This document shows positions 1 through 64,000 of a stretch of 64,000 bases of DNA, piece after piece. The position numbers were made by a program, and so were the translations under genes. Each line of letters begins with the position of its first letter. The stretch's first letter is position 1. Under the pieces are notes generated by a model that saw only the letters and a program-made list of their open reading frames with translations, did not search any database and was not told where the DNA came from. Source of the DNA: Anthoceros angustus (taxonomy: Eukaryota; Plantae; Anthocerotophyta). The DNA lies in contig MU008153.1 of NCBI GenBank assembly GCA_010909165.1, positions 806,001 through 870,000 of the forward strand, given 5' to 3'.

Positions 1-390
1 TATTGATGAATTTACTATACAAAAACTCTACTACGAACGACTAGTTGATAGTCGTACACGAGACTTGAGTGTTACCTTATGCAAGAATGACCTAATACGA
101 TGACATAATCCTAAGCATCTTTGCCTTATCTTCCTCTCCGAACCCTCATATTGTTGGTTAGGAGTAAAACATTCACGAGTGGGTGTTTGTGATTTCTTCA
201 CTTTTTTTTTCATGGTCAATTGCTACCTCGTCAAAGTGGGCACTCTTAACCTTCCCAACATTCTCACTAGCGAAATTTTGTAAAAAAAATAATTAAAAAA
301 ATTAAATATAAAACACGAGATCTACATTGTGTGATGAATCCTTGTACTTATCTACCTATCTATCTAGTTCAGAATTCAAGGTTTAGATGG

Positions 391-484
391 GCGATCGCCG
401 GACGTAGTGCCCTCTACAGGGTTGTTCCCCCTTTTGGTTGTGGGCAGATGGGATTTGCCATTTCCTTTTTTACATAAAGTCTCC
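391..484 (-). repeat. Dispersed repeat fragment, homologous to 39506-39608
   Basis: Minus strand GGAGACTTTATGTAAAAAAGGAAATGGCAAATCCCATCTGCCC...GGCACTACGTCCGGCGATCGC aligns with plus-strand GGAGACTTTATGTAGAAAAAGAGATGGGACATACCATCTACCC...GGCACTAGTCCTCGCGATCGC at 39506-39608. Confidence 0.7.
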
Positions 485-2709
485 ACGTTCTCGTTAAAAA
501 TTCTATAAAATTGAGAAATCAAACCTCCTTCTTGGTCTAGATTCTTTGCTTCTTTAGGTACACCTAACAGACCATACATTAGAGTCATGGCTAAAGGGCT
601 ACAAGGCCAGCCTATTTTTCGACATTTTTATTATTATTTATTATAGTTGCGTGTAACTTCGATTTGGTCGAGCTTAAAACGGACGGGTGGGTTGGTAGCC
701 GCCTCGGGGTCGGACACGGAACCGTGTCCGAACCGCAAGCAAGCGCGCTCGTGTTTCACCCACCCCCCACGGGAGCCCGGTCCGGCCACGTGGGGCGGGC
801 GCCGACCGGCGAGCGGCGACCGGAGACCGGCGACCGGGGACGGGCGACCGGCGCCGCCGTACAAGGCACCTGAGCGACTCCGGGGGACCCAGCAGCGGGG
901 GCTGCCTCCGCCAACCGGTCTCCGGCGAAACCGGCAAAGCCGGCGTAATGGGCTCATATGTCTGGACCACGGGCCGGTTTTCTATTGCCTCACCAACCTC
1001 CGCCATTCACCTGGCAAGTTCAAATGTTCAACTTTATATTTCTTAGTACCCACATACCCGCACCAACACGACCTTCGTGGCCATACTTCGCGGTGCTGCT
1101 CTATGGTGCTCCCCGTCATCCCTCCTCCCTCACAATTCTAGACGTTACTCCAGGCTGTTTAATGATTAAAAAAATCAAATTCTATATAATAAAATATAAA
1201 TAATAATAAAATAACATCGTTCTCTTAGTCTTGGTAGTGAAACAAAGATGCCCTTCAAGACGGCAACTATTGAGACCGGGAAGCCCATGTGCTTGTGAAA
1301 GCCGGCAAGGAAGGTGCGATCTACCAAACACAAGCCAATTACAGCCACAAAGAGGCTGGACCCAACTTAACCTCAAACCGAATCTTGTGAAGCTGGAAGG
1401 AGCCAAGGAGCCTGTTGCCCACATTTGGAGGACCCACAAAATGGAACTCATGGTCGGCCCAAATCAGGTCTGTGGTAGATCGGTACGAGGAATCGGTCGA
1501 CCATGTCAGGTACATGAAAGGCTTGGGCCATCCATTACTTTGTACCGGGCCATGGGCGAAACTCCGGCGGCGAAACGTGGTCCCATCAAATCCTCCTCGG
1601 GATCGCCTTGTCAGACGTGGTTTACTTTCTTTCCCGCTTTTCCGCTTCTTTTCTTCGGATGTCTCCTCCCGTCTGTAAGTTTCTAATGATTGAAAGAAAC
1701 TCCGTTTCCTGAACCCAACGCCGAAGTAGCCGGCGCATCCACTCCGGCTAAAATTGACGCCATCAATAACGCGGCTGCCTTTTCTCGGAAAAAGCCAGCA
1801 TCGCCGGCTCTAAAACAGGGAGGTGTGGTACACGGGGTAGCAACGAGCCCGGATGCCTTTAGTAGTCTTCATGCCTTCTGCCCGTTTTGAGTTTCCTTGG
1901 GATCTACCTCATCGCAATCATTGGGAAAATAAGCAACCCCGTTACTGCTCCGTTTGGTGATTGGACTTGTTTATTGCATGGCAGCTTTCTTGTCTAACAT
2001 AGGTATTCAAATTATTAGAAAGGATTATTATATTATTATGTTATAAAACTATGTTCATGTAAGAATTTGAGCAAATAGGGTCTTCGGAGATTCCATGTAA
2101 ATATGCGATCAATTTTACTGAAAATAAGAAAATAAGCAAATATGCAGACACCAAACTACTATTTTCCTAGCATGTGCAATGAGGAACCAAGACATTAGAT
2201 TAACTAGCTTGCAATATCCATAATGACCCTCTCTTCATGGAGCCCCAATGGCTGAGTCGGTTCAATGGAAAAGGAGGTTCATTGAACTTGTGAGTCTTGT
2301 AGCATTTCCCTATATCGAGCTGATTGCACACATAGGATGTGGGTTCTTTGCATTTAGCCTTTCTAGTTGAGAATTTCAAGTGTTAGTACACTTAGATATT
2401 TCTGTGGAGAATTTCAAGTCTAGTGCATTTGGGTCTTATACCTAGATTTCCTGTCAATAAATATTTTAATTTATTTACATTAATTTTAATAGACTATTAT
2501 ATACCTCCAACAACGTTGTGGAGACATATGTCCATACTGGTGATTTGGAAGGGTTAATAGGAGACCATGACAAGCCAATCTTCCTCGAATAGGATACCAT
2601 TGAACTGCACTTTTGTACATGGGATCCGCAAAGTGAGCAGCATAATCTCATACCAACATGCTACTCCGATGAACATGGGATCTGCAAAGTGAGCAGCATA
2701 TCTTTCCAA

Positions 2710-2995
2710 GTGTCGCGTTTGTATCTTGGATATGACTAAATCGAAGTGTGTTGTCTTAGGCACCGTCTTCGAAATGGAAATGTCATTCCAGCTTGCACTT
2801 TTCTCGGACATGTCAAATTCAAATGTGAGTCGTCTCGAGCCTTGTCTTCGAAATGGCAATATCATTCAAACCCGCGCTTATCTCGGATATAACAGCTCCA
2901 AATGAGTTGTCTCAAGGCATTTGTCTTTCGAAATAGATGTAATGTCGTTCCAAGTTCTGACTCGCGCGCATCTGGGATATGACAAATCACACACA
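2710..2995. repeat. Degenerate ~80-bp tandem array, ~3.5 copies
   Basis: Recurrent core TCT(C/T)GGA(T/C)AT...GTC(T/G)...GTCTTCGAAAT(G/A)G..AT(G/A)TC(A/G)TTC(C/A)A in units starting near 2715, 2791 and 2871, plus a partial unit near 2960. Confidence 0.7.
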
Positions 2996-3960
2996 CCACC
3001 ACAAAGTTATGGGGGACATGATCTCCATGTTCCTGATGGGAGGAGCGCAAGAATTCTGACAGCGGCAAGCTACGTAGACACATATTGCATTTTACACCTT
3101 CCACCCAGAGGTGGAGGCTCACGATAGTGGAGACAGGAGAGCTTGGGTTCACGTGAGAAGGGACGTGTGAGGGTCGGGTCACTTGAGATGCCTCCTCGGC
3201 CTGCGTTCCCACTGAGCGTGCTGCGTGACGCCCTGGCCCCTCATCCATGGTGGTGGGCACTCGGCTGGCCGTGGCATCAACACCATGGAGTACATATATG
3301 TATGTACATCCCACCCGAGCTCTTTCCCCATCGAGCTTCACGTGAGGCAAAAGGCTGCAGCTCCGGACAAAGGGAGCCGGACGGCATTGACCCCCAGTCG
3401 TTCCAACGGGGGGGCCTGGCGACGTGGATCCCTCCATGTCTGCCCTCCGTCCAGAGCTTGTAGATACATACTTCGTGTTCGCTTGGAGGCAAGTGGACTG
3501 TGACGAGATAAGCCATAGCCACAGTGATCCGAGGTCAGGCGTTATACTAGCGTACAGCCTGCAGCCAGGGCAGGGCCGGAGGGCATCATCACGATTCCTC
3601 ATGAACATCATCAACCCCCTTCTTTAATGTTCTGCTCCTGGTGCCCAAACCCTAGTCCCGGAGCGGACACCGACGCTCTTCAAGGCAAAGCCGCGTTTGA
3701 TGCGAGCGGCAGCCACCACATACTTCCGTAACGACGATCGCCTCCGCTTGCCTTGATGGGAGCAAAACAAATGCCATTCCTGCCCACACGACACCAAAAA
3801 GCGCCGCAGGACCTCGGATCTTGAAACCCTGATTGCTATCCCGCAGGATTTGGCAAGCTCAGAGGGCGCTGTTAATGCTCCTCGCATCCTCCTGCAGGAA
3901 TTGCAGAGGTTTGATAACAAGGGCAGGACTTGGCGGCCTCTGCCGCTCCCCCATCCGCCA

Positions 3961-5334
3961 AATCCGCCGTGGCATGGCATGCCTATGTCGTCCCATACCT
4001 CTCTCTACAAAGCCATACAAAGCCATACAGCGCCGTAACCGCCGTATTTTGCCGGGGACTGACGCCCGTGACCCCAAGCACACTTACCGCGCACCAAAAC
4101 GGGGCAGGCATCTAAACCGTGCGTGGGGGCTAGACCGTGCGGGAGTGCGAACCAAGTGCAGGATTTAAACCGTGCAGGACTCGATGTCGAATTATCGCAT
4201 ATGTACTTAACCTAAAGCAAGCACATTTGCCGGCCAAGCAAGCTTGCTTCAAACTATGGAGTGCGCGCTGAAGGTACAAGTCCCAGCACTAAGACATATG
4301 GAGTGCATGCTTTACTATTAAATATCTGGTCATGGGGCTTGCTGATATATTGGCTAGTTGTAAGGGTGGCTGATATACCAAAAAAGATTTTGAAGCTGCT
4401 ACTATACCAAAGAAGATTGGATGTTTGATCAATTTTGTTATTATGTAGTTGCATCAAATCCTTCTTCACCAAGGACCATTTATGGATCCACAGAGAAAGA
4501 GAAACAACACACAAACCTCATCATGCCAGCATACATTCATACAACCCTAAGAGGAACAACACACAAACCTAGATTATGTCAGCATACATTCATACAAGCC
4601 TAAGAGAAACAACACACAGACCTAAATTAATTATGTCAGCATACATTCATACAATCCTATTCTCCTGCCATCATCTATTAACTCCTCTGTGTGGAGTACG
4701 GTTGTATGAATTAACTCCTTTTCTCCTGCCATCATCCATTAACTCTATGTGTGGAATAGGGTTGTGTGAATGAACTCCTTCTCTCCTGCCATCATCGATT
4801 AACTCCTCCGTGGATGGCAAGAGAATATTACCTACAGAATCACCTCAAAGGCCGGCTGACTTCCATTCCACTCCTTGCAGAAGAAAAAAATCATCCCTGC
4901 CCACCTCCCGCCCACGCCGTGCCGCCCCTCTACCTCCGGTCCGCGCTCTCCCGGCTTCATTTGCACCTGGCCCCCAGGCCCGCGCCCAGGCTTTGAAAAA
5001 AGCTTGAGCATGCCATGGCGACGGGGTTGAGATGCCTTCTGATCCCCGCTGCCGGCTTGCGCGCTGTCTGTGTCGTACGCTCGGCCTTCTCTTGTTTTGA
5101 AAGAACTCGCGCACGGTAGTGACTACCACAAGGTAGTCACTACCGTGTGATATGTCCGCGCACGGTTTAGATGCATGCACATTTTCACACCGTGCGATAT
5201 GCATGCTTGAGTTATGCCCGTCGGTCCCCGGCAAAATACAACGCTTACGACGCCGTTTGTGGTGGCCCTGTGCACACGGAGAACCGTTCAGACAGATACG
5301 AGCTTGGCCGGGGCATGGCATGCCACGGCGGATT
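3961..5334. mobile_element. Non-autonomous inverted-repeat (TIR/foldback-like) element remnant
   Basis: Arms ~3961-4133 and ~5157-5334 are reverse complements sharing AATCCGCCGTGGCATG(G/C)CATGCC, GTATTTTGCCGGGGAC(T/C)GACG and GCATCTAAACCGTGCG; the interior is non-coding with minisatellites; no TSD found. Confidence 0.6.
4500..4815. repeat. Two adjacent minisatellites (~50-bp x3 and ~60-bp x2.5)
   Basis: ATG(T/C)CAGCATACATTCATACAA(C/G)CCTAAGAG(G/A)AACAACACACA units, followed by TCTCCTGCCATCATC..TTAACTC...GTGTGGA units. Confidence 0.85.
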
Positions 5335-8300
5335 CCACACGCGCGAAGGATTTATCGCTTGGGAGCCTGGGACACAGGCCCCGCACCTGCATGCCGCAAT
5401 TCTGTGTGATGACCGAGCTTGACCGAGCTCTGGCCATGGCAGCTAGGGCTTGCGGCCGAAGTAGACAAGTAGATACAGTATGTACCGACTTTGTCTGGTC
5501 ACACAGACTGCAGAAACGCCGGATGCATACCTACACAAATGTAATTCCATTTGCGGAGTGAAAAACACACCGATGGCCGATGGAGCTTGTCGGACCTAGA
5601 TGTGGTGAGCTCGCCGTACAAGGAGGTTTTCGGGAGACGGGTTTTAGTATCGGTGTGCGCGAGACGCAAGTCAGGATGAAATCATCAAAAGGACAGGTCT
5701 TCGTGGAGACAACGTGATGTCAGCCTGCGTGTCCGCCCGCACAGACTGCTAGCGTAAAGAAACCCGAAGCAGAGCGGACTTGGACTGGAGGAGGAGGCCA
5801 CATTAGGAGTCCTCGTGGCAGGTAGTGGCGGCTCATCAGGGAGCCTCCGGAATGATCCTCCATTCTATCTGTGAGAATAGTGCATTGTGAGCAAATTCTT
5901 ACCTCTTCTGTCAGACCTGAAACCTGAAAGCGCGACACCTTCTTTCGATGCTTGTTGTGCCGTCTCAACCAAATCCAAATGGAAGCCAGACTCTGGTTCC
6001 AGCAAAGACAAGTTCTTCAGTTGTTTGTTTTGTGTGAACCCTCAATGCAGCGCGAGGTTTCTTTCAATGCTCTCTTTTTTGTGTGAACCCTCAATGGCGA
6101 GACCTGCTTTCACGTTTCTTCTGCGTGAGGAACTGGAGGCGCAAGACCACCTTTCGCTGTTCAGTGAAAACCGCTAGTTCAAATAGCAGTGGACAAATGC
6201 AAGACCATGAGATATTGCTTTCCAGAGAGAATTGTGCTTTTGCATGAGGATTGTGGACGCGTCGTGTTTCAGTCACTCCTTTCATAGTCGCGAGACCTTC
6301 TTTCAGTCATTCATTCATTCAGATTATGAGGTTTCCAACCTTTCCTTCGATCATTCCTTCAGTCGGTGGCAAATCCAGGTGTGAACACAAGAATGAGGGT
6401 GACGAGTCACGACGTCCGGGGTTTGGGATCCGGCATCTCCCACAGACTCTTCCTTCCTCAACCAACCCGAGAGAGCGAGCTGGTGGAGGTCGCTCAGGGC
6501 CGTCAGTCCTGGAGGAGACACAGGAAAGCTGGCGCACTGCGAGCCGCTGCTTTTCCCAGCGACAACTCTTACCAGCATCCGCTAACAAGAGGACCGACTG
6601 GTCCCGAATCCCGTCTTCTCCGACTCCGTTTCCGTATTCCGCACTCCGCTTGCCAGGTCATATCTGGATGCAGCTCTCTTGCCCTCGGGGTACGTCAGGA
6701 GTTTTTTATTGCTTTCTGCCGAATCCCGATTGCTGGCACTGACACTTTCGCTTTTCCTTTTTCCTCCAGGACTGTCGACTGTGGCGCTTTTGCAGACGGT
6801 GTGCCGAACTGGTGACGTTGGTGAAACAAGGCTGAAATCACCGCTTCTTGATGACGTCCTGCCATGGCCAGATGTGTGAGAGAGACTCCACTGCAGTGAA
6901 TCAAAGCGAGCAGAGCAAGCACAGAAGAGCAAAGGTGACCTTTTCCTTTTGTTTCCCTCGCCCCCTTTCCAGAGTCACCGTATAGCCCCTTCGCTTTCCG
7001 TTCAAGGCGGTTGCAAGCCTTCTTCTCCGGAGTCTGACACATGAATGCTGCAGCGGGACCTGGCAATCATCATATTGTAATGTGTTGCTGCCCGAGCGTC
7101 GGGACAGGTGGAGCTTTGCAATGGCCATGCGATGCTGGCAGCTGGACCATTATGGAATGGTTCTGAACTTGCTCCTCCTCATGGGCTTCCGTTTGCCACG
7201 CTTTCCGGTTTGGCACCGTCCTGTAAGCAATCATCTCCCTACCAGAACCTGGTGAATGGAAGAAACTACCGAGCTCACCAGCACACACAAGGCCAAGGTG
7301 AGTCTGTCCATGGCAGTGCAGGAGTTTCGGGTCATGGTATGATGAGATCCCAGTGAACTCGAGCTTGCAGCAGCAGTTCCAGGTAACCCTAAAGTAGAGC
7401 TGTTGCAAGGGACTCGGGGTCTTCCTCATGTCCGAAGCAAGGGCTTATAGAAGGCTTCAGCATGCCGACTCTGATCCAGCTCCCAGCATCACATGCAATG
7501 GAGCATATTACATATTTTTTGGTTTCGGCAAGCTTTAAGGGATCAAAGTGGAGGTGTGGCAGGAATAAAGCAAAGCGGAAGACATGATAAACGCTCTGCT
7601 CCAGGAGTGCTACTGTAACCAAGATGCTCAACGCGCTAGGTGATGACCGCTTTGCTCCAAAGCCAACAAAGAGCTCTAGAGACTCCAGGTAGACGTACAA
7701 GTCCCACAGTACATACTTTGGAAAGCGTGTGGTACAGTGGTTGGTGCTTCTCTGCACACGCCCTGATCAAAGTCACATGCTTGTCTGTTCCGGTCTGCAC
7801 CGTCTGAGAGGCTGCACCTGTACTGTGCAACGCACTAAAGCTATTAAAAGCTAGTCGACGTGTCAAGCCTCCTGGAAGGCAGTGCCACTGCTCACAGTCG
7901 GCTGGTGACTTGAATGCATATGCTGCAATGGATATGCAATGCTGCAGAATGGCACGACATGTTCTTGTCATTGTACATCCCAGCTATGTATTTTTATATG
8001 TACATATGTGCCCGCTCCTCAACATCAGGGAGAGGGATCGCAAGCTTGCAAGTTGCAATGCCCAGAGAGATCTTCCAAAGTGCATATAGAATACTTTGAG
8101 AATCGCATTGTGCGGTTGCTTTTGCTTTTGTGACACTTTGATATTAGACCACATACGTAGAGTATGCAAACATCGCCCAAACTTCCTGGGCAACCAGCTG
8201 GAGGCTGTACTTGCTGCTGTAAGGGGACGATCACGGCTTGGTCGGGCCTGGTTGGTGGCTTTATAATAATATTGAGCCTTATAAACTATGGAGGCTTGGC

Positions 8301-8486
8301 AAGCAAGTATGTATATTGAATTGTGTGGTAGGGGAAACAAGGCAGGATCTGAAGCAATTCAGGGTACGAATTGGACAGATTTGAGATGAGTTTTTCTGGC
8401 CCAGGCATGAGGTCATCCTGGTTCTCTGACCTGTATCGTATGTACATAAGCCGAATTGCTGATTTACCTTCAAGTATTACATACTA

Positions 8487-8818
8487 GAGAGCATACAGGC
8501 ACAAAATATGTTAAGGGCGAACTGACCAGGCATGTAAACTTCTGTACAGATGGAGCTCTTGGCAACAGGCCTCGTCAAGTCCAAAGCCGGTGGAAGACAG
8601 AGAACACGAGAGAGCATAGAGGCACAAAATATGTAAAGGGCGAACTGATCAGGCATGTAAACTTTTGTACAGATGGAGGTCTTGGCATTACAGGCCTCGT
8701 CCAGTCCCAAATCGGTAGAAGACAGAGAACACGAGAGAGCATACAGGCACAAAATATGTAAAGGGCGAACTGACCAGGCATCTAAACTTTTGTACAGATG
8801 GAGGTCTTGGCAACAGGC
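8487..8818. repeat. ~124-bp tandem repeat, ~2.7 copies
   Basis: GAGAGCATA(C/G)AGGCACAAAATATGT(T/A)AAGGGCGAACTGA at 8487, 8610 and 8735. Confidence 0.9.
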
Positions 8819-9549
8819 TCTGTGGTAAGGACATCAAGGACTGCCTTGAAAACACCATTACCATCAACGAATGTACAGATGTATGTACATATAAAGCGAC
8901 TGCGGAATAACAACACGCCACACGTATGTCCAAGGACTCCAAGACCATCTCATCAAGGTCTTCTTTTTGCCATTCAAAGCAGCCTGAAGGATGATTGTGG
9001 AAGGCAAGGTTTTGCAAAGGTGAGTCACATGATCTCTGAGGATACCAGGGAGGTTGACATTTGAAACCGAGGTGTGCGGATTCGATGCCCACATATGTCC
9101 AGCAGCAATTAGTTAACAGCCTCTGCTGTATGTAGCCGGTACTCTCGGGTGCCTGCCCAGTACTTTGCAGCTAAGGCAACGCTGATGACGAGAACCACGA
9201 GCTCTCCCAGCAGGATATCATGATTCATCACTCATCACTTGGAAGCTGCATCCTTCCAACATGTCCTCCTCAGTCAAGTATGTAGGTTGGAGCCAGGTGG
9301 CATCAGGCACCCGTTTTCCCTGATCCAGCATTGAGCAAGGGGTTGGTGTCCGTGATCACGATGGTACATGGGGCGTACAGTCCGCCTTCTCACCCGGGTT
9401 GCAACTTGCACGTAACCTGCTACATCGAAGTCGACAGGTACGGAACTTAGTTCTGCATTGCGTGATCTGCATATGCGTCTGCTTTATTGTGTATCTCGAT
9501 GACTGGGTGATCCCATTCTATGTTCCAATACCCCCAAAAACGCGCGTCG

Positions 9550-11905
9550 TCTTATCTCCAGCTGCAAGTGAGTAGAACCCGATAGCATTTCCTGCTAGAA
9601 ATGTAGCCACTGGGTAGCGCGTATCGTCCATTCTGCGGTTCCTGACCCGCAGTTTCTGGCACAGCTCTCCGTCCTTGATATGCGGCGTTCTTAGCGATGC
9701 ATTGGGCGAAGCGTTTCAACTCCGACCAGCAGTTCCATGTAACTTCACACAAACCCTTGACTCCTCGAGGCGAGAGGTAAGAGGCGCTCGGACAGAGCGT
9801 ATAAGGCAGGATCCATGTGCCTCCAGGCAGAGGGGCACACATGTAGAGCCTCGCGAGTAGCAGGGAGGCGCATGCCTCGAGGCCGTGCAGCTGGATTTCC
9901 TGACACCCATAGTTGCAAACACTGTCTGGGATTGACATGCATGTGTTCACTGTGATACACACGCCGGAAGCGCGTCACTGTAGTTGCAGAACGACGTGCT
10001 CATGTCTTCCACTAGAACTTTTCATTCAACTCCGTCTCCTCCGGAGGCACGCACGTGTTAACTCATCTGGCGCGATGGGCCTTGGCAATTGCAAAACAAG
10101 CACAGAACACTGCAAAACTATGCAAACCGAGAGATGCAGATCCGCACCAGCACTTTCAACTGATATCCCAAATCTCATCCATGGTCGCTGTGTCATCGGC
10201 TGCTGAATCTACACGCGTTTCTCACAAAAATTGGATGAGACCATACCCTTTGACATGCATGCTTGCGGGCCAGGTTGCTGCACTTCAAATCCACCAGAGA
10301 TGTGGAAGGGAGGGCAAACATAACATGGCCGACCTTGTGATTAGGTTAGCATCAATATCAAAGTTGCCCAAGTTGGTAAGAACGTTCATTCTCCTGGACA
10401 AAAGCTGCAGACACGTAGCCTCGTTGCGCGCATCGTTACACTGCCTGGAGAAATTCCGTTGACGTCTTTTACCCTCTTTCGTTGTGCACTTCTTCATCCA
10501 ATCCGGGTGTTCACTTTAGCATAGCAGGGTACGATTCCACCAGTGGTGATGTTTACTGGGAACTGTGTCTGGCCCACTGTAAGTCGTCTGAAAGTCACGA
10601 AGCAATCGTGTCATGCCCTGAAATGGAACTCGTGGGGGACTCTCATTTCATCTACAGTGATTACACAGGACACTTTGTTACATCGTGTTTGTAAACATCT
10701 GCTTGTTGCAGAGTAGACCTTAGCAGTAAGGGAGCATGTTAGCCATCTCACGCACAAATTGTTGCTGGTGTGCAATCACTTCCGCATCACTTCTCGAAAG
10801 AGAACCTTCACTATTGATTCAACTGCTTCACTTAGCACTGCCAGTGCCAGCCAGCCCTTCAAATTGTTCCAATGCTGGAGGGAAATAGTCTGACAGAGTT
10901 GTTCCACATTACTAAGCCTCGCAAGAAGCAGGCTTTTCATTACCTGGAGTTTCTGAGGCACTCATTGCAGCCTCCCGGCCAGGAAGAAAGCTGCCAGCAT
11001 GGAGAGTCCATCGCACCGAACAGGTTGTGACCACACGTACATATGGCTATCCACAAGGGCAGAAGTTTACAGAGAGTTCTCTCGGCACCGTCAGCTGTCT
11101 TCGATTAGTGGGACTTTGTTCTCATACTGTTGGGATGAATTGTATCATGATGTTAGTATTACTCTTCTGTTCTGAGAGTTTGCTGATAGATCCGTCCCGT
11201 GAGACTGTTTTGTAAACTGTCGGCCTCCTCCCTCTTCTGCGTCACTTCAATTTAGAGTAAAGACAATGTGTAGGCCCCTGTAAGCTGAGCAGCAATATTT
11301 GGGTAATGCAAGCCCCTGCAAAAGTGCCAAGGGCAAAGGACAAAGTGCAAAAAGGAGTACCTAGTACAGATTTGGTATATCCAGTGCATCGTGGAAACGG
11401 TGAAGACGTGGTGCTCCGTGTTGTGAGGGGTTGAGTCATCAAACAGCCCTCACGACACAGCTCCGACAATAGATAACGCCAACCATTAGAGGACTTTGCA
11501 CACCGCCGAGTCTTACGGATAACCACTTTCCGCCGAGTCTGGTCACATTGCAGGCGCCGTCCTTCCTCCTCCCCCCATAAATCTGCGTGTGCCCATCCCC
11601 GTCAGTCAATTTTCCCTGCTTTCCTCTCCAGCTGGCGAGGTCCTTGGTTCAGCATCAGATCTGAGCTCTTGCAAGCTGTGGATTCGTGGACTGTTCGGAG
11701 GCGCACCTGATCAAGCAAACATGGCTACATTGCGTGCAACTCTGTTATGTCTCCTGATAGCTCTTTCCTCCAGTATGTGGATAGAGGGAGCTTCAGCGCT
11801 ACCTAAACGAAGCAACTGCCCGGTGTCTGGCCGGAAGGTTAGTGGAAAGTGAAGCAGCTGCTCAGGGAAGAAATGGAGATTGTCCGTCCCCTTCAGATTT
11901 CTCAT
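9550..11905 (-). pseudogene. Possible heavily decayed LRR (NLR-like) coding relic
   Basis: Broken minus-strand frames give LRR-like snippets (HSLQEL, QGKLTD, CWQLSSWPG, NVLTNLGNFDI; paralog ITELHEMWPCLFDQAPNSTQVHSLQEL and LTDLQTLIL); many stops and frameshifts. Confidence 0.3.
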
Positions 11906-12275
11906 AAGTGCGTGTCACGCAATGCAGCTCTGCACGGAAGTGTCACAGTCTGTGAAGCTCACCTGCTGCAAGCCAAATCCAGCTTCACCCTACGCCTACG
12001 CCAAGCACGGCTGCGTGGATCTGCGCTCCGATCCCGGTTTCTGCGGCTCTTGCACCAATCTCTGCAAGAACGGAGAGACCTGCGTGGCAGGAAAATGCGT
12101 TCCTGTGAAAGTCTGTAAATTTGCTTGCATCAAGGGGTACACCTGCTGCGACGGCCAGTGCGTCAATACTCAAGCCGACAACTACAACTGCGGGAAATGT
12201 GGCGTCTCTTGCGGACCCCCTGAGGGCCAAGTTGGGCTGCTCAAGTTCTGTTATAATGGAGAGTGCGTGATCTAG
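11721..12275 (+). CDS. STIG1-like secreted cysteine-rich protein, copy A (exons 11721-11837, 11928-12275; 154 aa)
   Basis: Signal peptide MATLRATLLCLLIALSSSMWIEGASA; phase-0 GT..AG intron; Stig1 pattern CVDLRSDPGFCGSCTNLC...CCDGQCVNTQADNYNCGKCGVSC...FCYNGEC. Confidence 0.9.
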
Positions 12276-13165
12276 GCTGGTGCATGATCAGCCCTGCTCT
12301 CAGCTTGTTCTTCCAGTCCACCGATCTAGGCAGTGAGGTAGCTGCCGCGAAGGTACATGTTTGTACATTGTACAGCTCTTTCATCAGCTCGATGAAGGCT
12401 TTTTGTTGCTCAAGCTTGAAAGAGTGATCGTTCTCCAAGGAAAGACTAGCAGAATCAATCCAAAAGAATTGTCCAGTACTTTGAGGTCATATCTCTGAGT
12501 TTCTTCTTCCACACGATGGCCTAAGACTCCAGTACCTTGGTGAATAGGATGGAACGAGAATCAGTCCTACCAATCTTGTGGCCTCAGACTCTTCTTGCCC
12601 GAGGAAAAACAGCAAGATAGCTGTGAGCCTTCACAACCTTCAAAGAAAGCAGACACACGTTGGCAGCATTGCACACAGAGTTTGAAGAGACGGTTTCCTT
12701 CCCTCTCCAGTAAATCTCACAACCAACTGATCAGCTTGCACCTGGAGGCTGATCTTGTCCTCACAGCAATCCGCTGTGATGCGGGACTGTCACGCTGCAC
12801 AAGAGCCAAAGATTTGAAGCGAAAACTGCAAAGCCTCACAGGCTCGACACATTGACTGCAATCCGCACAATTGCAGGCCTCGAAGAAGTTCCGTTCTGCC
12901 ACCATTGGATTGCCAACAGCATGTAGTACGCGGCTTCAAGATCAGAGGAGGAAATTGCTCCGGATCTGAGCCTTCATCTCGAATCAAGATTGTCTACAGG
13001 GCCTGCGAATTCCGAAGGGTCTCTTCACGCTTCCGTCATCCATGGACAGAGGACACGGTTCGGCCGCGCTTTGTCTTCAATCCAGCAAGCCTTGCCTTGC
13101 CCTCGGGCAGTGCGCCTCCCATGTTCATCGTTCGACAATGGACATCACTGGCAACCCAAGCCTCA

Positions 13166-13803
13166 AGGGCTGTTCACAACTCGCAGTACGGGCTTGCGGT
13201 AGCGGTAAGCGAAAAGATGTCAGTCTTTCACAAAAAATAGGGTTTCTTGACGCGCCGCTGGACCCCGCACGACTGGGCAGTACGGGACAACGAAACGTGG
13301 TTACTTGAGGGTGTTCCCGTTGGAGCCTGCCCGACCCGACCCGACCCGACCCGGATTGCCTCACACTCCGACTCCGAGCCCGCTCCATTCCACAGGGCTC
13401 GTTCATTAGTTCATGCCTTCATTCGTTCATTCCCAGTATTTGTGCGGTAATAGATCGGGTTTTCATTGTTGGACCCGGTCCCCGATTTCCCCACCTTGCT
13501 GCTTTCGAGGCTTACTCGGCAGTGCGCTTCGGGGTACCTCCGCATTGCTACTGTGGAGAGGACTGCATTTTTTTTTGTTGGTGTTGCTGATATTCAGCAT
13601 ACTATGTTGCAAACGGCCATTTCAGCATACTGTGTCGCAAACGGCCGTATGGGGTATTGCATTTTGTTTTAATGGTGCTTCCCGCATTTCGGCATACTGT
13701 GCCGCAAACGGCCGCATGGGGTACTACATTTTCTTTTAACGGTGCTTCCAGCATACTGTGCCGCAAACGGCCGTATGGGGTACTGCGCGTTGTGAACGGC
13801 CCT
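13166..13803. mobile_element. Tourist-like (PIF/Harbinger) MITE, 638 bp
   Basis: 24-bp TIRs AGGGC(T/C)GTTCACAAC(T/G)CGCAGTAC; flanks TCA / TGA; the paralogous empty site has a single TCA at 24395-24397; internal repeats GCATACTGTG(T/C)CGCAAACGGCCG(T/C)ATGGGGTA x3. Confidence 0.85.
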
Positions 13804-13912
13804 TGACCAGGTCGGTGCACTGTGAAGGAGTGAACGGACAGCCTCCATCGGAGTATTCACACAGTGGAATGCCACAAGCTGGTTAGCTGCATGACTTCTG
13901 TAATCTGAATAG

Positions 13913-14290
13913 GTTGAAGGGTGAAGGGTTCATGAAGGGTGAAGGGTTCATGAAGGGTGAAGGGTTCATGAAGGGTAAGGGTTCATGAAGGGTGAAGGGT
14001 TTATGAAGGGTGACGGGTTCATAAAGGGGGGTGAAGGGTTCATAAAGGGCGGTGAAGGGTTCATGAATGGGGTTGAAGGGTTCATGAACGGGGGTGAAGG
14101 GTTCATGGAGGGGGGTGAAGGGTTCATGAAGGCTGAAGGATTCATGAAGGGTGAAGGGTTCATAAAGGGGGGTGAAGGGTTCATGAAGGGTGAAGGGTTC
14201 ATGAAGGGTGAAGGGTTCATGAAGGGTGAAGGGTTCATGAAGGGTGAAAGGTTCATGAAGGGTGAAGGGTCCATGGAGGATGAGGGAAGG
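13913..14290. repeat. G-rich 18-bp minisatellite (GGGTGAAGGGTTCATGAA)n with 21-bp variants
   Basis: Directly visible, about 20 units; it explains the spurious MNPSPF / MKGEGF ORFs. Confidence 0.95.
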
Positions 14291-15366
14291 GTCCCCGCGT
14301 GACGATTTTAACCCATCATGGCCAGACCAGTTTATAAATGATGTGAGTTGATTCTTTGGACGTCTTTATGAGTAAATTCTCCAAAATATACGGGTATAAG
14401 TAGGTAAAATTATTATAAAATTTTGATAAAATATTAATTATTAATATGTGAGTAATATCGATAAACCTAGGTGGGTCAATGGTTGGATGAACTAAATTAT
14501 GATGTAGTTGGCATGAACTGCCAATCTATGGCATATCGATATGGTCACGCGCCATCCACATTTTTTTTAAGAATACCGATATGGTCACGCGCCATCCATA
14601 TTTTTTTAGGGTTGTGAACAGAAAGAAATAGTCCACCCGCATACGGTAGAACTATTTCGTTATGTCACGCATGACCACATGGGTCTTGGCTGTGGCCACC
14701 CTGTGTATCGATCTCATCAAGCTAATGATGCACAAGAACTTTTGACCATAGTACACACAAACTTTTTTCTATCGCCCACTTGTGGCTAGGGTTTAGGGTT
14801 GCATCTTCTCATGGGCAGTTGTGTGCCCTTGCATCATGCATCTGCTGGGTGGCGTATGTGTGCGGTTGTGTATGGTAGGTCTTCATCGAGGAGTGACGAG
14901 AAATGACACAAAGGGACCCTAAACCCATGCCTAGGCTGAGCCCCTTATGCAGTAGGCTGCGCAAACCTTACCCCCATGTTGTAGCCACGGTCACGTGAGA
15001 ATGAAGCCTGCACGTGAGAGCGAGGCCTTCAGGCGAGAGCGAACCCTACACCCTAAACCTTTTCGCCCAAAAATTTGTGTGTGTGTGTCTTGGCCGTGTG
15101 TTAACATGTATGTATGGTGATCGGAACCCTGAAAACCTAAAGAACAAAACATCTGCATGACACAATGGGAGCACCAAGCAAAAAGTGTGTCATACAAAGT
15201 TTTTGCCCCACGTACGAACGTACCGAAGCCATATTATATGTGTATTGTATAGGAGAATCTTAAAGATGTCGTGGCATATTTCCGTAGAGTACACCCAAAA
15301 GAACAAAGTCACACACACGATGGCGCGTGACCAGCACGGTATTCCATACCAATCCAATAGTGTTCT

Positions 15367-15673
15367 TAGTGTTAATTTCCTAAAAAATAGTTGAACTTGT
15401 AGCATTAAAGTTTTTTTTTGCTATGAAATATAAACATGCATATACATGCTAGAATGTCACCGAAATATAATCAAATCACTAAAAGATAATTAATTAGAAT
15501 ATCACCATAATGTATTAATTGAATGACAACCAACACAAAGAAAAGATTCCCTATAAACAAGATATTAATGACATATTTTGTGTCCAAGGATTAAAACCTC
15601 CATGATAATCATAATGTTTAAAATTATTCATAAAATTAATATATATTTTTTCAACATAAAAAATAGGTTTCTC
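15367..15673 (-). pseudogene. Decayed fragment of the tweety/prominin-like gene at 29822-31408
   Basis: Aligns to 30906-31290 (TTAGTGTTAATTTCCT..AATAGTTGA.CTTGTAGCAT; GTGTCC.AAGGATTAAAACCTCCAT..TAATGTTTAAAATTATTCATAAAAT); translates FMNNFKHYDYHGGFNPW versus FMNNFKHYYGGFNPW. Confidence 0.85.
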
Positions 15674-15779
15674 ATAAGAGTGAATAGATCGCAATGTACT
15701 CAATTGCCAAGTCATACTTCATATTTGTTCAATGCTGCACAACCAATTATCATGAAAACATTTATAACGATGATGAGAA

Positions 15780-16670
15780 ACCTTCTCATGGCAGCCCTAA
15801 TGGACTCCAAAGCCTGGTTTGTGGTTTTTGCAGATCTGCCCTCGCTCCCCACCGTGGAAGCACAAAACTTCTTAAGACTACGGAGCTGAGAAAACGATTC
15901 CAATACCCTAGACCTGCCTTGCACACTAAAATGACAGGTTCTATGCAAGAAAATGGACCCCAAGTCCCACGCAATCGCCTGGCAACATGCCTCGGATGGC
16001 CCCCTCACTCCAGAAGTGGCGGTCAGTTCTCTTGTTGCGCCCTACATCGTCTCGACCGCTCACTGCTTGACGATCGTGCTCTTGGAACTAAGGCTTCCGC
16101 TGCTGGCACTACAGGTTCTACGGGTGGGGCATCAACATCATGCGCATCCCCAAGCTGAGCCCCTTGAAAGCCAGAACTCCCCATATCTTGTGCAGCCCCT
16201 TCACTCCCCATGTCTTGTGCAGCCCCTTCACTCCCCATGTCTTGTGCAGCCCCTTCACTCCCCATGTCTTGTGCAGCCCCTTCAGTAGTTTCTGCACCCA
16301 CCACTAGAGGTGGCACCAGAACACTTTCAATTACAGCCACTGCCAATCTTTTTTCAGTGCTAACCTGCCTCTTTGCTCGCCAAGCACGTTTCCAAGCAGC
16401 ATGCTTGGAGGGTCGGACAACATCCGCCTCGCTCCCGTTGCTTGGCGCCATGTCTCAACACACTCTGAACCCTTCAACCTTCGCAATCCGTGGCCTCGTC
16501 TATCACAAAAAAGTTTGACACCTGGGGCCAAGGGCGATTGAGTACTCTCAACTTCCTGTCAATGTGAATTATAAATTTCAAACTAGGAATCTTCCTCCCG
16601 GGATGAGCCATTCGAGCACTTCCTACGAAAACGAGGTCTAAAATTGAAACCAAAAGTCTCTCTCCCACGG
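15780..16670 (-). mobile_element. Degraded gag/ORF1-like retroelement remnant containing a 27-bp x4 repeat (16176-16284)
   Basis: Low-complexity ORF with EGAAQDMGS x4, then a degenerate zinc-knuckle-like LCFHGGERGQICKNH; the repeat is certain, the retroelement origin is inferred. Confidence 0.35.
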
Positions 16671-19181
16671 AGGAGAGAGAACATACATTTTAAATTTCAA
16701 AGGATTCTCTCTCTTTGGATCAAGCAATGGTGGGAAGGGACTCTCTCTCCCCGTCCAAAGTGTGGTGCCAGCGTCACACATTGAGTGTTACATTTGCACT
16801 TTCATAATTAAATCTAACCACAAATAGTTTCTACCATATATGTATCTTTTTCGTGCTGAATTTTTTTTGAATGCATTTGTCTAGATGGTCACCCTTGCTC
16901 TAAAAAAATTCAGACAAATTGGACATCATTTGATCAATCCAAAATTAACTAAACGAAAAAAGTGGACACATGTGGACATAAATCCGCGTTGCGATTGTTG
17001 CTTACTAACATGGTACACCAAACCACACTACTACCCCACTATGCGAGTGCGATAGAAACGAATTGGGGAGATGCACACCTTCTTCCCGGCGTAGGACAGA
17101 TCACCTCCTCGTGCACAATCAAGCTGCAAGCGTCAAATTACTCCCTCTCCTCGTCCGCTCGAAGGCGTCCGGAGTTGCAGTGATGGAATGGAAGGGGGTG
17201 TAAAACCGGTTTCGTGCTAGGGGACTGTGAGTGGAAATGTTTTCAAAAGGCCTTATATGACAGGCGTAGATTTTAGGGTTCCCCTCGTTTTATCCGCTTC
17301 CCATCCGTAGCTTCCATCGATTCGCTTTCGTACATTTTGTTTGTATTTGATTTTAATTTCATATCTTAATTACACCTCTTAATGGTGGTGTTGTTGTGGC
17401 GGCTAGAGGCGGCGCGATTACTATCGCGTACACTGATTGTTTGTCGTTGGAGATCTAAAAGATGTGCAGTGAGTGGCGCTGCCAGCACCGTTTTTTGGTG
17501 GGTCAGGGCAAGCTGAAGTTGGTGGCTTGCATAGAATAGGACCATTTACCCACGAGTGAACACATTTCCGTCTGTGCTGTAGGTGAAGTGGCGCTGCCCG
17601 CTGCAACGATGTTACAGGAGACGCACAACCATGGAGACTGTGAAGTAAGCGATCTTTGTCTTTTCCAATGCACTCTCTGCGATAAGGTTCCATGGATGTT
17701 CATCTCACAGCCGGTTTTCTTGTTTTCATGTTGCAGGAAGGGAAGAACTTATTGTCTTCGCTGTTCAATCGAGAGCTGGACGCTATGAGAAAAAGGAAAC
17801 GCAATACGAGATTAAATTCTGCCATTCCACCTGTCCCGATGTTGTCGCACATCACACCACAGTCCCCAAATGGTTTGTGGACAGTCGATGGTCAGTGTGT
17901 ACTTTCTGTGTGCATTTCTATGTTCACGTCTATGCCAACATCTGACCATGAGAGGTGATGCCGCATCTCCAGCACTTGTGATCGTCCTAAAGATGGCGCT
18001 TGCCAACGCCCTTTGCAGGGCGATGGAAACCCGTAACCTCTAGGTGGTTGTAACATCTAACTACTTAATAAACTACCTAAAGCCCTAAGAATTAAATTAA
18101 TTAATAGTCTTAGGTGCCCTAGTGAAGAGTGCCCCAAATAGGGTATATTTCATCGTGACGGACGAAAGCCCGGTCGAAAGAAAGCTATTGAAAAGGACTA
18201 CTTCCATGACCGAATCATATCAATTGTGACTATAGAGAGTATGGCTTGGATTCGATCAATTTGATTAGTTGGACAATTCACAGTTGTAAACAAATGAAAG
18301 AAATTTTGATGGAAATGAAATTGATGTTCTCACTTGCATGCACCGAGGGTGAGGGAAAAAGGAAGGGGTGGGGTGGGAAGGCACTGCCATTCGCTAAACC
18401 ATCAATAAGCATTTGTTGTCCTTGGGTCATGGTGCGTGTAATATTATTACGTGTTATTCTAGTTTTTTGTCGAGATATTCTAGCTTGCTCGCAGGCATTC
18501 GCCAAAGGCCAAGGACAAGTAGTCCTATAAGTATAACGTGCAGTAGCTAGTAGGTAGTAGTAGCTACTACCACTCCAACGAAAGTCGTGCGCCCTTGAAA
18601 CAAACCATTTCCGGTTAGTAGGCCCTTCCCTATCTCAGACGGCGACATCTTGGGGGCGGTTGGGGGTTATAGGATAGATTAGTGTGGGGCCACGCCCCCT
18701 GGCTTGGTGCCCTGTTGCCACACAAGCAGACCCTGAGGCTGGTGAGGTGACAGCCCCACCTAATCAGCAACCACATACTGGTAGGTCCACATTCAACTTT
18801 GTTCCGACTATGGAAGTGGTATAGTTGTCATGTATGCTTGAATGTTGCATAGAATTCATGGTCAATGATCGCCTGCTTGCTCAATTTCGGCGCACACACT
18901 ATCACTTGGCATGCCCCTGTGAATAGGATTTGTGTCTGTCTCGGTTTTGAGTAACACTGAGGCTTGGCTAGTGACACTCACTGTCACTAGGCCTGCCTCA
19001 GTGTTACTCGATTTGGCAACTTGATCAGGTTCGGCGATCTATGGATCACGATAAGTGACAAGCCATGGCACATGGCATGCCCATCTGTGGCACATGGCAC
19101 ACTTGTCGTGCTCATGTGTTACAATTGTCATGTGGTCTATGGGTGTAGTGAGAACTATGTCACCCCGTGTAACCCAAAGTT

Positions 19182-20100
19182 TTGTCTGTAACAGGTGAAG
19201 GAACCTCGGCTCACAAGACCGAACTGCAAGAGCTTCTTACTGAACGCCTAGCTCGTGGAGCAGAGGAGGTGATAATTGCAATCGCGTTGGGGTCAGCGCT
19301 GGAGGCTGATGCCACAACAGCCAGAGGCCTCTTAAGGGAGGAGAAGCAACAATTAGGGGAGGTTGCATTTGACATTCGTAAAAGCCTACAAGAGATAGAA
19401 GATTTGGATCGAGTGATCCAAGCGGCGGTTGAAGATACACCTGATCTTCCAGAGCAACGTGCATTGGTGAATCACTTAGGGACCCAATTGCAAGGGTTGT
19501 ATGGTCTTGAAAAGGTCCACTGTTAAAAGGTGGAGGAGCTAGCTCGGGAGTCAGACATCAAAGGTTATGAGCATGAAAAGCAGGCTACTGTCGTGGACCG
19601 CTTGCAGCGGAGTTGGGGTGCATTGCAGCGTCTGAAAGAAGTGGTTGATAGAACAGAGTCCCAAGGTAAGGGCACTGGATGGGTTGCTGCGCCGTTGGAA
19701 AGGAAGAGTGCACCAACCATCTCTGTTAACGCCTGCCCTATTTGTTCCAGGTAATACCCATGATGCCAGGCCACCGAGTGTCGTGGTTGCTGCATCACAA
19801 TTGTGAGCAGATCATGTTGTCTTGTGGGCACATGTACCATGAGCCATGCTTGTTTCAGCATCTGCAAACAACAAACACCTGTGCACTAGACGATTGTATG
19901 CTGGAAGTTGACCCCCGATGGATAAGAGCAAAAGGCTGGAAACTGCAGGCATTTCCCACAATCAGCGATTGGGTCACTGAACAGGTTAAGGAATGGGAGT
20001 CTGAGTTCATGAACCTCCTGAAAGATCCAGATCACTTCCTCACACAGCTGGACAAAGTACAACGTCCAGTGCAACAGGAGATCCCACTGGCCGCTTCTCC
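19182..20100 (+). pseudogene. Coiled-coil plus RING-H2 finger pseudogene, probably transposon-associated
   Basis: ORFs 19182-19526 and 19530-19754 are in one frame separated by TAA; CPICS...SCGHMYHEPCLFQHLQTTNTCALDDC fits C-x2-C..C-x-H-x2-H-x2-C..C-x4-C across a frame change. Confidence 0.6.
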
Positions 20101-20972
20101 ATGTATCTCTGTCTATACAGGCTTATTCATTGTGTTGTGCAGTTGGTTGGCCCGTCGACATTATGCTCCTTCAGGTAGGATCTTGACAGCAATATTCCTT
20201 TTGTCATTTGTGCAGCATGTTATGAGAAGCTTCCACTACTATCTAGTGGATCTCGCCATGTTCCTATAAGGAACACCCAAAATTTATTTTCCGAGGCACC
20301 AGAGAATTGGTTGGGTTGGCCTGGCTCCATTTGTATTGTGCTTGCTTCGGATGAAAGGAGGATTTCGGTTGCTACCCCTCCTTTTGTCAGGAAGCCAATA
20401 GTGGAGGTGCAAGTCATGGCAACTAAGCATGCAAGTGGACAGACCACTGAAGTGGGAGAGCAGGCCGGCACTGGGATGTGTGATGAGTCGGACGAGCTGC
20501 ATACAAATGACACACCTCCAAATTAAACTTACCCCGGGATGTGGTGGAGGCCATGGAAGCTTTGGAATCTGCAGATGCCTTGCAGGACACACATGATCAG
20601 ACCCCCTGGTCCGGACTTTCTCTCCGCTCACACTGACCGCTGTTACAGACTGCGCAAGGGTAGCCTGATTTGGGTCTGACTATTGTGCTGGTGTGACATC
20701 CGAATGTGTCTCCGTCTCTACCTCAGGTGTTTCTTTTTCCAGCTCTGTTGACTTCGTGCCCACTACTAATGATCCTTTTTCCACCTCAGCTGCACTTCAC
20801 CTGCCACTTGATCATGCACCAACTCCACACATGGTGGTGGCAGCATACATGCTAGTGCCTCCATCTCCAGCTCATGGTGCGCTGAAGGTGCTACCTGGGG
20901 TGGCATGGTGTTGACAGTACCAAATGGAGGTCAAGGCAATCGACTAAGACAAAGTGACCGACAAAATCGAGA

Positions 20973-21110
20973 GTGGTTGCAGAGCCAGTGGACCCAGCAG
21001 TACGCGAATTGGAGCCCGGAGACAACTATGTGGTGGCAGCTGAGGATGACAATGATGAACACGTAGAATTCTACGTCCTCAAGTGCATCAGGGGAGTTCA
21101 TAAGTTGCCT
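20973..21110 (+). mobile_element. Fragment resembling a DNA-transposon C-terminal domain
   Basis: LEPGDNYVVAAEDDNDEHVEFYVLKC loosely parallels IQTGHMIAVP..DANNRLFWLAKV in the Sola-like relic at ~27480-27570. Confidence 0.3.
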
Positions 21111-21324
21111 GCTTCGAAGCGCTCAACGCATCTGCTCTCACCTTCCATCCTCCCCCACACCATTTCACATTCTCCTCAGCCCTGTGTATCTCGTAATGAG
21201 CTTGAACATGCTGCGCTACAACTCGTCGGCTAACCCCAATAACGCGACCCTTGGCAACTGCACCCGCATCTTGGCCTACACCTTGTGACAGAACAATGTT
21301 CATGAAGGTCTGTCGAGCTTTCAA

Positions 21325-21430
21325 CTTTAAAAAATAGAATCCACGTATAGGTACTTGGAGTTTTCGCAGTTTCGCGAATGAGTGCATCAGCGAAAATCAA
21401 AAGAGAGCTTGCTACAGCCAAAATCCACTA
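21325..21430 (-). repeat. Fragment of the 5' leader of the tweety-like gene
   Basis: AGTTTTCGCAGTTTCGCGAATGAGTGCATCAGCGAAAATCAAAAGAGAGCTTGCTACAGCCAAAATCC matches 31437-31510 AGTTTTTGCAAGTTTGCGAATTAGTGCATCTGCAAAAATCAAGAGAAAGATCTTGTTACAGCCTAAATCC. Confidence 0.75.
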
Positions 21431-21448
21431 AGTGGAAACATGATTAAA

Positions 21449-24400
21449 ATTTTTCATCCAACTTCATCTCTTCGAGAAGCACGCACGTGTTATCTCATCT
21501 GGCGCGAAGAGCCTTGGCAATTACAAAACAAGCACAGAATACTCCAAATCTATGCAAACCGCGAGAGGCAGCAGGTTGCAGAACTGCACCAGCACTTTCA
21601 ACTGATATCCCCAACTCTCATCCCTGGTCGCTGTGTCATCGGCTGCTGAATCTACAACTCTTCCTCCCCAAAATTGGGCCACCTGCTTTGACATGCATGT
21701 TTGCGGGCCAGGTTGCTGCACTTCACATCCGAAAACTCTGGCTCCTCACAGAGTTCCAGCATCCCTGCTCCAAATCCACCAGTCTGTGAGAATGGAAGGG
21801 AGGGCAGACATAACAGAGTCAACCTTGTGAATAGGTTAGGATCAATATCAAAGTTTGCAAATCGGTAAGAACGTTCATTCTCCTGGAGAAAAGCTGCATA
21901 TTCGTAGCCTCGTTGCGCGCAATAGGCAATAAGCCTCGCAAGAGGCAGGCGTTTCATTATCTAGAGTTTTTGAGACACTTGTTGCAACTTCCCGGCCAGG
22001 AAGAAAGCTGCCAGCATGGAGAGTCCATCGTACCGGACAGGATGTGACCACTCGCACACATGGCTATTCACAAGGGCAGAGGTTTACAGAGAGTTCTCTC
22101 GCCACCGTCAGCTGTCTTCGATTTGTGGGTCTTTGCTTTCATACAGTTGGGATGAATTGTATGATGTTATTATCACTCTCTGAGATCTGGATGGCAGATG
22201 AATCCAGAGAAGATTTGTCCCGTGAGACTGTTTTGTAAACTGTGGGGCTCCTCCTCTTCTGCATCACTTCAATTTAGAGTAAAGATGTGTAAAGCACTGC
22301 AAGCTGAGCAGCAATTAGTAATGCAAGCCTCTATCAATTCGACCAACCTGCAGAAGTGCAAAGGGCAAAGTGCAAAGTGCTAAAGGGAGTACATATTTGG
22401 TAAGTCCATAGCATCGTGGAAACTTTGAAGTGGTACTACGTGTTGTGAGGAGTTGACTCAAACAGCCAGTTCCACAATAGGGTGACGCCAACCATTTGAG
22501 GACTTCAGACACCGCCGAGTCTTGCGCATGGATAACCACACCGAGTCTGTTCCCAGTACAGGCGGCGTCCTTCCTCCTCCTCCATAAATCTGGGGTTGCC
22601 CATGCTGTAAGTCAGTTTTCCCTGCTCCTCTCCAGTTGGCGAGGTCCTTGCTTCAGCATCAGATCACAGCTCTTGCAGGCTGTGGACTTGTGTACTGTTT
22701 GGAGCCTGATCAAACAAACATGGCCACATTTCGTGCAACTCTGTTATGTCTCCTCCTGATGGCTCTTTCTTACAGTATGTGGATGGAGGGAGCTTCAGCG
22801 CTACCTAAACGAAGCAACTGCCCGGTGTCTGGCCGGAAGGTGAGTGGAAGTCAAGCTGCTCAGGGGAGAAATGAAGATCTGTCCGTCTCTGTGAGATTCT
22901 CACAAGTGCATGTCACGCAATGCAGCTCTGCGCGGAAGTGTCACAGTCTGTGAAGCTCACCTGCTGCAAGCCAAATCCAGCCTCACCTTACAACTACCCC
23001 AGGCACGGCTGCGTGGATCTGCGCTCCAATCCCGGCTTCTGCGGCTCTTGCACCAATATCTGCAAGAAAAGAGAGACCTGCGTGGCAGGAAAATGCGTTC
23101 CTGTGAAAGTCTGCAAGATTGCTTGCATCAAGGGGTACACCTGCTGCAACGGCCAGTGCGTCGATACTCAAACCGACAACCACAACTGCGGGAAATGTGG
23201 CGTCTCTTGCGGACCCCCCAAGGGCCAAGTCGGGCTGCTCAAGTTCTGTCGTAATGGAGAGTGCGTGATCTAGGCTGGTGCGTGATCAGCCCTGCTCTCA
23301 GCTTGTTCTTCCAGTCCACCGATCTAGGCACTGAGGTAGCTGCGGCATTTTGCTACATGTGTATACACTGTACAGCTCCTTCATCAGCCCGATGAAGGCC
23401 TTTTGTCGTTTAAGCTTGAAAGTGTGATCGTTAAGTGTCGCAAATAATTCTGAAGAATCGATCCAGTACTTTGAGGTAATCTCTCTGAGTGTCTTCTTCC
23501 ACGCGATGACCCAAGACTCCAGTATCTTGGTGAACACGATGGAGCGAGAAGGATGTCTGCAGTCCTACCAATCTTGTGGCCTCGGACTCTTCTTGCCCGA
23601 GAAAAAGGAGCAAGATAGTTGTAAGCCTTCACAACCTCCAAAGAAAGCAGACACTCGTTGGCAGGATTGCACACACAGTTTGAAGTGACGGTTTCCTTCT
23701 TTTTCCAATAAATCTCACAACCCGCTGATCAGCTTGCACCAGGAGGCTGATCTTGTCTTCCACAGCAATCCGCTGTGATGCGGGACTGTCACGCTGCACA
23801 AGAACCAAATTTGAAGTGAAAACTGCAGAGCCTCACTGGCGCGACACCGTGACTGCAATCCGCACAATTGCAGGCCTCAACGAAGTTCCGTTCTGACACC
23901 ATTGGAGTGCCAACACCAAGTACGCGGCTTCAAGAACAGAGGAGGAAATTCCTTCGGATCTGACATCTTCATCTCGAATCAAGATTTTCTACAGGGCCTG
24001 CAAATTCCGCATGCACATCTTTTCTTCACCTCCAGTTCCGAATTCGGGCACAGTCGCATTCCGGGCACAGGAAGAGGATGCAGGATGAACGGACTGTCCC
24101 GTAGGCTAAGGTAGCGGACAGCTCTGCCGCAATGGACGTCGTCCGTTACAATGTGGAAGTACTCGCCACTGGCCAGCGCACGAGGCGGTGCCTCCTCCGC
24201 GGTCGGGACGATCTGGGAGCCTGGCTGGTCAAGCGCAGCTCCGCCGTTCAGTCCAGACGAGGTAGTTGCAGTGTGAACAGTGCGCATAGCACGCTGGTCT
24301 ACGCGCCTCGCGTGCTTTGCATTTCGTGTGCGGATCTCTTCACGCTTCCGTCATCCATGGTCATCAGTGGTCATTATCAATGGCAACCCCAGTCTCACCC

Positions 24401-24450
24401 TGTCGGTGCACTGCCAAGGAGTGGATGGACAGGCTCCATTGGAGTGTTCG
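21449..24450 (+). repeat. Segmental duplication copy B (paralog of 10018-13858)
   Basis: See copy A; contains STIG1 copy B and the MITE-free empty site. Confidence 0.9.
22720..23273 (+). CDS. STIG1-like secreted cysteine-rich protein, copy B (exons 22720-22839, 22926-23273; 155 aa)
   Basis: Signal peptide MATFRATLLCLLLMALSYSMWMEGASA; GTGAGT..TGCAG intron; same cysteine skeleton as copy A. Confidence 0.9.
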
Positions 24451-24630
24451 GCCACGACCAAGTGTGATCACCAATTAGGCCGTCCCTATAGGAAATCAGG
24501 CAGGATCAATCTATGTGTATCTGGAGAGGGGGGAGAAGAATGAATAGGAAAGGTAAGTGTCTTGGGTATGTTGGCCTTTTCTAGTCACCCCCAAAGGATG
24601 TAACTGTTCACATACAAATCCCATCTACCC

Positions 24631-27600
24631 CGAGGCGAAAGGGACAACTTTATTAATGCATCAAGCACCGTGTGAAATGTTATGGGGATCCGGCGAAGTA
24701 TATCAGGATATCCATCGACAGGATGGACCAGCAGAAGACACAGCTTCCCCATTTTACGTGTTTGCTGAAGGATCTTTAGATGTAGGTTTGATCGATATCC
24801 ACGTTGTGGGTTACATGGTTTACAACTACACCATGTCGGCGAAACTATTCATAGCATATGGGAACATCCGGAATGATGCAAACCTGACTATAGCCAGTAT
24901 CTAGCATGTAATTTCAAATTACATGGGACTACTACCAAAGGTCCTCTATCTTCAACTGGACTACTGCACGGGGGAATAAGAATGCACTGCTATTCGCTTA
25001 TCTGAATATGTTGGTGGAGCTTAAGGTTTTCCAGAAGGTAAAAGTAGGATTTCTCCTGGTTGGGCATACACATGACCAGGTTGACCAGATGTTTTCGAGG
25101 TTTTCAATAGTGCTTGCAAGGAAGGAAGCTTTCACGCTCCCAAACTAACCGGTGTTTTGGAGAATGCATATACGCCCAAACCACAAATTATGGAGGTGAA
25201 AGAAGTTCCAGACTTCCGGAAGTTTGTTTGGCCAATACCTTATGGTAAAAGTCGGATATAAACAGTTTCAAAAGAAAGCTTGCACAATGTATCTTTCCAA
25301 AGATCACCAAAATTACCCGAGAAACGCGAGGTGAGCGCGGACTTGTTAGTGTGATGAGGGGTAAACAATATTCCACTGATGAATACTGGTCGCCGGACGA
25401 GGGTTTAGAGTTTTTGAATAATGTTCCCTTGACTCCCATTCAAGCTGCTCGTTTGGTTCAATTGGAGGTCCGAAGTAAAAAAGCGGTTGCAGAGGAGGAT
25501 CCCGAAGGAGTCTTTAAAGAATGCGTGGCAAACTGGAGGAAAAACTCAGGACCCATTTGGGGGCGGGTGAGGATATTTGGTGGGAGGAATTCTGGGCTGA
25601 GGAATCAGCCATTGTCGACAACACAGCATGTGAGCATGCTGAGGAATTAAAGACCGCTTGGCAATGGTACGATAGAACATGTAATGAAGAGTTGCATCGC
25701 CCTTTGGTTGTACCCAAGGCTGAGATTTTACAGCATCCAACCGTCCGTCAAGTGCCATGGCGGGACATGTATGTTGGAGCGTACCGACAGGATGATGCGC
25801 GAAGGAACAAGAAAGCTTGAATGTGTGTTGAGATACAAACAGTCACATGATTGCGGTGCCTTAAGCTTGTGAGATGATGCTAACAATCGACTATTCGCTC
25901 GCAAAAAGTCCTATAGGTGGACTTCCAATGTGACGCCCATTCATTAAAGTCCATTGGTGGGTTACTAAATGCACCGACGACGAAGGCTTTAGAGGAGATG
26001 ATTTTACCTGATCAGCCACCAACTCGCGCCAATCATGGGGGTTGCTCTCAACGTCGGAACTTGAGGTTGCGGAAACACGTCGACAAATTGCTTCTTTCAG
26101 ACACATTCATTTTGGCATACGGGTTTTCTTTAACAAAACAGAAGCAACTAAATGCAAAGACCAGAACCATAATACGGAAAAACATGTACGTTTTGCGCTT
26201 TGTGCAGGAGGAAGCTCCGGAACATATGGAAGGAAGTGACGCATATGATGGCGTTGCGAGAACTGCGCATCGAGGCGAAAGGGACAACTTTATTAATGCA
26301 TCAAGCACCGTGTGAAATGTTATGGGATCCGGCAAGTATATCGGGATATCCATCGACAGGATGGACCAGCAGAAGACACAGCTTCCCCATTTTACGTGTT
26401 TGCTGAAGGATCTTTAGATGGTTTGATCGATATCCACGTTGTGGGTTACATGGTTTACAACTACACCATGTCGGCGAAACTATTCATAGCATATGGGAAC
26501 ATCCGGAATGATGCAAACCTGACTATAGCCAGTATCTAGCATGTAATTTCAAATTACATGGGACTACTACCAAAGGTCCTCTATCTTCAACTGGACTACT
26601 GCACGGGGGAATAAGAATGCACTGCTATTCGCTTATCTGAATATGTTGGTGGAGCTTAAGGTTTTCCAGAAGGTAAAAGTAGGATTTCTCCTGGTTGGGC
26701 ATACACATGACCAGGTTGACCAGATGTTTTCGAGGTTTTCAATAGTGCTTGCAAGGAAGGAAGCTTTCACGCTTCCCAAACTAACCGGTGTTTTGGAGAA
26801 TGCATATACGCCCAAACCACAAATTATGGAGGTGAAAGAAGTTCCAGACTTCCGAAAGTTTGTTTGGCCAATACCTTATGGTAAAGCTGGATATAAACAG
26901 GTTTCAGCAGTAAAACAGTTGCACAATGTATCTTTCCAAAGCATCAGTTCAAAATTACCCGAGAAACGCGAGGTGAGCGCGGACTTGTTAGTGTGATGAG
27001 GGTAAACAATATTCCACCGATGAATACCGTCACGGACGAGGGTTTAGAGTTTTGAATAATGTTCCCTTGACTCCCATTCAAGCTGCTCGTTTGGTTCAAT
27101 TGGAGGTCCGAAGTAAAAAAGCGGTTGCAGAGGGGAGGGATCCTGAAAGGAGTCTTGCAGTAATGCGTGGCAAACTGGAGGAAAAACTCAGGACCCATTT
27201 GGGGGCGGGTGAGGATATTTGGTGGGAGGAATTCTGGGCTGAGGAATCAGCCATTGTCGACAACACAGCATGTGAGCATGCTGAGGAATTAAAGACCGCT
27301 TGGCAATGGTACGATAGAACATGTAATGAAGAGTTGCATCGCCCTTTGGTTGTACCCAAGGCTGAGATTTTACAGCATCCAACCGTCCGTCAAGTGCCAT
27401 GGCGGGACATGTATGTTGGAGCGTACCGACAGGATGATGCGCGAAGGCGGGAACAAGAAAGCTTGAACGGCGATGTGTTGGAGATACAAACAGGTCACAT
27501 GATTGCGGTGCCTTAAGCTTGTGAGACAGATGCTAACAATCGACTATTCTGGCTCGCAAAAGTCCTATAGGTGGACTTCCAATGTGACGCCCCATTCATT

Positions 27601-27993
27601 AAAGTCCATTGGTGGGTTACTAAATGCACTGACGCATTTGAAGGCAGGTACCTAGAGGAGATGATTTTACCTGATCAGCCACCAACTCGCGCCAATCATG
27701 GGGGTTGCTCTCAACGTCGGAACTTGAGGTTGCGGAAACACGTCGACAAATTGCTTCTTTCAGACACATTCATTTTGGCATACGGGTTTTCTTTAACAAA
27801 ACAGAAGCAACTAAATGCAAAGACCAGAACCATAATACGGAAAAACATGTACGTTTTGCGCTTTGTGCAGGAGGAAGCTCCGGAACATATGGAAGGAAGT
27901 GACGCTGCATATGATGGCGTTGCAGAAACTGTCGCATCAGAAGGCGAAGATCTTGAAACCCTTGATGAAAATGGTTCACGCGGTACAGATTAG
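24631..27993 (+). mobile_element. Sola-like (GHTH-D motif) DDD transposase pseudogene, tandemly duplicated (24631-26270 and 26271-~27937)
   Basis: Motifs ISIDRMDQQKTQLP, LYLQLDYCTGE(NKN)ALLFAYLNMLVELKVF and VGFLLVGHTHDQVDQMFSRF; 5' end missing; stops and frameshifts are shared by both copies; 1640-bp offset. Confidence 0.75.
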
Positions 27994-28809
27994 TTAGTTT
28001 TTCAGTTGACCAAGGACTCCAACTAGTAGTGGACTGTGGGCAAGGTGTGCGCCGGCTGACCGGCGCACTTCTCCATCAGTGGATAGGTTATGCGTTCCGC
28101 CATGGACCCAAATGGCATAACCAAGTTCACATCCTGAGCACACAAAATGACGATATAGGACAGAAATTGCGATTATGTTAGAGTACAGCCTTGTTTTTGC
28201 AAATGGCATGAATGGATTTCCCAACAGCGAAAAAAACGCGATATGTAATGACAAGTCAGAGCCAATCGAAGTAAAAAACACCGTATCAGCCAAAACCGTA
28301 TCTCTATCCAGATGGACGTTATTTTTTTTATTAGAACACATGATAAGAACGGCTTGTCCGACGCAAGTTCAAACGCATCCACCAGTTCCGGTCCCCGCAC
28401 ATTTTCTGAAGATTTGAAGGAATGAATTCAAAGACGATAATATATTTTGCCACGTTCTACTGCGGTGCTGTCAAATAGTGGATGCCACATTTGTTCAAAA
28501 CCCGCAATAACGTACATGGTTTTCTGGGACACGCTTTTTTTTGGATATGATGATGGGAAAGTCTGCTGCCTTTTTCCCAGCAGCCCATTTCAACGGAATC
28601 CGCCAATATTGCTCAGACATTGTTGTAAGTTTTTTAAACTACTTAGGCTTAGGTAAATAAACATAATTTTACGGATCATATTTATTTTAGGTATTATGAT
28701 TTCAAGGTTATGAGGATTAATGGTTTTAGAAGGGGAGAGGACAATAAAACCTTCGATTGACAATGTATTAATGAAGCAATGCATGAGCGGTAAACATGGC
28801 TTGCATTGG

Positions 28810-29275
28810 TAATTTGCCTTTGTGATGTGGGTGTTATTCGTGATTTGCCTTTGTGATGTGTGTGGTACATATGATTTCCCTATATGATGCTTGCGCTGCT
28901 CATGATTTTCTTTTATGATATGTATGCCACTCGCAATTTTCCTTTGTGATGTGTGTATCATTCGTGATTTCCCTTTGAGATGTGTATGTCATTCGTGATT
29001 TCCCTTTGAGATGTGTGTGTCATTCGTGATTTCCCTTTGAGATGTGTGTATCATTTGTGATTTCCCTTTGTAATGTGTGTGTCATTCGTGATTTTTTGCG
29101 ATGCTTGGTTTACTCGTGATGCTTGTTTGATTTCCCTTTGAGATGTGTATGTCATTCGTGATTTCCTTTTGAGATATGTGTATCCTTCATGATTTCCCTC
29201 TGTAATGTGTATATCATTCGTGATTTTTTCGGTGCTTGGTTTATTCGTGATGCTTGTTTGATTTCCCTTTGAAAA
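28810..29275. repeat. ~29-31-bp tandem array (left arm)
   Basis: CATTCGTGATTTCCCTTTGAGATGTGT(A/G)TGT units. Confidence 0.9.
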
Positions 29276-29664
29276 CGTCATTGTATTTACTGAAGAACAA
29301 ATAAAAGTTTTACAAAGTGTTGATCGCTCTTAAGGGATTCTTAACCTTAAAATGACAACTCCTATCTTTCAAGTACGACGACACTAGCGTAGCCAGTGGA
29401 AAAGTATTGAGTGTCATGGCACCATGATTCTATCCTTATTAACCCTCTTCTACCTTCGCCAAACATTAAATAACGGGCTAGAGAGCGGTTTTAATTCTTA
29501 TTGTACCCATTACAGACATGAAAAGATGGGAATTATTTGTAATTATCATGATTTCCTATTATTATACATGGTACATACAACTAACAATATATAGGCAACT
29601 TCTTAAAACCTATGTGTCATGCCATTACTCTAGTGAAAAGAAATGAAACCATTCTCCACACTAG

Positions 29665-29724
29665 CCGGTTATATGGCCGGTTATATGGCCGGTTATATGG
29701 CCGGTTATATGGCCGGTTATATGG
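29665..29724. repeat. Perfect 12-bp repeat (CCGGTTATATGG)x5
   Basis: Directly visible ~100 bp downstream of the stop codon of the minus-strand cargo gene. Confidence 0.95.
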
Positions 29725-29821
29725 CTGGAAGCTAATCTAGAAAGTAACCCTTAACTCAGGAATTACAATGAATAACAATTTGTAAACGGCACACAAATAC
29801 AACATAGCATGAAAGTTTCTC

Positions 29822-31408
29822 TTATGCACATAAACATTTATAATATTGACACATATCAGGGGGAATTTGAACTTTCCAATTTTTAGATCTTCTATCTATA
29901 TCAAATTGTCCTGTCCATGGATCAACTTGAGCTCCAGGAATAGGAGGCGGTTCAGCTCTTATTCCTTGAGGTCCTGGAATCTTTGGTTCTGGAGGCAACG
30001 GTAATTGCTTTTCTATTTGAGACATTGTAGCTGTAGGTATTGGTCGTTGTGGTTCTTTCATTGTCCTAGCCACTCCCATCAATACAATACTTGGAATCAT
30101 TAAAATTGTTGCTACTATGAGACTGATCCACATGACCATACCTGCTCGATGTATTGGTTGATGTACAGACTCTTTAGTGATAATCACATCATTCAATGAT
30201 TCAAGAAAATAAGAACAGTTTCCAAGCTTTTGAAGATCATGACGAGTAACTTCCAAATTCTCAGTAACATTAAAGATCATCCAAGTTAATTGTACATACT
30301 TTGTACTATTTGCCGGCTCGATAACACCTTGATTCACAAAATTGACAAAGTTATCATATTCATGTATTGCATTGTTGCTACTTGTATTAAGCTTAGCGCA
30401 AGGTGTAAACCCTCTCCAATCAAACTCTGTATTAAAAGGAGCAGCGTAGACTTGAGCAGCATGCAACGCATCACTTGCAGCTTTGGATGCCACAAAACAA
30501 AAACCAGCTGAAAGTGACATACCTATAACCAAAACAAAACCTATGTATACGAGATACTTAAATATTGGTGCTTGGAGGAACGTCCACTTTGGTCTATACA
30601 GCCGAGCAATAATCATTGTCAATGCTATCACCACTAGAATAAGTGAGGGAACAAAAAATGCAATACTTATTGCATATTCATATCGCATAAGAGACATTCG
30701 CATCAAATGAAGTGATTTTCTTTCCCAAGGATAATCGATACTAGATATTGCCAACTTTGCATTAGATACAAATTGCACCATTTTTCTAGCGTTGCTCTTA
30801 GAGTTCGGATCATAAAAAGTATAATCATCATCGGTTAGGTTCTGTATACCATAGTTCAATTGATTCAATATGTTGTCTATACTTTCTTTAGTAGCTTCAT
30901 ATGGTTTAGTGTTAATTTCCTGAAGAATAGTTGAGCTTGTAGCATGAAATATATGTTGCGCTATGAGAAATATGCACATGGATATAATTCCCAGAATGCA
31001 AGACACAATCATTAGAGATCCTATTCTTGTCAAAACCATTGTCCAATCCTCTAAATCCTCTCGTGAAGAAAATATATGATTGAAGAAGGCAACTAACACC
31101 CCAAATATAATCAACAGTATTCCAGCCCACGCAAAGAAAGGATATCCTGTAAACAAGACACTATTAATATATGCTGTGTCCCAAGGATTAAAACCTCCAT
31201 AATAATGTTTAAAATTATTCATAAAATCAATACGATTTTTTCCAACTTGTAGGGGTCTTGGATTTATTCTGCTATAAGAAATAGGTTCCTCAGATTGATT
31301 AAGTCGCACTGTACTTAATTGCGGTCCCTCTTCATACTTATTCAATGTTGTACAACCAATAAACGTTGAGAAACTTATAATGATAATGAAAAAATAAATT
31401 CGAGACAT
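29822..31408 (-). CDS. Intronless 528-aa multi-pass membrane protein, plant tweety/prominin-like family (At2g12400/At1g71110-type)
   Basis: Likely ATG at 31408 (MSRIYFFIIIISFSTFIG signal peptide); RIDFMNNFKHYYGGFNPWDTAYINSVLFTGYPFF matches the recalled family motif RxDPLxxFxxYxGGWNIxxxHYWASVxFTGxPxF; about 5 hydrophobic segments, two large loops with N-glycosylation sequons, Pro-rich tail. Confidence 0.8.
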   Translation of the reverse strand: MSRIYFFIIIISFSTFIGCTTLNKYEEGPQLSTVRLNQSEEPISYSRINPRPLQVGKNRIDFMNNFKHYYGGFNPWDTAYINSVLFTGYPFFAWAGILLIIFGVLVAFFNHIFSSREDLEDWTMVLTRIGSLMIVSCILGIISMCIFLIAQHIFHATSSTILQEINTKPYEATKESIDNILNQLNYGIQNLTDDDYTFYDPNSKSNARKMVQFVSNAKLAISSIDYPWERKSLHLMRMSLMRYEYAISIAFFVPSLILVVIALTMIIARLYRPKWTFLQAPIFKYLVYIGFVLVIGMSLSAGFCFVASKAASDALHAAQVYAAPFNTEFDWRGFTPCAKLNTSSNNAIHEYDNFVNFVNQGVIEPANSTKYVQLTWMIFNVTENLEVTRHDLQKLGNCSYFLESLNDVIITKESVHQPIHRAGMVMWISLIVATILMIPSIVLMGVARTMKEPQRPIPTATMSQIEKQLPLPPEPKIPGPQGIRAEPPPIPGAQVDPWTGQFDIDRRSKNWKVQIPPDMCQYYKCLCA

Positions 31409-31654
31409 TATTGAAAAGTAAATTCTACATAAACTAGAAGTTTTTGCAAGTTTGCGAATTAGTGCATCTGCAAAAATCAAGAGAAAGATCTTGTTACAGC
31501 CTAAATCCTCTGGAGATACAAAGTTGCACGAAGACTTGTAAAAGGAGGGCTGCTCATAAATATAGGGAAAAAAAAAGAAGAAGAAGCAAAATTAGAAATA
31601 TTTTTAAATATTAAGTTATTATTATTTTGGTTGTGATCACAATGGACTAATTGA

Positions 31655-32175
31655 TAGCAGAGGAAGAGGCACGCACACCACAAAGGGAATTTGTGAGAGG
31701 CTCGCACAGCACAAAGGGAAATTGTGAGTGGCTCGCACATCACAAAGGGAAATCATGAGAGGCCCGCACACCACAAATGAAAATTTCAAGTGGCACGCAC
31801 ACCTTAAGGAGGATTCGAAGGTGGCACACACACTATAAATGGAAATTGCATATGGTACGCACATCACAAAAAGAAATTATCAACGGAAAACACTAGAAAA
31901 GAAAGGGAAATTGCCAGTGGAAAACACTAGAAAGGAAAGGGAAATTGCCAATGCAAAACACTAGAAAGGAAAGGGACATTGCCGGTGGAAAATACTGGAA
32001 AGGAAAGGAAAATTGGCAATGCAAAACATTAGAAAGGAAAGGGAAATTGCCAATAGAAAATACTAGAAAGGAAAGGAAAATTGCCAGTGGAAAATACTAG
32101 AAAGGAAAGCACGAGTGGCCCACATGCTAGAAAGGGAAAGCACAAGTGGCCCACACGTCACAAAGGGAGATCACT
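31655..32175. repeat. Right-arm arrays: ~30-bp CACAAAGGGAAAT units, then ~34-bp GGAAAA(C/T)ACTAGAAAGGAAAGGGAAATTGCCA units
   Basis: Directly visible; the first array is the inverted counterpart of 28810-29275. Confidence 0.9.
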
Positions 32176-32242
32176 GCTGGCACACATATTCACCCCTCAT
32201 ATATTACTTGGTTGGTATAATGTTAAACGAAGGTTGTGATAA

Positions 32243-32497
32243 TATCCTCCCGAGGATAATATCTCAAGGTCAAGTGGCTTTCTTTCGTGGGGATGAATTG
32301 GTGGTGTTTGGCCCTCGTTCATGCAATTTTATTCATACTCTTGATTGATTGAAGATTATTTGTCTTATATAAATTTTACCTTTACATTAGTCCAAACTAT
32401 TTTACCACAATCTATGTAGTTATCATATTTCAGTCCGATGACGGAAATCCGTCCTCAGTGGACTTAAATAAAATTCTTCTTCTTCTTCTTCTTCTTC
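32243..32497 (+). mobile_element. Short LINE-derived insertion in the right arm
   Basis: 5' part translates NILPRIISQGQVAFFRG (L1 RT-like LPxIISxxQxAFVxG); 3' end has hairpin GACGG-AAAT-CCGTC, then AATAAA and (TTC)8; it is absent from the left arm. Confidence 0.55.
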
Positions 32498-33649
32498 TCC
32501 CCTTCTAAACCCATCACACCTTTTGACCTTAAAATCATAATATCTCAAATAATTCTAATTTATACAGCAAATTATATCTACTTATCATACTGATACAGTT
32601 TACAAAAATAACCCAAAGCATCGAGAAGTCCAAAGCATCGACTCACGTGATCCGTAAAATGGTCGGGCCTCCCCTAAACCAGCTATCGAGTTTGGGAGCT
32701 TGGTTACGAGCCCGGACTCGGTCCCACCACGGGACTGAGACAACCAGTGGAAAAGGCAACACGGCAGCTGGATGGACTGCGTACCGCTTTACGTGCACTT
32801 GTGCACCGGGTGCGCGGCACGCGGTTAGTAGATGCGGGGTTAGAAGTAGAAGTGGGGATTAGAAGCGGTTTGCCATGCCACTCTCTCGTGAGAAACATGC
32901 CAGTCTGCGAGCATCCGAACCTCCTGTCAAAGCGACCTCCTCCTTAACGGCCCCATGAACTGCCCTTGCTCGCACTGTTCGCTGACGGCTGCAGCCGAAA
33001 CGCCCCTTTTGCTTCCAGCAGGCCTGCCCAAGGGGACCTCTTGGGACTTCATATGCTGATTGGCGAGACCACAACCTCGAGCTCTTGTATGTCTCATGTT
33101 ATCCCACGACCTCGTGAGAGGCCAGAAGAACTGCCGTCAATGGGTCCTGGTGACCACCTCACTGAACACCCGTCTCCAGCTCCAGCTAGACACCCTCTTG
33201 GGCACTTGGTGTTGTCCTTGCATCGAGGTGGTCGGAAGCACTGGCTAGAAACCACTGCTTTGTTGGGTCTGCGAGGACTGTTTCAGGATGGGTCATGTTG
33301 CCCTTGGCTTGACTCATAGACTGCGCGCCCTGAGCCTATGGGTGCAACAGACTGTGATGCATCATCGGTTAGCGCCTGGAGCAACAGACATGAATGACAG
33401 TGGCATCCCATAATAAGGTTACCAGCCTCCTGCAGTTTACTACCATTTGCTGCCGTCCTTGCAAATCCACACTTACATCCTGCAGACGATAATGTGGTGT
33501 TCTACTTTCTGTATGAAGGCCGTGGCAGTTATACGATGATTCGATCAGCGCAACCTGCAGAGTATTCACAATCTTCCTGGACAATACTTTCTAAGGCACC
33601 TGAGATAGCCAGCTGGTTGCTCTGCACACACGTGTTTTTCTGGTTACTC

Positions 33650-36600
33650 CTAGGAGGTTTCCCCAACCACAAAACTATGCACCAGTCCCTCCATGTCTGT
33701 CCACCAGCTCTGGCCGGGCTGCTTCCATGCCCTGGTTCTCAACCTCGTTGCCTGCATTTCCTCTGCCCGCTGCCACATCTGGGCACCCGTGTATATGTTG
33801 GACATCAAACTATAGGCTGCGGCGTTTTTCTTGTCTAGCTTCACTGCTTCCTTGAAAGCCTGGAGTCCCACCTCCGCATTGTTCCACTTTCGACAAGCAC
33901 CCAATAGTGTGTGCCAAACTGCAGCATCAGGCTGTACAGGCATCGCCCTTATCAAACCTAGGGCTTCATCCAGTTGTCCAGCACGACCCAGAAGATCCAC
34001 CATGCATGTGTAGTGGTCCACCGTGGGAATGATGCCATTTTGTTTGCTCATAGCCTCAAAGCACTCTTGCGCCTTGCTCACCTGACCCGTATGACTGCAA
34101 ACTGTTAGTATACTGAGGAGTGTGACGCCATCCGGCCGTATGCCATCCTCTCTCATTCTAAGAACCAACTCGAAGACCTGTTTACTGTCTCCTTGCTGGG
34201 TGTATCCCGCAATCAGCGCATTCCAGGCACTAATGTCTCTTTTGGACAATTCCTCAAACACCTCCAATGCATCACCCATGCTACCGCACTTCCCATACAT
34301 GTTTATCAAACTGCCAGGTACAAGCTCGTCATCTTGCAACCCTTGTTGTTTAATCTGCGCATGGATCTGCCTTCCCAAAGGCAAAGCTGCCACATTCGCA
34401 CATGCCTGTAAGAGGCCCACAAATGTAACAGAATCAGGTGCAACAACGCCTTCCTGCTGCATAGACCTGTAGACACGGAGAGCTTCCTGCCCCATCCCCT
34501 GTTGGGAATATCCTGCAATCATGGCACTCCACATCACCACATCTTTCTGAGGAAGTCCATCAAACACTTCCTGCGCATCCTCCAGGCTGCCGCACTTTGC
34601 ATACATGTTTACCAAACTGCTGGCTACAAACACATCAGCCTCAAGTCCCTGGTCTCTTATTTCTGCATGAAGCTGCCTCCCCTTCTCCAGACCAGGAGTT
34701 CCCACACTTGCACACGCCTGCAGTAGGCATGCAAATGTCACAGAATTGGGTGTAACCACGCCTTCCTGCTGCATAGCCCCTGAAGAGCTTCCTGCCCCTG
34801 GCCCTGCTGAGAGTACCCTGCTATCATGGCACTCCACGTCACCACATCTTTCTGAGGAAGTCCATCAAACACACCTTGAGCCTTGTCTAAGCTGCCACAC
34901 TTTGCATACATGTTCACCAAGCTGTTGCCCACAAACACATCCGCCTCAAGCCCTTGCTCCTTGATCAGCGCATGAAGCTGCCTGCCCTTCTCCAAAGCCG
35001 AGGCACCCACACTCGCACATGCCTGCAGCAGGCTCACAAACGTCACAGAATCCAGTGCAACCTTGCATTCTTCTTGCATGGCCGTGTAAAGACAAAGGGC
35101 TTTCTGCCCCATGCCCTGCTGGGCATATCCTGCTATCATGGTGTTCCACATCACCACATTCTTTCGACTAAGTCCATCAAACACTCCGAGCATCCACCAG
35201 GCTCCCACACTTCGCATACATGTTCACCAGGCTCCCCTCACAACCACATCACCCTGAAGCCCCTGTTCTCTCATCTCCCCATGGAGCTCCTTCCCTTCTC
35301 CAAACCTGCAACCCCATACTCGCACATGCCTGCAGGAGGCACACAAACGTCACCGAGCTGGGTGCAACAACGCCTTCCTGCTGCATAGACCTGTAGACAC
35401 GGAGAGCTTCCTGCCCCATCCCCTGTTGGGAATATCCTGCAATCATGGCACTCCACATCACCACATCTTTCTGAGGAAGTCCATCAAACACTTCCTGCGC
35501 ATCCTCCAGGCTGCCGCACTTTGCATACATGTTTACCAAACTGCTGGCTACAAACACATCAGCCTCAAGTCCCTGGTCTCTTATTTCTGCATGAAGCTGC
35601 CTCCCCTTCTCCAGACCAGGAGTTCCCACACTTGCACACGCCTGCAGTAGGCATGCAAATGTCACAGAATTGGGTGTAACCACGCCTTCCCGCTGCATAG
35701 CCCCGTAGGCACGAAGAGCTTCCTGCCCCCGGCCCTGCTGAGAGTACCCTGCTATCATGGCACTCCACGTCACCACATCTTTCTGAGGAAGTCCATCAAA
35801 CACACCTTGAGCCTTGTCTAAGCTGCCACACTTTGCATACATGTTCACCAAGCTGTTGCCCACAAACACATCCGCCTCAAGCCCTTGCTCCTTGATCAGC
35901 GCATGAAGCTGCCTGCCCTTCTCCAAAGCCGAGGCACCCACACTCGCACATGCCTGCAGCAGGCTCACAAACGTCACAGAATCCAGTGCAACCTTGCATT
36001 CTTCTTGCATGGCCGTGTAAAGACAAAGGGCTTTCTGCCCCATGCCCTGCTGGGCATATCCTGCTATCATGGTGTTCCACATCACCACATTCTTTCGACT
36101 AAGTCCATCAAACACTCTCCGAGCATCCACCAGGCTCCCACACTTCGCATACATGTTCACCAGGCTCCCCCTCACAACCACATCACCCTGAAGCCCCCGT
36201 TCTCTCATCTCCCCATGGAGCTCCTTCCCCTTCTCCAAACCCGCAACCCCCATACTCGCACATGCCTGCAGGAGGCACACAAACGTCACCGAGCTGGGTG
36301 CAACAACGCCCTCTTCCCTCATAGCCTTGTAGACACCAAGAGCTTCTCGCCCCATGCCCTGCTGAGAATACCCTGCTATCATGGCATTCCACGTCACAAC
36401 ATTCTTCCTCTCCAGCCCATCAAACACTCTCTGAGCATCCTCCAAGCTCCCACATTTGGCATACATGTCCACCAGGCCACTGAAAACAAACAAATCAGGC
36501 TCAACTCCACTGGCCAAAACATCAGCATGCACCTCCTGCCCAGACCTCAAGTCTGCTCCCTTCGCACAGGCCTGAAGAGCTGCTACAAACACATGCCCGT

Positions 36601-37186
36601 TTGGCTTCACGCTCGACCTGCGCATCCCATGGTAGAGCTCCACGGCCTGCTTATCCTGCCCATGTTTCACATGAGCAGAAATTATGGCAGCCCATGTGAA
36701 GGCATCCGGCTTGGCAGCCATGGTGAACACACCCATGGCTTCCTGCAACCTGCCATGAAAAGCATACATCCGCAGAATGCGGTTGCACAAGAACGTATCC
36801 GACTCAAACCCTTTCTTCACGGTGAGAGCATGAACACGGCGACCTAGAGCCAGATCATGTCTGTCCACGCATTCCTTCATTGCAGCATAAATCACAGATT
36901 TTGAGACATGGCAGCCTGTGCCCACCAGAACTTCCAGGGCCTCCACGGCCTCACCGAGCTGCCCCTGGTCACATAGCTTCGTCACGGCATCCGCCGTTAC
37001 ACCGGGGTTGTGGAAACCGTCCATGGAAGATGGATATCCAGCTCCAGCCAGACATTCTATGGAGCGGGCAGGCATTCTAACAAAATCGGTGCACCACGCG
37101 GCTTTGCTGTTCGCGAGGCCCGGGTTGGTTGGAGTCAGGTGAGCAGAAACTCGCCCCCACGACGGGTCCTGGTGGCCAGCAGTCAT
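33650..37186 (-). CDS. PLS-class PPR RNA-editing factor with E1/E2 and a 'WW' PG-box; frameshifted in this assembly
   Basis: Repeated P-L-S triplets (DVVTWSAMIAGYSQQG / NSVTFACLLQAC / DVFVASSLVNMYAKCG), S2 HYTCMVDLLGRAG, E1 VWHTLLGAC, E2 AYSLMSNIY, then KQPGQSWWTDMEGLVHSFVVG and stop; split over ORFs 35249-37201, 34738-35217 and 33650-34837. Confidence 0.92.
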
Positions 37187-37394
37187 GGCTGCCAAGAGCA
37201 CCAGGAACTACCCGTCTGGCGGGAGTTCAGTGAAGCGACCAAACTCACGCTCTTTATTGATAAAATGTGACATAAGTTGCAAATCATGCACATGGGTCAA
37301 GGGAATCAAGAGAATGGGAGGCAGCAATGTGCACCTGGGTCTCTGAAAATTGAATCTACAGGGATGAACCTCGGATGGCTGCAGCTATCCACAG

Positions 37395-39355
37395 TCACCT
37401 CAGTCCCGATCCGCCAGGCCGAGACGGCTGACGCGTCATAGGCGACATCAGCAGGTTGCGGAGAGCGTCTGCAGGATTTCCTCCAACTGGATTGAAGATG
37501 GAATCTCGTTTGAAAGGTGAGCTTGGTTGGGGTCGAAGGCCCACACGGCTCCCTGGGGACGGTGCCCGATGAGCATCAAAAAAACCTGGCCCATTTCCAG
37601 TTTTCGGAAGTGGAGGCCACATGTCAGCAGTTTGGATAGGAGTGTCGGGGGCCAAATGCGACTGCCCCGCTCTAGTGTCTGCAAAATCAGTTACATTGCC
37701 AAAGTGCGTACAACACCGCTAAAACAAGTGGGTGCTTCCCGCTTACGTAAACAAGGCAGGTCTCTAGTACTAGATGAACAGAAACGGAAACAGAAACAGA
37801 AACAGAAACCGAAACCGAAACCGAAACAGAAACGGACCTGGCGTTGACATGCTGAATTTGAGGCGGTCGTTGTGAGCAGGGGCTACGGTGGAGCGCTTCA
37901 CCTTTTCGTATTGGCTCCTCAGCGATTCATACATCTCCTCCAACTTTCTCTTTTGTCTGGAAAGAAACAAGTCTTCGATTAGCAACTTTTGGGACTGACG
38001 TGAACGGAAGCAGACAAAAATTGTGTTACCGAGATTTTTCGGTGTACTTCTCCTGCAGCTCTGCTTGATCTTTCTTGATGCTTTCAAGCTCCTGCTCCAG
38101 TTGCTGCACCCGTTTCATGGCTTTCTGATAAGCACCATGCACTTGCTCGACCCGCTCGACACACTTGGTTTGCATCTCCTCGAACCTCTTGCGCATTTGC
38201 ATGGCCTTGTTCATGGTAGCCTGAGTTTCCACATCCTTTTGTCCAATCCAGAAGATGACACCTTTGTAGGCACTTTTCATGACTGCAAGTGGTGCCCAGT
38301 TAAGGGAGGCTCCATGGGCTACGACGCACGATGCATCTGACAGAGTGGTTCAGAAATACGCAAAGCTTGGAATCATCGGATACTGCTTTGGGGATGAACG
38401 CCAGCCATTATCATCTGCAAGGTTTTCACTACAATTTCTTGAGCAGTGTAGCTCGAATGCACATGAACACTACCACGAAAATCCGTAGAGAGCGTCTAAC
38501 AAGCGTCACAGTTCTTTGCACCAGAATATTCATCCAACAAGGTTTGACCCTTACATTGACCCATTCGTCATTGGCCTTCATCTCCACAGCCTTCATGTTA
38601 CTGCGAAAGAGAAGTTGGTCGGCGGTTGGCCATACTTTTCAAGCCAAGATCCCGTAGACGAGCAAAAGGTTACTGTACAGACTTAGCCTCAGAAATCAGA
38701 CAGCAAGGTCGAGTATGAAGCTACCAGTACCTCTTGGAAAGCATCTGCTGGCATAGTGGACAAGTTGAGTCCGAATTCAAGATTTTGCTTGCATCCTCGG
38801 AACCTGCGAGCCGGAGGCAAATTATTCATCACCTCAACCACTGCACCGCCTCAGAAGACAAGCCATTCACTCAAGCTGAACAGTGGTTTGAGGCGACCCC
38901 TGCGGACATTGCGACAGTTGCATACATCTAACAACAAGCCCTGATTCGGCCAATTGGTGACCATGTGTTGCAATCTTCACACCAGCAGGAAAACCGGTCT
39001 CCTGACTACGGGAATCAGCAAGAAGCGGACCACAATGAACTATCTAAAGCACCATTTTTCGGATCGGCGCCGGGGAGAGAATTCAAACAGCGAAAGGAAA
39101 AATCACACCTACGACAGCCAGAAAATCAGCTCGGCATACTTCGAGAGCTTCAATTCAAGACCGAGATCCGCATCAGAACGACTGTGGCAGCGCGCAGGAC
39201 AGCGGCGGCCTCTGTGTGACCACGAAGAAAGTGCAGAATTGATGCATCAATTTCCAGAACTGCAAGCATGATTCTTGGACCGCACAGAAGAGGTGGCCGC
39301 ATGTGGTGGCCACGGCGCGAGCCTCCAGCTCCCGCCAGCACGCATTGCACCTCAT
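37395..39355 (-). CDS. HEI10: E3 ubiquitin ligase CCNB1IP1 homolog (meiotic crossover factor), ~7 exons
   Basis: Exons 39355-39286 MRCNACWRELEARAVATTCGHLFC; 38803-38731 SEDASKILNSDSTCPLCQQMLSK; 38600-38555 NMKAVEMKANDEWVN; 38414-38384; MKSAYKGVIFWIGQ...QEKYTEKSR; QKRKLEEMYESLRS; final exon containing LRNLLMSP. Confidence 0.93.
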
Positions 39356-40344
39356 CGCGCATCCATGGATCTGGCTTTCGCCATACTCCACGCACGCCTT
39401 CCTTCCCGCCCGCGGTATCAATGATCGGCAAAGGGCGTTTCGAAACGTTTCGAGAAAAGAACGTTTGTACCGTGGAACCGTGGAACCAGGGCTAAAGCCG
39501 GGAAAGGAGACTTTATGTAGAAAAAGAGATGGGACATACCATCTACCCCGAAACGAAGAAGAACAACCTCAAACGGGGCACCAGGCTGGCACTAGTCCTC
39601 GCGATCGCGAATGTCTTGTAAAGTCGAGTGATGAGGCAAGCCTTACGAGAGAATTTTTCTTGTAGGCTGTTGCGATGTTTCTTGCGAAAAACAGGCCAAT
39701 TGCACGGTTTATCCCTTAGGGGCTTCTAATTGTGGACGGAAAATAAGTATTTATTTTATTTTTTAAGAAGCCCTTACTGATCCGTTAGGAAGGCGTGTGG
39801 AGTTCCAATAAACTCTATGGATGTCATTCCTTCACGGAAGGACATTATCAAATTTTGAAATATATTAATCTTACATATCAAAAATTAAAATACTAAATGG
39901 AAAATATCGAAAACCCACCTTGGAGCAAATAGCTAAGGGTGATAAAAGGGCAACCTCTTTGCACAACACGTTGTGTTAGGATCTTAGTTGGATCTTCCGA
40001 TTTTCCTTCACCCCCACCATCCCCACCTAGCATGTAATCCTACAACTATAGCAATTGCTGCAATTGCTATTGCCGTGTGTCTAGCAGCAAAATTACATAA
40101 GTAGATACATTACTTTTCCTACTTATCTAATCTATATCGAAATATAAAATAATATTTTATAATTAATATAGATATAAATTAATTAGAGTTGAACCTTTTT
40201 TGAAAAAAACTTTATTCCATGTAAGGGTGTTCAAAACTGGTGGCCCCTAGAGTAATAGGCTTCTCGGTTTTAAAAAAGGACACCTTGGCTTGTTGTTTAC
40301 CAAAAAAAAAAATTCATTACTTTCATATGACACTCAAAGGCTTG

Positions 40345-40635
40345 TATGAAAATGGCTTAGGCCAAATGGACGAACATTTAAAAACGAACCTCGTGATTAA
40401 GCATCCTGAGCATAGATCGGTACTTAGATGGGGTGCCTAAAGGGAGTGGATGCCCTTGGTGCAAGTAGCTTATGCACACCATGGTACAAGTTCTTAAGTA
40501 CCAAGTCCCATGCTCTTGGTGCAAGTAGCTTAGGCACACCATGGTACAAGTTGTTGTTAAGTACCAAGTCCCATGACGGAAATCCATCCTTAGTGGACTA
40601 AAATAAAAATAAAATTCTTCTTCTTCTTCTTCTTG
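40345..40635 (+). mobile_element. Non-LTR-like 3' end repeat (hairpin, AATAAA, TTC tail) with an internal ~60-bp duplication
   Basis: ATGACGGAAATCCATCCTTAGTGGACT..AATAAAATTCTTCTTC matches 32436-32497; upstream part matches 43010-43140. Confidence 0.55.
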
Positions 40636-43009
40636 TACGTCATGTTGCTATGTAAGGCTAACAAACGTTTGGAGTGAGAAGACTTATAGTGCAGTGGATT
40701 GCGGGTTACAAGTGGTTGTGAGCCCGGAGTTGGAGTATGCAGAGTGGGGTTGTTAGACCATACAACGTTGTCGCGCAGGGGTAGTCGCCGTTTTGGTCAA
40801 CGTAAGTTCGGAATATAAGAGATAAGATTATTTTCAAGGAACAGGCGAGCACCTTGATCACCAGACCTAGGAAGCCACTCTTCAAGCTCGTCAACAGTCC
40901 CAACTCGAGCCGTTTAATCGAATCGGCAGCTTGGCAGAACCTTTGCATCCTTAGCAGACATAAATAAAGTTGTTTTTGGATTAGCGCGTTGGACTTCATA
41001 TCCAAAGATTGTGGGTACGAATCCCATTGCGGTCATTAAGGAGTGACCACTAAGTGCACAAGGAACAAAATCATCGAAAATTTTATTTTGTTTTCTTTTT
41101 TACAACTAGGGGTGATTTTTTCATCTTGTTTGCAGTCACAAGAGTTTTACTCCAAGGTGTATTCTTGTTTTTAAGTTATTATTCAGCTATCATCTCACAA
41201 GTTGTAGAGTTATGGAATCTTCATAGGGAGGTCTACAAACATAGGGTGTACTAGAAACTCCAGCCAAGCTTCCATCTAAGCTGGCACTATGTTCCGGTTT
41301 CCTAAGCCGTTATCTCTATTTCCTAAAACATTTTGTAGGAGTATGCCTAAAACAAATGTAGAAACTTTGAATTCAATGTTTTAAACTTTCAACTGGCAAA
41401 GAAACACTTATTGAGCATTTTAGGCCAAGATTAGCTAGGTTAGGTGAGATGCCTTAGCTTGAGTTTTATTTAATGAACTAAGATTTCGTTTAAGACACAT
41501 ATGATTTTTCACATATGGTATTCACCCAAACACCTTTGTATGCTCAGAGTGTTCATTTTTTATCTTTCCTTTGTTGCCATACAATGAGTCATGTTCACAA
41601 TGTCCTGTTAATGAAGTCATGCATTCCCAAATTGCTTTTGTTTCATGCAATAAAGGTGATGATATGTACACGAAGTAAAAGAAAACTTGCAAAGAGGAGC
41701 TGTATAAGAAAAGCAGCAGCGTTAATTGTCTGCTATCAACTTGAGTTGACCAAACACAGTGATCAACTTACGAGTCCATTCTGTCTAAGGTCTGAGATTG
41801 TAGTGTAGAGGTATGACGGAAGTATTCGAATGCTCCCGATTCCTGCTACAAGGAAATGTTACAACGCTTCTACAGAAGAGGAACCCTAAGCTTGAGATAC
41901 TAGCTAGGATTGAAGTTGAAGCACAATGAGCAACCAAATATAAGTAATAACCCCAATGGGATGACCATTGTGAGCTTTTTGAACTGCAAATTTGACAATT
42001 TTCTCTTATCAAAGTCATCAAAACTCACTATATTCTGCTATCCAAAGTCATAAAAACTCATAGCAATATCAAAAACAAATTGTCTCACATATAATATAAA
42101 AGCTAGGAAATCCAAAATTCCTAAAGAAGTCGTGAAATAGAAGAAAAAGAAGAAGAAGTCTATGTTGTCCATTTGAACGGAACTCATACTTGTGCACATA
42201 AAAAGCATTATTTATTAAAAATAAGTAAAATAATTTTGACTAATGTGTACTAGGTTCAGATTACTTTACTCCCCTTCCGAGAATTGAACTCAGAACTGTG
42301 AGAGGGTGTATGAAACATCGGCTCTTTCTGCCTGTGGAGCATTACTAGCGGAGTGCTCTCTTTGTTTAGCCAGGGAGCGCTTAGATCAGAAAACGTTATC
42401 TTGATGGAGGAATGTGTGGCGAAGGAATGCCTCCGCCAAGCTGGAGGATCAACCAAGTCTGGCTGGAGGATGTATAAGAGCAAGGGGGTCCCCTTGCCAA
42501 GCTAAGTGGGGAAGCATTGTTTGGATTCCTACTTCGTCTCTACAGACTCTCTGAGGTTGCCAAGTCCAGCTGCTTAGAGCAGACCTTCTGCAATGTTTGT
42601 CCACAAGCCTGTAGTTGTATGCTGTCCTCAGTGTTGTGTGTATGGAAAGTGGCCTCATCTGTACTGTGTATCGTGTACATGTATGTTGAAAGTTGTGTTG
42701 GCAACAATCCAGGCTTTTGCCCAGCAGCCCAGCATCTAGGGGACTCCCCATTTTTCCTTGTCCTGCATCAAAGGCAAACAGACGTCTGATTAGCGGGCTG
42801 TCATTCCTTGTCTGTTAGAGGGTCTGAGAATCCTTACCTGATAAAGGGTCTGAGGTGTTGTGTCCAATCCCTCTTTCAACACAGTCTTTTCATACAACCC
42901 TCAACACCACACAATGAACTCCCTAACAAGTAAAGGAATTTACCGGAGAGTTTTTGTCGCCGAGATAAAAAGTTGACAAATCTGTTCTTCGAAGTTATTT
43001 GTGATTTGT

Positions 43010-43230
43010 GTCCAAATGGCTTAGGGCAAATGGGCACACATTTATAAGATCGTCCTTAAGCATTCTACGCTTAGATTCGTACTTAGATGGGGTACCTAAA
43101 GGGAGTGGATGCCCTTGGCACAAGTAGCTTAGGCATCCTTAGTGGACTTAAGTAAAATTTTTCTTCTTCTTCTATCTTTTCTATTGGGATGTCTTAGTGG
43201 ATTTAAATAAAATTCTTCTTCTTCTTCCAT
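43010..43230 (+). mobile_element. Further copy of the same 3' end repeat (tail present twice)
   Basis: AATGGCTTAGG.CAAATGG, GTACTTAGATGGGGT.CCTAAAGGGAGTGGATGCCCTTGG and CCTTAGTGGACTTAAGTAAAATTTTTCTTCTTC; second CTTAGTGGATTTAAATAAAATTCTTCTTC at ~43194. Confidence 0.6.
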
Positions 43231-43645
43231 CTTTTATCCATCTTTTATACGGGGATGATATGTGTGAGACGACGCTTACACACCAGACGAAGTCGCTCTC
43301 ACTTCAAGCTCGATTAAAGTTGTATTTGTGTGCAAAGGTAAACCTAATTACAGTGAAATATATAAATTTATTATATATAATGCGCTTTGAGCAGCACAGA
43401 AATCCAAACTTCCTGCAATCGACCCAGGGGAATTTATGGTGAATACCTTGCGTCTATCTGTTTACTATAGTTTCAGGGCATATAATATGTGGGGGAGATG
43501 ACATCTTCCTTCGCCTGAAGATGCTCTTTCTTCATCTTCCTTTCCTACAACCTAATAAGAATTTGGAATAACAGACATAGCCATCACATTATGTCCAGAG
43601 TTGACAAAGAACACATCTGGACACCCTTCTAGACATAGAGGTATT

Positions 43646-46600
43646 CTACTGTGGGCCAGCAGCAAGAATCTCTTCCGTGAGTTTGCTGTCCCCACCCACT
43701 TTGTAGTCGCTGAAGTTGGAGAAGTTCTTTTTAAACAGAGCAGCCAACTTGGTGAGGGTCTCCGTGTAAGCATTCTTGTCAGCCCACTGCAGCAGGCATG
43801 CAAAATTTCAGCATTTTCCCAGAGTCGAAAACGAAACAAAGGATTTTGTCCAAAATACGCTGCTTCGTTGGCATCTTGTGCCATAGAAACCAAAAGAAAG
43901 GGCTTTTGAAAGTACCAAGGAAAAGGAGCTCACCATATTCTCAGGGTGCAGTATCTCTGATGGCACTCCGTCAACTTTGTCAGGAACATATAGCCCGAAA
44001 ATGGGAGTCTGCGTGTAAGAAGACTTTAGCAGAGATCCATCGTGAATAGCATCAATGATCTTCCTGGTGTATGCCAGCTTCATGCGACGCCCAACTCCAT
44101 AGCTGAAGAAATGAAAAGGCATGGTTAGACATGTCTCGTATGGGTAGATTTCAAAGTGGCACCACAAGCATCGGGAAGGTAGATCACCTGCCACCAGACC
44201 AGCCGGTGTTCACCAGCCAGGCAGTAGCACCGTGCTTTTTCATCTTGTCAGCTAACATGGCCGCATACTTTGTGGGGTGCAGCATGATGAAGGCAGCACC
44301 AAAGCAAGCGGAGAAAGTTGCTTGAGGCTCTTTGATGCCTTCTTCTGTGCCGGCAACCTGCAAGAGCAGGCAGGAGTAGACACGGAATTGGTCACGATGT
44401 AGACTGAAACAGGGGACAGAAGGGTGTTGAAGGAGGTGGAGACGTGTACTCACCAAAGCAGTATAGCCACTGATGAAGTGGTACATAGTCTGGGCCATGG
44501 TGAGCTTGCTGACGGGAGGGAGAACCCCAAAGGCATCACATGCCAAAAGAATGACGTTCTTAGGATGGGGGCCAACACAAGGGATCTTGGCATTCGGAAT
44601 GAACTCGATAGGATAGGCAGCCCGTGTGTTCTCTGCGAGAGGACAACGCAAGGATCAAAGCAAGGCTCGAGCAGATGACATGAACAAGGAGGACATTCCA
44701 GAACAAACGCAGCATATATACCTGTGACTGATTTGTCACTGTAGTCCACCTCTCGTGTATGCTCATCGAAAACAACGTTCTCCAGAACTGCACACATGGG
44801 GGGAGGGGAAGCAGGAGTCTCAGAAAGGAATGTATGTAAGAATTTAATCAAACAGACGACATTTAACGTCGTCCTACCTGTCCCGAACTTGATGGCGTCG
44901 AAAATGTCGGGCTCTTTCTCCTGTGAGAGATCAATGGTCTTGGCGTAACATCCTCCCTCGATGTTAGAAACACCATTGTCCGACCAGCAATGTTCATCAT
45001 CTCCAATCAGAAGCCTGTTATGGTCAGTGGACAGCGTAGTCTTGCCAGTTCCTGCCACCCATACGAAACAACATGAACGAAGAGTTCGGGAGCTCAACCA
45101 GCACGGCAAGCATGTCACAATACAGTACCTGATAATCCAAAAAACAACGCCACATCCCCTAACTTCCCCTCATTGCAGCCAGAATGCAATGACAAAATCC
45201 CTCTTTTGGGCATCATATAGTGCATGAGGCCGAAGAGACCCTTCTTCATTTCTCCAGCATACTGTGTTCCAAGGATCACCATCTCTCTTCGTTTCAGGTT
45301 TATGTCTATGCTAGTTGAGGACGTCATGTAATGTGTGTAACGGTTGCAGGGGAATTGGCCTGCATTGTAAATAGTGAAGTCGGGAGTCCCAAAATCTTCG
45401 AGCTCTTCAGGTGTAGGACGAATACACCTGCCACCCATACTCACTTAATGCCAACCTCAACCCGCAGCAACCTCTGGTCACGGCCTCGAGAGGGCTCGAC
45501 AGACAGGGGTAGTTCTATTCTTCTCTTCCACACCGACTGACAACAGGACAGGATGAGGGGGCGCAGAGCTGCTTACATGTTGTACATGAAGAGCGAGTGG
45601 TAAGCCCGAGCTGATATGATCCTCACTTTGATCCGGTTCTGGGGATCCCAGTTCAAGAACTGGTCGTTCACGAACACCTGCAAATAGCCACCAAAAAGCA
45701 AGCATGTCACCAACTGCAACACACCCATTGCTCTAGGACAACAGGCAGACTTGCACGCACTAACCTTCTCCAAGGAGTTGAGGTAATCGACAGCCCGCTC
45801 CCTGTTCACCAGAAAAGTCTCCTCGTCCATTTCAATGTTCGGAGAGCCCCTACAGCAAACCACAAAAACTTGTCATCCATCGCCCTTTCAACAAAGGGTC
45901 ACCCCATGATTGGGTGCAGAGATATGTATACTCACTTGCCCCACCACAGATCATTCTTGGACGTCTCTTCGATCACAACACGCTTGTCCTTTGGCGAACG
46001 TCCAGTTTTCGCTCCAGAGAGCGTGGCCAATGCACCAGTGGAGGTGATGTACGATCCCTTCTCAAACTTGATGGCCTGCTCATACAGCTCTGCACATGGC
46101 AAGCTCAGCAGATTAGACAGCGTACAAAAAACCAACACACCACGAATCTTTGACTCGACCACAAAATGTGAGGGCTAGCTAGCTCTTCACCTGCGGGGGA
46201 CAAATTGTAGAGAACATGAGTGAACTTCAAGGCACTGTCACTGATGTTCGGCCTGGTAGGGACAGCACACTTATCAGCAGGCTTCCTCTTCTTCTCGGGA
46301 TCCCCCTTCACCAGCTGTGGCCCGGTCTCTCGAGTCAGGGAGGCAAGCGACGCACTGTAGAAACAAAAAGGACAACAACATCAGTAACCAATCAACAGAG
46401 CGGGAACAGGAAACCGAAAACAAAACAAAAAAACCGCCATCCGCTGAGAGATACAAATGCGTTCCACAAGCTGACTCCAGAAAGTTGGAAAAACAGCAGC
46501 ACCTGATGGACTGCAACTGCTGTCGCTTCCTCTCCTCGTCGGAGAGAAATGGGCTCTTAGTGGGTGTTCCCCGAGGGGTAGAGGGAGCCGATTTTTTCTT

Positions 46601-46771
46601 CTGGAGCGAATGCAGCTCGTCCAGAGTCTTAGCCCGGACAGGGGTGGTGCTGTCATCGGTGCACACATCGCCCTTGTTGCTCACGGTCTTGATCTTGGAC
46701 AAGCCGTTGGGAATACCATTCCCGCTCATCTCGTGAGCCACACCGTTCTGAGAAATACCGTTCTGAGCCAT
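43646..46771 (-). CDS. PCK1: Phosphoenolpyruvate carboxykinase (ATP), multi-exon
   Basis: [101 protein letters not shown]; last exon needs a +1 base in a G-run to give [12 protein letters not shown]. Confidence 0.96.
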
Positions 46772-47416
46772 CCTCGCTGCTCCCAAAAAAACCGGCACCT
46801 GCAAATCACCCCATTACCAACCCACAAAAACTGCAAGCTTCAGAAAACAACCCACAATTCCATCCACCACCGAGAAGCCGAGAACCGCGAAACCCAACAC
46901 TCACCGAGCGCTGGAGCTGCCCAGAAGAACGGGAACGCAGAAGCGGTGGTGTCGGGCGGCTCACTGGCCAGACAACTCACTTCTCCAGCCTGAAAATTAC
47001 TCCCTCTCCCGCAAGAGACCATGAAATGAGGCTCTCTCTCCCACAGAAATTATTTCTTCATCCAGAACCCACACGGACAGCGAGGAGCGAGCGGGGAATC
47101 AGCAGCGCCGGGAGCGAGCCCAGCAGCAGCGAAGTAGGAGACGAGAAAAGGCCAGCCGGTGGTGAAGCCGAAGCCGAAGCCAAAGCCGCCGCCCAACACC
47201 AGATCTGCAACAGGAGCAAGAAGCGGCACAATTCTGCTGCGGACCCCGGGAAATCAGCGAGTGCACGCGGAATCAGCACCGGAATCGGAGGCTGGGCTGG
47301 TGCCCACAACGGGAACTCGAGGCAGAAAGGAAACGCGATCCTTGCCTCCCGGGAGACAGGCGATCACGAAAACACCGAGGCCGAAGACGAGAGAGGAATG
47401 CAACACCTTCGCCCGC

Positions 47417-47423
47417 TTATATA
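47417..47423 (-). promoter_or_regulatory. Candidate TATA box for PCK1
   Basis: TATATAA on the minus strand in GC-rich context ~650 bp upstream of the ATG; a TTGCAG acceptor near 46798 suggests a 5' UTR intron. Confidence 0.45.
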
Positions 47424-49754
47424 GCCCTGCGCGCTTCTGCTCGCTGCAGCAGCACCGAGCTCGCAGTGTCCTCTGCAAGGGAAACGCCTTGCAGGCTTGG
47501 GCAGCGCGGGCAGAGGTTCGGGCAGGGCAGCTAGGCTCGGGCTGACCGGGCAGCCCGCGCCAGCCCGGCCAGCCAGCCAGCCCGGCTCGGGCAATGGGCA
47601 GCCCATGCTGGCGGTGACGGGGCCGTTCCCGCGTTTTCACCCCGCCTCGTACGACCAGAGCTCCGGGTAAAACGACTCGCTTAAAATAAACGCGACGATC
47701 AGGAGCTCAAGTGGGCCTCTTACTCCAGTTTAACCACAGTTCCGTTCCACGTCACGGGGCTGCCACGTGGCGCTGGACCCCGCCACATCAGCGCCGTCCG
47801 ACCTGGCTGCGGTCTTTAATTAGCAACGCAGGGCGCGGCCTGCGCTCCTGCACCTACCATGGCGGGCAGCGACCGCCCGGCGCGACCGGATGCTTGACCG
47901 GCGCGCCAGCCCGTCGGAGTTGGCCGGTCGAAACGCGATTCGCGAATGCGTGATTCGCGAATCGCGTCTCGCGCGTCTCGGCTCGTCTCGTCACGTCTCA
48001 CGCGGGACGCCTCTGTGCGGAGTAGGTAGAGGCAGCTGCGGAGGCAGGCACTCGGAAGCGCCTTCCAGGACCTTCGTGCTTCTCTCTGCTGTCCGCTGCT
48101 GCGGCATCGGGTGTACCGATGCGATCAAGACATTGATTTGCGAGTCCATGCCGTTCATTGCTGCGTTTTCGAGCTTTCCAGCGAAATGCGAGATTGATGA
48201 ATGCAGTTAGGTGTGTACTAGCTACGGCCGAGCAGTAACTCGGCAGCAGGCCAGCAGGCGAGGGCAGGGCAGGCCAGGCCAGGGCAGGGCAGGGCAGGGC
48301 AGAGTAGGTCAGTCAGGTCAGGTCAGGTCAGGTCAGAATGGATCTACCTCCCCCGGGCAAATCCAGTTGCCGTTTGCTGTCAATTTCCGTGACATGCTTG
48401 CCCTGCAGGCTAGGGTTTCGCTTTACACCACTCTCTCTGCAAGGGAAGCGGATCGTCTACGCGTTTCCAAGCAGATGGATCCATGTGCTCGTGGAGCTCG
48501 TGTTATTTTGCTTTCATTTTGTTGTGGACTTGTGGCTGTGGCACTGGCAGGGGATTTCTTCCTGACCAGAACGGAATTCTTTCTGCTAGGTGCTATCTGA
48601 TAACGTATAGCTTTTACCCTAAGAGTCCGTGCCATATGGCAGGCAGCCGAGCCATATGCTTCCCGCACAAATGATGTGCCGAGAGTACAGTCTCGGCTGG
48701 CAAAGTGGCATCCTCGCCAGGGAAGACCGAGCCAGAGAGCATTTCTCCCTCTGTAGAGTGTGGAATCATCGCCCGCGGGTAGCAGTACTACACTTGGGAA
48801 GCCGCGCTGCCCTGCCCGGGATGCATCTCTTACTTGACCGGAAATCGGATTCACTGCTGTGGCACAGAACTTTACGCTTCCGGATTCCAGAATTCTGGAC
48901 CCCGGCACATGCTGGTCTTGCAGGAAACGTTGGGGCTAAAGAAAGACCTGGATGGTGATTTCGAGTGGGACAAGGGAAGTCCCGAATCATCCGCCATGGC
49001 GTGGTGAAATCACTTGACGTCTCTCCGGACCAGGTTCATCGTCAGGCTTCATGAACCATGACACGTTTCATTCCGTTGCTTCGGGAATCGGATGGTATGC
49101 GATCTTATGCCATGACGGCATGTTTGCATGGGCGGCGGAAATTGAAACAATGCAAGCAACTGGCATGGTGGTGGAGTGCAGGCAAAGAGAAGGCCACGAG
49201 AAAGGCTTATCTTAGAAAAGGTTGGATGTTGGAAGCCTGCGCCCTCCGGCAACGTGGAGGCTCGGCTTTGCAACTGCCCTCGACTGGGCTCCAGTTTCCT
49301 GTTAAAGCAGTCCCACCCCCGACTCTTACTCGGTCCAGATTCCCTTAAAATGTGAGCCCACTATTCCATTGCGAGCCGATCAACAGCGATGTTAATTTAC
49401 TCGGCCTGTTGCAGATTTCATACACGAGATGCATGGAAGGGAAGTGCCGGTGCCACTGGGGCAGGTAATTTCATGTTTGGCGAGGAATGTTGAAGGAATG
49501 TTGAGGGAATGTTGGCCACATGGCATCGCTGTTGGTAAAAAGGTCTAGAAGTTTCGATGCAGGCGCGCGGGCCATGATGTTGAATGCACATCCTTGCATG
49601 TCGGTACCTAAACTGGGATGTGGGTCATTCTGTCTCGAAATTCTAGCCTGGTTTCCGTGTGCTATATTTGTCCAACTTTTACCACACTAGTCTGAAGTAA
49701 TCCTGTTTACACCATTGCGTCCTCAAATTGATGAGAAAGAGGCGGGGAACGGAA

Positions 49755-50150
49755 AACCGGGGAGTTTGTTGGCGATTGCCAAGGTGGTCGGGAAGAGGGT
49801 GCGTTTACACGCAAGAAATTGAGAAAAACGGGGCAGCTTCTTTGCCAGAACGGAGGCAGCGAATTACAGCCAGCTGGATTTGGGAGACGTCGATGAGACT
49901 GAAGATGGTGCCATCCAGGATGACTTTGATGGCTGCATTGCCTACCTCATGTACACCGACGGGAGGGAATAGCAACAATCCCGACTCTGGTGCGGAAGAG
50001 AGGCTTCAGGAACTTCTCGCAGCAATTCAAGCGGCCCACCTGTGAGGTTGACAGGATGTCCACACCATTTACTCTTGCCATAGATGAAACCTGTTCGGAG
50101 TATGACTCCTGGCCCAGAACAAGGGACAACGACATCAGCAGTACTAGTGA
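49755..50150 (-). pseudogene. Decayed duplicate of the last exon and 3' UTR of the NAD(P)-binding gene
   Basis: Aligns to ~50430-50855; GVILRTGFIYGK versus GVILQPGFIYGK; shared GGAAGAGAGGCTTCAGGAACTTCTC; frameshifts present. Confidence 0.85.
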
Positions 50151-50539
50151 AGAACCCCCATAAGAACAAGATTGGTAAGACCGCATACAATCACCACACT
50201 GACGAATGCAAAACTATCTGGTAAAATGCCATCCTACCATGCCATTCATGAGTGCATGGTATGCATGTATGACACCACATCGTCCTGGGCACCCGCGAGC
50301 GTTCTCCACACTCTGACCACAAAATCCTCTGCGAGCATCTCCTCCACACTCCACCGGTTCCATCAGGGCCTTCTTGTCCTACAGACCATGCCTTGCAAGC
50401 CTCTGCTGCTGGCAGGCGCAGTAATTGAGAACCGGGGAATTTTTGGACATTAACAAGGTGGCCGGGAAGAGGATGGAGTTTACAGAGAACTTGAGGAAAA
50501 GGGACAGCTTCTAGGCCAGAACGGGGGCACGAAGCCAGC

Positions 50540-52602
50540 CTACAGACTAGCGGCAGCCACCTTGATTTGGGAGATGTCGATGAGGCCGAAGATGGTGTCG
50601 TCCAGGATGGATTTAATGGCTGCCTTCGCTACCTCATCCACACTGACGGGAGGGGCTAGCAACAGGTCCGAGCCGGGTATGGAAGAGAGAGGCTTCAGGA
50701 ACTTCTCCGTGCTGTCCAGCAGCTTTTCAAGCGGCCCACCAATGAGGTTGAGGGGGATATCCACACCGTTTACCCGCCTCTTGCCGTAGATGAAACCTGG
50801 TTGGAGGATGACTCCTAGCCCAGCACAAAGGACAACAACATCAGCAGTGACCTCAGTACCCGAGATGGGCCGGTTCTGTCAACGCACACGTGGATGACAA
50901 TTCAGCTGGGCAAACTCACCATTTCCAGGGAACTTGGAAAGGATGGCTTCCTCGGTTCGTCTTTTCCCCTTGAAGTAACCGTTGTTGAGAGCAAACTCCG
51001 GCAGATTATAGCGGTGTACAGAGACGTAGACAAATTTCGCCACACCTGTTAACAACAAGTGCATACCCCCAATCAGTCTACCGATTCGGACAACCTGGAA
51101 TTCTTACATTACTGCATTACTGAGGAGTAAGGTCCTCACCTGCCTTGCTTGCAGCCTCAACTGCAGCAATGTTGGCATCACCATTGATTCTCTGCATTTG
51201 CTCGTTGGACCCGAAGGCGCCAATACATGAGATCACTCCAGTGACGCCTTGGAGGAGTTCATTCCAGTTAGCGTTGAAGACATCACCTGCACGGTAGCCA
51301 CCGGTGAGATGGAAAACAAACCCTACCATCCTCCTTCAAGCCATATTTCACAACGGACGACTATGCAAGCCTTGACATGCCTGCCAGGATGTGCAACGTG
51401 CAACGATGAGTGATTCAAGACACCCAACGGAGGTGATGACTTGCCTGACACCCATGACACCTGCTCCACCCATGGTTCGGTATACCCGGGCCGTCCAGAT
51501 CTGCATTTGCAATTTCTCAAAATCACATCCTGTTAGGCCGTGTGAGCCGGCATAGGCAATAGATGTAGATCAATAAGCTAAAACATATACCTGTTAAGGC
51601 TCACTACGTCAAGGCCCTGCTCAATTCCGATCCTGCTCACCCGGGAGCCTACGAAACCATTGCCTCCCAATACCAAAATCTGCAATGGCATGCAGAATTA
51701 AAAATAATAGAGCTTCTCTTCCTCATCCTTTCTGTCTTCGTAGTGTGTACAGCAAATTTACTGGAGTTGCCGCTACATCTTCATAGCTTTTCTTCTTCGT
51801 CTTCTTTGATGGTGACAGCAAATTTACTGGAAGCCAAATCATGTGCAGTGGAAACAAAGATGATGCAAAGCGCACCTTCTGTGTCTTCACTTCTGCCTCC
51901 ACATCAATTGGAGCAGCGACGGAAGCTGGTTCAGTTCCTGATGAATAGGAGCAGCTTACTGTCCTCCTAAACAACCAAGCCAGTCGCTCAGTCTCAAACC
52001 CGCAAACAATCAGGAAGTACCGTTCCATACCATTCTCACATCGTACACGCTCGAGTTCCTTCATTAATTTCCGGAATCCAAGAAGAATTCAAGAAAAACA
52101 TCCACAATCCCTGTTATCAGACTGCAGGATTCACGAAGCTGGAACTCACATCCGAAACCTAAAATTCAACTCAGCACCAATACACTCTTAAAATAAAGAA
52201 GAAAGAATCCTTGATCCTCCACACAATTCTCATCACACAAGCACAGAGCGGCAGTCCGACATGCATGCAGCACGGATCTCCCTCAAAGCTCATCTACGCT
52301 CACCAAAGTCCAAAGACAGAAAATGAGGATCGCGAAAAGAGAAACCAGAAGCTCACAAATCCTACCATACACCTGTGACTTCAGGGGAGAGGCTACCAGG
52401 TGGGACCTGATTGCAGCCGGTTGGAGCTCCTGCCATGGCTCAGGCTTTTTCTGTACACCAGAGTCACGAAATTGCGGCTGGCGAAGCCGCGAACGGAAGC
52501 CTGATGGAAGAAACTGGCGGCGGAGGTGCTGGCAGCTCGGCCGACGAAGGAATGCCAGACACACAAGGAAGAAGACGCCGCTCGAGCTGCGCCGGACGCC
52601 AT
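50540..52602 (-). CDS. NAD(P)-binding Rossmann-fold protein, At1g32220-like, with a putative organellar transit peptide
   Basis: ILVLGGNGFVGSRV, SGRPGYTEPWVEQVSWVSG, VISCIGAFGSNEQMQRINGDANIAAV, FVYVSVH..GYFKGKRRTEE, GFIYGKR..IPLNLIGGPL, PPVSVDEVA; N-terminal exon boundaries less certain. Confidence 0.88.
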
Positions 52603-52769
52603 GGCCACAAGATCTTCTGGCTCTTGTTATCCGAAGGCGACAAGTATACAAGTATACGAGGCAACCTTTCGCCACAGGGCAAAACTGCCTCGTCGTATGT
52701 CCACTTCACGCTGCTGTGACTGGCCGAGTATGTATCCATGTACCCGCCTTGAAAACGGGCAACGTGGGC

Positions 52770-55700
52770 ATGGAAGTTGTGCGTTCGGGTGATATGTATG
52801 CATCTGTGCCCGGATCGAGGAATTCCTGGATGGGGAAGGCGGGAGGGATGTTGTCTAGGGTTCATCTGGGCAAGATTTGCTGAAGAAAGTTTGGAGCGGT
52901 TTGGCATTCTGGGAGCAAGATGCAGTCGGATTCGTATAAGCAGCTCTGCCAGAGTCTGCTGGAGCTGCAGAGTGCTGCAGATACTATCTTCGATGTCATC
53001 ACTGACAGGGTAAGATCCGGGGTTTGTTGTTGGGCGGGAGATGCAGTATCTGAGGCGATTTAGGAGCGGGTAGGTGAGATTGTGTGGTGGTGGAAGGGTG
53101 CCCATGTTGGAGAAGAGCTGTGTCTTTTTTGTGGGCGGTTCACGGAATGAGGGGATATTGTGCAGGTTGTGGCAGAGCAGCATGCTGTGAAGAAAGTGTC
53201 GAGAAGAATTAAATCAGCCCGGGTAATTCTTGCCTGGAGATGGAATTCTGGGCTCATGGCATCGTGCTTGGTTTCAGGAACTTGCATTGAAGGTGCCTTT
53301 GGTGGTGGCAGAGCAAGTTGGACACGATTGCTGGGAGCAAGCGGGCTATAACCATGTTTTCAAGTGCCAAGTACCCTGCTGTTGCTCCGGAGCAGGCAGA
53401 TTTTGCTCCCTTGTTTGGTGGAAACAAAGCAGGTGATCACAAAATGCTGCCTGCTGTCAGCATGAACCTGACGACGGTATCAGGGCAGGTATTTTTGCAC
53501 ATATCCAATCCTGTTGGACGTCTGTTTTCCTTGTCAGCAGCATGTTGGGCAACATGACAACGGACGATGCTGTTCATGTTCCAGGAGAACGGGGATCAAG
53601 GTGCTCTAGAGCTTTTTCGGTTTTTCTTGGAGACTAGTCATGAGTGCTGGCCGACTTACCGGAAGCCGAAGGTAACAGACCAAGGGCGTGGAGTTTGGCT
53701 TTTCAGGACCTGAAATTTGTGTGCTCAATGCCTGCTCTACCTCACCAGGAAGGAATCGGTGGAGTACCACCCCATGTTAAGTCGGTGGCAGATATCATGC
53801 TGTTCAACTCCACCGAGCTTCCTTATCACAAGTGGGTAGATCTACTGGAAATTTGTCGTTAGCGGAGCATGCAAAGATGGTTCTCATTCCGCTTGGTCGA
53901 ATGATTCAGGTATAGGGTGGTGGACAACCTCGCTGGTGCAGATCAGCCGGTTCAGGAGGAGGCTCAAAGCCAACCAGCCTTACCAGCTCCTCCTCAAAGT
54001 GTTCTTCATGGAGGCTCCATGGTAAGTATGCTAGCTCTGCTGGTGCATGCAATCAGTGTATATCTTGTTTTCGTCGGCCTTGGTCAACAGCAACAGCAGC
54101 AGTGGAAATGTTTAGAGATTCATTCAGGACGACTCCTTTGCAGCATGCAGCTGGGATCGATCAGTATGGCTTCAAGCCCACTGTTCGGCAGGTCCCGTCT
54201 TTCAGCCTTCCTCCCATTCTGCCTGACCTGCCGATGGTCGCAGACATAAGCTGGACTGGTACGAAGCGCCCCTGGTCTCTGCAGATGCAGATGAATGCAA
54301 ATTATAGGCACCCAATGCGATTCTTGACATTAATGAGTGCTTCCACCAGGTTCTCAAAGTGGGATGGATGACGGTCCATCGATAGCGCCATCAGCAGCTC
54401 AGAGTGGCTCCTCACCCAGAAAAGCTGGTACCCGATGGTTCTTGGTTTCTGGGCCCTTTGCCATTGGTCGTTGGTGTTTCTGGCAACCCTGAGGTTAGCA
54501 GGGGTGTTGCAGGTTCAATGAAAAGCTTTGTTACAACATCATCCAGATCATTCAGGACTGCGTCAAGGGGTCCAGCCAGGCCTGTCAAACCCCTGGATCC
54601 ACAACAAGGAACCAGTGCTCCTAGAGGTGAGCAGCAAGCGATACATTCCGAGTTCTGGATCAGCTTCTGCATGTGTTGTGGCGATGCATCTCCTTGGCAC
54701 TGATCTGCTGTTGTCTCAGCAGCTGAGGATTTATTTGCACGACAGTCCGAGGACAAATCGCCACACCAGCAAGAGAATGGGAAGCAGGAAAAAGTGCAAC
54801 CAGCTCCACCTCCTCCACCTCCATTGCCTCCTCCCTTGCCTCCCTTATCAGTCCGGTCATCCCCTGTAAAACCAGCTGACAAAGCTGGTAGCTCTGATAC
54901 TCCACGAGAGACTGGCCATCCTAGCAGGAATGTGCTCACGTCAGGGAAGTCCAGACAATCTGAGAGTGCTTTGGCTTCAGCTCCTGTGGTACCTGCCCTT
55001 GGTAAGAATTGGAGTTTCTCTGGCATTTGCTGTGTGGGATCTACAACTTTCAGCCAACCCCAAATAAATCGAGGCTGCGTGGACTTGCAGATACTCAGCG
55101 TGCAGCACTCATGGCTTCAATCCGCTCACCTGGCATCAAGCTGCGTAAGGTACATCTCATACATGAATGAAAGTGAGAATCTGTTGGGTTCCTCGGTGGG
55201 CTAATTTGTCGCTGAGCTTTGCAGACTGGACCCACAAAGGATTTGTCAGCCTCTTCAGAGAAGCTTGTGACATCAACCAAACAAAGCTCAGGGTCCCGAG
55301 CTTCAGACAAGGAAGGCCCTTCATCATCTCAGACTCAGGTTATCATGGCAGGACACCATTCCAGCTGGTCGTGTTGATGATCAACCAATTTGGCGAACTA
55401 AAGCTGTTCACATGTCCTTTGCAGCCTGTCGATGTCCTCGCCGAGATGGCTTCCAGCTTGAAAATGCGAAGGCTGGCAATGAAAGGTGCCAGCCATGACA
55501 AGGTATCTAGTCATGACATGGATCCTCAACCGGATTCACTCTAGAAATAGCTGAACAACTGGAGACCTCTTGTGCAAACCAGGTGTAACTACTAGTGCCC
55601 ATTCTGTGCAGCCTGTGATCAAGGCAGTCCAGGAAGAAAGCTCGGTGGAGCCTAAGAAGTCAAGTGAAGCCGGCAGGTTTGATCCTCACTAGCTTGGGAA

Positions 55701-55973
55701 CTGGGCTGCTCTTGGATGACTGTGAATTGCCTTCAACGTCATTTGAATAACAGAACCTGTGGTTTGGTATTGGTGGCGGACACCACGACCCGCAGTGGAA
55801 CTTTCACTCTTCCGGTGAGCAACATTATCAAACTCAAGCTCTATTGTTTACAACAAGTTTGTGGTTTCAAGCAATTGAAATTCTTCCCTGTGTGGATCCA
55901 GATCACAAAGCTACATGCTTACATTGCACGGAAGAATGCAGAGCTAAGCGATGACGACGAGTGGGGGGAATGA
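52770..55973 (+). CDS. WASHC1: WASH complex subunit 1 (WASP-family Arp2/3 nucleation-promoting factor), ~14 exons
   Basis: WAHD: LCQSLLELQSAADTIFDVI, KLDTIAGSKRAITMFSSAKYP, GIGGVPPHVKSVADIMLFNSTELPYHKYRVVDNLAG, YGFKPTVRQVPSFSLPPILPDLP, PSIAPS; poly-Pro; WH2 RAALMASIRSPGIKLRK (55091-55149); C DVLAEMASSLKMRRLAM (55425-55502); A ELSDDDEWGE*; splice phases consistent; start either 52770 or 52920. Confidence 0.9.
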
Positions 55974-57120
55974 GTTTCGTGCCCTAGGAGGTTTGCTTGA
56001 TATGCTTCGGATTGTCTGGTTTCTGATTCAGCAGGCCCCACAACTACAACAGTTCCAACATCATTTGTCCTGTTAGCATCTTCGTCTTCCACTGTCACTT
56101 CCGTCGGAAGATGCGCGCTAACCTCACGTCCCGTGAGAGGACTGGCTAGGTCGGTGGCCGGTGGCCGGTCGGCTCTATAACTAATGATCGTCTACTCAAA
56201 TAACCCACATTCTCTTCTCTGCTACTTTGGTCGTGCAGCATGTCTACCTAGTCCGTCTGCTTTGACCTAACTGTAAACCCTAAACCCTGGAGCTGAGGGA
56301 GAAAGCTTCACAATGCCTGGAGATGTGGCCCCAGATGCAAACGCTTTCTTTGATGCTGTCGTGTTTCAAATGCAAAATCTTGAGTCCGCCGACTCTTGCC
56401 ATACAAGATACTGGCGCAGTGTGTCAAATGTGTTCCGTGATGTTGAAATATGTTCGCATCCTCAGGCTGTAAAAACCCTTAGAACCCTGCAGATGACATG
56501 TAAAACAGAGTTTCGTGGGGAGCGTGTTGTCCTGAGTGCTTACCGGGCGATGCTGCGGAACTGTGTAGCAAATTCTCAAGCTCTTTTGCAACAGGAAGTG
56601 CCCCGTCTTAGCCTTATTGTCGGATTTGATATATAGGGATAGGGATCTACACTGGGGATCGGCAGGGCATCCAGTTCACACGAGGACGTGATCAACAGCT
56701 GGGAACTGACACCGCTTTGGATTTGGCACTTTCTGGTTCACGATCTACAGCAGGGGGGCCTTGTGAAGCCTGTGGTGTAACTGGAGATTGTCATGGAATG
56801 GTGCTGTCGTGCCTCAACTGTTTCTTGCCAGGATTTCCACTGTACCGGGTTTGAGTATGAAACTAGCGTTCCTGTATCCCTAGCAAAGACACGTGGGGGA
56901 ACATGCACCCTTGCAGTGTCAGATCCTCCCGAGCTAGTGCTTCACAGAGCCTAGTACTTGTTTAACAACGGGTATCGGATGCTTATCACATCTTCAGGAA
57001 CAACTGTGAGGACTTCGCCATTTATTCTAAGACTGGACTGCTCGTCAGTCAAAGGAGTGTGATGGGACGAAGTGGACAGGCGGCATCCATACTTGGGGCC
57101 CCTTTTGCTCCAGCTTCATT

Positions 57121-57226
57121 ATTAAGAGCTGCTAGGTGTGCAAAACATTAAGAGCTGCTCGGTGTGCAAAAAATTAAGAGCTGCTAGGTATGCAAAAAAT
57201 TAAGAGCTGCTAGGAGTGCAAAAAAA
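57121..57226. repeat. 26-27-bp tandem repeat x4
   Basis: ATTAAGAGCTGCT(A/C)GG(T/A)(G/A)TGCAAAA units. Confidence 0.9.
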
Positions 57227-57369
57227 TGATGTGTGTAGGTGACGTGTCTGAACGTCTTGTGTCTGTCCTTGCGTGACACGGTGCAATATCGTCTAGCCGG
57301 TCCATTTGGCTGTGTGCCTACGTGAGCCTGTCGTTACTGAACAAGTGGCCTAACACAAAACCGAATAAC

Positions 57370-57900
57370 TTATGAGAGTGCACCTACCGGCCCTTCTGCT
57401 GAGGCATTCGCAAGGCAGGCGAAAGAAAAAGCGTTAGCTTCAAGCTGAACCTCTTGCTTATGTAGTCCGTACAGCACCAATGTCTCTTGGCCGAGCCCTA
57501 GTGGCGCATACCCAATAATCAATGTCTCTTGGCCGAGCACTAGTTGTGCATGCCCAACAATCACATGACCAATGTCGAGCCCTAGTTGTGCATACCCAAC
57601 AATCACAGCACCACTGTCTCTTGGCCGAGCACTAGTTGTGCATGCCCAACAATCACATGATCAATGTCGAGCCCTAGTAGTGCATACCCAACAATCACAG
57701 CACCAATGTCTCTTGGCCAAGCACTAGTTGTGCATACCCAATTACAATCAGCATTGTTGATGTCTCGGCATCTACGAATCTAAATCTGTGATAAAATGTC
57801 CTGCCAAATCCGCTGCTCCGTTTAATACTACATTAGGCTCATACCTGAAGACCTCTAAAAAGATTCTCTTCCCCGAGGTTGTGTCACTCCTGCTCAACAA
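57370..57900 (-). pseudogene. PPR relic in which half of a P motif has become a minisatellite
   Basis: IVGYAQLGL / IVGHAQLVLGQETL repeats (57480-57750), then GLGQETLVLYGLHKQEVQLEANAFSFACLANAS. Confidence 0.7.
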
Positions 57901-59385
57901 CTTGCAATGAATGGCATAGGACAACTTTTTAGACGTCGCAGTGTGTACAATAGTTGTTGCCATGTTGATAGGTTATTGCAGGCCAGCCCTGTCTTATCCA
58001 AGTTTTCAAGGATCCCAGGAGTTAGCTGAAAACTTTTAACTTGGGCTGTGTGTAACTTTGGCTAGGAAGGCGGTTATATTGGACTGCTTAATGCAAAATG
58101 AGTGAAGCATTAGTGTACATGAAGGGCTGATGCCCAAACCTTGTGTGCTCGTAACGGTATGAAGGGCTGATGCTCAACACTAAAAGAATAAGGGTGCTTT
58201 TACAATGCATGTTACAATGCCATTTAGAAAGGGTTTTAATCACATGTTGTAAATCAGGGCATTGTAGTGGATGCGTCCAAAACAGTTAGGAGGCGTGTAG
58301 TTTGTCCAGCCTGAAATCATAGATTATGAGCCATTTCAGATAGTCCCTAGAGGTTCGGGTTCAGGGTTGGGTACAAAGCACTATGCCACATCATTGGGTG
58401 CACCATGTCAGCGTGCCACATCACTGTGGCCTTGGCACATTAGCATTTCTAGATATGCCGCATTTGCAATGCGTATTTTAAAACAATATTTACAAACCAG
58501 GGAGCAACGCACTTAACAAAGCGTCATCACAAGCAAGTTACAAGGGGAATAACGTTAAATTTAACATCGGGAATAGTGTGGGTTACCATACCGTGGTTAA
58601 TAAACCAGAGTTGGGCTAACTAGAGTATACTAATCATGGTTACCTAACCAGAGTTACTTAACTTGGATGCATAGTTGATCACGTTGTTCTTCGCGGTGGC
58701 TAGGTGCGCTGTAAATTTGGATAAATAAATATTTTATAATATATAATTTATATAAAAATAAATATACTAATTATCAAAAATATAATTGTAGACCCAAATA
58801 TTTTGAATATTAACATCTAGGGTTTCAGGGTCTAGTTTTACACCGGGAAATAACTGCCGACGGTGTCAAAACACTAAATATGCAGAAGCGAGAGATCTCG
58901 TGAACTAAAACCTCAAAGCTAAAAGATCTACGTGACTAGTGCAACTACAGTTCCAAGATTGGAAATAGCAAACCATAAACCTCATCTGGGTGCACCCCGA
59001 AATACCAAAACTCTGTGCATCTACTGATCGGGTTAAACAATGTCCCCATAGCCACATCGCCGCCTTCTACACAAACAAAGAAACTGAGTGCTTGACAGAC
59101 GATAGCATTTCAAAAGCACAAGGTAATTAATTGATCTTACCATCTATGAAGTGCTTTGACATGCCTACACTGCCCGGATAGGTAACAAAACTCATAGAAT
59201 GTATGAAATTCAAGCTTCTGCACCATTAATAGTCCCTGCAGACCACACACTGCAAGATCAATGCACTGAAATGGAGTGTCAAATCAAGAGCTGCGATGAA
59301 AGCAAAAAAGAAGCATGCGTGCAGGACATGCCCCACCACTAGGCTTATGCACCCCCTGGGCAAGTTCTTCAGCCTACGCTACAGT

Positions 59386-62300
59386 CACATGTGGTTCCCT
59401 CGCCAATTCCACGTAGGTCAAACATCAGGTAGCATATGGTTCACAAGGAAGCCATCATCCACCACTTGTTTGTGCAGGGTGGCCTTCATAACCTTCATGT
59501 CCACTATATCCAATGCAAGGCCAGATTTGGTGTACTTTTTCCACAAAACTGATGCCTTCATCATTTTACCTGAGGTGTCATGTAGCGAACCCTCCTCCTG
59601 CACAAGCATATTCTTCCCTTTTCCAAAATCATCGAGCTTTCTGTGCCAGCTTCTTTTGCGCGTTCTAACAACCTCTTCCTCTCTTGAACCGGCCATAAAA
59701 TTGCCTCATGACGGCCACAAGACCCCCAAATGCCGAGATGGGAATAAGGCTTGGCCACCGTAGCATTCTTCCTTTCCCGAGCACACTGCATCTGCTGACT
59801 TTCAGGGACCTCATGTGCCAACTTCTTCCTCTCAACCTCCAACAATAATTCCAATTACTTGGAATCCACTGTCTTGTTCACATATTGCCCACCTTTCTTA
59901 GAAGACAAAAGTCCCTAGCACTCCTAACAGTGTTATACTTCCACCAACATACCATCTTAGTCATAATCTGATCAACAATTTTGTTCATGTTCCAAGGCCC
60001 ACCAATCTCTACCTTGACAGTTGACTTAACCAACCTTTTAGTCACGTCCAGCTCCATCCAATAATTTCCAATGATTAGATTCATGAATTTGCACATAACC
60101 TAGTGCATCCTCCTCTTTAGCCTTCTGTGTGATGGGTCTCTTCTACAACTCAACCTGCACAAAAGGACGCGACATCAAGTCAATCCATGGACGAAAAAAT
60201 CACCAATAATAAAGACTGGACTTAGTGCAAATAATATCATGAGATCTTCACTAAGTCTTCCCAGCTGTTCTCTACCTTGCCGTTGTCAACTCCCTCCGCC
60301 ATACCCTCCTTCAGTAGAGCTGCAATAGTCGAGGACTGTTGGGCAAGACGTATCGCCTCCCGCTGCTCTTTCAGCCACTTGCTGATCCTATTGCGCTTCA
60401 CTCCTTCATGCGCAGAGACGGGAGCTTCCTTGGGAGCAGCCCAGGGCCTCAAGCCATACCAACTCCTTCTTCAACGGCCCCGACGCCCGATTCCTCATCG
60501 ATTGTCGGCTCGATCCACCTCCCCGCGCCCTCTTGCTCGATCCGCTTGTCGCTGCCATCATTCTCAATCCGCTTCGTGATTAGGGCATGATCCACTTGCT
60601 GCCCCAGCGCAGATCTTGTTCATGTTGCCGCCTGCTCGATCGGGTTCGCCGCCGCCTTCTCGGTCCCGACCGCTACCTCCGCGACCGCATGGTTGCAGAG
60701 GGGTGTCGGCCAAAGATCATCACCGCACTACCGCTACCTAGGATGGCCATGGATGCGGCTTTGCCACCGGGAGGCGATCCATTAGTCTCTTCGATGAGCG
60801 GACTCGCCGGCTCGTCATTGTGAATATTATGCGATCCAATGTCATGCACATCCGCACCCATCTCGGCCGATGTCGGCTTCTTCCTTCCTCTTGAAGACTT
60901 CCTTGGTTGAGGAGTTGATCTTACCGCAACCCTTTTGGCGCCCTTCTACCCTTTTACTTCCCACTTCTCTTGCAAGTTCTCTACTCCATCACCCAAGACG
61001 GCCTATGCCGCCACATACCTACTCTCCACAACCACCCCCATGGCCACTCCACATGTGGTTCCTCGCCAATTCCACGTAGGTCAAACATCGTAGCATATGG
61101 TTCACCATCATCCACCACTTGTTTGTGCAGGTGGCCTTCATAACCTTCATGTCCACTATATCCAATGCAAGGCCGATTGGTGTACTTTTTCCACAAACCG
61201 ATGCCTTCATCATTTTACCTCGAGGTGTCTTAACCCTCCTCCCCGCACAAGCATATTCTTCCCTTTTCCAAAATCATCGAGCTTTCTGTGCCAACTTCTT
61301 TTGCGCGTTCTAACAACCTCTTCCTCTCTTGAACCGGCCATAAAATTGCCTCATGACGGCCACAAGACCCCCAAATGCCGAGATGGGAATAAGGCTTGGC
61401 CACCGTAGCATTCTTCCTTTCCCGAGCACACTGCATCTGCTGACTTTCAGGGACCTCATGTGCCAACTTCTTCCTCTCAACCTCCAACAATAATTCCAAT
61501 TACTTGGAATCCACTGTCTTGTTCACATATTGCCCACCTTTCTTAGAAGACAAAAGTCCCTAGCACTCCTAACAGTGTTATACTTCCACCAACATACCAT
61601 CTTAGTCATAATCTGATCAACAATTTTGTTCATGTTCCAAGGCCCACCAATCTCTACCTTGACAGTTGACTTAACCAACCTTTTAGTCACGTCCAGCTCC
61701 ATCCAATAATTTCCAATGATTAGATTCATGAATTTGCACATAACCTAGTGCATCCTCCTCTTTAGCCTTCTGTGTGATGGGTCTCTTCTACAACTCAACC
61801 TGCACAAAAGGACGCGACATCAAGTCAATCCATGGACGAAAAAATCACCAATAATAAAGACTGGACTTAGTGCAAATAATATCATGAGATCTTCACTAAG
61901 TCTTCCCAGCTGTTCTCTACCTTGCCGTTGTCAACTCCCTCCGCCATACCCTCCTTCGAGCTGCAATAGTCGAGGACTGTTGGGCAAGACGTATCGCCTC
62001 CCGCTGCTCTTTCAGCCACTTGCTGATCCTATTGCGCTTCACTCCTTCATGCGCAGAGACGGGAGCTTCCTTGGGAGCAGCCCCGAGGGCCTCAACTGTC
62101 ATACCAACTCCTTCTTCAACGGCCCTGCACGCCCCTGATTCCTCATCGATTGTCGTGCCTGATCCACCTCCTGCGGCCCTCTTGCTCGATCCGTTTGCTG
62201 TTGCCATCATTCTCAATCCGCTTGCTGCATTCGCTGGGCATGATCCACTTGCTGCCCCCGCAGCGCAGGATCTTGTTCATGTTGCCGCCGTGCTCGATCG

Positions 62301-62733
62301 GGTTGCTGTCGCCGCCTTCTCTGGTCCCGGACCGCTACCTCCTGCGACCGCATGGTTGCAGAGGGGTGTCGGGCCAGCATCATCAGCCTGCACCAGCTCT
62401 GCTACCTAGGATGGCCATGGATGCGGCTTTGCCAGCTGGGAGGCAGTCCACATTAGTCTCTTCGATGAGCGGACTCCTGTCGGCTCGTCATTGTGAATAT
62501 TGTACGATCCAATGTCATGCACATCTGCAGACCCATCTCGGCCGATGTCGGCTTCTTCCTTCCTCTTGAAGACTTCCTTGGTTGAGGAGTTGATCTTACC
62601 GCAACCCTTTTTGGGCGCCCCTTCTTACCCTTTTTTACTTCCCACTTCTCTTGCAAGTTCTCTACTCCATCACCCAGCACGGCCTATGCCGCCGCCACAT
62701 ACCTACTCTCCACAACCACCCCCATGGCCACTC
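59386..62733 (-). mobile_element. Decayed, probably LINE-derived sequence, tandemly duplicated (59386-61048 and 61049-62733)
   Basis: Duplication is directly visible (offset ~1645-1665); SREEEVVRTRKRSWHRKLDD...LVQEEGSLHDTSGKMMKASV resembles the L1 endonuclease-RT linker; the LINE call is weak. Confidence 0.45.
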
Positions 62734-63554
62734 CCTGATGTGATTCACTGCCGACTGCAGTGTTGATTGCGGACTTCCCAGACAATATTCTTGCTGTTGC
62801 AAGCTTCCTGGTGTCTTTGTCGGGCTCACGATGGAACACCAGCGACTGGACATGCACAAGCTTCTTCCCCCTATGAGGCATCTAAGAACCAAGGTGGTTG
62901 TGGTCAGTAGGTGTGTTGAAGGTGGAGCCATGGTCAAGGCCAAAGCGCTAGTGTCGTAGCAACTCCAAAACTAAGTCAGTCTCTCTAACTCCCTGGCAGC
63001 GACGTCACGCTCTACCGTATGTTGTAGATGTGCGGAAAACAAGGCTGTAAATGGGGGAGTTTACCTCAACAATGGGGCTGACGAAGCGGTTACTAAAGTA
63101 CTTGGGAAAGAGCGTGTTCGGCAGCAAATGACCTCAGCCAAGTTCTCATGCACAGAAAACGGGATGACGTTACACGGGACACCCACGGCTGCACACCCTA
63201 GCGTCACTTTGTCAGCACGATGAACTGCAGCCTGTTCTGCACTAGAGAGCAATGTGAACCATGGTACCTTGTGACTTACTCCAGCGGCACCCAAGTCGAG
63301 GATGCCTGCAACAACCGAATGCCAGATACTTCACCGGATAAACAGTGGGGCTAAAAAGAGGCATTTGCATGGTTCAAACGGCTTCCTTTATCCAAGCGGC
63401 GAACCAAATAGCCTGGAATTTCCCGCCCATCATGCCCCTATTAATCCCGCCCAATGCCTGAAAATCGCCGCAAACGATTCTCCCTGATTGCACCTAAATT
63501 CCTTGCGCCCAAATTGCCAAACGCTTGCAAAGTTCAAGCTCATTTGGTTACCCT

Positions 63555-63715
63555 AAGCCAAGCTAGTCTGGTCAAGTTTGGTTAAGTTTAGCTAGTGTGA
63601 TTAAGTTTGGTTGAGTTTAGCTAGTGTGGCTAAGTTTTGTTGAGTTTGGCTAGTTTGGTTAAGTTTGGGGTTAAGCTTGGTTAAGTTTGGGGTTAAGCTT
63701 GGTTAAGTTTGGGGC
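63555..63715. repeat. Degenerate short-unit array (AAGTTTGGTT / AAGTTTGGGGTTAAGCTTGGTT)
   Basis: Directly visible. Confidence 0.8.
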
Positions 63716-63899
63716 AGAAGTTCGTATGCGCTTGCAAACCTCTGGTTTAGGGTTTGCAGGTCTCTCCCACCTCAAGTTTATCGCTAATGGCGTAGCCTAT
63801 GGACTTGAACCCTAGTTGTACTCTCTTCCGAATAGTGCAACCTATAATGAAATTAACCCAGGTTTATGAGAGTCCTATGTATACGGACATTTTTTTTCG

Positions 63900-64000
63900 T
63901 CTCGGGATGTTAACCCCGAAACCCAAGGAACAGGGTTTGGGATGTCAACCCCAAAGCCGAAGGAATAGGGTTTAGCATGTCAACCCCAAAGCTGAGGTTG
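63900..64000. repeat. ~34-bp tandem repeat running off the window
   Basis: (G/C)ATGT(T/C)AACCCC(G/A)AA(A/G)C..AAGGAA(C/T)AGGGTTT x3. Confidence 0.75.

What the first reader, a model, noticed from the sequence alone, without database searches (positions are those of the whole stretch)
28666..32660. Foldback-type element carrying an intact intronless tweety/prominin-like membrane gene
A 528-aa open, signal-peptide-bearing multi-pass protein is the only gene between ~0.6-1 kb inverted arms built of unique sequence plus inverted ~30-bp arrays. It is AT-rich and intronless, whereas every host gene here except the PPR is intron-rich and all are GC-rich; I recall the Arabidopsis family members as multi-intron. 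The arms are ~20-27% diverged and one took a LINE hit, yet the ORF has no stop, suggesting selection. Two more decayed pieces occur in this window. Together this suggests a mobile family that captured (via an RNA or foreign intermediate) and spread a channel- or membrane-shaping gene, or a domesticated copy of one. I know of no described equivalent.
Basis: partly seen in the sequence, partly recalled or inferred. Interest (0 to 1): 0.8.

Follow-up and report, generated by a model that had tools for sequence, protein, structure and literature searches.

The report
Intronless divergent Tweety gene between inverted repeats
A hornwort-like plant genome holds an intact, intron-free, very divergent copy of the Tweety membrane-protein gene in an AT-rich block bounded by decayed inverted repeat arrays; it looks like an old RNA-derived gene copy kept open by selection, and nothing shows that it moves as a transposon.

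Summary
A 528-aa ORF (29822-31408, minus strand; GC 35%, GC3 26%) is the only gene in a ~4 kb AT-rich block. The block is bounded by inverted arms of unique sequence plus 31/34-bp arrays.

The protein is a Tweety (TTYH) family member:
- It has a signal peptide and 5 TM helices.
- Its only sequence relatives among 1.84 billion representatives are plant 'tweety homolog' proteins (20-32% identity).
- Its model matches TTYH1-3 structures first (Foldseek E 1e-5; VIA Z 19).

Canonical plant genes have about 10 exons and this copy has one, so an RNA-mediated origin is supported. An open frame is not expected under neutral drift (P about 1e-3), although a codon-position test shows no clear purifying selection.

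The 'mobile family' reading is not supported:
- The two extra pieces (15365-15780; 21353-21429) are gene and leader fragments without arms.
- They lie collinear with a duplicated STIG1-like block, which points to local segmental duplication.
- I found no TSD, no transposase and no arm copies elsewhere in the window.

Unchecked notes from this scan list other AT-rich islands with intact intronless divergent genes of other families elsewhere in this genome. None of them lists this Tweety gene.

The parts
28625..28741 (.). Left arm, outer unique segment; inverted match of 32493-32612
   Evidence: 70% identity over 121 nt, E 9e-15; GC drops here
28804..29272 (+). Left arm, 31-bp tandem array (about 13 units, with a 132-bp higher-order repeat at 91%)
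   Evidence: TRF and repeat finder; 11 core motifs, all on +
29273..29821 (-). Unique 3' flank of the ORF (putative 3' UTR), holding a perfect (GCCGGTTATATG)x5 at 29664-29725; no poly(A) remnant seen
29822..31408 (-). Intact intronless ORF, 528 aa: divergent Tweety-family protein (signal peptide, 5 TM, helical extracellular bundle, Pro-rich tail)
31409..31664 (-). 5' flank and leader; 31433-31511 is conserved (80%) in the fragment at 21353-21429
31665..32190 (-). Right arm arrays: 31-bp units 31665-31880, 34-bp variant 31873-32109, 31-bp units 32097-32190; inverted relative to the left array
   Evidence: 7 core motifs, all on -
32191..32492 (+). Extra segment in the right arm with no partner in the left arm; its 3' part (32432-32498) is a hairpin plus (TTC)8 tail shared with 40567-40634 and 43136-43227: probable truncated non-LTR retroelement insertion
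   Evidence: inference from the tail structure
32493..32612 (.). Right arm, outer unique segment; GC steps from 0.32 to 0.54 just beyond it
15365..15780 (-). Pseudogene fragment of the same AT-rich Tweety subfamily (aa 6-168), with at least 5 stops, a frameshift and deletions
21353..21429 (-). Isolated copy of the ORF's 5' leader (80% over 79 nt, E 1e-12), directly before the start of duplicated block B
10013..13858 (+). Block A of a segmental duplication (STIG1-like gene 11880-12275), collinear with block B and followed by the Tweety pseudogene
21445..24449 (+). Block B of the segmental duplication (STIG1-like gene 22920-23273), 75-94% identical to block A, followed by the island

Best explanation
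The ORF is an old processed (RNA-derived, intron-free) paralogue of the streptophyte Tweety-homolog gene family. Selection has kept its frame open while its sequence drifted far from the canonical genes, to 20-23% identity, and towards AT-rich codons.

It most likely still makes a plasma-membrane Tweety-type protein. The predicted layout is N-terminus outside, five TM helices, a four-helix extracellular bundle formed by extensions of TM2-TM5, and a cytoplasmic Pro-rich tail. About 60 aa of the Cys-rich cap of extracellular loop 2 and one conserved cysteine pair have been removed. By analogy with TTYH and prominin, it would act in lipid handling or membrane shaping; a pore function looks less likely. 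This function is inferred, not shown.

The gene sits in a 4 kb AT-rich block bounded by degenerate inverted arms made of 31/34-bp arrays. That block is foldback-like in anatomy. The only other traces of the gene in the window arose when a larger host block (STIG1-like gene plus Tweety gene) was duplicated locally, after which one copy decayed.

Shown here: the ORF, its family and fold, the intron loss, the inverted arrays, the collinear duplication. Inferred: retroposition as the mechanism, selection, function, and that the arms are a relic (of a foldback element or an inverted duplication) and not an active vehicle.
For: Family and fold:
- An exhaustive phmmer search gave only 10 hits, of which the eight traced to source are streptophyte proteins (two named tweety homolog, the rest unnamed), best E 1e-6.
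- The invariant pre-TM1 signature is retained, and 20 of 30 family-invariant positions are kept against 23% agreement elsewhere (p 1.6e-6).
- The family profile's best PDB hit is TTYH2 at E 9e-5.
- Foldseek ranks 1-11 are all TTYH1-3.
- VIA gives Z 19.0 and 17.7 for TTYH3 and TTYH1, against 14.3 or less for generic helical bundles.

Intron loss: Marchantia has 10 exons over 6.0 kb and Diphasiastrum about 10 exons over 4.3 kb, with matching boundaries. The window ORF is one exon from signal peptide to tail.

Selection: the twin copy is riddled with stops. Simulated neutral drift of 8-10% per lineage leaves the frame open in only 0.05-0.15% of trials.

Local duplication: there is a collinear chain of matches with the STIG1-like block.

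Arms. GC steps at the arm ends.

Retroelement tails nearby show that reverse-transcriptase activity existed in this genome.
Against: - No poly(A) remnant or target-site duplication flanks the ORF, so retroposition is inferred from intron loss alone.
- The codon-position test against the pseudogene shows no third-position excess (20/22/16%, p 0.36), so purifying selection on the amino-acid sequence is unproven.
- The structure model is only moderate (pLDDT 57, pTM 0.46) and was built from an 11-sequence alignment.
- No expression evidence could be obtained.
- The ORF falls below every Pfam threshold.
- The sharp GC boundaries at the arm ends would also fit insertion of a discrete element.
- The parent gene in this genome was not seen. 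Only a canonical transcript from another hornwort, Nothoceros, was found.
Confidence: 0.6

Rival explanations
1. The 4 kb block is a non-autonomous foldback / Pack-type DNA transposon that captured a Tweety cDNA and has moved, or still moves, as a unit.
For: - Long inverted arms built of tandem subrepeats with unique outer ends, which is the anatomy of foldback elements.
- GC content steps exactly at the arm ends, as for an inserted unit.
- A single complete gene lies between the arms.
- A transposase-like DUF7869 fragment lies 0.7 kb away.
- Unchecked scan notes mention other foldback structures and gene-bearing AT-rich islands in this genome.
Against: - No target-site duplication at the arm ends.
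- No arm or core-motif copy anywhere else in 64 kb.
- The two other gene pieces lack arms and are collinear with a host-gene duplication.
- The arms are only 58-72% identical, so any mobility is ancient.
- Pack-type capture normally takes genomic fragments with introns, not a complete processed ORF.
- The DUF7869 segment is GC-normal and absent from copy A.
Confidence: 0.17
2. The AT-rich block is foreign DNA (an endogenised giant-virus or other horizontally acquired segment) carrying its own Tweety-like gene.
For: - Composition is sharply unlike the host genes (GC3 26% against 41-63%).
- The gene is intronless.
- No close relative among about 15 billion public proteins.
- CpG depletion is no stronger than in the rest of the window, so the AT-richness is not simple methylation decay.
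- The language-model look-alikes are oomycete and red-algal clusters.
Against: - The traceable significant sequence relatives are all streptophyte proteins, and the ORF carries the plant-family signature FK.Y.GG[YF][ND].
- Nothing in IMG/VR with either the protein or the family alignment, nothing in JGI metagenomes, nothing in PHROGs.
- The block is only 4 kb, holds one gene and no viral hallmark.
- Other intergenic patches of the window are similarly AT-rich.
Confidence: 0.06
3. The inverted arrays are unrelated to the gene's origin. A lineage-specific gene simply lies inside a locally rearranged minisatellite region (an inverted duplication), and the AT-richness reflects a regional mutation or recombination regime shared by many such islands in this genome.
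For: - Minisatellites of other unit types flank the decayed copy A (13915-14283, 16176-16284).
- The window is rich in local tandem and segmental duplications.
- The arms are mosaics of subrepeats whose motifs spill beyond the aligned ends.
- Scan notes list many AT-rich islands with intact intronless genes of unrelated families (unchecked).
Against: Matched unique segments outside both arrays require a true inverted duplication, not a split array. This reading does not by itself explain the loss of all introns.
Confidence: 0.15

Closest known systems
Streptophyte 'protein tweety homolog' family (e.g. Marchantia polymorpha Mp3g05490 / PTQ47971; four Arabidopsis homologues reported by Matthews et al. 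2007, as cited in PMC8273234)
   Same: Same overall layout, collinear from signal peptide to TM5. The invariant pre-TM1 motif (R..D....F..Y.GG..) and the LPC and NCS cysteines are retained. These are its only significant sequence relatives.
   Different: - Only 20-23% identical to every member, on a 2.8 substitutions/site branch.
- No introns, against about 9.
- GC3 of 26%.
- Lacks about 60 aa of the Cys-rich part of extracellular loop 2 and the conserved cysteines at ORF positions 315 and 416.
- Has an extra loop-1 insert and a roughly 80-aa Pro-rich tail ending in CLCA.
Animal TTYH1-3 (PDB 7p5j, 7p54, 7rtt, 7p5c, 9qnr)
   Same: Five-TM topology with long helices from TM2-TM5 forming an extracellular bundle. 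They are the best structural matches (Foldseek E 1e-5 to 5e-4 over about 400 columns; VIA Z 19.0 and 17.7) and the best profile-sequence match.
   Different: 10-15% identity. Pfam PF04906 is not reached. Function in plants is unstudied. Dimerisation and lipid binding were not tested here.
Processed retrogenes (RNA-mediated gene duplicates)
   Same: A complete coding region without any of the parental introns, located away from an intron-bearing family, surviving as an open frame.
   Different: No poly(A) tract or flanking target-site duplication is left. The parent gene in this genome was not identified. The copy is unusually old and divergent.
Foldback (FB-type) transposons and Pack-MULE-like cargo carriers
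   Same: Long inverted arms composed of short tandem subrepeats with unique outer ends, enclosing non-transposase cargo.
   Different: No target-site duplication, no other copies in the window, arms 58-72% identical, and the cargo is a complete processed gene and not genomic fragments. The other gene pieces are explained by segmental duplication.

Membership tests
Tweety (TTYH) family | Five transmembrane helices, N-terminus outside and C-terminus inside, two large extracellular loops (TM2-3, TM4-5) | tested here: met
   Hydropathy segments at about 88-113, 126-152, 246-270, 283-308 and 424-448 after a signal peptide. Five of the six sequons lie in the two large loops (N37 is in the also-extracellular N-terminal segment). 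Basic residues lie in the short loops and after TM5. This is prediction only.
Tweety (TTYH) family | Extracellular helical bundle formed by extensions of TM2-TM5; structural match to solved TTYH | tested here: met
   The model has helices 122-192, 227-270, 279-322 and 399-450. Foldseek ranks 1-11 are TTYH1-3. VIA gives Z 19.0 (343 aligned) and 17.7, against 14.3 or less for unrelated bundles. Model confidence is moderate (pLDDT 57).
Tweety (TTYH) family | Significant sequence match to the family model (Pfam PF04906 at gathering score) | tested here: not met
   The ORF has no PF04906 hit. Its plant relatives reach at most 30.0 bits against a cut-off of 31.8. However, the plant-family profile that includes the ORF hits TTYH2 at E 9.4e-5.
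Tweety (TTYH) family | Conserved extracellular cysteines (disulfides) of the plant subfamily | tested here: inconclusive
   C337 and C398 are kept. The cysteines aligned to ORF positions 315 and 416, and the whole Cys-rich insert (about 60 aa), are missing.
Prominin | Match to PF05478 or to prominin structures; about 800 aa with very large loops | tested here: not met
   No Pfam match for the ORF. No prominin among the top structural matches. Only the five-TM topology is shared.
Foldback / Pack-type DNA transposon | Long terminal inverted repeats made of tandem subrepeats | tested here: met
Foldback / Pack-type DNA transposon | Target-site duplication directly outside the termini | tested here: inconclusive
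   The flanks 'gacattgtt' and 'ccaaagcat' at the ends of the aligned arms do not match. At about 30% arm divergence, a TSD could have decayed and the true ends are uncertain.
Foldback / Pack-type DNA transposon | Multiple dispersed copies sharing the arms | tested here: not met
   There is no arm or core-motif match outside the island in 64 kb. The other gene pieces lack arms and are collinear with a host duplication. The whole genome was not searchable with these tools.
Processed retrogene | Lacks the introns of the parental family | tested here: met
   0 introns, against about 9 at conserved positions in Marchantia and Diphasiastrum.
Processed retrogene | Poly(A) remnant and flanking direct repeats | tested here: not met
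   No A/T tract within 550 bp downstream of the stop, and no flanking direct repeat found. Decay of these marks is expected at this age.
Processed retrogene | Intron-bearing parent gene elsewhere in the same genome | not testable with these tools
   Only the window is available. A canonical transcript exists in another hornwort, Nothoceros (P0013).

The most novel reading that the evidence does not exclude
This island is one instance of a genome-wide class in this hornwort-like genome. The class would be short, sharply AT-rich blocks that each hold one intact, intronless, extremely divergent copy of a conserved gene family. Tweety is found here; LOB, Haspin, PLATZ, triple-RING, MAPK and TPST are listed in other, unchecked scan notes.

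A common mechanism would produce and maintain them. One possibility is cDNA capture by a foldback-type vehicle. Another is a retrogene 'nursery' in a chromatin compartment with its own mutation and recombination regime and stage-specific (for example gamete) expression.
Probability: 0.2. Interest if true: 0.75.

Novelty: new variant of a known kind. Interest (0 to 1): 0.4.

Why it matters
Plant Tweety homologues are known to exist but have no studied function. This is a naturally 'minimised' version: an intact five-TM core and helical bundle without the cysteine-rich cap. It shows which parts of the fold are dispensable and gives an easily cloned, intron-free gene for experiments.

For genome biology, it is a clean example of a complete loss of introns in an ancient paralogue that stayed open in AT-rich, repeat-bounded DNA. 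If the similar islands noted elsewhere in this genome share a cause, they would point to an unrecognised route of gene birth in hornworts.

It also matters as a correction. The apparent 'family of copies' in this window comes from a local block duplication, not from transposition.

Tried and rejected
- Pfam on the ORF gave only sub-threshold noise. PHROGs gave nothing.
- Word-indexed protein searches with the ORF, the hornwort homologue and the alignment were all uninformative, probably because they were swamped by hydrophobic words.
- The single-sequence AlphaFold model was too poor to use (pLDDT 45).
- The ESM Atlas structure library was unavailable.
- Exact-sequence look-ups of the ORF and of both neighbouring PPR ORFs found nothing on record. 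A presence/absence test across accessions was therefore impossible, and the ORF's absence from public proteins says little about this species.
- Scans of viral contigs (protein and alignment) and of metagenome contigs gave no relatives.
- The family tree gave no supported placement: the ORF sits on a 2.8 substitutions/site branch with deviant composition.
- The TSD search at the arm ends found none.
- CpG-decay explanation of the AT-richness: rejected, because observed/expected is 0.60 in the island against 0.67 in the window.
- The idea that the 5.5 kb between the pseudogene and the leader fragment is a simple insertion: no terminal repeats were found, so it is left open.
- The codon-position selection test gave no signal.
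- The left arm shows no self-folding (z = +1.0).
- No Rfam family or tRNA lies in or near the island.
- Sequence look-ups in the scan's notes were blank.
Exon mapping used public proteins against their own loci only.
Full report
**1. What is there**

The minus strand carries an ORF at 29822-31408, 528 aa from the first ATG. It has 35% GC and GC3 of 26%. Every other ORF of 120 aa or more in the window has GC3 of 0.41-0.63. At this composition, a random 528-codon open frame has probability 7e-18.

Hydropathy gives an N-terminal signal peptide, five TM segments and two large loops that hold five of the six N-glycosylation sequons (the sixth lies before TM1). Basic residues lie in the short loops and after TM5. 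A Pro-rich tail of about 80 aa ends in CLCA.

**2. The arms**

The ORF lies in a 4 kb AT-rich block. The outer unique segments 28625-28741 and 32493-32612 are inverted matches (70% over 121 nt, E 9e-15).

Inside them are a 31-bp array at 28804-29272 and, facing it, arrays at 31665-31880 (31 bp), 31873-32109 (34-bp variant) and 32097-32190.

The shared core ATTTCCCTTTG occurs 18 times in the window against 1.8 expected. All 18 are in the island: 11 on the plus strand in the left arm and 7 on the minus strand in the right arm.

GC content steps at the arm ends.

The right arm has about 300 extra bases. They end in a hairpin plus (TTC)8 motif that recurs at 40.6 and 43.1-43.2 kb. This is probably the tail of a non-LTR retroelement.

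No TSD is visible. Short motifs (TTTTACGGATCA; CGATGCTTTGG pairs) spill beyond the aligned right end, so the true termini are uncertain.

**3. What the protein is**

Pfam gives nothing significant. The word-indexed search found nothing.

The exhaustive phmmer search of 1.84 billion representatives returned only ten hits (best E 1e-6, 22-32% identity). The eight traced to source are streptophyte proteins: Marchantia (named 'Protein tweety homolog'), Riccia, Diphasiastrum, Spirogloea, the hornwort Nothoceros, Rhododendron, Nepenthes and one unnamed transcript. Several of them have sub-threshold Pfam Tweety matches.

The alignment is collinear from signal peptide to TM5. It shows an invariant pre-TM1 signature (R59, D61, F66, Y69, G71, G72, Y80, S83, F86). 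The ORF keeps 20 of the 30 positions that are invariant in eight canonical proteins, against 23% agreement elsewhere (p 1.6e-6).

The ORF lacks about 60 aa of the Cys-rich part of extracellular loop 2 and the two conserved cysteines aligned to its positions 315 and 416. It keeps C337 and C398.

A profile of this alignment hits human TTYH2 first among all PDB sequences (E 9.4e-5).

The alignment-based AlphaFold model is moderate (pLDDT 57, pTM 0.46), but its structural matches are consistent:
- Foldseek ranks 1-11 are all TTYH1-3 (E 1e-5 to 3e-2 over about 350-400 columns).
- VIA-align gives TTYH3 Z 19.0 and TTYH1 Z 17.7, against 14.3 or less for generic helical bundles.

I therefore file the protein as a very divergent Tweety-family member. 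Kinship with prominin beyond the shared topology is not supported. Plant Tweety homologues are already on record (PMC8273234).

**4. Origin**

The Marchantia gene has 10 exons over 6.0 kb. The Diphasiastrum gene has about 10 exons over 4.3 kb, with corresponding boundaries. The window ORF has none of these introns. Loss of all of them at once is best explained by an RNA intermediate. No poly(A) or flanking repeat survives, so this step is inferred.

A foreign origin is not supported:
- All sequence relatives that could be traced are plant proteins.
- Viral, metagenome and PHROG searches were blank.
- CpG depletion in the island (0.60) is like the window average (0.67). The AT-richness is therefore not simple methylation decay, and other intergenic patches are also AT-rich.

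**5. The 'other copies'**

One extra piece is a pseudogene of aa 6-168 at 15365-15780, with stops, a frameshift and deletions. The other is a 79-nt copy of the 5' leader at 21353-21429. Neither has any arm sequence nearby.

A self-comparison shows a collinear, same-strand chain:
- A 10013-10432, 10913-13014, 13017-13048 and 13811-13858 map to B 21445-21921, 21930-24009, 24332-24363 and 24402-24449. Identity is 75-94%, and each block carries a STIG1-like gene.
- A 15366-15780 then maps to B 30906-31393.
- Block B additionally holds a DUF7869 transposase-like segment that is itself tandemly duplicated (24631-27948).

The extra pieces are therefore relics of a local segmental duplication of a host block that already contained the Tweety gene. 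They are not products of transposition.

**6. Selection**

The twin decayed while this copy stayed open. With 15-20% divergence between the duplicated blocks, substitution-only neutral drift of 8-10% per lineage keeps the frame open in only 0.05-0.15% of simulations.

Against strong constraint, differences from the pseudogene are spread 20/22/16% over codon positions 1/2/3 (p 0.36). The protein may be fast evolving while being kept open.

**7. Verdict**

The Tweety call, the intron loss and the likely selection are supported. The mobile-family reading is not supported in this window, and it cannot be excluded genome-wide.

Unchecked notes of this scan list other AT-rich islands with intact intronless divergent genes of other families in the same genome. 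That recurrence is the most interesting lead, and I did not test it.

Noticed in passing
window 24631-27948: A 1.65 kb segment is tandemly duplicated at 95% identity (24631-26279 / 26271-27948). It carries a DUF7869 transposase-like fragment (26643-26996, E 1e-24). It is present in duplicated block B but absent from block A.
   Followed up: partly
window 11880-12275 and 22920-23273: Two intact STIG1-like (PF04885) cysteine-rich ORFs lie in 2.1 kb blocks that are 85% identical: a local gene pair.
   Followed up: partly
window 29664-29725: A perfect (GCCGGTTATATG)x5 minisatellite, GC-rich, sits inside the AT-rich 3' flank of the Tweety ORF. At 100% identity it looks young.
   Followed up: no
window 32432-32498, 40567-40634, 43136-43227: A short hairpin motif (GACGGAAATCCGTC-like) followed by (TTC)n recurs at three places. 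These are probably 3' ends of a non-LTR retroelement family.
   Followed up: partly
window 29822-29836 (C-terminus of the ORF): The protein ends in ...KCLCA, a CaaX-like box on the predicted cytoplasmic tail. Prenylation is possible but untested.
   Followed up: no
window 59386-62734: Another tandem duplication: 59386-61050 / 61050-62734 at 94% identity.
   Followed up: no
window 33650-37186: PPR genes with an E motif. A 312-bp periodic array (34390-36504, 6.8 copies at 76%) reflects internally duplicated PPR blocks. Neither PPR ORF is on record in the public gene collection.
   Followed up: partly
window 13915-14283 and 16176-16284: Minisatellites of unrelated unit types (18 bp x 19.6 copies; 27 bp x 4 copies) flank the decayed Tweety copy, in roughly the positions where the arrays flank the intact copy.
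   Followed up: no
window 14320-14365 vs 32624-32669: A marginal inverted match (78% over 46 nt, E about 3e-4) links DNA beside the decayed copy to DNA just outside the right arm of the intact copy. It may be a remnant of an arm in copy A.
   Followed up: partly

What the first reader, a model, noticed from the sequence alone, without database searches (positions are those of the whole stretch)
52770..55973. A complete WASH1 Arp2/3 activator in a land plant
All WASH1 modules are present in order with consistent splice phases: WAHD (FSSAKYP; LFNSTE..Y..YRVVDNLAG; VP....P..LPDLP; PSIAPS), poly-Pro, WH2, central helix and acidic DDDEW end. Arabidopsis has only SCAR/WAVE-type activators, and WASH is commonly treated as lost from flowering plants. 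In animals and amoebae WASH builds endosomal actin with retromer. An intact gene implies a second, endosomal Arp2/3 pathway in this lineage that has had little or no functional study. It may already be auto-annotated in bryophyte genomes.
Basis: partly seen in the sequence, partly recalled or inferred. Interest (0 to 1): 0.8.

Follow-up and report, generated by a model that had tools for sequence, protein, structure and literature searches.

The report
Expressed WASH gene in a hornwort-like plant
This is a real, intact and transcribed plant gene for WASH, a protein that switches on branched actin growth at endosomes in animals and amoebae; such genes were already reported in mosses, lycophytes and conifers, so it is a sound but ordinary orthologue of a family that nobody has yet studied functionally in plants.

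Summary
Window 52920-55973 (+) carries a 16-exon, all GT-AG gene encoding a 532-aa WASH protein. It has a WAHD domain, a poly-proline stretch, a WH2 motif, a central helix and an acidic DDDEW tail.

Spliced transcript contigs from the same organism match exons 1-14 to the base. A relative about 92% identical confirms every junction. These contigs corrected two of my splice sites.

Three exons hit Pfam WASH_WAHD colinearly. The spliced protein scores 603 bits against a profile of 20 land-plant WASH proteins.

Flanking PLS-class PPR genes, and relatives that are all land plants, support a plant origin. The lineage is probably a hornwort, which I did not verify.

The novelty claim does not hold. 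WASH in Physcomitrella, Selaginella and Picea was published in 2010-2012. RefSeq names the moss and Selaginella orthologues "WASH complex subunit 1".

Still open: whether the four partner subunits exist here, and what plant WASH does. One small point I found undescribed is a second conserved helix between the C helix and the acidic tail in land-plant WASH. This scan had no earlier WASH note on this genome.

The parts
52692..52919 (+).
   Evidence: RNA contig of run X2 starts at 52692 and runs unbroken into exon 1. uATG count and the in-frame stop come.
52920..53009 (+). Exon 1, aa 1-30: start codon and first part of the long N-terminal helix (QLCQSLLELQSAADTIFDVITDR)
   Evidence: Junction 53009/53166 confirmed by the arithmetic of the X2 contig and by X20. 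The helix is predicted at pLDDT about 90 in the closest relative.
53166..53222 (+). Exon 2, aa 31-49: rest of the N-terminal helix
   Evidence: Joint 53222/53312 seen in X2 and X20.
53312..53488 (+). Exon 3, aa 50-108: WAHD core (FSSAKYP, DFAPLFGG)
   Evidence: Pfam WASH_WAHD E 1.8e-5, 24.8 bits, above the 24.2 cut-off, profile positions 64-104. The donor at 53488 was set by RNA contigs.
53585..53671 (+). Exon 4, aa 109-137: WAHD block ALELFRFFLETSHE
   Evidence: Joints seen. The block is nearly invariant in 20 plant WASH proteins.
53749..53831 (+). Exon 5, aa 138-165: WAHD block SVADIMLFNSTELPYHK
   Evidence: Pfam WASH_WAHD E 0.0033, profile positions 148-173. Joints seen.
53910..54021 (+). 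Exon 6, aa 165-202: YRVVDNLAG and LPAPPQSVL
54144..54258 (+). Exon 7, aa 203-241: YGFKPTVRQVPSFSLPPILPDLPMVADISW
   Evidence: Pfam WASH_WAHD E 0.042, profile positions 220-248. Joints seen.
54350..54427 (+). Exon 8, aa 241-267: PSIAPS motif, end of the conserved N-terminal half
54513..54626 (+). Exon 9, aa 267-305: Ser/Arg-rich variable linker
   Evidence: Poorly conserved, and listed amino-acid changes in the relative cluster here.
54723..55001 (+). Exon 10, aa 305-398: poly-proline tract (PAPPPPPPLPPPLPPL) and variable linker; NAGNAG acceptor with the distal AG used
   Evidence: RNA contigs of X2 and X20 join 54626 to 54723. The relative has only in-frame indels here (a 15-nt deletion; +2 and +1 nt insertions).
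55091..55149 (+). Exon 11, aa 398-417: WH2 (V) motif DTQRAALMASIRSPGIKLRK
   Evidence: Pfam WH2 E 7e-4, 19.6 bits, below the 23.1 cut-off. The plant WASH profile matches the N-WASP WH2 of 3m3n at E 3.1e-5 and WAVE1 of 3p8c.
55225..55338 (+). Exon 12, aa 418-455: Ser-rich linker between V and C
55425..55502 (+). Exon 13, aa 456-481: central (C) amphipathic helix VDVLAEMASSLKMRRLAMKG
   Evidence: Nearly invariant in land-plant WASH (E, M, RR, M, G). Predicted helical in the relative.
55612..55676 (+). Exon 14, aa 482-503: spacer
   Evidence: The X2 contig ends exactly at this exon's end: 228 + 1508 = 1736 nt.
55796..55814 (+). Exon 15, 19 nt, aa 503-509: GTFTLP, start of the second conserved C-terminal element
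   Evidence: Both junctions are seen only in the relative's contig (X20). GT-AG and phase fit.
55902..55973 (+). Exon 16, aa 510-532 plus stop: helix ITKLHAYIARKNAE and acidic tail LSDDDEWGE
   Evidence: An X2 contig covers 55901 onwards into the 3' UTR.

Best explanation
Window 52920-55973 (+) is the single-locus orthologue of WASH (WASHC1) in a non-seed land plant, probably a hornwort. The gene is intact, spliced and transcribed. By homology, the protein should work like WASH elsewhere. Its long N-terminal helix and WAHD would anchor it in a regulatory complex (strumpellin, SWIP, FAM21, CCDC53 in animals and Dictyostelium). The proline tract would recruit profilin-actin. The WH2 motif would bind an actin monomer. 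The C helix and the acidic tryptophan tail would bind and activate Arp2/3, building branched actin on endosomal membranes. Shown here: gene structure, expression, family membership, the presence and order of all modules, and conservation of those modules across land plants. Inferred, not shown: complex assembly, Arp2/3 activation and endosomal location.
For: Gene model: 16 exons, all GT-AG, 532 aa, with an upstream in-frame stop. Expression: a 1736-nt intron-less contig from run X2 (same sample as DNA run X1, which keeps the introns) equals the 228-nt leader plus exons 1-14 to the base. A 2268-nt contig from a relative (X20) carries all 15 junctions. Family: WASH_WAHD hits on exons 3, 5 and 7 at colinear profile positions, with exon 3 alone above the gathering score. 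No other family domain hit at E<=10. The protein scores 602.9 bits end to end against 20 plant WASH proteins, versus at most 2.6 for shuffles. It is 64% identical to P0026, which hits WASH_WAHD at 5.8e-32; all 8 aligned plant relatives hit WAHD and 4 of 8 hit WH2. WH2. Constraint: among the substitutions listed for the relative, changes in the WAHD and the C-terminus are mostly synonymous, amino-acid changes cluster in the linker, and the coding-exon indels listed are all in frame (this is a partial list). Plant origin: neighbouring PLS-class PPR genes with an E motif whose relatives are all land plants. All named WASH relatives are liverwort, moss, lycophyte, fern, gymnosperm or Chara.
Against: No biochemical or cell-biological evidence exists for any plant WASH in the literature I could search. 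The partner subunits could not be sought from one 64-kb window, and no note on them exists in this scan. A 2013 review states that no plant other than Ostreococcus had been reported with all five subunits (PMC3689024). In land-plant WASH the canonical C helix lies about 45 residues from the acidic tail, with a second helix between them. To my recollection this differs from animal WASH, so the activation geometry may differ. The WH2 Pfam score is below the curated cut-off. The junctions of exon 15 are supported only by the relative's RNA.
Confidence: 0.85

Rival explanations
1. An orphan or repurposed WASH. The gene is kept and expressed, but the canonical pentameric complex is incomplete or absent in this lineage. 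The protein then acts alone or with plant-specific partners, for example through the second C-terminal helix, rather than in retromer-linked endosomal sorting.
For: PMC3689024 says no land plant had been reported with the full subunit set. Seed plants lost WASH and COMMD proteins while keeping CCDC22/93 and a retriever core (PMC11397296; PMC10187114), so the pathway is evolutionarily labile in plants. A land-plant-wide extra helix lies between C and A.
Against: The N-terminal helix, which in other organisms contacts partner subunits, is the most strongly conserved and most confidently predicted part of plant WASH. That is hard to explain without conserved partners. A strumpellin homologue is annotated even in Amborella (cited in PMC4824794). 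The GO term 'WASH complex' is enriched in charophyte plus embryophyte gene sets (PMC6566377).
Confidence: 0.1
2. A decaying or non-functional gene, like the WASH fragments of grasses, that merely still looks intact.
For: WASH has been lost repeatedly in plants, with N-terminal fragments remaining in Sorghum, Oryza, Phoenix and Setaria (PMC3298513). The 5' leader carries 8 upstream ATGs that could depress translation.
Against: The reading frame is full length with all modules. Transcripts are spliced in two species. The relative has only in-frame indels. Substitutions in the conserved modules are mostly synonymous. Identity to another member of the lineage is 64%, with all blocks kept.
Confidence: 0.03
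3. Contaminant: the contig comes from an amoeba, oomycete or animal associated with the plant sample.
For: None beyond the general risk in bryophyte cultures.
Against: The same window holds PLS-class PPR and E-motif genes whose relatives are all land plants. All named WASH relatives found are streptophytes; two Logan-only relatives (P0026, P0047) carry no organism label, P0047 being only 25% identical to the relative P0026. Intron size and GC are uniform across the window.
Confidence: 0.02

Closest known systems
Physcomitrium (Physcomitrella) patens WASH, RefSeq 'WASH complex subunit 1-like' (cluster of P0036; XP_024402992 and isoforms), reported by Kollmar et al. 2012
   Same: Same module order: N-terminal helix, WAHD blocks, poly-Pro, WH2, C helix, spacer, second helix (ITLPIKNLHDYIA) and acidic DDDDWEE tail. 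Same family by Pfam.
   Different: Roughly 40-45% identity by analogy with the other moss, Ceratodon; not measured directly. It belongs to a different land-plant lineage, and the moss protein is longer (about 600 aa) in the variable linker.
Selaginella moellendorffii 'WASH complex subunit 1 isoform X1' (P0044) and the Riccia, Calypogeia, Marchantia paleacea, Ceratodon, Sphagnum, Psilotum, Diphasiastrum, Ginkgo and Taxus orthologues
   Same: Orthologous family. All hit PF11945, and the WAHD, WH2 and C blocks are conserved.
   Different: Identity is 40-45% for the eight relatives aligned (the other orthologues named here were not aligned to the window protein). Some database models are truncated or mispredicted at the C-terminus (Selaginella, Sphagnum, Taxus). 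Riccia has largely lost the second helix.
P0026, unnamed 562-aa protein from a transcript contig of run SRR33208242
   Same: Nearest relative: 64% identity over 517 columns. It forms a clade with the window protein (94/98 support) and has the same C-terminus, KFSLPIAKLHAYIAQKNAELSDGDDWED.
   Different: A different species with no name in any source. It has a longer proline region.
Animal and Dictyostelium WASH (WASHC1), the Arp2/3 activator of the endosomal WASH regulatory complex
   Same: WAHD domain (the Pfam model is built on these), poly-Pro, and V, C and A elements ending in an acidic tryptophan motif.
   Different: Function is demonstrated there and not here. From my recollection of the human sequence (not tested with a tool), the acidic tail follows the C helix directly, whereas land-plant WASH inserts about 45 residues with a second conserved helix. 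No solved structure of a WAHD was found by sequence.
Plant SCAR/WAVE, the only Arp2/3 activator studied in plants
   Same: A WASP-family nucleation-promoting factor with a C-terminal WH2 and acidic module. The plant WASH profile matches the WAVE1 WH2 region in 3p8c.
   Different: The N-terminal domain differs (SCAR homology domain versus WAHD). No SCAR-type domain was detected here.

Membership tests
WASH (WASHC1) family of WASP-type nucleation-promoting factors | N-terminal WAHD domain (Pfam PF11945) | tested here: met
   Exons 3, 5 and 7 hit WASH_WAHD at colinear profile positions 64-104, 148-173 and 220-248, and exon 3 alone exceeds the gathering score. The spliced protein scores 603 bits against 20 plant proteins that all carry PF11945. 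The whole spliced protein could not be submitted to Pfam because it has no reference.
WASH (WASHC1) family of WASP-type nucleation-promoting factors | Proline-rich region between the WAHD and the VCA | tested here: met
   PAPPPPPPLPPPLPPL in exon 10, aligned with the poly-Pro of all relatives.
WASH (WASHC1) family of WASP-type nucleation-promoting factors | WH2 (V) actin-monomer-binding motif | tested here: inconclusive
   The window ORF holding exon 11 hits Pfam WH2 at E 7e-4, but 19.6 bits is below the 23.1 cut-off. The plant WASH profile matches the N-WASP WH2 at E 3.1e-5, and 4 of 8 relatives hit Pfam WH2 at E<=0.01 (best E 5.6e-4). The sequence fits the pattern (RAALMASIR..G..LRK).
WASH (WASHC1) family of WASP-type nucleation-promoting factors | Central amphipathic helix (C) and acidic tail with a conserved tryptophan (A) | tested here: met
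   VLAEMASSLKMRRLAMKG and LSDDDEWGE are read directly. Both are conserved across land plants, and the C helix is predicted helical in the relative. They are separated by about 45 residues.
WASH (WASHC1) family of WASP-type nucleation-promoting factors | Activates Arp2/3-dependent actin nucleation | not testable with these tools
   Needs a pyrene-actin assay.
WASH regulatory complex (SHRC) | Co-occurrence and assembly with strumpellin, SWIP, FAM21 and CCDC53 | not testable with these tools
   Only one 64-kb window is available. No partner gene lies in it, and the scan has no note on one. No tool supplied a partner sequence to use as a query.
Expressed protein-coding gene (not a pseudogene) | Intact frame and spliced transcripts | tested here: met
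   The intron-less contigs come from a run of the same sample whose DNA run retains the introns.
SCAR/WAVE family | N-terminal SCAR/WAVE homology domain | tested here: not met
   No such Pfam hit on any exon at E<=10, nor on 8 full-length relatives at E<=0.01.

The most novel reading that the evidence does not exclude
Non-seed land plants, including this hornwort-like lineage, keep a working WASH-dependent and SCAR-independent Arp2/3 pathway on endosomes that seed plants or angiosperms later lost. Land-plant WASH would use a modified activation module: V, then C, then a spacer, then a second conserved helix (FTLPIxNLHAYIA), then A. I found no description of that second helix.
Probability: 0.45. 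Interest if true: 0.5.

Novelty: new member of a known kind. Interest (0 to 1): 0.25.

Why it matters
Plant cell biology treats SCAR/WAVE as the only activator of Arp2/3, because Arabidopsis has nothing else. Bryophytes, lycophytes, ferns and gymnosperms keep WASH, and bryophytes keep parts of the Commander recycling machinery (PMC10187114). An endosomal actin pathway may therefore have been ancestral to land plants and lost later. This locus adds a cleanly validated, RNA-supported gene model for one more deep land-plant lineage. It offers a target for knock-out in a transformable hornwort, moss or liverwort. It does not change what is known about the family's distribution.

Tried and rejected
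1. PDB sequence search with exon 3 found nothing. The plant profile matched only WH2 regions of other proteins, so no WAHD structure was found by sequence.

2. Rfam on the whole window gave no match.

3. I tried to name the species through the neighbouring 650-aa PPR ORF. It had thousands of land-plant hits but none above 53% identity, so it supports 'land plant' and gives no species. The Atlas search gave only 'Streptophyta'.

4. The maximum-likelihood tree of WASH proteins resolved only two groups: window plus P0026, and the liverwort pair. It cannot place the lineage.

5. The AlphaFold model of the nearest relative had mean pLDDT 50, with only the helices confident. I therefore ran no fold search, which would have been meaningless.

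6. Four literature searches for a functional study of plant WASH found none. The Derivery & Gautreau conservation paper is not in the searchable library.

7. The spliced 532-aa protein has no reference, so I did not send it to the database tools. I used exon references and local HMMER or BLAST instead.

8. I considered and rejected the long antisense ORFs (52464-53183 and 54412-55026, minus strand) as genes. They run across exons and introns of a spliced plus-strand transcript.
Full report

Reading window 52400-56400 and joining the open frames at GT-AG sites gave a 16-exon gene on the plus strand. It runs from the ATG at 52920 to the stop at 55971-55973. The first usable start is therefore 52920, which also aligns with the N-termini of relatives.

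**Expression and splicing**

One DNA run (X1) holds 87% of the sampled words of the locus. A second run from the same sample (X2) holds 39%, about the exonic share.

Laying both runs, plus two runs from relatives, showed that X1 contigs keep the introns. X2 has a 1736-nt contig that starts at 52692 and skips the introns. Its length equals the 228-nt leader plus exons 1-14 (1508 nt) exactly.

The contigs corrected two of my junctions:
- Exon 3 ends at 53488, which adds VSGQ.
- Exon 10 starts at 54723, the distal AG of a CAGCAG acceptor, which removes one alanine.

The corrected product is 532 aa. A 2268-nt contig from a relative about 92% identical (X20) carries all 15 junctions, including the two around the 19-nt exon 15. 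X2 does not show those two junctions in the rows printed.

The relative's indels inside coding exons are in frame: a 15-nt deletion, and insertions of +2 and +1 nt three bases apart. I classified the 26 coding substitutions that the tool listed, which is a partial list. Twelve are synonymous and 14 are not. Twelve of the 14 fall in the variable linker (aa 279-387), and the other two are at aa 18 and aa 179. Changes in the WAHD and the C-terminus are mostly synonymous.

The gene is therefore transcribed, correctly spliced and under constraint.

**Family membership**

The spliced protein has no reference, so I scanned exon translations.
- Exon 3 hits Pfam WASH_WAHD at E 1.8e-5 (24.8 bits; gathering score 24.2; profile positions 64-104).
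- Exon 5 hits at E 0.0033 (positions 148-173).
- Exon 7 hits at E 0.042 (positions 220-248).
- The hits are colinear. No other family domain hit; exon 10 gave only chance-level matches at E>1.

A full HMMER scan of 1.84 billion representatives with exon 3 found 16 proteins. Their clusters include:
- Riccia fluitans and Ceratodon purpureus ('WASH1 WAHD domain-containing protein');
- Calypogeia, Psilotum, Selaginella and Chara;
- an unnamed 562-aa transcript product, P0026.

The window protein is 64% identical to P0026 and 40-45% identical to the others, with the same blocks throughout. All eight aligned relatives hit WASH_WAHD (best E 3.4e-36) and four hit WH2.

A word-index search with that alignment added:
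- Marchantia paleacea, Sphagnum, Ginkgo, Taxus and Diphasiastrum;
- Selaginella 'WASH complex subunit 1 isoform X1';
- a cluster that contains Physcomitrium 'WASH complex subunit 1-like' isoforms.

None of the 11 hits that carry an organism name is an angiosperm (the other 11 are unnamed). That search sees only proteins of 309-983 aa, so it says nothing about short fragments.

An HMM built from 20 of these proteins scores the window protein at 602.9 bits in a single end-to-end domain. The best of 200 shuffles scores 2.6 bits.

**The C-terminal activation module**

The ORF containing exon 11 hits Pfam WH2 at E 7e-4, below the curated cut-off. The plant profile matches the WH2 repeats of N-WASP (3m3n, E 3.1e-5) and WAVE1 (3p8c).

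The C helix (VLAEMASSLKMRRLAMKG) and the acidic DDDEW tail are conserved across land plants.

Between them lie about 45 residues that contain a second conserved element, FTLPIxNLHAYIAxKNEE. I saw it in the hornwort-like pair, mosses, Calypogeia, Marchantia paleacea (weaker), a fern, Diphasiastrum (weaker) and Ginkgo. It is largely lost in Riccia.

In the AlphaFold model of P0026, helices are predicted at four places: the N-terminus (7-62, pLDDT about 90), the WH2 (433-443), the C helix (486-501) and this second element (541-553). The rest is low confidence, as expected for a protein that folds only with partners.

The WASH section of Kollmar et al. does not mention this element. I did not compare it with animal sequences using a tool.

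**Origin of the contig**

The window also holds intron-less PLS-class PPR ORFs, one with an E motif, and a PEPCK gene. The PPR ORF's nearest Atlas clusters are Streptophyta. Its sequence relatives are lycophyte, fern, gymnosperm, moss, liverwort and a few angiosperm proteins at 32-53% identity.

In the WASH tree the window protein groups only with P0026 (94/98 support), apart from the liverwort pair. Everything else is unresolved.

Earlier notes of this scan call the genome a hornwort. That fits the roughly 50% GC, the 75-156-nt introns and the roughly 100-Mb contig sets, but I did not verify it. A contaminant origin is effectively excluded.

**What was already known**

- Kollmar et al. 2012 report WASH in Physcomitrella, Selaginella and Ostreococcus, a full-length Picea cDNA, fragments in Pinus and Cycas, and N-terminal remnants in some monocots. 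They infer loss in eudicots (PMC3298513).
- A 2013 review repeats this, citing Veltman & Insall 2010. It notes that no plant other than Ostreococcus had been reported with all five complex subunits (PMC3689024).
- Healy et al. 2023 note that Arabidopsis lost Commander while Physcomitrium keeps part of it (PMC10187114).
- A strumpellin homologue is annotated in Amborella (cited in PMC4824794).
- I found no functional study of a plant WASH.

**Verdict**

The gene is a new orthologue, in one more land-plant lineage, of a family whose presence in non-flowering plants has been published for over a decade and is auto-annotated. The functional inference of an endosomal Arp2/3 pathway is plausible and untested, and it cannot be advanced from a single window. 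Interest is low to modest. The only small new point is the conserved second helix in the activation module of land-plant WASH.

Noticed in passing
window 33653-37201 (-): Two intron-less PLS-class PPR ORFs lie 410 nt apart on the same strand: 650 aa, and 395 aa with an E motif. Relatives of the first are 900-1130 aa long, so this may be one editing-factor gene split by a stop or frameshift.
   Followed up: partly
window 52692-52919 (+): The WASH 5' leader carries 8 upstream ATGs, including a 37-codon uORF from 52770 in the frame of the main ORF. This may mean translational control.
   Followed up: partly
window 52500-52692: A separate, much deeper transcript contig (depth 116) ends at 52617, and the WASH transcript contig begins at 52692. 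A minus-strand ATG lies at 52608. This could be a head-to-head gene pair sharing a promoter of about 75 bp.
   Followed up: no
window 54717-54725 (+): Exon 10 has a NAGNAG tandem acceptor (CAG|CAG). RNA contigs of this species and of a relative both use the distal AG, and no sign of the proximal form was seen.
   Followed up: partly
window 55796-55973 (+); P0012, P0021, P0024, P0026, P0035: Land-plant WASH proteins share a second conserved helix (FTLPIxNLHAYIA) between the canonical C helix and the acidic tryptophan tail. It is not mentioned in the WASH section of Kollmar et al. 2012.
   Followed up: partly
window 59300-62900: A tandem duplication of about 1.64 kb at 97-99% identity, with duplicated short ORFs. 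In addition, a 42/50-nt tandem array lies at 57471-57710.
   Followed up: partly
window 44400-46800 (-): Exons of an ATP-dependent phosphoenolpyruvate carboxykinase gene (Pfam PEPCK_ATP, E 1.9e-35 on one exon ORF).
   Followed up: no
window 56334-56399: Contigs of three runs match only this short stretch and then diverge on both sides. That suggests a short dispersed repeat just downstream of the WASH 3' end.
   Followed up: no
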